IMG/VR virus record: IMGVR_UViG_2698536590_000004 | Span: 1-33,618 of that record | Reading direction: 5' to 3' (one strand) | Length of the DNA: 33,618 nt | Source: a virus | Taxonomy: Duplodnaviria; Heunggongvirae; Uroviricota; Caudoviricetes | Shown: in pieces, positions 1 to 33,618 of the stretch | How the letters are laid out: each line of letters begins with the position of its first letter | Numbering within the stretch: the first letter of the stretch is position 1 | Notes under the pieces: model-generated | What the model was told of the DNA's origin: nothing | The model's database searches: none | Seen by the model: only the letters and a program-made list of their open reading frames with translations | Made by a program: the position numbers and the translations under genes

Positions 1-468
1 ATGCCAGATCAAAAAGAAAGTGAGAACACCAAACTCACTTGTGAAGAACAAAAGGATAATGAACTGGTTTCTCGAGTAATCGAAAATCCAGAGGTTTTAA
101 ACAGGGTTTTGGATAGTCCGCAGGTGCGGGCTATTGTTTGCCAGCATTTTCAGGGGCCTGTTCCGCCACCTTCAATGCTTAAAAAGTATGATCAACTGGT
201 GCCTGGGCTTGCAAATCGACTTGTTGAGTTGACCGAAAAAGAGCAGGCTCATCGCCATAAAACAGTGGCTGATAGCATTGATATTGCCAGAGATGGTCAA
301 ACAAAGGCTTTTTGGTTGGCAATATTGATCATCTTAGCTGCCACTGTCTTTGGCGTCATGGGGGAGACAGTTCTTGCCGGAACTCTCGTTTCAATAGATC
401 TTGTTGCATTGGTTACGGCATTTATTGTTGGAAAACATTATTCTAAGCAGGAACCTGATCAAGATTAG
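1..468 (+). CDS. DUF2335-like membrane protein; ORF begins at the window edge so the true N-terminus is uncertain
   Basis: 155-aa ORF with the motif GPVPPPSMLKKYDQLVPGLANRLVELTEKEQAHRHK that I recognise as DUF2335-like, followed by two hydrophobic helices (AFWLAILIILAATVFGVMG, LAGTLVSIDLVALVTAFIVG). Family call from memory. Confidence 0.55.
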   Translation: MPDQKESENTKLTCEEQKDNELVSRVIENPEVLNRVLDSPQVRAIVCQHFQGPVPPPSMLKKYDQLVPGLANRLVELTEKEQAHRHKTVADSIDIARDGQTKAFWLAILIILAATVFGVMGETVLAGTLVSIDLVALVTAFIVGKHYSKQEPDQD

Positions 469-476
469 TCTCCGAA

Positions 477-499
477 CCCCGGTTGATGCCGGGGTTTTT
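477..499 (+). terminator. Intrinsic terminator after the DUF2335-like gene
   Basis: CCCCGG-ttgatg-CCGGGG hairpin followed by TTTTT, 9 bp after the stop codon. Confidence 0.5.
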
Positions 500-544
500 A
501 CACTAGCAAAGCAATATCAACATTTTTCAGCTGTATTTATTTCG

Positions 545-1663
545 TCAAACAACCAATTTAACCCATTCCTGACCACGAGTATCGTTATAACGATCGGTGG
601 TTGCCTGGACTTTATGTCCCAGTAATGTTTTTGTATCAATACCCTGCGCGCGGTACAGTCGTTCTGACAGGGAGCGTTGTTCATGAAATGTTGGCGGAGT
701 TTTTCCTGCTGGTGGAGTTATCCCAGCCAGATCCCGTGCTTTGGCAAAGTAGTCGCTCAGGTTGTCTTTACTCATCGGCTTTGGTTGTTTCTGGTGCCGA
801 CTATGGATTAGATATGGACTTAATATTCTGTCTCGGCACCCATCAATAACTTCTTTTAACGTTATCCCAATGGCATCACAGCGTAGTGTAAGCGGTAACG
901 CCAGACGCATTCCGGTTTTTCCCTGGGTGATATGCAAGTGTTCGTTCCACACATCTGAAAAACGCATGTGGCAAATGTCATCACGGCGCTGACCAGTAAC
1001 AAGCGCAAGAAGCATTGCGTTACGGATAAAGTGTTTTTCAGGCGTTGCGTTGTAAATTTTTTGCCAGTCTTCCAGGGTGAGCCTGGCTCTAGTTACTTTA
1101 GGGATCGGTTTACGGGTAGCCTCCGGAGGATTCCATCCAGGAGGAACTTCCCCTGCATGCTGTGCTTCTTTATAAATATCAACCCATAATCCACGATTTA
1201 CTCTCGCTGTGCTGACCATGTCTTTATCCAGCCACTCATCCAGTATTAATGCAAAGTCTCTTACTTCCAGTTCTTTCAATGGGTGGTTTCCCAGACGGGA
1301 AACCAGGTATGCAGCCATTCGGGCTTTTTCTTTGTGAGTTGTAGCTGCAATATCTCCATTTTTCAGTCGCGTGTCCTGTATTTTCAGATATCGATCAACC
1401 CATGCCTTTAATCTGATACCCCGACGCTTTGTTGCTGACGGACTTTCATCAATTTTGCGCATGAAATATTCAGCCTCTGCTGCAGCTATTCGCTGATTGG
1501 CTGTGGAAGCGATTTTTTCTGCCTTACCTTTGTCTGTTCCGAGCCCGTGAAATTTTCCAGTCACAGGGTTTTTATACTGGTAGTAAACTCTGCCAGTTCT
1601 GCGATCAAATTTTTCGTAAAGTCCGGCTACGTCAGTGCTGTTTTTTCGTGGCCTCGGTGACAT
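545..1663 (-). CDS. int: Phage integrase, tyrosine recombinase (lambda Int family)
   Basis: 372-aa ORF; N-terminus MSPRPRKNSTDVAGLYEKFDRRTGRVYYQYKNPVTGKFHGLGTDK and C-terminus LLGHKVQATTDRYNDTRGQEWVKLVV resemble lambda Int (LLGHK...Y.D.RG.EW). Start overlaps the excisionase gene. Confidence 0.9.
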   Translation of the reverse strand: MSPRPRKNSTDVAGLYEKFDRRTGRVYYQYKNPVTGKFHGLGTDKGKAEKIASTANQRIAAAEAEYFMRKIDESPSATKRRGIRLKAWVDRYLKIQDTRLKNGDIAATTHKEKARMAAYLVSRLGNHPLKELEVRDFALILDEWLDKDMVSTARVNRGLWVDIYKEAQHAGEVPPGWNPPEATRKPIPKVTRARLTLEDWQKIYNATPEKHFIRNAMLLALVTGQRRDDICHMRFSDVWNEHLHITQGKTGMRLALPLTLRCDAIGITLKEVIDGCRDRILSPYLIHSRHQKQPKPMSKDNLSDYFAKARDLAGITPPAGKTPPTFHEQRSLSERLYRAQGIDTKTLLGHKVQATTDRYNDTRGQEWVKLVV

Positions 1664-1901
1664 GAGTTAAAATCTCCTTCAGTGCATCATCATCGCCAGT
1701 ATGAATTTCCGGCGCAATTCCTGTTTCACCAGGTCCAACAAATACTGCTCGGCGATCTATCAGCCAACGCCCACGAATTTTTTGTGGTCTTGGAACGATG
1801 TATCCTAGTTTTCCGTATTTCACTAGGGTAGTGTTTGTTATTGGGAGACTGAACCGTTTTGGCTTCCACTCATCGAGCGTTATCAGGTACTGTTCGCTCA
1901 T
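1632..1901 (-). CDS. xis: Excisionase-like protein (Xis)
   Basis: Small basic ORF immediately upstream of and overlapping int, as in lambdoid int-xis modules. Trimmed to ATG at 1901 (MSEQYLITLDEW...), which has a GGAG 8 nt upstream; the ORF-track start at 1910 is GTG. Confidence 0.65.
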   Translation of the reverse strand: MSEQYLITLDEWKPKRFSLPITNTTLVKYGKLGYIVPRPQKIRGRWLIDRRAVFVGPGETGIAPEIHTGDDDALKEILTHVTEATKKQH

Positions 1902-1962
1902 GGCTATCACTCCGGAACGCGCCAGTTGCAGAATACCAACGACAACTGGCGACGGTTGAACA

Positions 1963-4434
1963 TTAAAAATCAGCCTGACTCGGGATCAGTTTTTGCCAGA
2001 TAGCTGAAACGTATTTTGCCTGGTAACGGGCGTCATCAAGTGCATTGTGGCGCTCACCTTCGAATGGAATATCCGTTCTGGCATCGAAGTCTATGGCTTT
2101 CCCCAGCTCAACGATTGTGCGTACATCGCGATCGTTGTAGTAACGCCACGGGCAGGGGATCCCCTGCCGTTCGTATGAACGGCGCAAAATCGTGTTGTCG
2201 AAGTTGGCTCCATTTCCCCAGACCTGAACAAAAAATTCACCGGAGTTTTCGTCGATAAATTCCCGCAATTGTAACAGTGCATCATCTAACGGGATTTCAT
2301 CGGTCATAATGGCAGATTGCGCTTCGCGTGATTGCTTAAGCCACCATTTAATGGTGTCCCGATCAATGACTCCGCCAGCAGTTTCCAGATCGATAGTCTT
2401 ACTAAATTCCGGTCCCATATCTCCGGTTTGCGGATCGAAAAATATTGCACCTATTGAGATAATCGGGGCATCAGGATTTTTTCCCATGGTTTCAAGGTCG
2501 ATCATTAGATGGTCACACGTCCTGCTGGTGGATGCGATAACGTGATGACCGTTCACCGTAATTAAGGGATCTGCCGTCTCGCCAGTTTCACTATCGCTGG
2601 CGTGATCCTGAGCGCTGCCAGCATTCTCCTTGTGTGGATGTTCAGCGCCTTCCATTTTCTCCGAATCGTCTTCCTGAACTTCAACCTGGTTCTTGTCATC
2701 GAATGTTTCCTGGTATGTTGCGTCGCCCATCACTGCACCACAATCAGGGCAGTTGCCGCCACCGCTTTGACCGCAGGCGGTGCAGATCTTTTCCGGTTCC
2801 TGTTGCACTACTGGTTCAGGTTGTTTCGTTTCTGGCTCGTTTTGTTGCGTATTTGGGCTGTTTTGTTCCGCTTTCTGGTCGTTCTGTTCCGTTTCTTGCT
2901 GGTTCTGGTTCACAGAATCGCGGGTTTCAATCCCCTTCACCCATTTCGGATCATTCGGATCGCTAATCCCTGCAACAAATTCACCACGTGATACTGCAAG
3001 CAGTTCATCGGCGTCAGGCTGGCTGATATTGGCTGCCTGCATAATTTTGTTTACTTCGTCAGCGGTAACTTTTACCGGCCCTGGTTGTGCGGTCGTGTCA
3101 GATGCACCAGTATTTTGTTGTGAACCTGAGTATGTACCGTTTTTGCGGGCGAAATATTCTTCTTTCGTGATTTCAGTAGCCCCGGCAGCCAGTGCCTTAT
3201 CCAGACCAGAAAGTTTGTTTGCGCGACCGTATTTTTCGCCATCCTTGTCGGTGAAGAGGAAGTAGAACGGCCCCTCACGCTCTACAGATGGTTCGACTTC
3301 CACTTTGCATTCGGTTTTTTCGTTGTCCGGAATTGCCGTTTCCACTGCATCAGTTTCTGGTACTGGCGACGAGAGAGTATCAGTTGCGCTCTGATTTCTT
3401 CCTTCATCTTCAAACACGCCCTTTGTAGTCAGGTATTCAGTAATGTATTTGTTCAGTGCTACTGGATCTTTGTGAATGTCGATCGGACGCTCACGGACAA
3501 GGCCAAAAATAGTCTGACGGTCGTAGCGAACGGCATCGGGTTGTTTGCGCATTGATGCGGAAATGCGCTTCCAGTCTTCGCGATCTTTGTCGATAACTTC
3601 ATTTTTTGCCCAGCGATGGATGCTGCCGTCAATGTTTCCGGCATTAATATCGCCAGGCCACAGAGCGTAGGCCAGTTCTTCATCCAGCGTTTTCCATGTC
3701 TGCTTGTATTCGCGATGAGTGGCAGCAATGACCGGGTTGATTTTTCCTGTTGAATTTTCAGTGTTCTGTTGATTGGCTCTGGCGCGGGCGAGATCAACAA
3801 CAGACGTGTATTTTCCGGTTTCCTTGCGTTCACCTTCGCGACGTTTTTTCCAGATGCGCATCTCTGCCTGAATTTCGGGCCATTTGGCACCAGGCTTACA
3901 TTTATGCTTAACCCACCCGATGGCATGCAGCTTAAGCTCCGGATACATGGCGTTAACTTCTGGCATTTTCATCAATGCTTCAACGATATGTCCGTCGAAT
4001 GTTGCCATGTCTTCCTGCAACAATTCCTGTGCGCTAATCACCATATCAACGGTGATGTTTTCACATGTGTCGAACTTAACCATGACAGCGTTCTGTACTT
4101 CAGGGGCCAGCTTGTCAAAAGTGACGTTCATCGGATCGGATTCAGTCTCAACCGGTACAAAGGAAGCAGACTCCTCATCCCAGCGGTTTTCCTGCATATA
4201 TTCAGCATCCCAGGAATCGAGGGCAGGGCGGGGTATACCGGGTTTATCCTCGCAAACAAGAAATTTATAAGCGCAGTCCTGAGCAGCCGGATAATGTTCC
4301 AGGAATTGCCAGTGAAATTTTGCGCGGGCGCGACGTTCATCACCGGCTTCAATGGCAGTGGCTACAGCGACTGCACCTTCTTCCTTTATTGCCTGTTCGT
4401 CCGGAATGGCGGCGCAAATAAAGACTTTACTCAT
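1963..4434 (-). CDS. Exodeoxyribonuclease VIII-like protein: RecE-like central region, Zn-ribbon, C-terminal DEDDh 3'-5' exonuclease domain
   Basis: 823-aa ORF. Central block LLAVSRGEFVAGISDPNDPKWVKGIETRD resembles E. coli RecE; CTACGQSGGGNCPDCG is a Cys4 ribbon; C-terminus has DEDDh-type motifs (MIDLETMG, WGNGANFD, HNALDDARY). Confidence 0.85.
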   Translation of the reverse strand: MSKVFICAAIPDEQAIKEEGAVAVATAIEAGDERRARAKFHWQFLEHYPAAQDCAYKFLVCEDKPGIPRPALDSWDAEYMQENRWDEESASFVPVETESDPMNVTFDKLAPEVQNAVMVKFDTCENITVDMVISAQELLQEDMATFDGHIVEALMKMPEVNAMYPELKLHAIGWVKHKCKPGAKWPEIQAEMRIWKKRREGERKETGKYTSVVDLARARANQQNTENSTGKINPVIAATHREYKQTWKTLDEELAYALWPGDINAGNIDGSIHRWAKNEVIDKDREDWKRISASMRKQPDAVRYDRQTIFGLVRERPIDIHKDPVALNKYITEYLTTKGVFEDEGRNQSATDTLSSPVPETDAVETAIPDNEKTECKVEVEPSVEREGPFYFLFTDKDGEKYGRANKLSGLDKALAAGATEITKEEYFARKNGTYSGSQQNTGASDTTAQPGPVKVTADEVNKIMQAANISQPDADELLAVSRGEFVAGISDPNDPKWVKGIETRDSVNQNQQETEQNDQKAEQNSPNTQQNEPETKQPEPVVQQEPEKICTACGQSGGGNCPDCGAVMGDATYQETFDDKNQVEVQEDDSEKMEGAEHPHKENAGSAQDHASDSETGETADPLITVNGHHVIASTSRTCDHLMIDLETMGKNPDAPIISIGAIFFDPQTGDMGPEFSKTIDLETAGGVIDRDTIKWWLKQSREAQSAIMTDEIPLDDALLQLREFIDENSGEFFVQVWGNGANFDNTILRRSYERQGIPCPWRYYNDRDVRTIVELGKAIDFDARTDIPFEGERHNALDDARYQAKYVSAIWQKLIPSQADF

Positions 4435-4526
4435 TTTGTTTTACCTCATTACAGATTTAAGGGTGAACAAATCCCTGCCATTGCTGGCATATAAAAATGA
4501 AACCGGATATTTATTACGGTGCTGGT

Positions 4527-4718
4527 TTAAAGCCCTGCCGGGACTTCGTTATTATCCATGCGAATAACTTTATCGACCGGATAACAGTTACCGGGAATTT
4601 TCTGTTCCGCTGCGGCAGCCATGCATTCTTTCATTGAGCCGTATACGCCAGTAACCATGTCAACCGGTTCACCGGAAACAAGAAAAACCGTCAGAACAAG
4701 TGCAAATGTGGTATTCAT
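4527..4718 (-). CDS. Small secreted/membrane-anchored protein, unknown function
   Basis: 63 codons from ATG at 4718 (MNTTFALVLTVFLVSGEPVD..., hydrophobic N-terminus); AGGA 8 nt upstream; start overlaps the stop of the upstream gene as ATGA. Confidence 0.45.
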   Translation of the reverse strand: MNTTFALVLTVFLVSGEPVDMVTGVYGSMKECMAAAAEQKIPGNCYPVDKVIRMDNNEVPAGL

Positions 4719-4903
4719 TGCCAGTATCCTTTTTGAGTCGGACGTAAACGGGCCAGCATAGAAAGAATGCAAATTTGATTTAATAACTCCCGTTCGTGTT
4801 TTCTCTTATTAATGGCATCTTCAGTAAATACAGGGTTACTGATTCTGACACCAATTTCAAAACAACCTTCAGACGTATTAACGTTTGGTAATAACGTTTC
4901 CAT
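4715..4903 (-). CDS. Small hypothetical protein, first gene of the leftward early operon
   Basis: 62-aa ORF, same strand as the exonuclease, stop overlapping the next start. No recognisable family. Confidence 0.4.
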   Translation of the reverse strand: METLLPNVNTSEGCFEIGVRISNPVFTEDAINKRKHERELLNQICILSMLARLRPTQKGYWQ

Positions 4904-5439
4904 TATCGCGTCCTCAACAATGAATTTTGTGATGCGGTGCCTGGTGCCTCCAGGTGACGTTAACCAGTTAACAATTAACGCCGGATACAGGGAAACCCAT
5001 AAACACCCGATACGGGGGAACTAATCGCTTTTTAACTGTTCCGCGTGCGCTCAGCCGCATTCACCGCATCACAAAATTCACTTTAAAAAGGGCGGACATC
5101 AGCCAGCAATGAAACTGATGCCGCCAAAGGTACAAATCAACATGGAGTGTTGTAGCGGGGTTGTCACTCAGGCGTATGGTCAACCTGACAACCCGGTGCT
5201 ACCAGTGGGGGTAAGGATAACCCCGCCATACTTACCGCCGCGCCATTTCGCGGAGTGCCACAACCGGAAGCGCACGGTCGAAGATACCGGCGACACGCAA
5301 CAGAGGGAGAAATGACTTCGCCGTGCGCTTTCGTGTTGTGTGCCTGCTTTTAACCACGTCAGGCGAGGTGGTTCCTGTCATTCCCCAACGACAAGAAATC
5401 TGTATAATCTGGATATCCCCAACGATCCAAGGAAATCAT
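4904..5439. promoter_or_regulatory. Structured non-coding region between divergent early-left genes and the rightward accessory module
   Basis: Perfect 18-bp inverted repeat GAATTTTGTGATGCGGTG (4910-4927) / CACCGCATCACAAAATTC (5050-5067) flanking 122 bp; GTTAACCAGTTAAC (4947-4960); boxA-like CGCTTTTTAAC (5014-5024); hairpin GGGTTGTCA/TGACAACCC (5146-5182); 16-bp stem AAGCGCACGGTCGAAG/CTTCGCCGTGCGCTTT (5256-5319); TATAAT at 5391-5396. ORF-track ORFs here look spurious. Confidence 0.45.
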
Positions 5440-5586
5440 ATGACAGAGCAAAGAGCACAAGCAGGTGGTGGCAATTCGACACATAAAACAGTCTGGGATC
5501 ACATACCAGAGAAAAACATTCGACCAAAACCATCTCCAGCTCCTTCGGAGGAGAGGGGGAACAGCAACAACCAAACAAGCAGGTGA
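5440..5586 (+). CDS. Small hydrophilic protein (48 aa), possible first gene of the rightward accessory module
   Basis: ATG at 5440 with AGGAAA upstream; stop lies inside the RBS of the next gene. Low complexity, could be non-coding. Confidence 0.3.
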   Translation: MTEQRAQAGGGNSTHKTVWDHIPEKNIRPKPSPAPSEERGNSNNQTSR

Positions 5587-5592
5587 TGATGT

Positions 5593-6039
5593 ATGGACCG
5601 GGATGATATTCTTGACAGAATTTTATATGGCTATTTTCTTGAGCAACTATTTTCTGTAGCGACTGGTCGTCTCGATAAACTTCTCTCAGTGGTGAGTATT
5701 ATCCTCGGTTCATCTGTCATTGGCGGATTCATTCCGGAAATTTCTGGCGTTTTTATTGTTGTGATCGCAACCGTCCAAACGATTTATGGATTCGGACAAA
5801 AGTCAGGTAACGCCATGAGAAAATCCGCAGAATATTTGCAGCTTTTTGATGATGCAGAAAAATATTCTGATTCTGAATTGAAAATGCAGTTAAAAATTCT
5901 GGAAAAAACGGATGATCATATTTGGTCATCACTTAAAGATATTGCGATCTTAAAAACACAGATCAAAATAGGCGTTTCCATCGAACAACAAGAGAAGCTG
6001 CCCACAAAATCTAAATTGATGCGATTTCTTTGTGGTTAG
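5593..6039 (+). CDS. Two-TM membrane protein, unknown function (possible superinfection-exclusion/abortive-infection type)
   Basis: 148-aa ORF with AGGTGA RBS; two adjacent hydrophobic helices (LLSVVSIILGSSVIGGFI, ISGVFIVVIATVQTIYGF) then a charged C-terminal domain; opposite strand to the early-left operon. Confidence 0.6.
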   Translation: MDRDDILDRILYGYFLEQLFSVATGRLDKLLSVVSIILGSSVIGGFIPEISGVFIVVIATVQTIYGFGQKSGNAMRKSAEYLQLFDDAEKYSDSELKMQLKILEKTDDHIWSSLKDIAILKTQIKIGVSIEQQEKLPTKSKLMRFLCG

Positions 6040-6092
6040 GAATATCCAGAATGTTAAAGAGCATGCCGGAGATTTATCCGTGTCCGGCGCAT

Positions 6093-6117
6093 GTTCTCCA
6101 CCTCACCCGTGGAGAAC
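6093..6117. terminator. Hairpin between convergent genes (possible bidirectional terminator)
   Basis: Perfect 9-bp stem GTTCTCCAC-ctcaccc-GTGGAGAAC directly abutting the stop of the 6118..6504 gene and about 55 bp after the 5593..6039 gene; no clean U-tract. Confidence 0.4.
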
Positions 6118-6504
6118 TTAATGATTAATTGATATTTTATAGTTGGCTTCAACTTTCCCATCTGAAGTGGGATGCTTTAAATCACAGGAATTAATGTTGC
6201 ACTCAGTAAAATGGTTTTTAAGGGGTTCTATTCGAATCCCTTTCTTTTCCATCAACAAACCAAACCCCTTGTTAATGATATCCATTAATTCCAGGAAGTA
6301 TTTTTCAGAGGAATCATGCTTATCAGAGTGCTGCTTCTCTTCGTACAACCCGATAAAGGCACGGCGCACGTTACCGGATATATTATCTATGGTTTCTTTT
6401 TCTACGGTACTCAGGTCAAGAGTCGCCAATTGAGAACGAACTATATTCGCTGCCATTTCCTGGAAAGGTGTTGGTAAATCTTTAAATTCCATCGTTAATC
6501 TCAT
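6118..6504 (-). CDS. Hypothetical protein (128 aa), second gene of the module downstream of cI
   Basis: AT-rich ORF; start ATG overlaps the stop of the upstream gene (TGATGA); alternative ATG at 6492 (MEFKDL...). No motif I recognise. Confidence 0.6.
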   Translation of the reverse strand: MRLTMEFKDLPTPFQEMAANIVRSQLATLDLSTVEKETIDNISGNVRRAFIGLYEEKQHSDKHDSSEKYFLELMDIINKGFGLLMEKKGIRIEPLKNHFTECNINSCDLKHPTSDGKVEANYKISINH

Positions 6505-6734
6505 CAGTCAGTATTTCTGGATAACCAGCGACGCGCGCCAGCTTCGGTTTTAAACGTTTTGCTTTTGGTATACGTCATCGCGGTGAACGTACCGTCCTGG
6601 TTGGGAAACACGCCACATACCAGAGATTCGCTGTTGCCAAGATCGATAGTATCCATGTTGACCTCATTTCCCCTTAACGCCGGGGTAGCGGAACAAAAAC
6701 CTGCTGCATAGTTAAAGTTGAACCCTGCCGTCAT
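6504..6734 (-). CDS. Small hypothetical protein (76 aa, or 50 aa from the internal start at 6656)
   Basis: Downstream of and co-oriented with cI; both in-frame ATGs (6734 and 6656) have plausible GAGG-type RBS. No family I can name. Confidence 0.5.
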   Translation of the reverse strand: MTAGFNFNYAAGFCSATPALRGNEVNMDTIDLGNSESLVCGVFPNQDGTFTAMTYTKSKTFKTEAGARRWLSRNTD

Positions 6735-6945
6735 GTTCTTACGCCTCGGGCTGGCTACTTAACCCCTGACCACTGCCTGGTAACTCGAAGTATTGCCCTG
6801 CATTCTGTGGGGTGGGGTGAGGGAATGAATGAAGTTTAGAAAAATGAACTTTCCAGGTCAATGTTTTTTTATCAAAACATTTTAAGCAGGCAGCTGTTAA
6901 GCCATCACCACGATGGCATACAGTTAATCAAATAGATGAGGTTGG

Positions 6946-7584
6946 TTAAATATCTTGTTGAATTTTAAAGCATACGCCCAATATGCAAGATAGATCATCC
7001 AGCATAATTGAAGGGTAGCGAGGATTCGTGGGGACTAAAAGAATATCCGGCCCTTCTATCTCCAGTTTACGAATGACAGGTGTTGTGGTCCCTTTGGGTA
7101 AGGCAAGGACAATATTTCCTGGTTGTACGGTTCGATCGGGATCAACAAAAACTGTTGAACCATTTGGGATGGAAACTCCCCCACCAGATGTTGACATACT
7201 GTCACTCTCTAGAACAACTGCAAAGGTATTGGCCGGGATTTCTCCGACAAGCTGCACACAAGAGGTTATTGAGGAATTTTTCATATAATCACTCCAGCTT
7301 GCTGCCTGCTGAAGTGATAGTAGCGGAACCGTTTTTATCGGCGGTAAAGATAGATCAAGCGAATCACCTGTATTTAACTCTCCTCCATTAAGAAGCCAAT
7401 TTTCGTTTACTTTCAATATCTTTGCCAGTGAACTTATGTAACGCGAGGACGGCGCTCCTCCACCGTTCATCCATTGACTTACGGAGCCTTTTGATGCGCC
7501 AGTGGCATTGACAAGGTCTTTGCCTTTCAGGTTTAGCGCATGCATACGTTGGGTTATGCGTTCAGATATTGTTTGCTTGCTCAT
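6946..7584 (-). CDS. CI-like prophage repressor: N-terminal XRE-type HTH plus C-terminal S24 (LexA-like) peptidase domain
   Basis: 212-aa ORF; N-terminal region (ISERITQRMHALNLKGKDLVNATGASKGSVSQWMNG) reads as an HTH; the C-terminal half reads as an S24 autopeptidase domain with candidate catalytic Ser (ESDSM) and Lys (VIRKL); divergent from the cro-like gene. Confidence 0.9.
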   Translation of the reverse strand: MSKQTISERITQRMHALNLKGKDLVNATGASKGSVSQWMNGGGAPSSRYISSLAKILKVNENWLLNGGELNTGDSLDLSLPPIKTVPLLSLQQAASWSDYMKNSSITSCVQLVGEIPANTFAVVLESDSMSTSGGGVSIPNGSTVFVDPDRTVQPGNIVLALPKGTTTPVIRKLEIEGPDILLVPTNPRYPSIMLDDLSCILGVCFKIQQDI

Positions 7585-7675
7585 GTTTTGATTTTAAAAC
7601 ACAGATGGTTTTGTTTCTTGACTTTCTTTGGTTTTGATTATTAAACTTTTGGCATTCAGTTTTATGGAGCGACTC
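7585..7675. promoter_or_regulatory. Divergent promoter/operator region between cI-like and cro-like genes
   Basis: 91-bp AT-rich spacer with three GTTTTG(A/T)TT repeats, a GTTTTgattttAAAAC palindrome, TTGACT (7618-7623) as candidate -35 for rightward transcription and GGAG RBS before the cro-like ATG. Confidence 0.5.
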
Positions 7676-7906
7676 ATGAAAAAATCAGAAGTATTAGGCT
7701 ATTTTGGCGGAGTTGTTAAAACAGCCGCAGCTCTAGGAACGTCAAAAACCACAGTCAGCATGTGGGGGGAAGAGGTTCCGTGGAAATGGGCGTTGCTAAT
7801 TCAGGCAGTCACTGCCGGGGCGCTCAAATATGAGTTACACATACCGACGGTTGTCATTCCCGGTTCTGATCATAATCCGCCTTCTAACCAAGGGGGGGAT
7901 TCATGA
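7676..7906 (+). CDS. Cro-like HTH regulator (YdaS-like)
   Basis: 76 aa from ATG at 7676 (MKKSEVLGYFGGVVKTAAALGTSKTTVSMW...), an HTH pattern; divergent from the repressor; stop overlaps the next start (ATGA). Confidence 0.75.
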   Translation: MKKSEVLGYFGGVVKTAAALGTSKTTVSMWGEEVPWKWALLIQAVTAGALKYELHIPTVVIPGSDHNPPSNQGGDS

Positions 7907-8328
7907 AAATCAAGCATGAACACATCCGCATGGCGATGAATGCCTGGGCGCGTCCTGATGGCGAAAAAGTTCCAGCAGCTGGAATAACCCAGGCTTATTT
8001 TGAGTTGGGTATGACGTTTCCTGAACTGTATGACGACAGCCATCCGGAAGCCCTGGCTCGCAATACACAGAAAATTTTCCGCTGGGTAGAGAAAGACACC
8101 CCTGATGCAGTTGAAAAAATTCAGGCGTTGTTACCAGCGATCGAAAAGGCAATGCCACCTTTGCTGGTGGCCAGAATGCGCAGCCACAGTTCAGCTTATT
8201 TTCGGGAGCTGGTGGAGACGCGGGAGCGATTGGTGAGAGACGCTGATGATTTTGTCGCAGTGGCAATCGCCGGTTTCAATCAGATGAACCGTGGTGGCCC
8301 GGCAGGAAATGCTGTGGCAGTACATTGA
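7903..8328 (+). CDS. YdaT-like protein (CII-position regulator/toxin-like protein of Rac-type immunity regions)
   Basis: 141-aa ORF beginning MKIKHEHI..., which I recall as the YdaT N-terminus (Rac prophage); strong AAGGGGGGG RBS; position matches ydaS-ydaT. Confidence 0.6.
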   Translation: MKIKHEHIRMAMNAWARPDGEKVPAAGITQAYFELGMTFPELYDDSHPEALARNTQKIFRWVEKDTPDAVEKIQALLPAIEKAMPPLLVARMRSHSSAYFRELVETRERLVRDADDFVAVAIAGFNQMNRGGPAGNAVAVH

Positions 8329-8393
8329 CTGACAATAGCCATATCGAATCGCTTCCGGCAACTCGTGAGTAAAAAGATTCGGTATCAGAAGAG

Positions 8394-9470
8394 GTGAGTA
8401 TGGCTAACGCTTGGCTCAGATTATGGCATGACATGCCAAATGACCCTAAGTGGCGAACAATTGCCAGGGTGTCAGGGCAGCCAATTGCAACAGTGATGGC
8501 AGTGTATATCCACCTCCTGGTGAGCGCGTCACGAAATGTCACGCGAGGTCACATTGATGTCACGACAGAAGATTTGGCAAGTGCGCTCGACGTGACAGAA
8601 GAGGTAATTGATTCAATTTTGCAGACGATGCAGGGGCGGGTACTTGATGGTGATTTAATCACTGGATGGGAAAAACGCCAGGTGCTTAAAGAGGACAACG
8701 GCAATATTTCGCAAACCGCAAAATCTCCTGCAGAGCGCAAGAGGGCGCAGCGAGAGAGGGAAAGAAAGCGGGAACAAAATGGCGATTGTTACGGCGCGTC
8801 ACGAAATGTCACGCACATGTCACGACGAGTCACGACAGATAAAGATACAGATAAAGATACAGATCAAGAAGATCAAAACACTATGGTCCATGGCGTAAAA
8901 AACGCCACGAACCAGGCAGGGGATGTTCAGACCGTCAATCTTGGTCAGCCAGCAGGCACGACACCGGAAGCCGATTCAGCGTATGCGCTGAAAGCCGATT
9001 CGGGCGCTGTGCAGCAGGTGATGACCGCAAGGCCGGAGCAATCACACCAACTGCAGCAGCCTGAAGCCGATTCCGCCATTCAGCGGGAAGCCGATCGGGT
9101 AGTCCCGGAAAACACCGGGCAGTCTGTGGGACGAGTGGATTATCCGGATGTGTTCGAACAGGTCTGGCGGGAGTACCCGTTGCGTGCCGGAGCAAACCCG
9201 AAGAAATCCGCTTTCAGTGCCTGGAAGGCCAGATTACGCGAGGGGGTGCCACCAGAGGCCATGCTGGATGGCGTGAGGCGTTACGCAAGATACTTGGTGG
9301 CTACCGGGAAAACGGGAACGGAATTTGTTCAGCGAGCGACGACGTTTTTTGGACCGGACCGGAATTTTGAGAACCCCTGGTTGCTCCCGGTAAGCGGCAC
9401 GAACAACCAGCGTTGTGTGAATCATATTTCTGAACCGGATAACGAAATTCCGCCGGGCTTCAGGGGGTAA
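8394..9470 (+). CDS. Phage replication initiation protein (O-like / DUF1376-like) with intragenic origin iterons
   Basis: 358-aa ORF directly after the immunity genes; N-terminus ANAWLRLWHDMPNDPKWRTIARVSGQPIATVMAVYIHLL and C-terminal block YPLRAGANPKKSAFSAWKARL...TFFGPDRNFENPW read as a phage replication initiator; contains two iteron clusters. Confidence 0.75.
   Translation: MSMANAWLRLWHDMPNDPKWRTIARVSGQPIATVMAVYIHLLVSASRNVTRGHIDVTTEDLASALDVTEEVIDSILQTMQGRVLDGDLITGWEKRQVLKEDNGNISQTAKSPAERKRAQRERERKREQNGDCYGASRNVTHMSRRVTTDKDTDKDTDQEDQNTMVHGVKNATNQAGDVQTVNLGQPAGTTPEADSAYALKADSGAVQQVMTARPEQSHQLQQPEADSAIQREADRVVPENTGQSVGRVDYPDVFEQVWREYPLRAGANPKKSAFSAWKARLREGVPPEAMLDGVRRYARYLVATGKTGTEFVQRATTFFGPDRNFENPWLLPVSGTNNQRCVNHISEPDNEIPPGFRG
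8524..8566 (+). repeat. Iteron cluster 1 (GTCACG hexamers at 10-11 bp spacing)
   Basis: GTCACG/GTCACA at about 8528, 8538, 8548, 8559; a 21-bp unit GCGCGTCACGAAATGTCACGC is repeated exactly at 8794-8814. Confidence 0.6.
8794..8880 (+). repeat. Iteron cluster 2 plus adjacent AT-rich tandem repeat (candidate ori)
   Basis: Four GTCACG at about 8798, 8808, 8819, 8829, then AGATAAAGATAC tandem repeats in an AT-rich stretch; the arrangement parallels lambda ori inside gene O. Confidence 0.6.
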
Positions 9471-9510
9471 GTGTTAATTTCTGGTCATGAGGTAATTTTC
9501 AGGAGGGCTT

Positions 9511-9933
9511 GTGGCAAAAGTTTTTACACAAGAAGAGCGGGAAAAAATTAAAGGGCAGGTTCTTGAACTCGTACGCCAGAGTGGGCGCGAGACGTTACGA
9601 CAACTGGAAGCTAAAACTGGGGCAACAAGATATCTGATGAGCGTTCTGGCCAGAGAGCTGGTTGCCAGTGGCGATGTATACAACTCTGGTTACGGGTTAT
9701 TCCCGTCTGAACAGGCGCGTAAGGACTGGCAAAATGCCCGTAAAAAGCTCTCAAGGGCAAAGCTGAAGAAACCATCTGCGGTTGATCCGGACCTTATCTG
9801 GTCATTACCTGATGGAGAAATACGTCGTTACGACAGGCGTCATAATATGATTTGTACTGAGTGTCGTAAAAGCGAAGTTATGCAGCGCATATTGTCGTTT
9901 TATCAGGGGGATGTTCGGTATTTATTGAAGTGA
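9511..9933 (+). CDS. Hypothetical protein (140 aa), last gene before the AT-rich island
   Basis: GTG start at 9511 preceded by AGGAGG; basic protein, no assignable family. Confidence 0.55.
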   Translation: MAKVFTQEEREKIKGQVLELVRQSGRETLRQLEAKTGATRYLMSVLARELVASGDVYNSGYGLFPSEQARKDWQNARKKLSRAKLKKPSAVDPDLIWSLPDGEIRRYDRRHNMICTECRKSEVMQRILSFYQGDVRYLLK

Positions 9934-10195
9934 CGAGATTAAAGTGCATTAGTTCAGATGCAAATTGACATTTTGTGGCACAGGGTAGAGCTAGCGTGGT
10001 TGTCCGCTTTGTGCCAACAGCGGACATTATGGAAGGTCAGAGTTAAAGATTAAAATGGGATGCTGTGTGTTTTCTCCAGGTTTTGCTCTATACCTTTCGG
10101 GATACTCCACCGACAGAATACGAAAATCAACATTATCAACGGCTCGAAGTGTCTAGATTATCCATGGCAATTCATGGGAAATCCCATCCAACGGC

Positions 10196-11587
10196 TTATG
10201 CTTCATGTTGCTTTTTGAGATCGCTTCTAGCATAGCTCCACTCAATAATGTTGTCGGGTCGTTGCTGATCGAAAAGGATACGGGATTCAATACCATTACC
10301 TAAAAAGCTGGTATTCCCATCTACGTAAGAAGCTATCCCTTGTGAACCAACACGAAGAATATTTTCTAATGGCTGCTTTGTTCTTGCTGCATCGCTAAGG
10401 AGATATAAACCCGGGTACGTTTTGTTAGCACGGTGAAAAAAAAGTTCATTGTCAAAACACATGACGATGATTATTTGTCCCGACATGAGATCGGAGAGCA
10501 TTTCAGTTGGCAGATGCAAACTCATAAATGGTCGAGACAAAGGGTCAAAGAATGAATCATTTATATTCACAACAGGGCTTTTTATACCGAGACTATCCAT
10601 CCATCCATTGAAGGCAACAAAGCCCATTTCAGAATCACGGTACATACCTAAGAACAAACATTCATCAATAGTATCAATTGCCCAATTTTTTCCTCCGCGA
10701 ATAATCTCCCACATTTTAACTAAGCGGTGGGTATAAAATTCAGACGGATGATCTATCTCATTGATTTTAACTTTAGACTGATGAAAGTTGTCAAAGCCCT
10801 CGCCAGTATTAATCGCCTCCAGAACATTCATGCCACGAATGATTTGCCTTTTTATGCGATTAAATTGCTTAACATCATTGTCAGGCATATTGTTAATGAA
10901 GTTTTCTTCAAAGTGCGGACATTCTGAGATAACAGAAAATTCAGCAGCTTCATAAAGCTCATTATTCTTTTCACCTGTTTTAACTTCCACGAGCTGGAAG
11001 CCATCCAGTAGATTAAAGGTGACTAAATCTCCCACATGAACAAATGTGCTCATGTCAGAGACAATCGCTACGGAGTGTTTGTCCTGGTTGATAAGATCGG
11101 CTGCGACCATAGAATCAATTATGTTATCTTCTGATAGATTGTCATTGCTTGCATTAATAGGTAAACGCCGCAAACTAGAGTGTTCTTCATCAAGAATGCT
11201 CCAAATTATTGAGTCAATACAACGGCGAAGAATAAGAATTTCAAATTTTTTTAAACTTATTTCATCAATACACTTTTCTTTATTTTCTTTATCCTTGTTT
11301 CGATGGTGCTCTTTTTTTTCAGTTTCCAATCTTTTTATATCTCTCAGCCGAATAATAATCTCAAAAGATATGATTTTTTGTGAGTCTTTCCAATTTTTGA
11401 GACAGGTTTCATACTCTGCAAGAAAATCCTCATCATTGGAAGGTAGTTCTTGAATTGGATTCCCTCCCCTTATCATTTTGGCAAGTGCATGCATTAAAGA
11501 TACATAATGAGGTGATAAAATTGTCCAAAACTTCCTAAACGGTTTGTACTTTTCAAGAAAAGTTGACTCATCAGTATAATTCATCAT
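10196..11587 (-). CDS. Uncharacterised 463-aa protein, partner of the AbiH-like gene; candidate PD-(D/E)xK-type nuclease motif
   Basis: Strongly AT-rich ORF 89 bp downstream of the AbiH-like gene on the same strand; ATG at 11587 with GAGG RBS (track start 11593 is TTG); segment VHVGDLVTFNLLDGFQLVEVKTGE fits a D...ExK signature; no Walker or HTH motif seen. Confidence 0.7.
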   Translation of the reverse strand: MMNYTDESTFLEKYKPFRKFWTILSPHYVSLMHALAKMIRGGNPIQELPSNDEDFLAEYETCLKNWKDSQKIISFEIIIRLRDIKRLETEKKEHHRNKDKENKEKCIDEISLKKFEILILRRCIDSIIWSILDEEHSSLRRLPINASNDNLSEDNIIDSMVAADLINQDKHSVAIVSDMSTFVHVGDLVTFNLLDGFQLVEVKTGEKNNELYEAAEFSVISECPHFEENFINNMPDNDVKQFNRIKRQIIRGMNVLEAINTGEGFDNFHQSKVKINEIDHPSEFYTHRLVKMWEIIRGGKNWAIDTIDECLFLGMYRDSEMGFVAFNGWMDSLGIKSPVVNINDSFFDPLSRPFMSLHLPTEMLSDLMSGQIIIVMCFDNELFFHRANKTYPGLYLLSDAARTKQPLENILRVGSQGIASYVDGNTSFLGNGIESRILFDQQRPDNIIEWSYARSDLKKQHEA

Positions 11588-11676
11588 AACCAAACCTCAT
11601 TCCTCTTATCTATTTTCCTCAAGGTATAAAATACCAGCCTTTTTTACATAATTATAGTTATAATATGAAGTCTCAT

Positions 11677-12546
11677 TCAGATATCTTCATACTGTACGTA
11701 AGAAATATTTGAGCCTCTGACACCATAATCTTCTAAACTGCCTGATTTTTTCTCACCTCTATATAAAGCAATTATCCATCGAGCATTTTCTTGGATACTT
11801 TTATTTATTTCAGTAAAGTATTCACCGTCAACTTCGGCGAGCGAGTGGCCTAAAACGATGACCTCGTCCACATTTTTAAGCGATGAGAAAAAAACGTTTT
11901 CTTCTTTAATTATGTCTTCGCTGGGCTTGAATGTATTACCGAAGTATTCGTTTATTCTGTCGTATGCCTCTGCTATTCTTGTATCTTGATCCGGTCCTAT
12001 ATATGGATTTAGTGACTTTTCCACCCTAAAACTATGACCAAGTATGAGATCGTCATCGTAACTACAATTGCCGTGAATATGTATGATTTGCTCGTCTGGA
12101 ACGGCATAGATCTGCTGCAAGGTATTTGTATAATTAAATGAAAAATAGATGCTTTCTCTTGGTATGGGCGGGATGTATTGCTTAGGATTGTAAGCATCGG
12201 CTATGTTAATCCCTTTAACCCAATCAGCGAATTGCTCCTTCAAACGAGCTGACAGCATTTGTGTGATTTTATTTACTTCATATTGGTAATCGTGATGATA
12301 AGCATCGCTCCAATCATCGGTATTGTATGAAGCCAAAAATATCTCACTGTTTTGAAGGATAAGCTCATAATCAATTTCACCTAAAGCATTTTCTAACTCA
12401 TTCCACTCGTCCCCAGCAGGAATGTATTCTTCTATCGCGTCATATAGATCTTGGTCATTTTTTTCTACATACGACTTAAAGTGCTTGTATCCTGTTGGTA
12501 AGCCATGACGCATGTCAAATCCATTTCCTATTATGTAAAGCCTCAT
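11677..12546 (-). CDS. AbiH-family abortive-infection-like protein
   Basis: 290 aa from ATG at 12546 (AAGGGA RBS); N-terminal MRLYIIGNGFDMRHGLPTGY matches the AbiH-family IIGNGFD signature as I recall it (Pfam AbiH), plus HIHG and VLGHSL...VD..Y motifs; markedly AT-rich. Confidence 0.75.
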   Translation of the reverse strand: MRLYIIGNGFDMRHGLPTGYKHFKSYVEKNDQDLYDAIEEYIPAGDEWNELENALGEIDYELILQNSEIFLASYNTDDWSDAYHHDYQYEVNKITQMLSARLKEQFADWVKGINIADAYNPKQYIPPIPRESIYFSFNYTNTLQQIYAVPDEQIIHIHGNCSYDDDLILGHSFRVEKSLNPYIGPDQDTRIAEAYDRINEYFGNTFKPSEDIIKEENVFFSSLKNVDEVIVLGHSLAEVDGEYFTEINKSIQENARWIIALYRGEKKSGSLEDYGVRGSNISYVQYEDI

Positions 12547-12860
12547 TGTTTTTCCCTTAGTCGAATTGTATAAAAATACTAACATGGCCTGCTCCACGTT
12601 GACTACTATCCCCTCCTTTGAGTAATGCCTTCATCAGATGTAACAACATTTCCGAGCTTCCACAGTTCGCTCAAAGCGGACTAGAAGGTTAGCTTGCGTC
12701 GGACTTGGCGTATTTAAAGAAGTGCTGGTGGAGACTGGTTGTTGTGTTCCATTTCTACAGAACAAAATCACAGAAACTATACCCAATAGTTATATTGAAT
12801 CAATGATGAGACAGCCTCATATTTATCAGGACTGGTGTACGTCCAATACAGGAGGTTGTC

Positions 12861-12950
12861 GTGCTGGTTCTCAAATATGCGCTAGCTATTGCGGCTGTAA
12901 TGGCAATTTATTGTCTTGCTGTTGTTCTTACGGATCGCCTTTCTGATTGA
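12861..12950 (+). CDS. Possible 29-codon hydrophobic peptide ORF (MLVLKYALAIAAVMAIYCLAVVLTDRLSD); speculative
   Basis: GTG start 5 nt after a perfect AGGAGG; single predicted TM helix; not in the ORF track (too short); followed by a 9-bp-stem hairpin CTATCTGCC/GGCAGATAG. Confidence 0.2.
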   Translation: MLVLKYALAIAAVMAIYCLAVVLTDRLSD

Positions 12951-13161
12951 TTTTATATTGGCGAGGTGACGTGAGTTAAGTAGAATTGCTGCGGGTGATT
13001 GAGGCTATCTGCCTCAGGCATGAACACCAAAGGCAGATAGAGAAAAGCCCCAGTTAACATTACGCGTCCTGCAAGACGCTTAACATTAATCTGAGGCTCA
13101 ATCTATGAACAGCAAATCTAGGTTAGCCTCTTACGTGCCGGAAGGCAAGGAGAAGCAGGCT

Positions 13162-13317
13162 ATGAAGCAGCAAAAGGCGATGTTAATCGCCCTGATCGTC
13201 ATCTGTTTAACCGTCATAGTGACGGCACTGGTAACGAGGAAAGACCTCTGCGAGGTACGAATCCGAACCGGCCAGACGGAGGTCGCTGTCTTCACAGCTT
13301 ACGAACCTGAGGAGTAA
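13162..13317 (+). CDS. hok: Hok/Gef-family type I toxin (HokD/RelF-like, 51 aa)
   Basis: MKQQKAMLIALIVICLTVIVTALVTRKDLCEVRIRTGQTEVAVFTAYEPEE matches the Hok family and, as I recall it, E. coli HokD; AAGGAG RBS; in-frame upstream extension to 13105 also open. Confidence 0.85.
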   Translation: MKQQKAMLIALIVICLTVIVTALVTRKDLCEVRIRTGQTEVAVFTAYEPEE

Positions 13318-13386
13318 GAGACTAGGCGGGGGAGAAATCCCTCGCCACCTCTGATGAGTCAGGCATCCTCAATGCACCCGCGCTTA

Positions 13387-13412
13387 ACCCGTTTCGGCGG
13401 GTTTTGTTTTTT
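13387..13412 (+). terminator. Intrinsic terminator after hok
   Basis: ACCCG-tttcgg-CGGGT hairpin followed by TTTGTTTTTT. Confidence 0.5.
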
Positions 13413-13484
13413 CCTGGCATTCTGGTTTACAATTCGCACGCCAGCCTGAACAACTGGCACCTGCTGCGCCAGCAGAGAAAACAG

Positions 13485-13763
13485 ATGGCGCACAAGACCA
13501 AATTTCACAATTCTGATAACTCAGCCGACCCTGCCATCCGGTACGGGCGGCGTTCACACGTCTTTAAAACTGACTGGTACCAGCATGATCCGTGCACTGA
13601 AGAACAGGCCGAATGGCTGATTCAGTGTTATCGCAGGCGCGGACGCGAGGTCAGGAAAGACCTCAGTCTTGACTTACGACACTGGATAATTTCCGTCAGG
13701 CTTCCTTATTCCGAACGCCCACCACGTCCATCCCGCACATTCCAGCAACGCATCTGGAGGTAA
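13485..13763 (+). CDS. Hypothetical basic protein (92 aa from internal ATG)
   Basis: ORF-track start 13404 overlaps the hok terminator, so trimmed to ATG 13485; stop abuts the GGAGG RBS of the next gene. Confidence 0.4.
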   Translation: MAHKTKFHNSDNSADPAIRYGRRSHVFKTDWYQHDPCTEEQAEWLIQCYRRRGREVRKDLSLDLRHWIISVRLPYSERPPRPSRTFQQRIWR

Positions 13764-13764
13764 C

Positions 13765-14820
13765 ATGCGGGTATTGCTTCGACCTGTTCTGGTACCGGAA
13801 CTCGGACTGGTTATCGTTAAGCCTGGCCGTGAATCCATGCAGGTATTCCATAACGGCAGAGTACTGGTGGAACCGGAACCGAAAAGTATGCGCGGTCTGC
13901 CGTCCGGAGTCGTTCCTGCCGTTCGCCAGCCGCTGGCGGAAGATAAATCATTACTGCCATTTTTCAGCGATGAGCGGGTAATTCGTGCTGCCGGTGGTGC
14001 TGGTGCATTGTCTGACTGGCTGTTGCGCCATATTAAATCCTGCCAGTGGCCACACGGCGATTATCATCACAGTGAAACCGTCATTCACCGTTATGGTACC
14101 GGCGCGATGGTGTTGTGCTGGCACTGTGACAACCAGCTGCGTGACCAGACCTCCGAATCATTGGAGCATCTGGCTCAACAAAACCTGGCAGCCTGGATGA
14201 TTGACGTCATCCGTCACGCAATGAATGGCACGCAGGGGCGTGAATTATCACTGGCTGAACTGTACTGCTGGGCTGTTGTAAATAATGTGGTGGATGCCAT
14301 GACCGAAAATATGGCGCGTCGAATCCTGAAACTTCCGGGTGAAAACATCCGCTCAGTGTACCGCGAAAGCGACATCGTACCGGGAGAACAGACCGCCACC
14401 AGCATACTGAAACAGCGCACAAAAAATCTTGCGCCGCTGCCTCACGCCCACCAGCAAAACCCGCCACAGGAAAAGACGGTGGTCAGCATTGCCGTTGATC
14501 CGGAGTCACCGGCTCAGTATCTCCTGCGCCAGAAACCACAACGGGAAGAGATGCCTGTATACACGCGCTGGGTAAAAACGCAGAAATGCATGACGTGCGG
14601 TAATCAGGCAGATGATCCGCATCACATCATTGGTCATGGACTGGGAGGGATGGGAACAAAGGCTGATGATTTGTTTGTTATTCCGCTGTGCCGTAAATGT
14701 CATAACGAACTGCACGCCGGGGTAAAAGATTTTGAAGAAAAACACGGCAGCCAGCTGTTGTTGCTGATTCGTTTTTTAATGCACGCGAGAAATTCGGGTG
14801 TCCTGAAGTGGAAAGCATGA
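13765..14820 (+). CDS. DUF968-family prophage protein (YdfU-like) with C-terminal HNH-like Cys/His motif
   Basis: 351-aa ORF; C-terminal CMTCGNQADDPHHIIGHG...CRKCHNELH; position just upstream of rusA-Q as in Qin-type prophages. Confidence 0.75.
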   Translation: MRVLLRPVLVPELGLVIVKPGRESMQVFHNGRVLVEPEPKSMRGLPSGVVPAVRQPLAEDKSLLPFFSDERVIRAAGGAGALSDWLLRHIKSCQWPHGDYHHSETVIHRYGTGAMVLCWHCDNQLRDQTSESLEHLAQQNLAAWMIDVIRHAMNGTQGRELSLAELYCWAVVNNVVDAMTENMARRILKLPGENIRSVYRESDIVPGEQTATSILKQRTKNLAPLPHAHQQNPPQEKTVVSIAVDPESPAQYLLRQKPQREEMPVYTRWVKTQKCMTCGNQADDPHHIIGHGLGGMGTKADDLFVIPLCRKCHNELHAGVKDFEEKHGSQLLLLIRFLMHARNSGVLKWKA

Positions 14821-15198
14821 ATGACTGAACGCATAGAATTTGTTTTGCCTTACCCGCCGACGGTGAATACCTACTGGCGACGTCGTGGCAGCACATATTT
14901 TGTATCAAAAGCCGGTGAGCGTTATCGCCGTGATGTGGCGCTTATTGTTCGCCAGCAGCGACTGAAATTAAACCTGTCCGGAAGGCTGGCAATAAAAATT
15001 ATTGCAGAGCCACCGGATAAGCGCCGCCGCGACCTGGACAATATCCTGAAGGCACCACTGGATGCGCTGACGCATGCCGGACTACTTATAGACGACGAGC
15101 AGTTTGATGAAATCAATATTGTGCGCGGACTGCCTGTTCCTGGTGGGCGGTTGGGCGTGAAGATTTACGAAATTACAGGTGATAACGATGGTGCGTGA
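14821..15198 (+). CDS. rusA: Holliday junction resolvase RusA
   Basis: 125-aa ORF; [28 protein letters not shown] matches the RusA catalytic region (RRRDLDN). Confidence 0.9.
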
Positions 15199-15574
15199 TA
15201 TTCAGCAGGTTATGGAGCGGTGGGGAGCATGGGCTGCGAACAATCACGAAGATGTGTCATGGGCGTCAATCGCTGCTGGTTTTAAAGGATTAATCCCGCC
15301 GAAAGTGAAATCACGCCCTCAGTGTTCTGATGATGATGCAATGATAATTTGTGGCTGTATGGCCCGGTTGAACAAGAAAAATCAGGATTTGCACGATTTG
15401 TTGGTGGATTATTACGTAGGTGGAATGACTTTTATGGGGTTGGCACGAAAGCATGGGTGTTCGGATACCTGTATTGGCAAGCGCCTGCAGAAAGCGGAAG
15501 GGGTTATTGATGGCATGTTGATGATGCTTGATATCCGACTGGAGATGGACAGATACGTAGAACGAATCATGTAG
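15188..15574 (+). CDS. Late-gene antiterminator Q (lambdoid Q family)
   Basis: ATG at 15188 with AGGTGA RBS, overlapping the rusA stop; [31 protein letters not shown]...[16 protein letters not shown] resembles Q of 82/21-type phages; followed by promoter and terminator. Confidence 0.85.
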
Positions 15575-15578
15575 GAGC

Positions 15579-15608
15579 TTGACCAGACACATTGTCCGGG
15601 GCTATATT
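15579..15608 (+). promoter_or_regulatory. Candidate late promoter PR' (sigma70 -35/-10)
   Basis: TTGACC (15579-15584), 18-bp spacer, TATATT (about 15603-15608), immediately after the Q stop; small hairpins follow (qut-like region). Confidence 0.55.
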
Positions 15609-15668
15609 CCTCACGCGCCAGCAAAATCTGGCGTCGGGATTGGCGTCCCGGATGAAAAAGGCGACAAC

Positions 15669-15690
15669 AGACGCGCCAGCGTCTTTTTTA
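15669..15690 (+). terminator. Intrinsic terminator tR'-like (target of Q antitermination)
   Basis: AGACGC-gcca-GCGTCT stem-loop followed by TTTTTT, about 60 nt after the candidate PR'. Confidence 0.6.
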
Positions 15691-15847
15691 TTGTCGTTTG
15701 CACTGTCACATCTCAATGGTGGGCTGTGTGGGGGCGGAGCGATCCGCGCCGGTTCCTTTTTCCCGGTTACGCCAACCCTGCACAGTTCACCACCATACTG
15801 ATTGGCGTCAGCAGTGGTGATGATTCACATAGAAAAAGGATCATCCT

Positions 15848-16336
15848 ATGGCTATTCAAATCTCAGTTGAAACTCTTTCCCCGATCACCCATAACCAAAT
15901 CCCTGTCATTACTACCGAGCTTTTGGCACAACTTTATGGCACCGAAACTAATAACATCAAAGTGAACTATACACGCAATGCCGAGCGTTTTGTTTGTGGG
16001 AAACACTACTTCAAATTGGAAGGGGCTGAGTTGCGGGAATTTAAGAACAAGGTTACTCAAAGTAACTTAGTTGCACCGCGTACAAAGCACCTCATCCTCT
16101 GGACAGAACGCGGAGCAGCCCGTCACACCAAAATGCTGGAAACCGATCAGGCGTGGGAAGTGTTCGAAAAACTGGAAGACTGTTATTTCAGCCAAAAACA
16201 ACCACCAGCAGCACAAAACACCCCAACCCAAAATGATGGATGCGCATTACTGATCCACTTCGATAAACACGGTCAGGTCGACTTCACGGAAAAACTACCC
16301 GCCGATGCGATGGTATGCACTCTGGAACGGTTTTAA
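15848..16336 (+). CDS. ORF6N/KilA-N-type domain protein (antirepressor-like)
   Basis: 162-aa ORF; N-terminal LLAQLYGTETNNIKVNYTRNAERFVCGKHYFKLEGAELREFK fits the ORF6N DNA-binding domain as I recall it. Confidence 0.65.
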   Translation: MAIQISVETLSPITHNQIPVITTELLAQLYGTETNNIKVNYTRNAERFVCGKHYFKLEGAELREFKNKVTQSNLVAPRTKHLILWTERGAARHTKMLETDQAWEVFEKLEDCYFSQKQPPAAQNTPTQNDGCALLIHFDKHGQVDFTEKLPADAMVCTLERF

Positions 16337-16414
16337 AAATTTTCCCCGAACGCTTTACGATCGTAAAAAGTTGAATATCCTGTTAAGAGTGGTTACTACG
16401 CCAAACAGCTTAAA

Positions 16415-16438
16415 CCCGCCACTGAGCGGGTTTTTTAT
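16415..16438 (+). terminator. Intrinsic terminator after the ORF6N gene
   Basis: ACCCGC-cactga-GCGGGT hairpin followed by TTTTTT. Confidence 0.55.
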
Positions 16439-16558
16439 GCCTGAAAAACGGTACAGGACGTTAAACGCGCTGGTGGTTGCTAATACTGGTCTTTCGGCTT
16501 GTATTTTTGTAAATCGATATATACTTATCTTGTGACCAGTAATGTCAGGGCAATTGAT

Positions 16559-17302
16559 ATGAATGAAGCTTGTTCTGTTGTTTTTGTTCATTCCCCGTTT
16601 GTTGTGCTCTTTGAAGGAAAAGAGCTCTCTCTGGAAAGTGGTAGTGCACTTCTTGTCAGGGGGGGAGCTGGATCGTTATTGCCCTTTTCGGAATGTTTTC
16701 GGCGAATAAGTCTCAGTGAATCGACAATTATCCGTTACCTGTTGTGTGGAGACGAAAAACAGGATGTAGTTTTAGTCCGGCAAATACCACGATATCTTTG
16801 CGTGAGTTTTCCCAAGGCAGAATTGATGGGCATCCTGATTGATTATCTTTGTGAGGAAAAGATTCATACGGACAATTTAGCGGAAATGCTTTCCTTTTCG
16901 TGTCTGGCGTTTTTCTCATCAGAGAAAATGTTTTCGTCGTTTCTGACCGCGTGTATTGGCAATATTAGTGACAGGCTTAGTGCATTGTTTCGTACGGACA
17001 TTGCAGCAAACTGGACTCTGAGAGATGTGTCTTCGCGGTTATGTATCAGTGAAAGTTTGTTAAAAAAAAGACTGAAAGAAGAAGGCACCTGTTTCAGTGA
17101 GTTGTTGCTTACAGAGAGAATGAGAATGGCAGCAATGCTGTTGAATCAATCTCGTTGCGCCATCAACAGAATCGCTGCTCAGTGTGGCTATAATTTTACA
17201 TCTTATTTTATCAGCGTATTCAGGAGTTATTTTGGTGTTACACCGGCAGGTTACAGGATGGCTGCATTCAATGAGATGAGTTTAAGTGTTACTCAAGAAT
17301 AA
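16559..17302 (+). CDS. AraC-family transcriptional regulator (AppY/EnvY-like moron)
   Basis: 247 aa from ATG 16559; C-terminal double-HTH region (LRDVSSRLCISESLLKKRLKEEGTCFSELLL...IAAQCGYNFTSYFISVFRSYFGVTPAGY); AT-rich; flanked by terminators. Confidence 0.85.
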   Translation: MNEACSVVFVHSPFVVLFEGKELSLESGSALLVRGGAGSLLPFSECFRRISLSESTIIRYLLCGDEKQDVVLVRQIPRYLCVSFPKAELMGILIDYLCEEKIHTDNLAEMLSFSCLAFFSSEKMFSSFLTACIGNISDRLSALFRTDIAANWTLRDVSSRLCISESLLKKRLKEEGTCFSELLLTERMRMAAMLLNQSRCAINRIAAQCGYNFTSYFISVFRSYFGVTPAGYRMAAFNEMSLSVTQE

Positions 17303-17327
17303 TTGAATTTTGCACTCATTGAAAACA

Positions 17328-17351
17328 GGCTCGCTGCGGCGGGCCTTTTTT
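17328..17351 (+). terminator. Intrinsic terminator after the AraC-family gene
   Basis: GGCTCGC-tgcg-GCGGGCC stem (one G-U pair) followed by TTTTTT. Confidence 0.55.
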
Positions 17352-17441
17352 ATATCCGCGCCACGTCCGGCGCACATCACATCAGATAACACCACACAAA
17401 AGGTATCTGCGGGTGCCTTTGACGGGGTGTTGTTTTTTTAC

Positions 17442-17463
17442 GGGCCGACAGTGGCCCTTTTTT
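17442..17463 (+). terminator. Second hairpin/terminator upstream of the lysis cassette
   Basis: GGGCC-gacagt-GGCCC followed by TTTTTT, just before the AGGAGA RBS of the holin-like gene. Confidence 0.45.
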
Positions 17464-17481
17464 ATTTACAGGAGAAAAAGT

Positions 17482-17874
17482 ATGTCTGAACCCTTATCCG
17501 GTTCCGGCACGGCTGCGGCGCTCGGCGGGGCGACGGTATTCGGGCTGTTTACCGGAACGGATTTCGGGATTGTGTTTGGCGCATTTGCCGGGGCGCTGTT
17601 TGTGGCCACAATGCCGCAGGCACTATCTGCCTGGCGTGTGGCAGCGCATTTTCTGGTGTCGTTTATCGTTGGCGTGCTGGGTGCGCATGTGCTGTCAGCC
17701 TGGATTGCATCAAAAACAGGTTATGACGGTACATCGGCGGATGCTCTGTGTGCGGTGCTGGTGGCGGTGGTGTCGGTGAAGATTCTCTCGTTCATCCACC
17801 AGCAGGATATTGCATCGCTGGTGTCCGGCCTGTTCTCCCGCCTGCGGGGTGGAGGAGGCGGCAATGTTAAGTAA
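17482..17874 (+). CDS. Holin-like membrane protein (three predicted TM helices)
   Basis: 130 aa from ATG 17482 (AGGAGA RBS); Gly/Ala-rich hydrophobic helices; first gene of the cluster ending in an endolysin; stop overlaps the next start. Confidence 0.55.
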   Translation: MSEPLSGSGTAAALGGATVFGLFTGTDFGIVFGAFAGALFVATMPQALSAWRVAAHFLVSFIVGVLGAHVLSAWIASKTGYDGTSADALCAVLVAVVSVKILSFIHQQDIASLVSGLFSRLRGGGGGNVK

Positions 17875-18142
17875 CCTTCCCGGATTGCTGAATGTGGCGT
17901 TATGCACGGTTATCGTGCTGACGCTCTTTTTTTATCGTCGTCGTGATTCCAGACATAAACCGCTGATGTCATGGCTGGCCTGGTTGCTGATGCTGCTGTA
18001 TGCCTTTGCGCCCCTCAGCTATCTGTGTGGTCGCCCGTTAGCAACGGGCTGGCTGGAAGTGTTTTTTAACCTGCTGTTCTGCGTGCTGGTGGTTCGTGCT
18101 CGTGGGAACGTTTCAAAAATCTTTGTATTACGAAGGCGCTGA
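17864..18142 (+). CDS. Small membrane protein of the lysis cassette (holin/antiholin-like)
   Basis: 92 aa from ATG 17864 with GGAGGAGG RBS; three hydrophobic segments; immediately precedes the endolysin start. Confidence 0.5.
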   Translation: MLSNLPGLLNVALCTVIVLTLFFYRRRDSRHKPLMSWLAWLLMLLYAFAPLSYLCGRPLATGWLEVFFNLLFCVLVVRARGNVSKIFVLRRR

Positions 18143-18143
18143 G

Positions 18144-18689
18144 ATGAAGTCGAAAGATGAAATTTTTGATGCTGTTCTTGGCAAAGAGGGCGGCTACGTC
18201 AACCACCCTGATGATAAAGGTGGTCCGACTAAATGGGGCATTACTGGAAAAGTTGCCCGTGCACACGGTTATCAGGGGGATATTCGTGACCTGACGCGTG
18301 GGCAGGCCCTCGAAATTCTTGAAGCGGACTACTGGTACGGGCCACGTTTTCACAAGGTTGCGAGCCTGTCTCCGGAGATCGCTGCTGAATTGTGTGATAC
18401 CGGCGTAAACATGGGGCCGTCAGTGGCATCCAGAATGCTTCAGCGCTGGCTTAATGTATTTAACCAGAAAGGAGAGTTGTATCCGGACATTGATGCAGAT
18501 GGTTGTATCGGCCCACGTACCATTAATGCGTTACGCGCCTATTTGTCAAAACGTGGCAGGGATGGTGAGTTGGTGATTCTGACAGCGCTAAACTGTACGC
18601 AGGGAGATCGCTACCTTGAACTGGCAGAAAAACGTGAGGCTAATGAATCGTTCGTGTATGGCTGGATGAAAGAGCGCGTGGTGGTGTAG
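18144..18689 (+). CDS. Endolysin, glycoside hydrolase family 108 N-terminal domain with C-terminal peptidoglycan-binding domain
   Basis: 181 aa from ATG 18144; FDAVLGKEGGYVNHPDDKGGPTKWGIT matches the GH108 lysozyme signature as I recall it; C-terminal half reads as a peptidoglycan-binding domain (PG_binding_3-type). Confidence 0.8.
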   Translation: MKSKDEIFDAVLGKEGGYVNHPDDKGGPTKWGITGKVARAHGYQGDIRDLTRGQALEILEADYWYGPRFHKVASLSPEIAAELCDTGVNMGPSVASRMLQRWLNVFNQKGELYPDIDADGCIGPRTINALRAYLSKRGRDGELVILTALNCTQGDRYLELAEKREANESFVYGWMKERVVV

Positions 18690-18765
18690 TTGGCATTAAT
18701 GAGGCCAGTAAATCCAACCTGCGGTTAGCTTGTTAGTAAGCGGCTCACCAGAACCGTATTGATAT

Positions 18766-20337
18766 TTACTGAGAGCTCAGATCAACTTTCCAGGGCAACA
18801 GATCGCGTACCCGGTTTGCCGGCCAGTCCTGGATATGTTCAATGACGTAGCGCAGCCATTTTTCTGGCTCCACATTGTTCAGACGGCATGTGCCGATCAG
18901 CGAGTACAACACCGCCGCATGTTCGCCACCGCTGTCGGAACCTGCGAACAGCCAGTTTTTCCGGCCCACGGCCACACCCCGTAAGGCGTTCTCTGCGATG
19001 TTGTTGTCGATTTCCACCCAGCCATTACTGCAGTACACGTTCAGGGCCTCCCACTGTTTCAGCAGGTATGCGAACGCTTTTGCCGTATCCGAGTGACGCG
19101 ACAGTGTTTTCATCTGAGTCTGTATCCAGTCATACAGTGACTGCATCAGTGGCGCAGCTCTGGCTTTTCTTGCCGCCAGACGCTGTTCTGCTGAACATCC
19201 CCGGACTTCTGCCTCGATGGCATACAGTTCACCGATACGCTGCAGGGCTTCCGTGGTGATATCGGTTGGAGCTCTTGCATGCACATCGTGGATTTTTCTC
19301 CGGGCATGGGCCATACACGCGGCTTCCGTTATTCTGCCGGATTCGTATAACGCCCGGTAGCCACCGTAAGCATCGGCCTGAAGCACTCCGCTGTAACCGG
19401 CCAGGTGATTTTGTGGATGGATGCCTTTCCGGTCCGGGCTGTACGCGAACCAGACCGCCGCAGGCATCTGTGAACCGGCGTTACGGTCATCACGGACGTA
19501 GACCCACAGCCGGGCTGTCCGGGTTTTACCGCTGCCCGGCTCCTGGACCGGGACGGGGATATCATCGGCATGGACTTTACCGGGCATCAGCACATACTGG
19601 CGCAGGACGTCATACAGTGGCTCCAGCAGTTCAGCAACGGCACCAGTCCAGCGCCCCAGCGTGGCACGACTCAGCTCCACTCCCTGACGACGGTATATTT
19701 CTGACTGGCGGTATAACGGCAGATGGTCTGCATATTTCCCGGTGACAACATGGGCCAGAAGCCCCGCTCCGGCATAGCTGCGTACAATGGGTTTTGAAGG
19801 CACCGGCGCCTGCACGATATGGTCACAACGGCAACAGGCCAGTTTCGGACGTTGTGTTTCGATAACCTTAAAGGCGCTGCTGATAAGCTCCAGTTGCTCT
19901 GACACATCACATCCCAGAGAACTGAGTTCGCCACCACAGGCAGGACAGCATTCCTCTTCCGGCCGGATAACCCGGGTTTCTCGGGGAAGTGAGGCCGGTA
20001 ACGGTTTACGGGCTGAAGACTGGCGCAGTGCAGATGGCAGTGCCGGGTCATATTGCTCACCCAGCGTTTCCGCCATTTCTTCCTGAAGTGCGCTGATTCG
20101 CTCCTGTGCTTCCTGTATCTGTCGTTCGGTTTTTGCGCGAAGTTTTTCTGAGCTTTTACCGAACTGCATGCGCTGCAGTTTTGCAACCAGCGCCTTCAGC
20201 CGGTTGATTTCAGAAGCATAAGCCGCCAACCTCTGTGAGAGCAGGCGGTTGTATTCGGCCATCTGGCGGATGGTGTCCTGTTGCGTCTGCAACAGTGCCC
20301 GCAGGCGGGCATTCTCATGAGCAAGTGAGGTGTCCAT
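18766..20337 (-). CDS. IS66-family transposase (TnpC/Orf3)
   Basis: 523-aa ORF with coiled-coil N-terminus, Cys motifs ([14 protein letters not shown]) and a conserved catalytic core typical of IS66 transposases. Confidence 0.85.
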
Positions 20338-20356
20338 ATCCTCACTTTACAACGGG

Positions 20357-20704
20357 TTATATACGGATTCCAGCGCGTTCCGTTCGTTTCGGGTGCTTCC
20401 AGTCGATGCCCTCGAGAAGCATGGACAACTGAGCCGGAGTAAGGTGAACCTTTCCATCGCGGGTGACCGGCCAGACGAAGCGGCCCCGCTCCAGGCGTTT
20501 GGTGAAGAGGCACAGTCCGTCACTGTCAGCCCACAGCACTTTTATCTGGTCACCCCGGCGTCCGCGGAAGATAAACAGGTGTCCGGAGAACGGGTCATCC
20601 TTCAGGACGTTCTGAACTTTTGATGCCAGGCCGTTAAAGCCATTTCGCATGTCGGTGATACCGGCAACCAGCCAGATACGCGAACCGGCAGGGAGAGATA
20701 TCAT
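20357..20704 (-). CDS. IS66-family accessory protein TnpB (Orf2)
   Basis: 115-aa ORF (MISLPAGSRIWLVAGITDMRNGFNGLASKVQ...) typical of IS66 Orf2; immediately upstream of tnpC. Confidence 0.8.
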   Translation of the reverse strand: MISLPAGSRIWLVAGITDMRNGFNGLASKVQNVLKDDPFSGHLFIFRGRRGDQIKVLWADSDGLCLFTKRLERGRFVWPVTRDGKVHLTPAQLSMLLEGIDWKHPKRTERAGIRI

Positions 20705-21354
20705 CAGTGGCTGCTCCCTTTCATTTCGCGGATAAGTGTCTGTAATAACGCCGGTGTCAGTTCACCTTTCAGCCTGAGAGTTCCGGCCGGCAGAACCAGC
20801 TCGCAGCACAGACTGTCTGGCAGTGTATTTATCTGTTCAGGTATCTGCACTGGTGCCGGGATTTTATTATCCGGCTCCGGCGTTAACGTCACGGGAAGTA
20901 GCGATGTTTCATGTTCGCCGGGCGGCTGCAGGCCGCCGTTACGCCAGAGATGCCGCCAGTTAAAGAGCAGGTTATCGTTGATTCCGTTCTCGCGAGCTAT
21001 TTGTGCGACACAGGCACCGGGTAAAAGAGTCTGCTGAACAAGTCTCCATTTAAACTCCTGTGAAAATCGGTTCCGGCGGTTTTTCTCTGTTTTCACAGTC
21101 TGAGTTACTGTCGGGGCTGAAGGGTATCGCCCCGGGAAAAGAGCCCGGGCCAGTTGCATGCAGGAATATTCACCGGAAAGAGGCCAGTCAGCGAATATCT
21201 GGTGAAATCGCCTCACCAGAGAAAAAATGGCGGTTTTGCTGACACCGGTCTGCACAGAAATGCGCGGGTACGACAGTGACTCGTCAAATCTCAGTTGTAG
21301 CACACGCAGGATCAATTCCGGATTATCTGCCAGTACCGCCTTTCGTGCATTCAT
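20704..21354 (-). CDS. IS66-family accessory protein TnpA (Orf1); start uncertain
   Basis: 216-aa ORF; C-terminal part (RFSQEFKWRLVQQTLLPGACVAQIARENGINDNLLFNWRHLW) matches IS66 Orf1; stop overlaps tnpB start. Confidence 0.7.
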   Translation of the reverse strand: MNARKAVLADNPELILRVLQLRFDESLSYPRISVQTGVSKTAIFSLVRRFHQIFADWPLSGEYSCMQLARALFPGRYPSAPTVTQTVKTEKNRRNRFSQEFKWRLVQQTLLPGACVAQIARENGINDNLLFNWRHLWRNGGLQPPGEHETSLLPVTLTPEPDNKIPAPVQIPEQINTLPDSLCCELVLPAGTLRLKGELTPALLQTLIREMKGSSH

Positions 21355-21718
21355 CTTAAATGTCCTTTTACTGCGAAAATGGACATTAGTATCGGAAACA
21401 GGAAAGGGAGGCGAAAGACGGTTTAAATGAGACGGTTACGCTTGTTATTAGACTTACCGAACAAGAAAAACGACTGGAGAAAGAGTTCGGTTTTTATACC
21501 AAACAAAGAGGAGAATATGAATCAGTGAGTACAGAGAAAAATCCTCGGCAGATCGTATAAATCTTCTTTTAAAGCCGTCCGTTATGAAAGGAATAGAAAA
21601 GAAAGTAACTGCACGTCTTTATGTGACACGGTCTGCTTTTGCTATTTTTCTTTTGGAGGTTGTTATTTGCGCATCAAGTGCAGATAGAGTTGCCCATCGA
21701 GATGGGCAACTTATGATA

Positions 21719-22012
21719 TTATTGTGAGCAATATACCCGAGCTTCCAGCGGAGTATAAATGCCGAAAGTGATAAAACCGAGCAATCCATTTACGAATGTT
21801 TGCTGGGTTTCAGTCTTAACAACTTTTTCTGCGCCACCACAAATTTTGGCTGCATCGACAGTTTTCTTCTGACCAATTCCAGAAACGAAGAAATGATGAG
21901 TGATGGTTTCCTTCGGTGTTACTGTTGTCGGTTGGTTTTCAACAGTAAACGTCTGTTGAGCACATCCAGAGATAAGCAGGGCCAGCGTGAAAGTGAGTAG
22001 CGTTTTTTTCAT
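21719..22012 (-). CDS. bor: Bor lipoprotein (Bor/Iss family, serum-resistance-associated)
   Basis: 97-aa ORF with lipoprotein signal and lipobox (LLISGC); near-identical over most of its length to lambda Bor as I recall it (ETITHHFFVSGIGQKKTVDAAKICGG...EARVYCSQ). Confidence 0.9.
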   Translation of the reverse strand: MKKTLLTFTLALLISGCAQQTFTVENQPTTVTPKETITHHFFVSGIGQKKTVDAAKICGGAEKVVKTETQQTFVNGLLGFITFGIYTPLEARVYCSQ

Positions 22013-22236
22013 AGTGTTATTCCCGTTGTGTTTTTAAGGTTGTTGAATCGTATTTGTAGAAATTTAAACAAAACCTAAACAATGAGTTGAAATCTCATAT
22101 TTTTAATGTTTATTAAAGTATGCCAGATGTGCTGTATTTTCATTGTATTCCCGGATTAACTATGTCCTCAGTACCGACTGGTAACTCCTGTGTGGGAGTG
22201 CCGGATAGTGAGGGGGATTAAACCGGGCGATATGGT

Positions 22237-22647
22237 TTAGCGTGGAAAAAATTGTGTCGTGTTCTGAATGCTTTCGGTAAACAATAATGAGTTGTCAAAG
22301 GTATAGTAATACCTTTTGTGTTCATGGACATTTGTAACCCATCGGAAAACTCCAGCCTTAGCCAGATTTTCCCTGTATTCATGAAATGTGATTTCTCTTG
22401 ATTTCAACTTATGAGAGTAAGTTTCTATAAGTCGCGTGTCTCTGCGAAATTTAACATTCACAACCTCCTCAAGTCCTTTTATTAACACTGCGTTATCATT
22501 TTTCAATACAACGTGAATATTACCTGTGGCTAAATAGTAAATGTAATGTGAGACATTGTGACGTTTTAGTTCAGAGTAAAATCGGTCACAGTTTAAATCT
22601 TTCCGCACTTGATCAAATATTTCTTTAAAAAGGGCAACCTGAGCCAT
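22237..22647 (-). CDS. DUF1398-family prophage protein (YbcV/YdfO-like)
   Basis: 136-aa AT-rich ORF; position between bor and the terminase genes matches DLP12 borD-ybcV; family assignment from memory. Confidence 0.55.
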
Positions 22648-22809
22648 CAGTATAACCTTGTATATGATATGGGGTGCGTAGTCTGCATGAGAGCTTTTAA
22701 TACTGCAATCTGGTCAGATGTCTTTATCCTGTGTGGATGATAATTGATCTTACCCAGCAATAGTGGACACGCGGCTAAGTGAGTAAACTCTCAGTCAGAG
22801 GTGACTCAC

Positions 22810-23109
22810 ATGACAAAAACAGTATCAACCAGTAAAAAACCCCGTAAACAGCATTCGCCTGAATTTCGCAGTGAAGCCCTGAAGCTTGCTGAACGCATCG
22901 GTGTTACTGCCGCAGCCCGTGAACTCAGCCTGTATGAATCACAGCTCTACAACTGGCGCAGTAAACAGCAAAATCAGCAGACGTCTTCTGAACGTGAACT
23001 GGAGATGTCTACCGAGATTGCACGTCTCAAACGCCAGCTGGCAGAACGGGATGAAGAGCTGGCTATCCTCCAAAAGGCCGCGACATACTTCGCGAAGCGC
23101 CTGAAATGA
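22810..23109 (+). CDS. insE: IS3 transposase OrfA (InsE)
   Basis: [50 protein letters not shown]... is the IS3 OrfA HTH protein; ATG at 22810 (track start 22801). Confidence 0.9.
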
Positions 23110-23972
23110 AGTATGTCTTTATTGAAAAACATCAGGCTGAGTTCAGCATCAAAGCAATGTGCCGCGTGCTCCGGGTGGCCCGCAGCGGCTGGTATACGTG
23201 GTGTCAGCGGCGGACAAGGATAAGCATGCGTCAGCAGTTCCGCCAACACTGCGACAGCGTTGTCCTCGCGGCTTTTACCCGGTCAAAACAGCGTTACGGT
23301 GCCCCACGCCTGACGGATGAACTGCGTGCTCAGGGTTACCCCTTTAACGTAAAAACCGTGGCGGCAAGCCTGCGCCGTCAGGGACTGAGGGCAAAGGCCT
23401 CCCGGAAGTTCAGCCCGGTCAGCTACCGCGCACACGGCCTGCCTGTGTCAGAAAATCTGTTGGAGCAGGATTTTTACGCCAGTGGCCCGAACCAGAAGTG
23501 GGCAGGAGACATCACGTACTTACGTACAGATGAAGGCTGGCTGTATCTGGCAGTGGTCATTGACCTGTGGTCACGTGCCGTTATTGGCTGGTCAATGTCG
23601 CCACGCATGACGGCGCAACTGGCCTGCGATGCCCTGCAGATGGCGCTGTGGCGGCGTAAGAGGCCCCGGAACGTTATCGTTCACACGGACCGTGGAGGCC
23701 AGTACTGTTCAGCAGATTATCAGGCGCAACAGAAACGGCATAATCTGCGTGGAAGTATGAGCGCAAAAGGTTGCTGCTACGATAATGCCTGCGTGGAAAG
23801 CTTCTTTCATTCGCTGAAAGTGGAATGTATCCATGGAGAACACTTTATCAGCCGGGAAATAATGCGGGCAACGGTGTTTAATTATATCGAATGTGATTAC
23901 AATCGGTGGCGGCGGCACAGTTGGTGTGGCGGCCTCAGTCCGGAACAATTTGAAAACCAGAACCTCGCTTAG
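23106..23972 (+). CDS. insF: IS3 transposase OrfB (InsF), DDE integrase-type catalytic domain
   Basis: 288-aa ORF overlapping orfA (ATGA); DDE-type core ([26 protein letters not shown]...HTDRGGQY...); normally expressed as an OrfAB frameshift fusion. Confidence 0.9.
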
Positions 23973-24439
23973 GCCTGTGTCCATATTACGTGGGTAGGAT
24001 CAAATTGTCAGAGATTATGAGGTTTTTTTAACCTATGGAATTACCGGAAGGTGCGAAAATTACAAAGTAAGAAGCGTTATAGAAGTCCTTCATACAGTGA
24101 AGGACTTCTATAATCTTAGAAATAAAAAAACCGGTCATAGGGAGCTACACAGAACCGGTCGGCGAAGATCGCCAATACCACCCATGCATCGATACAACAT
24201 ACTACTGACAATAGCTGCTATTGATGTAAAAGCAATGTTATGCATCGATGAAAATAAAAAACCGGCAGGGGAAATCCATTGAAGATTTGCCGGTGGCAAA
24301 AGTAGCCAATGCTTTTATAACCGTAGTCGCAGAGTTATGAAGTGCAACACCGAATGCTGTCGGTATATGACTGAATGGTGTTTCAATGATGTACATCATT
24401 CCTACTGTAAATGTAATTAATAATAACTCTATTTGTACG

Positions 24440-24640
24440 GGTCCTTCCGGTGGGGTGGTCTGCCACGGGGCGGCAGCGGCGCGGATTTTCGCTATTTATG
24501 AAAATTTTTCGGGAAAAAGCGTGTCGGTACTTCTCGTGTATAACTCATTGTTTTTTCATCAATCACATCCGTAAAAGGTCCGACATGAAAGTGCCCGAAA
24601 AAGACGTTTTTGAGCACTTCCATGTCGGACCCTGCATTTG
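24440..24640 (+). other. cos site region (cosQ-cosN-cosB) upstream of the small terminase gene
   Basis: ACGGGGCGGCAGCGGCGCGGATTTTCGCTATTTATGAAAATTTT closely resembles the lambda cohesive-end region as I recall it (GGGCGGCGACCTCGCGGGTTTTCGCTATTTATGAAAATTTT); 11-bp inverted repeat GGTCCGACATG/CATGTCGGACC (about 24567-24631) lies in the presumed cosB segment. Confidence 0.7.
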
Positions 24641-24655
24641 ATATGGAAATGTTTT

Positions 24656-25204
24656 ATGAAGGTTAATAAAAAGAAGCTCGCGGAAATTTTCAACGTGGAT
24701 CCACGAACGATTGAACGCTGGCAGTCTCAGGGGCTCTCTTGTGTCTCTGGTGGTAGTAAGGGGGTTGAATCTGTATTTGATACCGCCATGGCAATTCAGT
24801 GGTATGCGCAGCGCGAAGCCGATATTGAAAACGAAAAACTCCGCAAAGAGACCGAGGATTTGCGTGCGGCTGCGGAATCAGATTTACAACCCGGCACCAT
24901 TGACTATGAGCGCTACCGACTCACAAAAGCACAGGCTGATGCACAGGAACTGAAAAATGCCCGCGAAGAAGGGCTGGTACTGGAAACGGAATTGTTTACC
25001 TTCATTCTGCAACGTGTGGCACAGGAGATTTCGGGGATACTTGTACGTGTGCCGCTGACATTACAGCGTAAATATCCGGATATTTCACCGTCACACCTTG
25101 ATGTGGTGAAAACTGAAATCGCAAAAGCCTCCAACGTTGCAGCTAAAGCTGGTGAGAACGTAGGCGGGTGGATTGATGATTTCAGACGCACAGAAGGCAG
25201 CTAA
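24656..25204 (+). CDS. nu1: Terminase small subunit (lambda Nu1 homolog)
   Basis: 182 aa from ATG 24656; N-terminal HTH ([25 protein letters not shown]) and central [10 protein letters not shown]...DLQPGTI...[12 protein letters not shown] resemble lambda Nu1; sits directly after cos. Confidence 0.9.
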
Positions 25205-27092
25205 TGCAGCCGGTGCGATAGCAACAGGGCTTGTATCTCTCAATATTCCGGTACCACTGACGACAGTTCAGTGGGCTGATCAGCATTATTATCTGCCAAA
25301 AGAGTCTTCATATACTCCCGGGCAATGGGAAACACTGCCGTTTCAGGTTGCCATCATGAACAGCATGGGGAATGACCGGATCCGCACCGTTAATCTGATT
25401 AAATCGGCGCGTGTTGGTTACACCAAAATGCTGTTGGGGGTGGAGGCTTATTTTATTGAACACAAATCCCGTAACAGCCTGCTTTTTCAGCCGACAGATT
25501 CTGCGGCAGAAGATTTTATGAAATCCCATGTCGAACCAACGATAAGAGACGTTCCTGTATTACTGGAGCTGGCTCCGTGGTTTGGCAGAAAACATCGGGA
25601 CAACACGCTTACCCTGAAACGTTTCTCCTCCGGTGTGGGATTCTGGTGTCTGGGCGGAGCTGCTGCCAAAAACTACCGTGAAAAATCTGTGGATGTGGTC
25701 TGCTATGACGAACTCTCCTCGTTTGAACCGGATGTGGAAAAAGAAGGTTCACCAACTCTGCTTGGCGATAAGCGTATCGAAGGTTCGGTATGGCCTAAAT
25801 CCATACGCGGCTCAACGCCCAAAATTAAAGGTTTTTGCCAGATTGAAAAAGCCGCGAACGAATCTGCACATTTTATGCGGTTTTATGTGCCATGCCCTCA
25901 TTGTGGTGAAGCCCAGTATCTGAAGTTTGGCGATGATGCGACAACCTTTGGCCTGAAATGGGAGAAGGGCAAGCCGGAGACGGTGTATTACCTGTGTGAA
26001 CATAATGGCTGCGCGATCCGTCAGTCGGAACTTGACCAGACCGACGGGCGGTGGATTTGTGACAATACCGGGATGTGGACGCGTGACGGTCTGACATTTT
26101 ACAGCGCCGGTGATGAGGAAATCCCGCCACCGCGCTCAATCTCGTACCACATCTGGACGGCATACAGCCCGTTCACCACCTGGGTACAGATTGTTTATGA
26201 CTGGCTTGATGCACTGAAGGATCCGAATGGCGTCAAGACGTTCATTAACACCACGCTGGGGGAGCCTTATGAAGAGGCTGTGGCAGAAAAACTGAGCTTT
26301 GAGTTATTGCTGGAAAAAGTCTGCCACTATGATGCGCAGGTTCCCCTGCGGGTGGTTTACCTGACCGCAGGGATCGACTCTCAGAAAAACCGTTATGAGA
26401 TTTATGTCTGGGGCTGGGCTCCTGGCGAAGAAGCTTTTCTGATTGACAAGCAGATCATCATGGGGAGACCGGAAGATGAGGACACCCTTAAACGCGTTGA
26501 TGCCGTGATCCGGAAAAAATACCGTCATGCAGATGGCACTGAAATTTCCATTTCCCGCGTCTGCTGGGATACCGGTGGTATTGACCAGGACATTGTGTAT
26601 CAGCGATCCAGAAAACACGGCACTTTTTTTGTGCTCCCCATCAAAGGGGCGTCGGTGTACGGCAAGCCGGTGATCACCATGCCAAAAAAGCGAAACCAGC
26701 GTGGGGTGTTTTTGTGTGAGGTGGGTTCCGATACCGTCAAGGAAATGCTGTATGCGCGTTTTGCCCTGCCGGTGGTATCTGCCAGTGAAGTCGCACCGTA
26801 TACCTTCCGTTTTCCGGATAACCCGGACATTTTTTCTGATGTTGAAGCTAAACAACTCGTGGCAGAAGAGCTGGTTGAAAAAGTTGTGAACGGGCGGGTG
26901 AAACTCCAGTGGGATGCCAGAAAACGGCGTAATGAAGCTCTGGACTGTCTGGTGTATGCCTATGCAGCGCTGCGCATTTCCGTTCAGCGGTGGCAACTGG
27001 ATCTGGATGCACTGGCCCGCGCCAGAAGAGATGAACAGGACGACGATGAAATGACTATTGAAGAAATCGCGGCTGCTCTGAGTGGAGGATAA
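25173..27092 (+). CDS. A: Terminase large subunit (lambda gpA homolog)
   Basis: 639-aa ORF with extensive similarity to lambda gpA as I recall it ([65 protein letters not shown]); start overlaps the Nu1 end. Confidence 0.95.
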
Positions 27093-27305
27093 GTGATGAT
27101 TTATACGCATGAAATGCTATGCGATGCCCGCCGGGCGTTACATGAACTGATGATCGGACGTGCTGTGGTTTCCGTCAGCAAGGACGGGCGTCAGGTTCAG
27201 TATTCGCGGGCGACAATTGGTGAACTGCGTCAGTATATTGAAGAGCTGGAAAGTGCGCTGGGTGTATCCGGACGGCGTCGTGGCCCGGCAGGAGTGGGGC
27301 TGTGA
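27093..27305 (+). CDS. W: Head-tail joining protein W (lambda gpW homolog)
   Basis: 70-aa ORF immediately after A; ARRALHELMIGRAVVSVSKDGRQVQYSRATIGELRQYIEELE...RRRGPAG resembles lambda gpW. Confidence 0.85.
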   Translation: MMIYTHEMLCDARRALHELMIGRAVVSVSKDGRQVQYSRATIGELRQYIEELESALGVSGRRRGPAGVGL

Positions 27306-27898
27306 ACGGGGAACTGGTGGATATTCATGGGCAGCCTTTACGGCAAAGCATGGGATATTCTGGTGGTGGTTCCGGGTTCGGTGGGCAAATGGCAGAATGG
27401 CTGCCTGCACCGGAAAGTGCCGACGTGGCGCTCTTACCTTCCATTCATCTGGGTAACGCCCGCGCGGATGAGCTGGTCCGTAACAACGGTATTGCATCGA
27501 ATGCAGTGGAAATTCATAAGGATCATATTGTCGGGCACATGTTTCGTCTGAGTTACCGTCCCAACTGGCGCTGGCTGGGGATGTCGGAAGCAGATTCACA
27601 TGCTTTTATTGAAGATGTTGAGGCGGCGTGGATGGAATACTGCGATCCGGTGTTTGGTACGATGGATGTGGAAGGGCGTCGTTCGTTTACCGAATTTATT
27701 CGTGAAGGGGTGGGGGTCCATACGTTTAACGGTGAAATTTTTGTCCAGCCCGTATGGGATGCGGAATCCACGTCATTATTCCGGACGAAATTCAAAACCA
27801 TCAGCCCGAAGCGTGTCAGTACACCCGGTTATGGTACCCGAACACGGCACTGGTCGGTGTACAGGTGGACTCGGAGCAGTTCGGCAGCCAGCAGGTGA
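27302..27898 (+). pseudogene. B: Portal protein B, N-terminal fragment only (B'), fused by deletion to the J region
   Basis: Resembles the lambda portal N-terminus (YSGGGSGFGG, LVRNNG, FNGEIFVQ, LFRTKFKTISPKR) for about 175 aa, then runs into J-derived sequence out of frame and stops at 27898; a full portal is about 530 aa. Confidence 0.8.
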
Positions 27899-30600
27899 GT
27901 CGTAATTATCATCTTCGCGGGCGCATTCTGCAGGTGCCGTCGAACTATAACCCGCAGACGCGGCAATACAGCGGTATCTGGGACGGAACGTTTAAACCGG
28001 CATACAGCAACAACATGGCCTGGTGTCTGTGGGATATGCTGACCCATCCGCGCTACGGCATGGGGAAACGTCTTGGTGCGGCGGATGTGGATAAATGGGC
28101 GCTGTATGTCATCGGCCAGTACTGCGACCAGTCAGTGCCGGACGGCTTTGGCGGCACGGAGCCGCGCATCACCTGTAATGCGTACCTGACCACACAGCGT
28201 AAGGCGTGGGATGTGCTCAGCGATTTCTGCTCGGCGATGCGCTGTATGCCGGTATGGAACGGGCAGACGCTGACGTTCGTGCAGGACCGACCGTCGGATA
28301 AGGCGTGGACCTATAACCGCAGTAATGTGGTGATGCCGGATGATGGCGCGCCGTTCCGCTACAGCTTCAGCGCCCTGAAGGACCGCCATAATGCCGTTGA
28401 GGTGAACTGGATTGACCCGAACAACGGCTGGGAGACGGCGACAGAGCTTGTTGAAGATACGCAGGCCATTGCCCGTTACGGTCGTAATGTTACGAAGATG
28501 GATGCCTTTGGCTGTACCAGCCGGGGGCAGGCACACCGCGCCGGGCTGTGGCTGATTAAAACAGAACTGCTGGAAACGCAGACCGTGGATTTCAGCGTCG
28601 GCGCAGAAGGGCTTCGCCATGTACCGGGCGATGTTATTGAAATCTGCGATGATGACTATGCCGGTATCAGCACCGGTGGTCGTGTGCTGGCGGTGAACAG
28701 CCAGACCCGGACGCTGACGCTCGACCGTGAAATCACGCTGCCATCCTCCGGTACCGCGCTGATAAGCCTGGTTGACGGAAGTGGCAATCCGGTCAGCGTG
28801 GAGGTTCAGTCCGTCACCGACGGCGTGAAGGTAAAAGTGAGCCGTGTTCCTGACGGTGTTGCTGAATACAGCGTATGGGGGCTGAAGCTGCCGACGCTGC
28901 GCCAGCGACTGTTCCGCTGCGTGAGTATCCGTGAGAACGACGACGGCACGTATGCCATCACCGCCGTGCAGCATGTGCCGGAAAAAGAGGCCATCGTGGA
29001 TAACGGGGCGCACTTTGACGGCGAACAGAGTGGCACGGTGAATGGTGTCACGCCGCCAGCGGTGCAGCACCTGACCGCAGAAGTCACTGCAGACAGCGGG
29101 GAATATCAGGTGCTGGCGCGATGGGACACACCGAAGGTGGTGAAGGGCGTGAGCTTCCTGCTCCGTCTGACCGTAACAGCGGACGACGGCAGTTAGCGGC
29201 TGGTCAGCACGGCCCGGACGACGGAAACCACATACCGCTTCACGCAACTGGCGCTGGGGAACTACAGGCTGACAGTCCGGGCGGTAAATGCGTGGGGGCA
29301 GCAGGGCGATCCGGCGTCGGTATCGTTCCGGATTGCCGCACCGGCAGCACCGTCGAGGATTGAGCTGACGCCGGGCTATTTTCAGATAACCGCCACGCCG
29401 CATCTTGCCGTTTATGACCCGACGGTACAGTTTGAGTTCTGGTTCTCGGAAAAGCAGATTGCGGATATCAGACAGGTTGAAACCAGCGCGCGTTATCTTG
29501 GTACGGCGCTGTACTGGATAGCCGCCAGTATCAATATCAAACCGGGCCATGATTATTACTTTTATATCCGCAGTGTGAACACCGTTGGCAAATCGGCATT
29601 CGTGGAGTCCGTCGGTCGGGCGAGCGATGATGCGGAAGGTTACCTGGATTTTTTCAAAGGCAAGATAACCGAATCCCATCTCGGCAAGGAGCTGCTGGAA
29701 AAAGTCGATCTGACGGAGGATAACGCCAGCAGACTGGAGGAGTTTTCGAAAGAGTGGAAGGACGCCAACGATAAGTGGAATGCCATGTGGGCTGTCAAAA
29801 TTGAGCAGACCAAAGACGGCAAACATTATGTCGCGGGTATTGGCCTCAGCATGGAGGACACGGAGGAAGGCAAACTGAGCCAGTTTCTGGTTGCCGCCAA
29901 TCGTATCGCGTTTATTGACCCGGCAAACGGGAATGAAACGCCGATGTTTGTGGCGCAGGGCAACCAGATATTCATGAACGACGTGTTCCTGAAGCGCCTG
30001 ACGGCCCCCACCATTACCAGCGGCGGCAATCCTCCGGCCTTTTCCCTGACACCGGACGGAAAGCTGACCGCTAAAAATGCGGATATCAGTGGCAGTGTGA
30101 ATGCGAACTCCGGGACGCTCAGTAATGTGACGATAGCTGAAAACTGTACGATAAACGGTACGCTGAGGGCGGAAAAAATCGTCGGGGACATTGTAAAGGC
30201 GGCGAGCGCGGCTTTTCCGCGCCAGCGTGAAAGCAGTGTGGACTGGCCGTCAGGTACCCGTACTGTCACCGTGACCGATGACCATCCTTTTGATCGCCAG
30301 ATAGTGGTGCTTCCGCTGACGTTTCGCGGAAGTAAGCGTACTGTCAGCGGCAGGACAACGTATTCGATGTGTTATCTGAAAGTACTGATGAACGGTGCGG
30401 TGATTTATGATGGCGCGGCGAACGAGGCGGTACAGGTGTTCTCCCGTATTGTTGACATGCCAGCGGGTCGGGGAAACGTGATCCTGACGTTCACGCTTAC
30501 GTCCACACGGCATTCGGCAGATATTCCGCCGGATACGTTTGCCAGCGATGTGCAGGTTATGGTGATTAAGAAACAGGCGCTGGGCATCAGCGTGGTCTGA
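27754..30600 (+). pseudogene. J: Tail tip/host-specificity protein J, C-terminal ~930 codons only ('J), with an in-frame TAG at 29194-29196
   Basis: J-like sequence begins near 27815 (LWYPNTALVGVQVDSEQFG...) and runs to 30600 in one frame, interrupted by a single TAG; the N-terminal part of J and all genes between B and J are absent. Confidence 0.8.
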
Positions 30601-30661
30601 GTGTGTTACAGAGGTTCGTCCGGGAACGGGCGTTTTATTATAAAACAGTGAGAGGTGAACG

Positions 30662-31282
30662 ATGCGTAATGTGTGTATTGCCGTTGCTGTCTTTGCCGCA
30701 CTTGCGGTGACAGTCACTCCGGCCCGTGCGGAAGGTGGACATGGTACGTTTACGGTGGGCTATTTTCAGGTGAAACCGGGTACATTGCCGTCGTTGTCGG
30801 GCGGGGATACCGGTGTGAGTCATCTGAAAGGGATTAACGTGAAGTACCGTTATGAGCTGACGGACAGTGTGGGGGTGATGGCTTCCCTGGGGTTCGCCGC
30901 GTCGAAAAAGAGCAGCACAGTGATGACCGGGGAGGATACGTTTCACTATGAGAGCCTGCGTGGACGTTATGTGAGCGTGATGGCCGGACCGGTTTTACAA
31001 ATCAGTAAGCAGGTCAGTGCGTACGCCATGGCCGGAGTGGCTCACAGTCGGTGGTCCGGCAGTACAAGGGATTACCGTAAGACGGAAATCACTCCCGGGT
31101 ATATGAAAGAGACGACCACCGCCAGGGACGAAAGTGCAATGCGGCATACCTCAGTGGCGTGGAGTGCAGGTATACAGATTAATCCGGCAGCGTCCGTCGT
31201 TGTTGATATTGCTTATGAAGGCTCCGGCAGTGGCGACTGGCGTACTGACGGATTCATCGTTGGGGTCGGTTATAAATTCTGA
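30662..31282 (+). CDS. lom: Lom outer-membrane protein (Ail/Lom family)
   Basis: 206-aa ORF with signal peptide and beta-barrel-like alternation; C-terminal DGFIVGVGYKF; position after J as in lambda. Confidence 0.9.
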   Translation: MRNVCIAVAVFAALAVTVTPARAEGGHGTFTVGYFQVKPGTLPSLSGGDTGVSHLKGINVKYRYELTDSVGVMASLGFAASKKSSTVMTGEDTFHYESLRGRYVSVMAGPVLQISKQVSAYAMAGVAHSRWSGSTRDYRKTEITPGYMKETTTARDESAMRHTSVAWSAGIQINPAASVVVDIAYEGSGSGDWRTDGFIVGVGYKF

Positions 31283-31340
31283 TTAGCCAGGTAACACAGT
31301 GTTATGACAGCCCGCCGGAACCGGTGGGCTTTTTTGTGGG

Positions 31341-33037
31341 GTGAATATGGCAGTAAAGATTTCAGGAGTCCTGAAAGACGGCACAGGAAAACCGGTACAG
31401 AACTGCACCATTCAGCTGAAAGCCAGACGTAACAGCACCACGGTGGTGGTGAACACGGTGGGCTCAGAGAATCCGGATGAAGCCGGGCGTTACAGCATGG
31501 ATGTGGAGTACGGTCAGTACAGTGTCATCCTGCAGGTTGACGGTTTTCCACCATCGCACGCCGGGACCATCACCGTGTATGAAGATTCACAACCGGGGAC
31601 GCTGAATGATTTTCTCTGTGCCATGACGGAGGATGATGCCCGGCCGGAGGTGCTGCGTCGTCTTGAACTGATGGTGGAAGAGGTGGCGCGTAACGCGTCC
31701 GTGGTGGCACAGAGTACGGCAGACGCGAAGAAATCAGCCGGCGATGCCAGTGCATCAGCTGCTCAGGTCGCGGCCCTTGTGACTGATGCAACTGACTCAG
31801 CACGCGCCGCCAGCACGTCCGCCGGACAGGCTGCATCGTCAGCTCAGGAAGCGTCCTCCGGCGCAGAAGCGGCATCAGCAAAGGCCACTGAAGCGGAAAA
31901 AAGTGCCGCAGCCGCAGAGTCCTCAAAAAACGCGGCGGCCACCAGTGCCGGTGCGGCGAAAACGTCAGAAACGAATGCTGCAGCGTCACAACAATCAGCC
32001 GCCACGTCTGCCTCCACCGCGGCCACGAAAGCGTCAGAGGCCGCCACTTCAGCACGAGATGCGGTGGCCTCAAAAGAGGCAGCAAAATCATCAGAAACGA
32101 ACGCATCATCAAGTGCCGGTCGTGCAGCTTCCTCGGCAACGGCGGCAGAAAATTCTGCCAGGGCGGCAAAAACGTCCGAGACGAATGCCAGGTCATCTGA
32201 AACAGCAGCGGAACGGAGCGCCTCTGCCGCGGCAGACGCAAAAACAGCGGCGGCGGGGAGTGCGTCAACGGCATCCACGAAGGCGACAGAGGCTGCGGGA
32301 AGTGCGGTATCAGCATCGCAGAGCAAAAGTGCGGCAGAAGCGGCGGCAATACGTGCAGAAAATTCGGCAAAACGTGCAGAAGATATAGCTTCAGCTGTCG
32401 CGCTTGAGGATGCGGACACAACGAGAAAGGGGATAGTGCAGCTCAGCAGTGCAACCAACAGCACGTCTGAAACGCTTGCTGCAACGCCAAAGGCGGTTAA
32501 GGTGGTAATGGATGAAACGAACAGAAAAGCCCCACTGGACAGTCCGGCACTGACCGGAACGCCAACAGCACCAACCGCGCTCAGGGGAACAAACAATACC
32601 CAGATTACGGCACCAAATCGACGAATAACACGGGGGCTCATGCTCACAGTCTGAGCGGTTCAACAGGGGCCGCGGGTGCTCATGCCCACACAAGTGGTTT
32701 AAGGATGAACAGTTCTGGCTGGAGTCAGTATGGAACAGCAACCATTACAGGAAGTTTATCCACAGTTAAAGGAACCAACACACAGGGTATTGCTTATTTA
32801 TCGAAAACGGACAGTCAGGGCAGCCACAGTCACTCATTGTCCGGTACAGCCGTGAGTGCCGGTGCACATGCGCATACAGTTGGTATTGGTGCGCACCAGC
32901 ATCCGGTTGTTATCGGTGCTCATGCCCATTCTTTCAGTATTGGTTCACACGGACACACCATCACCGTTAACGCTGCGGGTAACGCGGAAAACACAGTCAA
33001 AAACATTGCATTTAACTATATTGTGAGGCTTGCATAA
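31341..33037 (+). pseudogene. stf: Side tail fibre gene stf, disrupted by a frame change/internal deletion
   Basis: N-terminal ORF 31341..32654 (GTG start; Ala/Ser-rich repeats; ...[19 protein letters not shown] then out-of-frame tail). The conserved C-terminus ([14 protein letters not shown]...[32 protein letters not shown]...[11 protein letters not shown]) is in another frame ending at 33037. Confidence 0.7.
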
Positions 33038-33618
33038 TGGCATTCAGAATGAGTGAACAACCACGGACCATAAAAATTTATAATCTGCTGGCCGGAACTA
33101 ATGAATTTATTGGTGAAGGTGACGCATATATTCCGCCTCATACCGGTCTGCCTGCAAACAGTACCGATATTGCACCGCCAGATATTCCGGCTGGCTTTGT
33201 GGCTGTTTTCAACAGTGATGAGGCATCGTGGCATCTCGTTGAAGACCATCGGGGTAAAACCGTCTATGACGTGGCTTCCGGCGACGCGTTATTTATTTCT
33301 GAACTCGGTCCGTTACCGGAAAATTTTACCTGGTTATCGCCGGGAGGGGAATATCAGAAGTGGAACGGCACAGCCTGGGTGAAGGATACGGAAGCAGAAA
33401 AACTGTTCCGGATCCGGGAGGCGGAAGAAACAAAAAAAAGCCTGATGCAGGTAGCCAGTGAGCATATTGCGCCGCTTCAGGATGCTGCAGATCTGGAAAT
33501 TGCAACGGAGGAAGAAACCTCGTTGCTGGAAGCCTGGAAGAAGTATCGGGTATTGCTGAACCGTGTTGATACATCAACTGCACCTGATATTGAGTGGCCG
33601 ACTTCACCTGCAGAGTAA
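33037..33618 (+). CDS. tfa: Tail fibre assembly protein Tfa
   Basis: 193-aa ORF beginning [41 protein letters not shown], closely resembling lambda Tfa as I recall it; start overlaps the stf stop (TAATG); ends with TAA at the window edge. Confidence 0.9.

Follow-up and report, generated by a model that had tools for sequence, protein, structure and literature searches.

SLATT proteins make up a superfamily of pore-forming effectors that are common in antiviral systems. In the tested anti-phage system DRT10, they act as effectors or accessory components (preprint 10.64898/2026.04.29.721553). They have such roles in the anti-phage systems DRT3, RADAR and CBASS too (PMC9226505) and have been described as a component of tested anti-phage systems in a further study (10.1101/2024.12.27.630466). 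SLATT effector or accessory proteins are known from CBASS, DRT10/UG17, DRT3, RADAR and Shaseng, and small standalone SLATT_4 proteins are also found in viruses (10.1101/2025.10.09.676808).

RexA and RexB form a two-component prophage system whose membrane protein, once activated by its partner, is believed to depolarise the cell, and the rex genes of lambda are located next to cI and are co-transcribed with it. The mycobacteriophage defences Butters gp30/gp31 and Sbash gp30/gp31 and the HK97 gp15 moron are reportedly lysogen-expressed cargo near the immunity region. The product of this cargo is said to be a small protein of the inner membrane, in some cases accompanied by a soluble partner, which excludes heterotypic phages; the Butters and Sbash partners are reportedly full-size proteins, unlike the peptide of 22-52 aa described here. 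The lambda sieB ORF (J02459 34482-35036) is on the + strand, antisense in the pL operon, and SieB is not known to have an upstream peptide gene but has an internal start (Esc) instead. SieB is said to be an abortive exclusion protein, a description that is ascribed to Ranade and Poteete (1993).

This study was concerned with a pair of genes in the window, which denotes the whole stretch of 33,618 nucleotides of viral DNA that was analysed (IMG/VR record IMGVR_UViG_2698536590_000004). The larger gene encodes a 148-aa membrane protein that resembles SLATT proteins in its two-TM hairpin between helices, in the SLATT_4 matches of 45 of 104 family members, in its fold matches and in being the product of a mobile, conflict-associated gene. 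It is unlike the usual SLATT proteins in three respects. First, the window protein is below the detection of every curated Pfam and NCBIfam SLATT model. Secondly, genes for a nucleotide cyclase, TIR, SLOG or reverse transcriptase are absent from the vicinity, and an invariably linked proline-rich peptide of 22-52 aa is found instead. Third, the cassette is carried in temperate-phage cargo slots. The novelty lies in a SLATT-type effector, whose function we infer, that occurs in a new setting and has a partner of a new kind; it is not a categorically new system. Neither the family nor the peptide nor their pairing was described in the literature found by searches on the protein accession, on SLATT proteins in prophages and on dicF/dicB morons.

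The gene pair and its slot in the prophage

The main ORF (5593-6039, + strand) has an ATG start and encodes the SLATT-like 2TM protein of 148 aa. Its Shine-Dalgarno sequence, AGGTGA (5581-5586, + strand), is located 6 nt ahead of the ATG. The small ORF (5440-5586, + strand) also has an ATG start and consists of 48 codons for a proline-rich partner peptide with the motif DHIPEKNIRPKPSPAPS. This peptide is hydrophilic, with a pI of 9.7, and the Shine-Dalgarno sequence AAGGA was read from the sequence ahead of its gene (5429-5433, + strand). The TGA stop codon of the small ORF (5584-5586) sits within the AGGTGA of the main ORF. Hydropathy analysis of the 148-aa protein places TM1 at residues 30-47 (nt 5680-5733, + strand) and TM2 at residues 51-67 (nt 5743-5793, + strand), and the two segments are linked by a three-residue turn, P-E-I. 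The N-terminal 29 residues, with an amphipathic helix at the N-terminus, include 4 K/R and 6 D/E, and the C-terminal 81 residues, which form a charged helical domain, include 14 K/R and 12 D/E. The product is predicted to be an inner-membrane protein whose two TM helices form a hairpin of N-in/C-in topology and whose helical domain is cytoplasmic. All sequence features of the preliminary description were found in place, including the two adjacent TM helices followed by a charged C-terminal domain and the overlap of the 48-codon ORF with the ribosome binding site of the main ORF.

The window is a Qin/Rac-type lambdoid prophage of E. coli, and the region is 100% identical to E. coli 1303. Around the cassette, the genes are arranged as in the dicB operon of K-12 Qin. 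The order begins with an S24-type cI (6946-7584, leftward) and a promoter-like site detected by promoter scan (6861-6833, - strand). The first gene of the leftward operon is a DUF1391 (ydfA-like) gene (6504-6734, - strand), and it is followed by a 128-aa gene of phrog_6937 (6118-6504, - strand), which occupies the ydfB/ydfC position in the early-left operon. Beyond the cassette are a DicF-like sRNA with its terminator (5090-5138, - strand), which scored 38.7 bits and so is under the gathering score of 48, with a terminator-like site at 5122-5095, and dicB, the cell-division inhibitor gene (4715-4903, - strand; Pfam DicB, 3.9e-36). Past dicB on the leftward strand are DUF1482 and then a large exonuclease. 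Thus, the gene pair is flanked by the gene at the ydfC position on one side and by DicF/dicB on the other, antisense inside the early-left dicB operon. The preliminary description had placed the pair as convergent with the cI operon. The opposite strand stands, but the pair is not merely convergent, because the DicF-like sRNA and dicB lie beyond the cassette, which is therefore embedded antisense within the early-left operon. On the leftward transcript, the DicF-like sRNA comes after the cassette, and this gene order implies that leftward transcription must traverse the cassette antisense to reach DicF and dicB.

The segment that contains the two genes is exchangeable. The left flank of the slot (5315-5423, + strand) is conserved and is common to prophages with other + strand cargo. 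It was aligned with loci L002, L053, L058 and L059, and it was found in about 2000 E. coli genomes that do not carry the cassette. For example, L058 has window positions 4921-5423 in common, diverges after this point and has 6042-6091 in common again, with a different cargo between. E. coli A19 shares the same two segments (4921-5423 and 6042-6091) and carries an unrelated 170-aa + strand gene as its cargo, and E. coli RM9322 has an unrelated 66-aa + strand gene between the same flanks. Neither of these slot genes had a match in Pfam or PADLOC. Since A19 and RM9322 carry other cargo between the same flanks, the exchanged segment is approximately 5424-6041. K-12 Qin aligns with window positions 4703-5284 and 6078-6118, and 113 unrelated bp replace 5285-6077.

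Of 5426 complete E. coli genomes, 89 carry the cassette and 72 of these have at least 80% of it, and it was located beside differing immunity regions, either S24 cI or DicA. The cassette is AT-rich, with a GC content of 34-40%, compared with 48-57% for the DicF side. An IS3-family element was found just past a truncated remnant of the cassette in O145 strains. Both marks of a moron were therefore found, namely presence/absence or exchange between otherwise collinear phage genomes and a distinct base composition. Window positions 5424-6041 are a self-contained two-gene cargo cassette ("moron") in a variable prophage slot, and its boundaries and its presence/absence polymorphism are observed directly in these alignments. 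A search of genome contigs for related loci found none.

With regard to a promoter and terminator of its own, the cassette has a conserved TATAAT without a -35 and hairpins followed by an A/U-rich tract. The TATAAT, which is the sole promoter-like element in the left flank, is a putative -10 element (5403-5408, + strand) 32 nt upstream of the small ORF, with no convincing -35, and the promoter scan called nothing at 5403-5408 and no -35. The window contains 11 copies of TATAAT versus 11.6 expected, and the hexamer was rejected as statistical promoter evidence because its copy number is no higher than chance. Thus, the upstream TATAAT of the preliminary description is present, but not at a frequency beyond chance. 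Its support comes from its conservation in four of the five aligned slot variants, two of which have unrelated cargo, and not from its frequency.

Two tandem hairpins follow the cassette (6065-6117). The first (6065-6088, unstranded) is in the right flank of the slot and is backbone sequence. The second is a perfect hairpin with a 9-bp stem (6093-6101/6109-6117, unstranded) that adjoins the stop codon of the leftward 128-aa gene. The + strand fold of the tandem hairpins had a z of -3.67, the + strand tract after them is A/U-rich and not U-rich, and the 9-bp hairpin has no U-tract on the leftward strand. The 9-bp hairpin aligns with K-12 Qin sequence just downstream of ydfC. It had been regarded as separating the two modules; it exists at 6093-6117 but does not mark a module boundary, and it was rejected as a terminator of the cassette because both K-12 Qin and the slot comparison identify it as prophage backbone.

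Fourteen contexts of the cassette were compared, all of which are temperate-phage regions. In 13 of them, the cassette runs antisense to the phage operons that flank it. The exception is L054, in which it is co-oriented with its neighbours and located between an exonuclease gene and baseplate genes. It is near the repressor gene in lambdoid and Vibrio P2-like prophages, and in phage EKP1 it adjoins the lysis cassette on the strand opposite to the lysis genes. The Vibrio prophages carry known defence domains on the other side of cI, namely GmrSD_N with HEPN, SNIPE and AAA_15/RloB.

The 148-aa protein and the SLATT superfamily

A profile search of 1.84 billion representatives identified a family of 143 clusters at 50% identity. 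The members are nearly all standalone proteins of about 150-180 aa, and none of the clusters had a Pfam domain or a name. The window protein itself had no match in Pfam at E<=1, and none of the Pfam or NCBIfam SLATT models matched it at E<=1. It belongs to phrog_6315, which PHROGs lists as "function unknown". In PADLOC, it matched RTasSLATT with an E of 0.002. PADLOC analysis of 104 family members gave eight weak matches, all to SLATT or CBASS 2TM effector models except one to Csn2. The PADLOC 2023 and current defence-finding profiles barely detect the family.

The family members provided the clearest sequence link. NCBIfam SLATT_4 (NF033632) was matched by 45 of the 104 members (best E 1.2e-5), SLATT_1 by 17 and SLATT_fungal by 3, and any further NCBIfam family was matched by at most 7. 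Pfam SLATT models matched just two plus two members, with E values of 0.04-0.08. Pfam matches to HEPN_Cthe2314 and ATP-synt_I within the family were few and weak and were set aside.

The AF2 model built from the 104-sequence alignment had a pLDDT of 93.6 and a pTM of 0.84, and it superseded a run with 6 close homologues that had a pLDDT of 59.9. Its helices are at residues 3-44, 48-65, 67-86, 93-105, 113-126 and 138-147. Hydropathy and the AF2 model agree on the hallmark of SLATT proteins, which is a two-TM hairpin with N- and C-terminal flanking helices. In addition, a Foldseek search against BFVD showed a likeness in fold to SLATT-annotated proteins, which made up most of the top named matches (probability of about 1.0, query TM-scores of 0.5-0.68 and E values of 4e-3 to 0.1). 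The model matches SLATT proteins of giant viruses, and nothing comparable was found among PDB structures. A nucleotide-signal or nucleic-acid partner (SMODS, SLOG, TIR or reverse transcriptase) was found in none of the 14 contexts, and the only constant neighbour was the small proline-rich ORF. The uncorrected pN/pS of the main ORF was 0.10-0.47.

We conclude that the 148-aa protein represents a branch of the SLATT superfamily that is divergent and unannotated and lies nearest to SLATT_4. The link to SLATT rests on the family members, on one weak PADLOC match and on fold matches with E values of 4e-3 to 0.1. The preliminary description had held that a function could not be assigned from the sequence. 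In view of the NCBIfam, PADLOC and fold results, which place the family as a divergent branch of SLATT 2TM effectors, that was too pessimistic.

The small ORF and its coupling to the membrane gene

A small ORF of 22-52 aa with its own Shine-Dalgarno sequence was found directly upstream of the homologue in all 14 diverged loci, ending 5-23 nt ahead of the main ATG, and these loci include main proteins that are only 20-30% identical. The loci read were two E. coli allele types, Salmonella (L045), L053, the metagenomic phage L054, Providencia phage PSTNGR2lys (45% identity), phage EKP1 (31%), Citrobacter-type prophages (about 28%) and five Vibrio P2-like prophages (about 20-25%). The peptides share the consensus [DN]-[HK]-[IFL]-x(3-5)-R-P-x(1-2)-P-x-P, with an R-P-x-P-x-P core. 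Examples are DHIPEKNIRPKPSPAP in the window and EHIPEKNVRPTPPPPVP, PDHFKRHRPRDPEPP, DKFNVPHRPAPVPVRP and QVPYRPAPAPKPP in other loci. A stricter automated screen required an ATG start, at least 20 codons and the motif within 160 nt. It detected the small ORF in 12 of the 14 loci, versus 0.016 expected from shuffled upstream sequence, and both misses were longer than the 160-nt frame. Databases name the peptide "hypothetical protein" where it is called, and the small ORF has no RefSeq annotation. The uncorrected pN/pS of the small ORF was 0.12-0.57, which is similar to that of the main ORF. Thus, the ORF that had been described as possible is real, and it is a conserved partner gene under purifying selection.

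The small ORF could instead be a cis-acting leader only, in which translational coupling or pausing at prolines sets the level of a membrane protein that acts alone. Several observations fit a leader. In most loci, the stop codon of the small ORF overlaps the following Shine-Dalgarno sequence or adjoins it, runs of PPPP, which are EF-P-dependent motifs, occur in several alleles, and no fusion of the peptide to the SLATT protein ("Rosetta stone") was found within the family. However, consecutive prolines are not universal, being absent from both the window peptide (RPKPSPAPS) and the L056 peptide (KPRDPEPE), and EF-P-dependent polyproline stalling was therefore rejected as a conserved role. The motif is also separated from the stop by anything from 0 to 12 codons. 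Beyond the proline motif, other residues are kept at the amino-acid level, for example MGNPDHF in Vibrio and HIPEKN in enterics, as the pN/pS range also indicates, and the search for mRNA structure masking the Shine-Dalgarno sequence found no significant fold (z = -0.41). A role as leader only is thus considered unlikely.

A natural deletion bears on the relation between the two genes. Most of the small ORF is flanked by a 14-nt direct repeat, with copy 1, ACAAGCAGGTGGTG, at 5457-5470 (+ strand) and copy 2, ACAAGCAGGTGATG, at 5575-5588 (+ strand). The second copy holds both the AGGTGA (5581-5586) and the TGA stop of the small ORF (5584-5586). Recombination from repeat to repeat yields a 118-bp deletion, which was found in 8 of 38 informative IMG/VR loci and in some complete genomes. 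It removes codons 10-48, and the remaining small ORF is shifted over the main start. Where the small ORF is intact, the 148-codon ORF was kept in all 30 IMG/VR loci. The deletion lineage has five alleles, two of which are intact; the others are one with Q69*, one with a frameshift and one with V61D (in TM2), E104G and Q133H. The deletion alleles had 0 synonymous differences versus 3-6 nonsynonymous differences, and 31 synonymous and 10 nonsynonymous changes were counted between the two allele types in which the small ORF is intact. These comparisons argue that the peptide and membrane genes are genetically coupled. They are suggestive of a loss of constraint on the membrane gene, or of selection for its inactivation, once the peptide gene is lost, and they remain at that strength because they come from a single lineage and a small sample. 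The decay fits neutral decay as well as it fits selection against a toxin.

The same observations could be explained by an addiction or toxin-antitoxin module, in which a SLATT-like membrane toxin is held by a labile peptide antitoxin and the main role is the stability of the prophage or of the slot. The partner is small and upstream, its stop is within the Shine-Dalgarno sequence, which suggests translational coupling, and a nonsense change, a frameshift and a charged TM residue without any synonymous change would be expected from selection against an unneutralised toxin. On the other hand, the two intact alleles that lack the peptide keep the membrane ORF in several genomes. In addition, expression in the deletion allele may simply be lost, because the truncated upstream ORF overlaps the main start. 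We therefore give a toxin-antitoxin module a low probability as the main role, and it is not exclusive of a role in abortive infection.

Proposed role and its alternatives

Our best reading, to which we would assign about an even chance, is that the cassette is a lysogen-expressed, membrane-permeabilising module of exclusion or abortive infection that is regulated by the peptide. The exclusion or abortive-infection role proposed in the preliminary description thus survives as a functional reading, but the SieB-type family that went with it does not. In the lysogen, a promoter of the cassette's own would drive its transcription, and the leftward operon around it would be silenced by the repressor. 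The peptide, as a co-evolving regulator, would hold the membrane protein inactive, or would render it competent. When a heterologous phage infects, the membrane protein would oligomerise and would permeabilise or depolarise the inner membrane, and the infection would be excluded or aborted as a result. On induction of the resident prophage, leftward transcription would shut the cassette off by collision and antisense RNA. For the SLATT proteins encoded by eukaryotic viruses, no role is known to us, and this is counted against the best reading. Also counted against it are the absence of a nearby nucleotide-signal enzyme, which is the usual partner of SLATT proteins, the co-oriented L054 locus and the chance frequency of the -10 hexamer.

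A more far-reaching version is that the cassette represents a new minimal class of prophage immunity, in which a SLATT-type pore is gated by a coupled peptide of 22-52 aa with no nucleotide second messenger. The peptide itself would sense infection (for example, through its titration, its degradation or a halt in its synthesis), and the class would have spread via the lambdoid and P2-like cargo slots of gamma-proteobacteria. This version is tentative, and we consider it possible but doubtful.

A membrane function in the lytic cycle of the phage itself, such as holin/antiholin-like timing of lysis or a depolarisation that blocks secondary infection, was also weighed. Class II holins have a two-TM hairpin with N-in/C-in topology, as is predicted for the 148-aa protein, the L054 gene is co-oriented with phage genes, and the EKP1 gene is beside a lysis cassette. 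In 13 of 14 contexts, however, the gene runs antisense to the neighbouring lytic operons, even in EKP1 it is on the strand opposite to the lysis genes, and its large cytoplasmic domain is unlike holins. The cassette is also absent from most related prophages and is therefore dispensable for the phage life cycle. For a lytic function, the prospects are accordingly poor.

It is very improbable that the protein is of the SieB, Imm or Rex type by homology. The position and orientation of the gene are the same as those of lambda sieB, and, like SieB of lambda and P22 (PF14163), the protein is encoded antisense within an early-left operon and has N-terminal TM helices and a cytoplasmic C-terminal part. 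The positional side of the SieB-type comparison thus holds, but family homology does not, since there is no sequence or profile similarity between SieB and the 148-aa family. In hhalign, the family profile had a probability of 0.2% against lambda SieB and 0.6% against RexB. The window protein had no match at E<=1 to the Pfam SieB, RexB and Imm families, although the lambda positive controls were matched (SieB 1e-29, RexB 8.5e-92). The suggested comparison with Imm- and Rex-type proteins therefore fails as well. The Rex system is similar in being a two-component system with a membrane protein, but RexB belongs to another Pfam family (PF15968) and has four TM helices, and RexA is a protein of 279 aa and not a peptide. 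The 148-aa protein has two TM segments only, and no RexA-like neighbour was found among the window ORFs. Homology to SieB, Imm or Rex is thus refuted by sequence and profile comparison.

Lastly, although the main gene is annotated just as "hypothetical protein" and the small ORF is not in RefSeq, chance ORFs or decaying remnants without function are refuted by the 143 clusters at 50% identity, the 12 of 14 loci in the strict screen and the purifying selection on both ORFs, together with a high-confidence fold and a two-gene synteny that is kept at 20-30% protein identity, and this explanation has next to no probability.

The cassette, read as a peptide-regulated membrane module, is a good candidate for a new phage-exclusion module. 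How SLATT proteins are activated is still open (10.64898/2026.04.29.721553). If the proposed role is true, a two-gene system of about 620 bp with a micropeptide as its sole partner would be the simplest available model of SLATT gating, and at least 143 clusters would be added to the catalogue of prophage-encoded exclusion genes. The spacer between ydfC and dicF in dic-type prophages is an exchangeable cargo slot that is worth mining, and the gene pair would be a case of an unannotated small ORF as a necessary part of a system.

Allelic variation and loss within the cassette

The small ORF, which encodes a peptide directly upstream of the 148-codon membrane-protein ORF, has been lost in one lineage by a natural deletion of 118 bp that was mediated by a 14-nt direct repeat (window 5457-5470 and 5575-5588). 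The loci listed for this repeat and deletion are L011-13, L019-22, L044 and L061-63. The 148-codon ORF of the deletion lineage carries Q69*, a frameshift or V61D, and there are no synonymous differences in this ORF among the alleles of the lineage. In approximately 17 E. coli O145 genomes only the part of the cassette corresponding to window 5500-5684 is retained (1501-1685 in L064, from strain RM9872), and an IS3-family element lies immediately past this remnant.

Recurrent substitution was found at codon 108 of the 148-aa ORF (window 5914-5916), where D108N, D108V and D108G occur in alleles that are otherwise near-identical. These changes may indicate diversifying selection on the cytoplasmic domain of the protein.

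The gene content of the Elizabethkingia phage EKP1 record (L004, OM284015) is of lambdoid, enterobacterial style. A small peptide near-identical to that of EKP1 occurs in Enterobacter roggenkampii. The Elizabethkingia host label of OM284015 looks doubtful.

RNA elements in the window

A DicF-like sRNA with a terminator was detected on the minus strand at window 5090-5138, with a score of 38.7 bits, which is under the Rfam gathering score of 48. On the same strand, an STnc100-like match that is likewise sub-threshold spans the dicF-dicB spacer (window 4871-5092). Rfam matches at the gathering level in other parts of the window were the sok antitoxin RNA, isrK together with the C4 antisense RNA and its a1/b1 targets, and IS009 (window 12993-13167, 15602-15797 and 33380-33578).

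Variable slots in the host elements

The gene at the ydfC position and dicF are separated by a spacer that is a cargo slot. Its conserved flanks (window 5315-5423 and 6042-6118) enclose unrelated plus-strand genes of 170 aa and 66 aa in other E. coli prophages, those of A19 (L058, 2628-3140) and RM9322 (L059, 2596-2796) respectively, and neither gene had a match in Pfam or PADLOC.

Two backbone elements flank the cassette in the window (5323-5372 and 6063-6118). In Citrobacter-type prophages (L046, 4773-4865; L051, 4751-4864) they are direct neighbours, and both lie upstream of the cassette. The pair may represent a single structured RNA or a recombination site.

In the Vibrio P2-like prophages L049, L050, L055 and L056, differing genes of known defence type lie beside the cI gene (7200-9900), namely GmrSD_N with HEPN, SNIPE/T5orf172, and AAA_15/AAA_21 with or without RloB. 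This cI-adjacent region is a second variable defence slot within the same elements as the cassette.

Follow-up and report, generated by a model that had tools for sequence, protein, structure and literature searches.

Does a compact block of two neighboring genes in an E. coli prophage make up a new anti-phage system, in which an AbiH-like protein works together with a putative nuclease? An earlier note on the window (the whole stretch of 33,618 nucleotides that was analyzed) had put this forward as a candidate novel system. We found that the block is a genuine defense cassette but does not constitute a new system of two genes, because the AbiH family and the partner, DS-37, are each known to work alone, so that both parts are already known.

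Layout and composition of the locus

The open reading frame coordinates were re-read, and the two co-oriented genes that the earlier note had placed at 11677..12546 and 10196..11587 were confirmed, both on the minus strand with 89 bp between them. Its description of the block as AT rich also agreed with the GC profile, which showed a GC content of 0.34 to 0.38 at 10.5 to 12.5 kb versus 0.47 to 0.57 in the flanks; the two genes together make up a block of 34 to 37% GC. As had been noted, the block lies between replication genes and the hok region, with a replisome-organizer/DUF977 pair on one side and hokD on the other, and the flanking phage genes are antisense to it. The host element is a lambdoid, Qin-like prophage of E. 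coli, the insertion site of which adjoins ynfA-rspAB. The annotation of locus L001, which is 99.8% identical to the window locus, was used for neighboring genes such as hokD. The main features are as follows.

10174..12583, minus strand: mobile two-gene cassette, bounded by the homologous stretch shared with an IncFIB phage-like plasmid
10196..11587, minus strand: DS-37 gene, 463 aa, equal to WP_000982358.1 (identity to the L001 protein and to the Table S8 sequence, below)
11588..11676, minus strand: AbiH-DS-37 spacer, 89 bp, conserved (90 bp in the phage-like plasmid copy)
11677..12546, minus strand: AbiH-family gene, 289 aa, putative SIR2-like NADase effector (PF14253, PADLOC, and phrog_19951; SIR2-like from the literature)
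13162..13317, plus strand: hokD, right flank of the moron slot (annotation of L001)

Neither a terminator-like hairpin nor a convincing promoter was seen in the spacer, and the promoter and terminator scans returned sites no more often than in shuffled sequence. No antitoxin-like small gene was present in the ORF list of the window. The slot by hokD in Qin-like prophages is a site of swappable cargo: relBE-ydfV-flxA adjoins hokD in the corresponding position of Qin in K-12 MG1655, and both AbiH and DS-37 were absent from the region of that prophage that was examined.

The upstream gene is a member of the AbiH family

Judged from its sequence, the upstream gene is an AbiH-family member, and the corresponding call in the earlier note passed the profile check. 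The 289-aa product begins with MRLYIIGNGFD, contains all of the motifs IIGNGFD, FNYTNT, and HIHG, and matched PF14253 over its full length (profile positions 1 to 258 of 260; E value, 7.8e-69; 233 bits versus a cutoff of 30.9). The PADLOC AbiH model matched at 1.2e-27, with the match confined to residues 100 to 267, and phrog_19951 matched at 1e-180, while searches of the PDB by sequence found no relative. The RefSeq start is longer (ATG at 12585, 302 aa); the AbiH of the phage-like plasmid is annotated with the 289-aa start, and DNA homology to that plasmid starts at 12583.

A SIR2-like fold has been described for other AbiH proteins (PMC13064643; bioRxiv 10.1101/2024.09.18.613514). The family is a one-gene defense, as shown in Lactococcus (PMC13064643), and a Vibrio member gave 5.7 logs of protection as a single gene (bioRxiv 10.1101/2024.06.14.598830), in agreement with the view of AbiH as a single-gene determinant in the earlier note. 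From family membership, the protein would most likely deplete NAD+ upon infection and thereby cause abortive infection.

The partner gene is DS-37, a published single-gene defense

The 463-aa partner had no match in the family libraries (Pfam, PADLOC 2.0.0, PHROGs, and NCBIfam). The protein, which begins with MMNYT, was identical in 463 of 463 residues to WP_000982358.1, the RefSeq-annotated copy in L001, and its residues 1 to 399 coincide with the printed entry in Table S8 of PMC13092281. In the DefensePredictor study (DeWeirdt et al., Science 2026, PMC13092281), WP_000982358.1 was cloned alone as construct SC24, designated DS-37. With E. coli MG1655 as the host, it was recorded as TRUE for both defensive and replicated (Tables S6 to S8), with -log EOP values of 4.32 on Bas69 and 1.94 on SECphi27 (PMC13092281); the anti-phage activity suspected of the partner is therefore already in print. 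AbiH was left out of the construct because the 89-bp gap exceeds the transcription-unit rule of that study, which admits gaps of 30 bp or less. DS-37 thus protects as a cloned unit without AbiH, which speaks against the suggestion that the two genes act together. The main text of PMC13092281 does not mention DS-37, and no active-site mutant of DS-37 was found reported there. These results remove a false lead, since the "uncharacterized partner" had already been named and given a phenotype in print, and AbiH proteins are established as a one-gene defense.

A PD-(D/E)xK core is plausible in DS-37

Three regions of DS-37 and four codons were mapped.

11192..11434, minus strand: residues 52 to 132, long antiparallel helical hairpin, coiled-coil-like
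10925..11131, minus strand: residues 153 to 221, putative PD-(D/E)xK core (invariant residues, predicted topology, weak SduA_C/NERD)
11054..11056, 11027..11029, 10985..10987, and 10979..10981, minus strand: codons of D178, D187, E201, and K203, respectively
10199..10804, minus strand: residues 262 to 463, conserved alpha/beta C-terminal region, possible sensor or regulatory part

The nuclease call made for the partner survived in part. The motif VHVGDLVTFNLLDGFQLVEVKTGE is present and includes D187, E201, and K203, and in an alignment of 103 diverse homologues (mean column identity, 26%) the residues D178, D187, E201, K203, R244, and Q248, and likewise G205, were invariant in 103 of 103. An AF2 model of the full-length protein (pLDDT, 84; pTM, 0.86) has the core in the order helix-strand-strand-strand-helix, with D187 just ahead of strand 188-192 and E201-K203 at the end of strand 196-200. 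Because the D...ExK motif is invariant and the predicted alpha-beta-beta-beta-alpha topology fits, we regard a PD-(D/E)xK core as plausible. The fold search did not add to this: Foldseek of the model against the PDB returned nothing at E values of 0.001 or less, and sequence searches of the PDB with the single protein and two profiles gave no match.

DS-37 has been annotated as a weak PD-(D/E)xK/NERD match, with an HHpred NERD probability of 0.47 for residues 154 to 204 (PMC13092281, Table S8). In the profile libraries it matched neither SduA_C (PF14082) nor NERD (PF08378), and a scan of the 103 members against the family libraries gave only scattered weak matches, all short of the curated thresholds, including SduA_C in 4 of 103 (best E value, 0.013) and PADLOC SduA at 0.007 in single members. 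Alignment of the family profile by hhalign with Mrr_cat and PDDEXK_4 proteins gave a probability of 0.1; with single sequences as templates, this value is uninformative. The C-terminal region contains the near-invariant residues G264, D266, C310, G314, Y316, P353, and G432 and the invariant P444, and had no family or fold match in the profile libraries and fold searches; the N-terminal extensions of the 670- to 690-aa family members contained no Pfam domains. DS-37 is probably a PD-(D/E)xK nuclease that would act via D187 and E201-x-K203, together with D178 and Q248, although its chemistry, target, and trigger are what we infer, and the N-terminal helical hairpin and the C-terminal alpha/beta region probably control activity or sense phage.

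The pairing is limited to one mobile cassette

The profile of a horizontally acquired moron, which had been suggested for the block, was supported. By blastn, the cassette was 93% identical over 2415 bp to the IncFIB phage-like plasmid pMS-37c, the homology extending 22 bp beyond the stop codon of DS-37 on one side and 37 bp upstream of the ATG of AbiH on the other, and the two genes had diverged in parallel between the prophage and plasmid copies (90.3% and 91.4%). AbiH and DS-37 thus move as a fixed 2.4-kb cassette between a lambdoid prophage and phage-like plasmids. Complete E. coli genomes gave 65 matches with coverage of 80% or more of the cassette, each of which includes both genes (some of these matches were listed, a few of them with an inserted IS element or a DS-37 ORF that is split), and DS-37 without adjoining AbiH sequence was not seen among the matches listed.

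Outside this cassette the two genes part, and the conserved pairing, or new architecture, that had been claimed was not upheld. Conservation of the pairing is confined to a single recent cassette of 2.4 kb, which occurs in prophages of E. coli and in IncFIB phage-like plasmids (about 90% identity). AbiH adjoins DS-37 homologues only in copies that are at least 91% identical, and homologues at 61% identity or less had an AbiH neighbor in none of about 20 contexts. The DS-37 family comprises 681 representatives at E values of 1e-3 or less, mostly solitary prophage morons (about 13 of about 23 distinct contexts were solitary) that neighbor integrase, gpD, gpU, baseplate V, portal, or Mu protease genes. 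About 20 Providencia plasmids carry an AbiH of about 91% identity but no DS-37; the module there (about 90% identical) stops 17 bp after the AbiH stop codon and is followed by an unrelated 484-aa gene. In Klebsiella, that plasmid slot holds a 50%-identical AbiH by itself. The 484-aa gene was considered as a hidden DS-37 analogue and rejected (hhalign probability, 0.1; no family matches). A scan of genome contigs with peptide patterns gave only 3 loci because the patterns were narrow.

Relatives of DS-37 often directly abut other single-gene defenses. An Abi_2/PD-T4-5-like gene lies 16 to 18 bp from the homologue in Pantoea and is kept across lineages (Abi_2, 92%; DS-37 homologue, 78%), PDC-S19 lies 17 bp away in Dickeya, HEC-08 is 124 bp downstream in Rahnella, AbiK is 34 bp away in B. 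cereus, and a Schlafen/AlbA_2 gene overlaps the homologue by 4 bp in Albitalea. These arrangements pose a testable question of synergy for stacked defenses.

Function of the cassette

We consider it likely that the cassette is a 2.4-kb moron with two adjacent, individually sufficient anti-phage genes, with the sufficiency of AbiH taken from its family. The two-gene architecture is unsupported, and a stacked-defense moron of known parts is the plausible reading. Expression of the cassette would run leftwards from the variable slot by hokD in the Qin-like prophage, in the opposite sense to the phage early genes; the two genes probably are cotranscribed and travel together, and the lysogen would gain stacked protection in which neither gene requires the other. 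Co-orientation, the absence of a predicted terminator, parallel divergence, and retention of the pair in the E. coli matches listed are counterpoints to independent genes.

It is unlikely that DS-37-family nucleases are roaming companions and that AbiH-DS-37 is one functional coupling, synergistic or back-up, rather than chance colocation. A companion role would cover the tight operons with AbiH, Abi_2/PD-T4-5-like, PDC-S19, HEC-08, AbiK RT, and Schlafen/AlbA_2 genes.

A single cooperating system, with a sensor and an executor or with synergy beyond the sum of the parts, appears distinctly unlikely. The shared strand, the short spacer without a terminator, the sharp borders of a unit that moves between prophage and plasmid, the parallel divergence, and the joint presence in all 65 E. 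coli matches are in its favor. However, DS-37 is defensive alone (PMC13092281), the AbiH family works as one gene in two other hosts, and each gene occurs without the other in the distant DS-37 contexts and in the Providencia and Klebsiella plasmids.

Very unlikely, in our view, is that the DS-37 family is a promiscuous accessory module that joins interchangeable single-gene abortive-infection effectors in operons, where it could serve as a second layer or as a back-up against anti-defense proteins. The co-oriented tight neighbors in the five genera above fit this, as does the range of effectors (SIR2-like AbiH, HEPN Abi_2/PD-T4-5-like, HEPN-REase PDC-S19, HEC-08, and the AbiK reverse transcriptase). 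However, more than half of the contexts were solitary, the context sample was small and uncontrolled, and defense genes gather in islands and prophage hotspots regardless; among the neighbor families, HEC-08 and AbiH are validated according to the literature covered, AbiK and PD-T4-5 are also validated single-gene systems, and PDC-S19 is a candidate only. That the cassette is mainly a toxin-like addiction or stabilization module for prophage or plasmid maintenance is hardly credible: the slot holds relBE by hokD in K-12 Qin and the cassette also occurs on plasmids, but DS-37 has a direct anti-phage phenotype (PMC13092281), the AbiH family is defensive, and no antitoxin-like small gene accompanies them.

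Comparison with known systems

The slot resembles prophage moron and defense hotspots, such as the P2/P4 hotspots, in being an AT-rich, antisense site with swappable cargo, and P2-like sites (integrase, gpD, gpU, and baseplate) carry DS-37 homologues; unlike those hotspots, the site that separates the replication module from hokD in Qin-like phages was not found described as a hotspot in the literature covered. Shedu (SduA, PF14082) and NERD (PF08378) share with DS-37 a D...ExK core, a variable noncatalytic region, and single-gene defense, whereas the putative nuclease core of DS-37 is central and not C terminal, and no structure of Shedu or NERD came up in its fold searches. The published DS-37 and the partner in the window are the same protein, which was assayed without its AbiH neighbor (PMC13092281).

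The conserved GNGFD, FNYTN, and HIHG motifs of the window AbiH agree with published accounts of AbiH as a SIR2-like protein. The abiH gene of Lactococcus lactis was reportedly described by Prevots in 1996. The full-length PF14253 match places the window AbiH in the family of the Lactococcus lactis protein, although it represents a distant enterobacterial branch and is followed here by DS-37.

A two-gene cassette occupies a variable cargo site

An E. coli lambdoid prophage, integrated next to ynfA-rspAB, makes up the window. Its genes follow the Qin order: integrase, exonuclease, dicB, ydfA, repressors, replisome organizer, DUF977, a cargo slot, hokD, DUF968, rusA, Q, lysis genes, and terminase. 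Between the replication module and hokD, the cargo slot (9934-13161) here contains two genes, antisense to the phage genes on both sides:

11677..12546, minus strand, AbiH gene, 289 aa, start MRLYIIGNGFD
10196..11587, minus strand, DS-37 gene, 463 aa, start MMNYT

K-12 Qin (NC_000913.3 1645119-1647323) instead has relBE, ydfV, and flxA at the corresponding site beside hokD; thus, the slot is a variable cargo site. The AT-rich block was present as the earlier note had described it, with both open reading frames (ORFs), their co-orientation, and the 89-bp spacer. Its GC content was 0.34 to 0.38 across 10.5-12.5 kb versus 0.47 to 0.57 in flanking DNA.

The upstream gene had been called an AbiH family member, and its product indeed matched Pfam AbiH (PF14253) across the whole profile (E = 7.8e-69), as well as PADLOC AbiH (1.2e-27) and phrog_19951 (1e-180). 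No PDB relative was detectable by sequence search. AbiH is described as a sirtuin-like, likely NAD-depleting abortive-infection protein (PMC13064643; bioRxiv 10.1101/2024.09.18.613514) and as a one-gene system, which protected Vibrio by 5.7 logs (bioRxiv 10.1101/2024.06.14.598830). The motifs GNGFD and HIHG, noticed earlier, and FNYTN were found in the window protein and, judged from the sequence and from knowledge of the family, would fit the SIR2-like description. RefSeq starts AbiH at an ATG at 12585, 39 nt further upstream (302 aa), and annotation of the plasmid copy begins at the position corresponding to 12546 (289 aa), with DNA homology to that plasmid starting at 12583. Shine-Dalgarno-like sequences precede both candidate starts, and the Pfam match begins at residue 3 of the 289-aa form.

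The partner is the published defense system DS-37

Searches of Pfam, PADLOC 2.0.0, PHROGs, and NCBIfam gave no match for the 463-aa protein, but it is identical at 463/463 residues to WP_000982358.1, the protein that RefSeq annotates in a locus of 99.8% identity. DeWeirdt et al. ("DefensePredictor," Science 2026, PMC13092281; preprint January 2025) list this accession in their supplementary tables as the sole product of construct SC24 (ECOR assembly GCF_003334665.1, CDS 26984-28375), which was categorized as "Predicted novel defense gene," scored TRUE for both defensive and replicated, and named DS-37. The reported −log(EOP) values are 4.32 on Bas69 and 1.94 on SECphi27 (Table S7). The partner is therefore a published single-gene defense system and not an uncharacterized protein, and the earlier inference of a defense role was sound. 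AbiH is absent from SC24 because it lies 89 bp away and DefensePredictor transcription units join co-oriented genes no more than 30 bp apart. Neither gene was seen in the Qin prophage region, the region examined, of the DefensePredictor test strain K-12 MG1655.

With DS-37 as the query, a word-indexed search gave no more than 48 clusters, from Enterobacterales and Aeromonas; an exhaustive search with a profile extended the family to 681 representatives at E ≤ 1e-3 (502 at E ≤ 1e-10), mostly of 440 to 490 aa. A few members (P0164, P0165, P0167, and P0184) have 669 to 690 aa, with an N-terminal extension of ~250 aa that contains no Pfam domain. Homologues of 485 to 494 aa from Raoultella, Dickeya, Serratia, Yersinia, and Morganella carry an extra lysine/arginine-rich C-terminal tail, KKRIxKKxAxKKIKxARKRSRK (alignment columns 460-500), missing in the E. 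coli and Pantoea proteins; its presence did not correlate with that of a neighbor gene.

DS-37 is a likely nuclease

The family alignment covered 103 members, with a mean column identity of 26% and identities to the query as low as 18%. In it, D178, D187, E201, K203, G205, R244, Q248, and P444 were invariant, and G186, N208, G264, D266, G314, Y316, P353, and G432 were almost invariant. The full-length AlphaFold2 model was confident (pLDDT 84, pTM 0.86), with these elements in order:

52-132, long helical hairpin
153-167, helix, then strand 172-176
188-192, strand, with G186-D187 just ahead
196-200, strand leading into E201-x-K203
206-221, helix, then a long helix bearing R244 and Q248
C-terminal alpha/beta region, last

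In the model, this order would be compatible with a PD-(D/E)xK core. The call made earlier of such a core thus gains from the invariant D187, E201, and K203 and the fitting element order, but Foldseek against the PDB returned nothing at E ≤ 0.001 and profile searches of the PDB gave no match. Shedu SduA_C was the only Pfam family matching more than two members (4/103, best E = 0.013). The published HHpred annotation is PDDEXK, with NERD PF08378 at a probability of 0.47 over residues 154-204 (PMC13092281); no mention of DS-37, and hence no active-site mutant of it, was found in the main text of that paper. A nuclease mechanism is likely but unproven. In the SC24/DS-37 row of Table S8 (PMC13092281), the two trailing columns give 210-212, where the protein has E-L-Y, and 199, where it has L, and the actual E-x-K (201-203) and D (187) numbers stand in the RED7 row; judging from these two rows, the columns look shifted.

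The cassette is mobile, but the pairing is not conserved

Some part of the cassette was found in 118/5426 complete E. coli genomes, 65 of which match at least 80% of it at 99.6 to 99.8% identity. A few of these 65 show decay by IS1 (in AbiH) or ISVsa5 insertion or by a split DS-37 ORF, and most partial matches among those listed (e.g., ETEC O6:H16) are reduced to the first 63 to 175 AbiH codons and have lost DS-37. The pair also occurs at 90.3% and 91.4% identity, with a 90-bp spacer, flanked by DNA ligase and phoH, on ~110-kb IncFIB plasmids that bear phage-like genes, in Enterobacter, Klebsiella, and Raoultella. Homology between window and plasmid spans 12583 to 10174, with a sharp break at each end; therefore, the two genes have passed as a 2.4-kb cassette from one kind of temperate element to another.

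Outside this cassette, co-occurrence failed: across 49 loci with a DS-37 homologue, representing about 23 distinct contexts, AbiH adjoined a DS-37 homologue only at ≥91% DS-37 identity. Other homologues have other co-oriented neighbors.

Co-oriented neighbors of DS-37 homologues
Pantoea plasmids (L002/L015): Abi_2/PD-T4-5-like gene upstream, 16-18 bp
Dickeya (L005): DUF3644-REase gene (PADLOC PDC-S19) upstream, 17 bp
Rahnella plasmid (L012): HEC-08 gene downstream, 124 bp
Bacillus cereus plasmid (L013): AbiK upstream of a fragmented DS-37-like gene, 34 bp
Albitalea (L018): Schlafen/AlbA_2 gene downstream, 4-bp overlap
Morganella, Ewingella, and a DUF900 locus: unknown neighbors, spacing varied

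Under the 30-bp rule, 3/5 of the defense-gene pairings (Pantoea, Dickeya, and Albitalea) would be single transcription units. The B. cereus DS-37-like gene (NZ_CP129006.1, L013 4789-6166, plus strand) is a probable pseudogene, since it is split into three ORFs; an ABC-three-component system lies immediately upstream at this locus.

Solitary homologues made up about 13 of the about 23 contexts, including phage-gene sites (following gpU, next to gpD, between baseplate V and tail S, immediately after integrase, and beside portal or Mu protease), an Aeromonas defense island, and loci in Yersinia and Pseudomonas. Conversely, about 20 Providencia plasmids carry a 91%-identical AbiH without DS-37; there, 90% DNA identity stops 17 bp past the AbiH stop codon, and an unrelated 484-aa gene follows. 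In Klebsiella, the same plasmid slot holds a 50%-identical AbiH on its own. In the Providencia huaxiensis plasmid NZ_CP145919.1 (L016 5181-6635, plus strand), the 484-aa gene follows AbiH by ~300 bp. Its product was ruled out as a DS-37 relative (hhalign probability, 0.1), had no match in Pfam or PADLOC, and may be another uncharacterized defense gene or an alternative neighbor.

A probable stack of two single-gene defenses

The best-supported reading is that AbiH and DS-37 are two independent single-gene defenses stacked in one moron. Co-transcription of the two is probable, because the spacer contains no terminator-like site; a promoter scan performed no better than chance. The two may nevertheless cooperate or act synergistically, as they are co-mobile and have diverged in parallel, and DS-37 relatives repeatedly abut other one-gene effectors tightly. 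An obligate two-gene system is unlikely, because DS-37 has a published phenotype as a single gene and the pairing is not conserved beyond the ≥91%-identical cassette. The conserved pairing and new architecture proposed earlier are thus not supported. In a preprint on phage-plasmids, AbiH and DS-37 both appear in the list of systems found on SSU5-like elements (bioRxiv 10.1101/2025.09.12.675607), and both parts of the cassette are already known, one as the AbiH family and the other as DS-37, published in 2025-2026.

Follow-up and report, generated by a model that had tools for sequence, protein, structure and literature searches.

A complete hokW-sokW-type locus and a separable, probable small membrane-peptide gene lie side by side in a Rac/lambda-like prophage

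INTRODUCTION

The hok/sok (parB) locus of plasmid R1 is the reference type I system. Enterobacteria also encode small single-pass inner-membrane proteins, including KdpF and PmrR (both 29 amino acids [aa]), MgtS, and AcrZ. A prophage-borne relative of hok/sok is hokW-mokW-sokW, carried by Stx2 phage 933W and by Sakai prophage Sp5. HokW, as distinct from the Hok protein described below, was reported to share 44% identity with R1 Hok (PMC8621323) and is neutralized by sokW in an RNase III- and Hfq-dependent manner (Takada et al. 2021, PMC8621323). The hokW-sokW pair speeds lysis after prophage induction, and aid to lysis after induction is the role proposed for it, unlike that of the R1 system (PMC8621323). 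In a preprint on the Pas sRNA, sok is merely mentioned as a neighbor of PasA.

Here, a hok-containing region was analyzed in IMGVR_UViG_2698536590_000004:1-33618, a 33,618-nucleotide (nt) stretch of viral DNA referred to below as the window. The original prediction for this region described an orphan hok gene preceded by a 29-codon open reading frame (ORF) resembling type I toxin peptides. The reading favored here, to which we assign a probability of roughly 70%, is that two adjacent and separable units are present, namely, a complete hok/mok/sok locus (12958-13413) and an independent gene for a small membrane peptide (about 12790-12955).

RESULTS

Prophage context

The window represents a Rac/lambda-like prophage, and both units are located in its early-right region. 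The first block of genes encodes an S24 repressor, Cro, a YdaT-like protein, a replication gene product, and a DUF977 protein. A leftward cargo pair consists of a gene for a 465-aa protein without assignment and abiH, and the cargo at the position of abiH varies among other phages. To the right of hok are genes for a small phrog_1212 protein, DUF968, RusA, Ash, ORF6N, and an AraC-type regulator. Between abiH and the small-gene module lies a conserved noncoding segment, module A, which had no Rfam match. The left edge of homology fell at 12660-12669 in 78 of 128 loci, with different cargo farther to the left in different phages. Coordinates of the features are given in Table 1.

Table 1. Features of the small-gene and hok region and their positions in the window
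Feature	Position	Strand	Description or basis
AbiH	11677-12546	-	Pfam E = 9.5e-69; left of the small-gene/hok region
Module A	12660-12790	.	Conserved, noncoding; between AbiH and the small-gene module
Putative sigma-70 promoter of small ORF	12795-12823	+	TTGAAT (12795-12800), 17 nt, CATATT (12818-12823)
Shine-Dalgarno sequence of small ORF	12850-12855	+	AGGAGG; 5-nt spacer to GTG
Small ORF (B), 29 codons	12861-12950	+	MLVLKYALAIAAVMAIYCLAVVLTDRLSD; predicted single-pass membrane peptide
hok promoter	12958-12986	+	TTGGCG-17-TAGAAT; promoter scan
hok mRNA	12993-13413	+	RF01794, fold, terminator scan
hok leader, 169 nt	12993-13161	+	
tac element	12993-13004	+	5' element of hok mRNA
First stem-loop of hok mRNA	13005-13040	+	Hairpin of the original prediction
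Sok antisense RNA, 71 nt	13043-13113	-	Coordinates transferred from the 933W sokW annotation
mok, 70 codons	13105-13317	+	ORF list; frame and stop shared with hok
sok promoter	13120-13148	-	TTGCCT (13148-13143), 17-nt spacer, TAACCT (13125-13120)
hok, 51 aa	13162-13317	+	PF01848, phrog_251, exact match to HOKD_ECOLI
fbi element	13367-13379	+	3' part of hok mRNA
hok terminator	13386-13413	+	Hairpin 13386-13403 and T-run to 13413

The hok gene and its mRNA

The 51-aa Hok protein matched Pfam family PF01848 (HOK_GEF; E = 1.2e-23, 82.9 bits against a cutoff of 22) and phrog_251 (E = 2.8e-33), and the proposed match to Escherichia coli K-12 HokD was confirmed at 100% protein identity. Judged by these family scores, the presence of hok is beyond chance, as is that of the small ORF by the conservation tests described below. 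The gene has its own ribosome-binding site (RBS; AGGAG, 9 nt upstream) and a 3' terminator with a T-run, as had been described, whereas the statement that it sits alone was inaccurate because the adjoining mok frame, hok promoter, and antisense sok gene had been overlooked. The reported lack of relBE was borne out, as tblastn searches of the whole 33.6-kb window with K-12 RelE and RelB gave no match at an E value of ≤10. The relBE-hokD arrangement of Qin-type prophages is not matched in the window, where the hok leader stands in the place that relE occupies in K-12.

The position of the predicted hok promoter sets the transcript start at G12993, the base at which the Rfam leader model also begins. 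The match to this model (RF01794; positions 12993-13167, full model 1-157, 101.2 bits against a gathering score of 59, E = 1.7e-23) was on the hok-sense strand and therefore models the leader of the hok mRNA; it was the sole Rfam match at a permissive threshold. In the minimum-energy fold of 12993-13404, nt 1 to 12 were paired with nt 375 to 387, which corresponds to the tac/fbi fold-back that characterizes hok mRNAs, and none of 100 shuffled sequences folded equally well (z = -7.1). An alignment to hok/sok loci had been proposed as a way to look for mok and the fold-back elements, and both were found; mok is intact over 70 codons, in a layout with hok equal to that annotated for mokW/hokW of phage 933W, and the 5' end of the mRNA pairs with its 3' end. 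Hok leaders were present in 4,283 of 5,426 complete E. coli genomes, at a median of two and a maximum of nine places per genome.

The hairpin noted after the small ORF does exist, with a 9-bp stem formed by CTATCTGCC (13005-13013) and GGCAGATAG (13032-13040) that begins 55 nt past the small-ORF stop, but it belongs to the hok mRNA as its 5' stem-loop and is not a terminator. It had also been considered that the spacer upstream of hok might be an ordinary hok leader with an intact mok frame. This description fits 12993-13161 but not the DNA upstream of the hok promoter, which forms the independent small-gene module.

The antisense sok gene and similarity to hokW-sokW

The predicted Sok RNA is complementary to the region of the mok translation start. 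The sok promoter and RNA region aligned without gaps to sokW of 933W at 97% identity over 146 nt, and the promoter hexamers, their 17-nt spacing, and the terminator hairpin were all unchanged. By this comparison, an antisense Sok gene with its own promoter is present opposite the mok start. The -10 element of this sok promoter is the one targeted by the "pro-less" mutagenic primers of Takada et al. (PMC8621323).

Across the entire locus, nucleotide identity to hokW-mokW-sokW of 933W and Sp5 was approximately 93% over 417 nt. The two loci share their architecture, the sok promoter hexamers, the in-frame overlap of mok and hok, and the lambdoid prophage setting. They differ in that the Hok encoded here is the HokD protein allele and in that 7 positions are changed within the first mok codons, which also form the 5' end of Sok; the recognition allele is therefore probably different from that of 933W. 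In 933W, the gene for L0139 (156 aa) abuts the hok promoter in place of the 29-codon ORF, and homology between the window and 933W begins only at approximately 12973, past that ORF. As read from its sequence, the hok/mok/sok locus is complete, is of the hokW-sokW type, and represents biology that is already known. Sok and Hok are presumably expressed and active in this prophage.

Sequence and putative expression signals of the 29-codon ORF

Upstream of the hok promoter, the GTG-initiated ORF of 29 codons with its AGGAGG and hydrophobic product was found as first described (start at 12861, TGA stop at 12948-12950). The predicted peptide had a GRAVY value of 1.59 and a mean Kyte-Doolittle hydropathy of 2.36 over a 19-residue window (residues 6 to 24). 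A Tyr-Cys-Leu within its hydrophobic core was invariant, and its short charged tail reads M(D/E)RL(S/G)(D/N). No family in Pfam, NCBIfam, PHROGs, or PADLOC matched it, and a hit to ATP-synthase c was meaningless (16 bits against a cutoff of 116). Similarity of the peptide to Hok was rejected, with no HOK_GEF match at an E value of ≤0.1. A DNA alignment hinted at a relationship to the membrane anchor at the C terminus of the L0139-type protein of 933W, but BLASTP gave no alignment between the two. In database records, that of E. coli B REL606 among them, the peptide is labeled at most as a "membrane protein" or a "hypothetical protein."

The putative sigma-70 promoter of the small ORF was weak by consensus and fell below the threshold of the promoter scan; transcription from it would start near 12830. 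Four lineages of upstream sequence, which are otherwise only approximately 60% identical to one another, retained TTGAAT, TTGAAG, or TTGCTG at the -35 position, a 17-nt spacer, and CATATT, which was always separated by 37 nt from the start codon, as well as a GGAGG-type RBS. The RBS itself was AGGAGG in 121 of 131 loci and AGGGGG in 10. Conserved hexamers, spacing, and RBS are the pattern expected from a real promoter and translation start. Two other signals considered in this region were discarded. A possible LexA box in the leader had its CTG and CAG 13 to 14 nt apart rather than 10 (by eye), and a 13-nt imperfect inverted repeat around the module (12792-12804/12946-12958) was not kept in other lineages.

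Search for type I antitoxin features at the small ORF

A rival reading, built on the original prediction, is an orphan hok gene that has lost antisense control, preceded by a gene for a type I toxin-like peptide with its own hairpin. The peptide does resemble TisB or ZorO in its small size and hydrophobicity, and Hok equals K-12 HokD, whose own locus is truly truncated. The orphan part is refuted by the intact mok frame, leader, tac/fbi pairing, and sok gene with promoter, and the hairpin belongs to the hok mRNA. For the small ORF, the sequence searches lent no support to a type I toxin gene. The sole antisense promoter-like site (TTAACT-18-TAAAAT, 12979 to 12950, minus strand) had lost its -10 element in most alleles, no direct repeats that could give rise to a trans-acting complementary small RNA were found, and the small-ORF region had no Rfam match to an antisense or other RNA. 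Folds of the small-ORF mRNA from three alleles were no better than those of shuffled sequences (z = -0.93, +1.39, and +0.83). The leader is only approximately 30 nt long, and its consensus RBS is accessible and not hidden by the mRNA, unlike the RBS of tightly repressed type I toxin mRNAs. With all of this considered, an orphan hok preceded by a type I toxin gene is judged very unlikely. Given these negative sequence-level tests (antisense promoter, repeats, Rfam, and folds), the small ORF was classified as a probable gene for a small inner-membrane protein rather than for a type I toxin.

Conservation and selection on the 29-codon frame

Several hundred loci were gathered from viral contigs by use of three different anchors and from metagenomes. 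A lack of conservation in homologous loci would have spoken against a gene, but the small ORF was intact in 131 of the 132 loci selected by an anchor outside the ORF, and in the remaining locus the whole module was deleted. Among metagenome loci, which were selected by the nine C-terminal residues only, 78 of 80 had an intact ORF. A start codon, either GTG or ATG, was present in all cases, and the frame, RBS, and length were kept.

Alleles of the ORF (n = 33) contained 35 distinct single-base variants, of which 20 were at third positions, 19 were synonymous, and 15 were nonsynonymous; none created a stop codon or placed a polar residue in the helix. When the same mutation spectrum was redealt at random, 9.6 ± 2.3 synonymous changes were expected, significantly fewer than the 19 observed (P = 5e-5). 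Comparison of the 29-aa form with the copy on the Shigella virulence plasmid (pINV) and with a 34-aa paralogue gave dN/dS values of 0.20 to 0.26, and conserved residues were often differently encoded (for example, TAT TGT CTT versus TAC TGC CTG in the comparison with the 34-aa paralogue); copies of the locus are not independent, and this test of deep divergence therefore rests on three lineages. Within the shallow 29-aa clade, nonsynonymous changes were not rarer than synonymous ones, and the consensus differed from the allele of phage HannyBb by 5 nonsynonymous changes and 1 synonymous change, all of the former being hydrophobic swaps.

These patterns bear on whether the 29-codon frame is translated at all. 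It could instead be untranslated and conserved through linkage to the hok block or through a role as DNA or RNA, such as that of a segment preceding the hok promoter. Identity across the ORF was above 90% and equal to that of the hok block, even beside an upstream region of approximately 60% identity, and the last six to nine codons remained at the hok promoter after rearrangements. Furthermore, NCBI PGAP left the ORF unannotated in all 40 E. coli complete-genome entries among the matches listed. The excess of synonymous changes is, however, specific to the 29-codon frame, and the low dN/dS against the pINV copy and the paralogue, with its many synonymous codon swaps, the constancy of start codon, RBS, and length, and the persistence of the unit where hok is absent or decayed all argue for translation. 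In addition, hok promoters of the 933W type function without the small ORF (PMC8621323). An untranslated frame is thus considered quite unlikely, and the small ORF is probably a new and real gene for a small membrane protein.

The literature search returned no transcript, ribosome-profiling, or proteomic evidence for the small ORF and no match to the peptide string, and a preprint on small proteins of uropathogenic E. coli contained no sequence matching the peptide. The gene is dispensable, as indicated by the module deletion, by approximately 20 loci in which only the last six codons are kept beside a QueH-like insertion, and by approximately 10 loci in which a quasi-palindromic change has destroyed the -35 hexamer.

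Modularity, distribution, and relatives of the small gene

The small-gene module spans approximately 170 bp (about 12790-12955) upstream of the hok promoter. Homology to other loci broke off on the left at 12660-12669 or near 12810 and on the right at approximately 12960 (15 viral loci with no hok behind the module, such as L025) or at the hok terminator. The clustering of these breakpoints indicates that the ORF, together with the approximately 70 nt preceding it, assorts separately from hok and from the neighbor on its left. Conversely, 933W carries hok without the module. A hok-less homologous locus gave zero Rfam matches.

The small ORF is common to phages Tritos, Evi, mEp460_ev081, and HannyBb, with a HannyBb-type allele also carried by E. 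coli B strains REL606 and BL21, and a 316-nt stretch containing it was found in 1,735 of 5,426 complete E. coli genomes. The peptide family has three branches, consisting of the 29-aa form, the 29-aa copy of the Shigella virulence plasmid, and the 34-aa paralogue. The plasmid copy lies upstream of icsP on pWR501 (L266, 2543-2632); it starts with ATG, is intact, and differs at 17 of its 90 bases, and the hok locus that follows has decayed. Its peptide, MLVLKGTLAIAAVMTIYCLIVVLMERFSD, occurred on 124 Shigella plasmid records covering all four Shigella species and on some E. coli plasmids. The 34-aa paralogue, MSDDISLVMEGALAVIAVVGVYCLVVFLMERLGN, corresponds to RefSeq WP_001278460.1 ("hypothetical protein") and is located directly upstream of another hokD locus, and its variants precede approximately one-quarter of hok-anchored viral loci. 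Scans of species-representative genomes and metagenomes recovered only Escherichia/Shigella-type copies; the few matching metagenome-assembled genomes of other genera are most likely explained by contamination.

In lambdoid prophages, the usual position of the family is directly upstream of the hok promoter. The peptide might be a partner of Hok (a membrane modulator or antagonist, an immunity factor, or a cotranscribed second effector) or might affect hok by read-through. Two paralogues, saturated at synonymous sites, each lie just ahead of a hok promoter, a placement compatible with a functional link to Hok, and approximately half of the hok-anchored viral contig sample had an intact family member at this position (rough tally). 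There is also no terminator between the small ORF and hok, and the small-gene transcript therefore probably reads into hok. Against such a partnership, hokW-sokW works as a two-part system without the peptide (PMC8621323), the peptide gene is found in 15 viral loci, and on Shigella pINV, without hok, and the adjacency may merely reflect a shared insertion hot spot. Since the units occur separately and hokW-sokW works alone, a functional link to Hok is regarded as unlikely.

DISCUSSION

Under the reading of two separable units, the regulation of hok, which we infer from the 93 to 97% identity to hokW/sokW and from the established hok/sok model, would proceed as follows. A stable hok mRNA would be made from its own promoter and kept inert through tac-fbi pairing, and translation of Hok would depend on translation of the overlapping mok frame. 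Sok, transcribed from 13113 to 13043 on the minus strand, would pair with the mok start region and lead to cleavage by RNase III. Upon decay of Sok, for example, after prophage induction, Hok would enter the inner membrane and harm the cell. The small gene would be expressed from a weak sigma-70 promoter through a leader of approximately 30 nt, a consensus RBS, and a GTG-initiated ORF, giving a single-pass inner-membrane peptide. This peptide is presumably translated and may act via its transmembrane helix, outside the regulation of hok and not as a classical type I toxin.

The hok part of this region adds nothing new in itself, but it corrects a misreading that lies close at hand. HokD, familiar from K-12 as a truncated, unregulated remnant, is encoded by fully equipped hok/sok loci in many prophages of E. 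coli. The small ORF, by contrast, is a useful lead to an unnamed, conserved family of membrane peptides present in approximately one-third of complete E. coli genomes. It is no surprise in kind, as it belongs to the broad class of small membrane proteins. If translated, the peptide would lend itself readily to small-protein studies and might shed light on the use that prophages make of Hok-type toxins. Were it a partner of Hok after all, approximately half of the hok/sok loci in prophages would consist of three components and not of a toxin and an antisense RNA alone.

Compared with hokD (relF) of the K-12 Qin prophage, the locus encodes an identical 51-aa protein and has identical coding DNA, 3' untranslated region, and terminator, and the downstream neighbors are likewise of the DUF968/YdfU type. 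Homology between MG1655 hokD and the window starts 14 nt before the hok ATG, with none farther upstream, where in K-12 relE replaces the leader, the mok start, the Sok RNA, and the hok promoter. The end of the alignment at this point therefore identifies K-12 hokD as truncated and the copy in the window as complete. With hok/sok of plasmid R1, the locus has in common the Hok/Gef domain, the layout for mok-coupled translation, an antisense RNA directed against the mok start, and the 5'/3' fold-back of the full-length mRNA; it differs in being borne by a prophage and not by a plasmid.

The small gene invites comparison with two groups of described genes. TisB, ZorO, DinQ, and ShoB are likewise peptides of 26 to 29 hydrophobic residues, and the small ORF, moreover, lies beside another type I system, but it differs from them in that no antitoxin RNA was found, there is no long structured leader, and the RBS is accessible. 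From KdpF, PmrR, MgtS, and AcrZ, the predicted peptide differs in its location on prophages or plasmids and in having no sequence similarity to named families, whereas it resembles them in size, in its single hydrophobic helix with a short charged tail, and in having been missed by automatic annotation.

Diversity at the Sok 5' end

Within the transcribed hok locus, variability peaked in the segment that forms both codons 1 to 5 of mok and the 5' end of the antisense RNA Sok. Across 177 distinct loci, this segment carried at least 10 alleles, and its mean column entropy was 0.80, versus 0.17 to 0.31 in the flanking leader and promoter. It looks as though the recognition end of Sok has diversified, which would allow the several hok/sok copies of a genome, as many as 9, to live together without cross-talk. 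Rfam model RF01794, named "sok antitoxin," matched the hok-sense strand from the 5' end of the mRNA to the hok start codon. The model in practice represents the leader of the hok mRNA and not the antisense RNA, and its matches must therefore be read by strand.

Features surrounding and within the hok locus
Feature	Position	Strand	Basis or remark
Cargo pair: AbiH, then 465-aa protein	10196-12546	minus	AbiH by Pfam and PADLOC
Module A, non-coding, conserved, ~130 nt	12660-12790		Between variable cargo and small-gene module; left edge abrupt, at 12660-12669
Promoter-like site, TTGATT-16-TATAGT	12803 to 12776	minus	Aimed into module A
RF01794 match	12993-13167	hok sense	Rfam
Peak of variability	13105-13119		Column entropy across 177 loci
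Small protein, phrog_1212 match	13563-13763, within ORF 13404-13763	plus	E = 2.7e-35; last 66 residues of the protein

Flanking genes and module A

The leftward cargo protein that accompanies AbiH had no match in Pfam or PADLOC. Unrelated leftward genes occupied the same position in other phages, including those for hypothetical proteins of 433 to 475 aa, an acetyltransferase, and ORFs resembling transporters and regulators. The position looks like a variable cargo or defense hot spot. Module A, which follows it, had no match in Rfam. The gene downstream of hok encodes a small protein matching phrog_1212, which PHROGs files under unknown function.

Rearrangements and mutations around the small ORF

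The small ORF, a 29-codon putative membrane-peptide frame, lies directly upstream of the hok promoter. In approximately 10 loci (including L135, L136, L138, and L143), at the equivalent of window positions 12793-12811, TTGAAT was changed to TCTCAT, so that the small gene loses its putative -35 hexamer and a perfect 8+8 palindrome, TCTCATCA-A-TGATGAGA, arises. The change looks like a quasi-palindrome-templated mutation. L172 and L174 exemplify loci in which a rightward gene upstream of the hok promoter has displaced the greater part of the small ORF. That gene was labeled QueH-like (epoxyqueuosine reductase type) as judged by eye from its translation; only the last six codons of the small ORF (MDHLSD, stop) remained, still joined to the hok promoter.

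Short direct repeats, AAAACG(G/T)T(T/C)GC, were found on both sides of the cassette encoding the 34-aa paralogue, a diverged relative of the small ORF (L267, 1940-2150). Because 933W-type loci had a single copy of the motif and no cassette (L001, phage 933W, 1380-1500), gain or loss of the cassette by recombination between the repeats is suggested.

A copy on the Shigella virulence plasmid

A region derived from the prophage module described above was also found approximately 250 to 450 nt 5' of the icsP start codon in Shigella flexneri pWR501 (L266, 2440-2740). The small ORF and the hok-type promoter (TTGGCG-17-TAGAAT) were intact there, and the hok leader was reduced to a decayed stub.

Follow-up and report, generated by a model that had tools for sequence, protein, structure and literature searches.

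The 33.6-kb window (the whole stretch of DNA analysed, 33,618 nucleotides in length) is a lambdoid prophage in which the beginning of a portal gene is joined directly to the distal part of the tail-tip gene J. The best explanation of this arrangement, with a probability of roughly 0.88, is a single illegitimate (homology-independent) deletion of 13,463 bp in a lambdoid prophage, which joined portal codon 179 to J codon 212 at the tetranucleotide TACC. Virion-formation genes are absent or disrupted in comparison with an intact relative, the prophage of E. coli RM8082. Judged from its sequence, the element is a cryptic prophage, predicted to be unable to make heads or tails, and its portal and J fragments are pseudogenes. 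The following features have been identified around the junction:

27302..27838, plus strand: 5' remnant of the portal gene, codons 1-179 of 523 (Pfam Phage_portal_2; RM8082 portal; lambda gpB)
27835..27838, plus strand: deletion junction, 4-bp TACC (three-way base alignment; P=0.02 for at least 4 bp)
27839..27898, plus strand: out-of-frame J-derived tail of the portal ORF, 19 codons and a stop (ORF translation and frame arithmetic)
27835..30600, plus strand: 3' remnant of the tail-tip gene J, codons 212-1132 (lambda J, 99.4%; RM8082 J, 99.87%; Pfam)

The match of the ORF at 27302-27898 (198 aa) to the Pfam family Phage_portal_2 (E=6.6e-30) is confined to profile positions 2-142 of 354. Over residues 1-179 the ORF is identical to the portal protein (523 aa) of the RM8082 prophage, and residues 18-184 of lambda gpB share 56% identity with it. 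These matches bear out the portal origin of the frame, as put forward in the original prediction; the gene belongs to the lambda portal family but is not lambda's own B, and shows about 80% DNA identity to that of phage 21. On the other side of the junction, the window from 27832/27835 onwards matches lambda J from nt 16135 at 99.4% DNA identity, the match running through lom, and from 27835 it aligns to the J gene of RM8082 without gaps at 99.87%. The J remnant contains the Pfam domains Phage-tail_3, Ig_J, Phage_Tail_Tip and Ig_GpJ_C. An antisense ORF inside J (28132-29826, 564 aa) was considered as a gene and rejected; it has no independent support and is a by-product of a GC-rich coding region.

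The position of the break was determined through a three-way base alignment of the window with the RM8082 portal and the RM8082 J, in which TACC at window 27835-27838 is common to both parental sites. The portal parent reads ...GGTTATGG TACC GGCGATCG... and the J parent ...AACAGGGC TACC CGAACACGG..., while the window reads ...GGTTATGG TACC CGAACACGG..., so that the switch of parent occurs exactly at TACC. In the RM8082 region (L001; NZ_CP043825.1, 1,255,993-1,300,630) the two copies of the repeat lie at 25814-25817 and 39277-39280, and a single copy is left in the window; the base-level alignment contains no filler DNA or inserted bases, and 13,463 bp of RM8082 are absent at this point. Of the 523 codons of the portal gene, 1-179 are present if counting begins at the GTG at 27302, a start that overlaps the stop codon of W as the lambda B start does; counted from the ATG chosen by PGAP, the break lies 163 codons into the gene. 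The contribution of J consists of codons 212-1132 of 1132, with the same numbering in lambda (J of RM8082 starts at L001 38644, and L001 39277 is the first base of codon 212). A fusion near 27815-27835, about 175 codons into the portal gene and in the middle of J, had been predicted; the place was right, with the exact break at the edge of that range, the codon count needs correction to 179 or 163 depending on the start, and the J breakpoint falls in the first fifth of the gene instead of its middle.

The predicted change of frame was also recovered. The portal gene, starting at 27302, is read in frame 2, whereas J, with its codon 212 at 27835, is in frame 1; as a result, the portal ORF continues across the junction with 19 out-of-frame codons derived from J and reaches its stop at 27898, ending in ...GYGT/RTRHWSVYRWTRSSSAASR*. 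The J frame is open upstream to an ATG at 27754, giving a misleading 480-aa ORF (27754-29196).

The presence of a direct repeat at both parental sites, retained once in a filler-free product, characterizes a short-homology illegitimate deletion, and the suspected role of microhomology is thereby supported. Among 200,000 random junctions simulated on L001, a microhomology of at least 4 bases arose with P=0.02, a value which is suggestive but not overwhelming for so short a repeat. Portal sequence directly abuts J sequence, and the junction bears neither a transposable element nor a long repeat, nor a site for site-specific recombination; the IS genes closest to it are those at 18766-21354 and 22801-23972. 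An engineered deletion was considered on account of the KpnI site GGTACC at the junction and rejected, as GGTACC occurs only in the portal parent and the J parent has GCTACC.

In the proposed deletion, one TACC copy and everything between the two copies would have been lost, probably while the prophage was integrated. The joining would be RecA-independent and directed by short homology; two candidate routes are slippage of misaligned strands in the course of replication and the end-joining of a resected double-strand break. A length of 13.5 kb is large for simple replication slippage.

The intact arrangement was identified through a search of complete E. coli genomes. RM8082 gave the best portal match (100%) of the 17 genomes matching at >=99%, each of which has a full-length portal gene, and also the best J match (100%), lying about 13.47 kb beyond the portal. 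A portal-to-J spacing of about 13.46 kb was likewise found, from match coordinates, in BCE049, NS-NP030 and KS-NP019, so the search for an intact ancestor recommended in the original prediction yielded RM8082 and, with the same spacing, at least three further E. coli genomes. The RM8082 region is a complete lambdoid prophage adjoining potB, with the genes from portal through J in lambda order and both flanks of the junction in one prophage. Its annotation comprises, for packaging and head, the small and large terminase subunits, a head-tail joining protein, portal, S49 peptidase, decoration protein and major capsid protein; onward, FI, a head-tail joining protein, Z/U/V-type tail proteins, G, T and the tape measure; and, in the last part, an M-type protein, L, K (C40 peptidase), I, J, Lom, the tail fibre and the tail fibre assembly protein.

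The window was compared with L001 by blastn, and absences were judged against RM8082 as the intact relative. Window 24034-27838 corresponds to L001 22011-25817, and window 27835-31817 to L001 39277-43259 (99.87%, gapless). From cos to the portal (24460-27838; 3,379 bp) a single base is mismatched, and the 3,983 bp of the J side contain five mismatches. Since both flanks are found in RM8082 at about 100% identity, separated by 13,463 bp, the portal-to-J deletion is upheld. The missing segment holds 15 whole annotated genes, from the protease to the tail assembly protein I; lost are the rest of the portal gene, the C/Nu3-type (S49) protease, D, E, FI, FII, Z, U, V, G, T, H, M, L, K, I and J codons 1-211. 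T, which in lambda is made by frameshift from G, is counted among the 15; at the edges, the partial losses are the 3' two-thirds of the portal gene and the 211 codons at the 5' end of J. The lost-gene list, taken from the RM8082 annotation, agrees with the expectation that all head genes, most tail genes and the 5' part of J would be missing.

Identity to RM8082 extends to both ends of the window, being 99.1% over positions 1-8857 (int to ydaT) and 99.6-99.9% from J to tfa. The intervening part at 8857-24034 is only 78-85% identical or unrelated to RM8082 and represents a different mosaic; for this reason, RM8082 is not the direct ancestor of the analysed prophage.

The packaging genes preceding the junction have been retained as follows:

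24468..24479, plus strand: cosN-like site GGGCGGCAGCGG, followed by a lambda-like cos flank (CGCGGATTTTCGCTATTTATGAAAATTTTT), collinear with the lambda left end (GGGCGGCGACCTCGCGGGTTTTCGCTATTTATGAAAATTTTCC)
24656..25204, plus strand: small terminase subunit, Nu1 family, intact (Pfam Phage_Nu1, E=2.6e-83; 182/182 aa identical to RM8082)
25176..27092, plus strand: large terminase subunit, gpA family, intact (Pfam GpA_ATPase and GpA_nuclease; 638/638 aa identical to RM8082)
27096..27305, plus strand: gpW head-tail joining protein, intact (Pfam gpW, E=4.3e-25; 69/69 aa identical to RM8082)

The 12-mer GGGCGGCAGCGG and its surroundings are identical in the intact RM8082 prophage. The identity of this site, Nu1, gpA and W to RM8082 agrees with the earlier view that cos and terminase were spared and supports their being intact, which would hold insofar as the RM8082 phage is itself functional.

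The deletion is accompanied by further lesions. A private GAG-to-TAG change at codon 665 (29194-29196) has put an amber codon into the J remnant and splits it into two ORFs of the same frame; the portal frame had been said to continue as J, and the continuation is indeed J-derived but does not form one ORF. With lambda as the outgroup, three of the five differences between the J remnant and RM8082 are private to the window, all of them G-to-T changes, and are too few to prove relaxed selection. The genes beyond J and the transposase genes upstream of cos are arranged as follows:

18766-21354: IS66-family transposase genes, 3' of the endolysin gene
22801-23972: IS3-family transposase genes, just upstream of cos
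30662..31282, plus strand: lom, intact (206/206 aa identical to RM8082; 205/206 to lambda Lom)
31341..33037, plus strand: side tail fibre gene stf, inactivated (private 634-bp deletion with its junction at 32603-32606, GATT, and a frameshift)
33037..33618, plus strand: tail fibre assembly gene tfa, running to the window end (193/193 aa identical to RM8082)

The stf deletion measures 634 bp relative to both lambda and RM8082, and the intact 1045-bp span is kept in all top-matching complete E. coli genomes. As the second private deletion of the same prophage, and likewise located at a 4-bp repeat (GATT), it fits the same process. The IS elements are given by the coordinates of their transposase genes only, because a search for terminal inverted repeats gave no convincing pair. 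The amber codon, the stf deletion and the two IS insertions probably represent the continued decay of genes no longer needed; the portal-J deletion is likely to have come first and to have been followed by the nonsense mutation in a useless J remnant. The predicted inability to form particles is thus over-determined, as these lesions would block assembly several times over.

The assignment of the window as a lambdoid prophage follows from its ORF map, its Pfam matches (including a Peptidase_S24 and HTH repressor, RusA, holins, a GH108 endolysin and Bor) and the comparison of its left arm with RM8082. The gene order is that of lambda: integrase/excisionase, a CI-type repressor, a Q region, lysis genes, and cos-Nu1-A-W-B ... 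J-lom-stf-tfa. Integrase/excisionase and a RecE-type exonuclease are encoded on the minus strand at the left end, where the RM8082 stretch matching at 99.1% is annotated integrase/excisionase. The repressor is located as follows:

6946-7584: CI-type repressor

It is followed by a YdaT-family gene and a Qin-type replisome-organizer/DUF977/AbiH/hokD module, and further to the right by DUF968, RusA, an AraC-family regulator, two holins and the GH108 endolysin. Between the endolysin and cos lie the IS66-family element, bor, DUF1398 and the IS3-family element; after cos come Nu1, gpA, gpW, the portal fragment, the J fragment, lom, stf and tfa.

The junction was absent from the phage records and the complete E. 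coli genomes searched, as well as from species-representative genomes, IMG/VR viral contigs and JGI metagenome contigs. Exact-protein look-ups returned no record for the fused portal ORF and J-remnant ORFs, which were entered in four versions, for the truncated Stf, or for the distal J-remnant ORF. The portal side gave no match by megablast against the phage collection; more distant blastn aligned it to Nu1-A-W-portal of phage 21 (about 80%) and to Gifsy-1 (73%), both matches ending at window 27816-27827. A natural short gene of functional phages, named in the original prediction as an observation that would speak against a deletion, is not indicated, as none of the phage records, complete E. 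coli genomes, viral and metagenome contigs or species-representative genomes of those collections contains the junction. From these searches the junction appears to be strain-private, and the deletion is known from one assembly, with no second genome carrying it among those searched.

The same arrangement might have been produced by illegitimate recombination between two co-resident lambdoid prophages, one supplying cos-Nu1-A-W-portal and the other J-lom-stf-tfa, with the chromosome between them lost or rearranged. The window is clearly mosaic, and in JNEC-KY180 a 99.9%-identical portal and a 100%-identical J lie about 50 kb apart, a spacing which means that the portal and J modules are not always found in one prophage. 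This origin is nevertheless very unlikely: the two ends of a single RM8082 prophage recur at the two ends of the window (99.1% and 99.6-99.9%), the lambda-like interval of 13.46 kb between portal and J is found in four genomes, and the additional large rearrangement required brings no explanatory gain, making it less parsimonious than an internal deletion. We consider it highly improbable that two contigs were misjoined at portal and J through an assembly or sequencing artefact. Such an error would agree with the lack of the junction in every other record of the collections searched and with the empty protein look-ups, but the two sides share only 4 bp, whereas assemblers join on overlaps of tens of bases; there is no repeat at the junction to cause a collapse, and the window is free of N. 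The J amber codon and the second deletion in stf are, moreover, what would be expected of genes useless for some time.

The least probable alternative is that the remnant has been kept for a function: it would be a helper-dependent unit that brings cos and terminase of its own and is packaged by a lambdoid phage resident in the same cell, its truncated portal or J fragment would act against superinfecting phages, or both. The identity of cos, Nu1, A and W to the intact relative speaks for it, as does the packaging and transfer, via other prophages, of O157 Sakai prophages devoid of head or tail genes (PMC2669165). Selection is left without the support of conservation, however, as the junction is private to one genome, and the near-identity (one mismatch in 3.4 kb) reflects a deletion too recent to reveal purifying selection. 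The fragments are out of frame and contain a nonsense codon, and the late region upstream of cos is interrupted by IS elements. The distance from int to tfa is only about 33 kb, whereas lambda packaging needs roughly 38 kb or more. It is scarcely probable, too, that the remnant is not inert, being packaged or supplying terminase during the growth of related phages, or poisoning the portal rings of superinfecting relatives by means of its 198-aa portal fragment; if this were true, the deletion product would be an accidental anti-phage or helper-dependent element. A phage satellite (a cos-type PICI or similar) was also considered. Satellites are understood here as conserved, recurrent, compact elements, lacking structural genes by design and equipped with dedicated hijacking genes. 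The analysed element is about 33 kb long and not a compact one of about 10-15 kb, its pseudogene ends are truncated and out of frame with an amber codon, and its junction was found nowhere else in the collections searched; the satellite assignment was rejected.

The single internal deletion is an ordinary illegitimate event yielding a cryptic prophage and belongs to the standard picture of E. coli prophage decay; the junction is new, the kind of event already known. The ORFs at 27302-27898, 27754-29196 and 29575-30600 should be annotated as portal and J pseudogene fragments and the prophage as defective. The case offers a cleanly resolved example of decay, in which the ancestor state, two private deletions at 4-bp repeats, a nonsense codon and IS insertions are seen in one element. 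It adds one data point on E. coli prophage inactivation and raises no new question.

The RM8082 prophage, with its close copies in BCE049, NS-NP030 and KS-NP019, shares with the window the left arm int-xis-exo...ydaT (99.1%), cos, Nu1, A, W, the first 179 portal codons, the 3' part of J, lom, stf and tfa. Unlike the window, it keeps the segment from portal codon 180 to J codon 211 (13,463 bp), its stf gene has not lost the 634 bp, and its J is free of the amber codon. The two prophages also differ in their replication, Q and lysis modules, where RM8082 carries no IS elements. Lambda (J02459) has the gene order Nu1-A-W-B...J-lom-stf-tfa in common with the window and is 99.4-99.6% identical in DNA over J codons 212-1132, lom, stf and tfa, whereas the packaging and portal genes reach only 64-67% DNA identity (56% for the portal protein) and are nearer to those of phage 21 (about 80%) and Gifsy-1 (73%). 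The last five bases of the cosN-like 12-mer also differ from lambda. The stf gene of the window has the CCCC run of Ur-lambda and not the PaPa frameshift.

Comparable truncations are known from the K-12 cryptic prophages DLP12, Qin, Rac and e14. Most lambdoid prophages of O157:H7 Sakai have kept the terminase while being defective in portal, head or tail and carrying IS insertions. In Sp3, Sp4, Sp6, Sp9, Sp14 and Sp15 the terminase is mostly intact, genes for portal, head or tail have been deleted or disrupted, and IS elements have inserted; some defective Sakai prophages can nonetheless undergo excision, packaging and transfer when other prophages assist (Asadulghani et al. 2009, PMC2669165). 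They are different phages at different sites, whereas the window has one clean deletion of the whole head-and-tail block. The Qin-type prophage of E. coli FG92-1 is alike in that a 192-bp portal fragment adjoins an N-terminally truncated tape-measure gene, a junction left by a packaging-to-tail deletion of the same kind. Its breakpoints and gene families are not those of the window, and the large terminase of FG92-1 is truncated as well, whereas cos and terminase of the window are untouched. The Qin-type replisome-organizer/DUF977/AbiH/hokD module is also present in the window, at 99.3% identity.

The two arms of the window are at least 99% identical to the intact related prophage of E. coli RM8082. 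The segment between them, at positions 8857-24034, carries the replication genes, the Q region and the lysis genes, and forms a different mosaic, either 78-85% identical to RM8082 or unrelated to it. The combination of RM8082-like arms with this different middle indicates that RM8082-type and Qin-type phages had recombined to give the direct ancestor. The features located within the middle segment are as follows.

Features of the mosaic middle segment (coordinates of the IS elements are those of the transposase genes)
10196-12597, minus strand: low-GC island (35-40%) encoding an AbiH-family protein and a 465-aa partner
16499-17302: gene of a 267-aa AraC-family regulator, part of the late-regulatory region, with the ORF6N-domain gene on one side and the holins on the other
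18766-21354, minus strand: IS66-family element (tnpA/tnpB/tnpC), directly after the GH108 endolysin gene
21719-22012: bor, between the IS66-family and IS3-family elements
22237-22647: DUF1398 gene, between the same two elements
22801-23972: IS3-family element (orfA/orfB), immediately upstream of cos

The AbiH-family abortive-infection protein of the low-GC island comprises 306 residues, and a Pfam search gave no match for its 465-aa partner. The island belongs to the Qin-type module (replisome organizer, DUF977 and hokD), with 99.3% identity to many E. coli genomes. The AraC-family protein is possibly a host regulator borne by the prophage.

A loss of the same kind as the portal-to-J deletion of the window has occurred independently in the Qin-type prophage of E. 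coli FG92-1 (positions 26424-28992 of its locus L003), where the deletion runs from packaging to tail genes. Three incomplete genes are annotated next to one another there: the large terminase, truncated; the portal, as a 192-bp fragment; and the tape measure, truncated at the N-terminus.

The remnant of the tail-tip gene J carries a further lesion; codon 665 is an amber triplet (TAG, 29194-29196), in contrast to GAG in both lambda and RM8082. Because of this private stop codon, the open reading frames at 27754-29196 and 29575-30600 represent a single interrupted frame and not two genes. All three private substitutions in the remnant (29194, 29608 and 29709) are G-to-T transversions on the plus strand, causing the nonsense change, A803S and E836D, respectively. 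This pattern, although three events are a small sample, may hint at oxidative damage, a mutator background or sequencing error. Antisense to J, on the minus strand, lies a 564-aa open reading frame (28132-29826), for which length is the sole support and which probably arises as a side effect of the GC-rich coding strand.

Compared with either lambda or RM8082, the side tail fibre gene stf (31341-33037) lacks 634 bp; the junction of this second deletion (32603-32606) lies at the 4-bp repeat GATT, and the frame is shifted. The intact span is kept in all best-matching complete E. coli genomes. At about 32553-32560 the window has the run AAAAGCCCCACTGG, compared with AAAAGCCCACTGG in lambda PaPa, and thus reads the unshifted, Ur-lambda-type frame at the classic PaPa frameshift site.

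A cosN-like 12-mer, GGGCGGCAGCGG, is located at 24468-24479 within lambda-like flanking cos sequence; its last five bases differ from those of lambda (GGGCGGCGACCT). The presence of the identical 12-mer in RM8082 shows that this putative cohesive-end sequence is a feature of the phage group.
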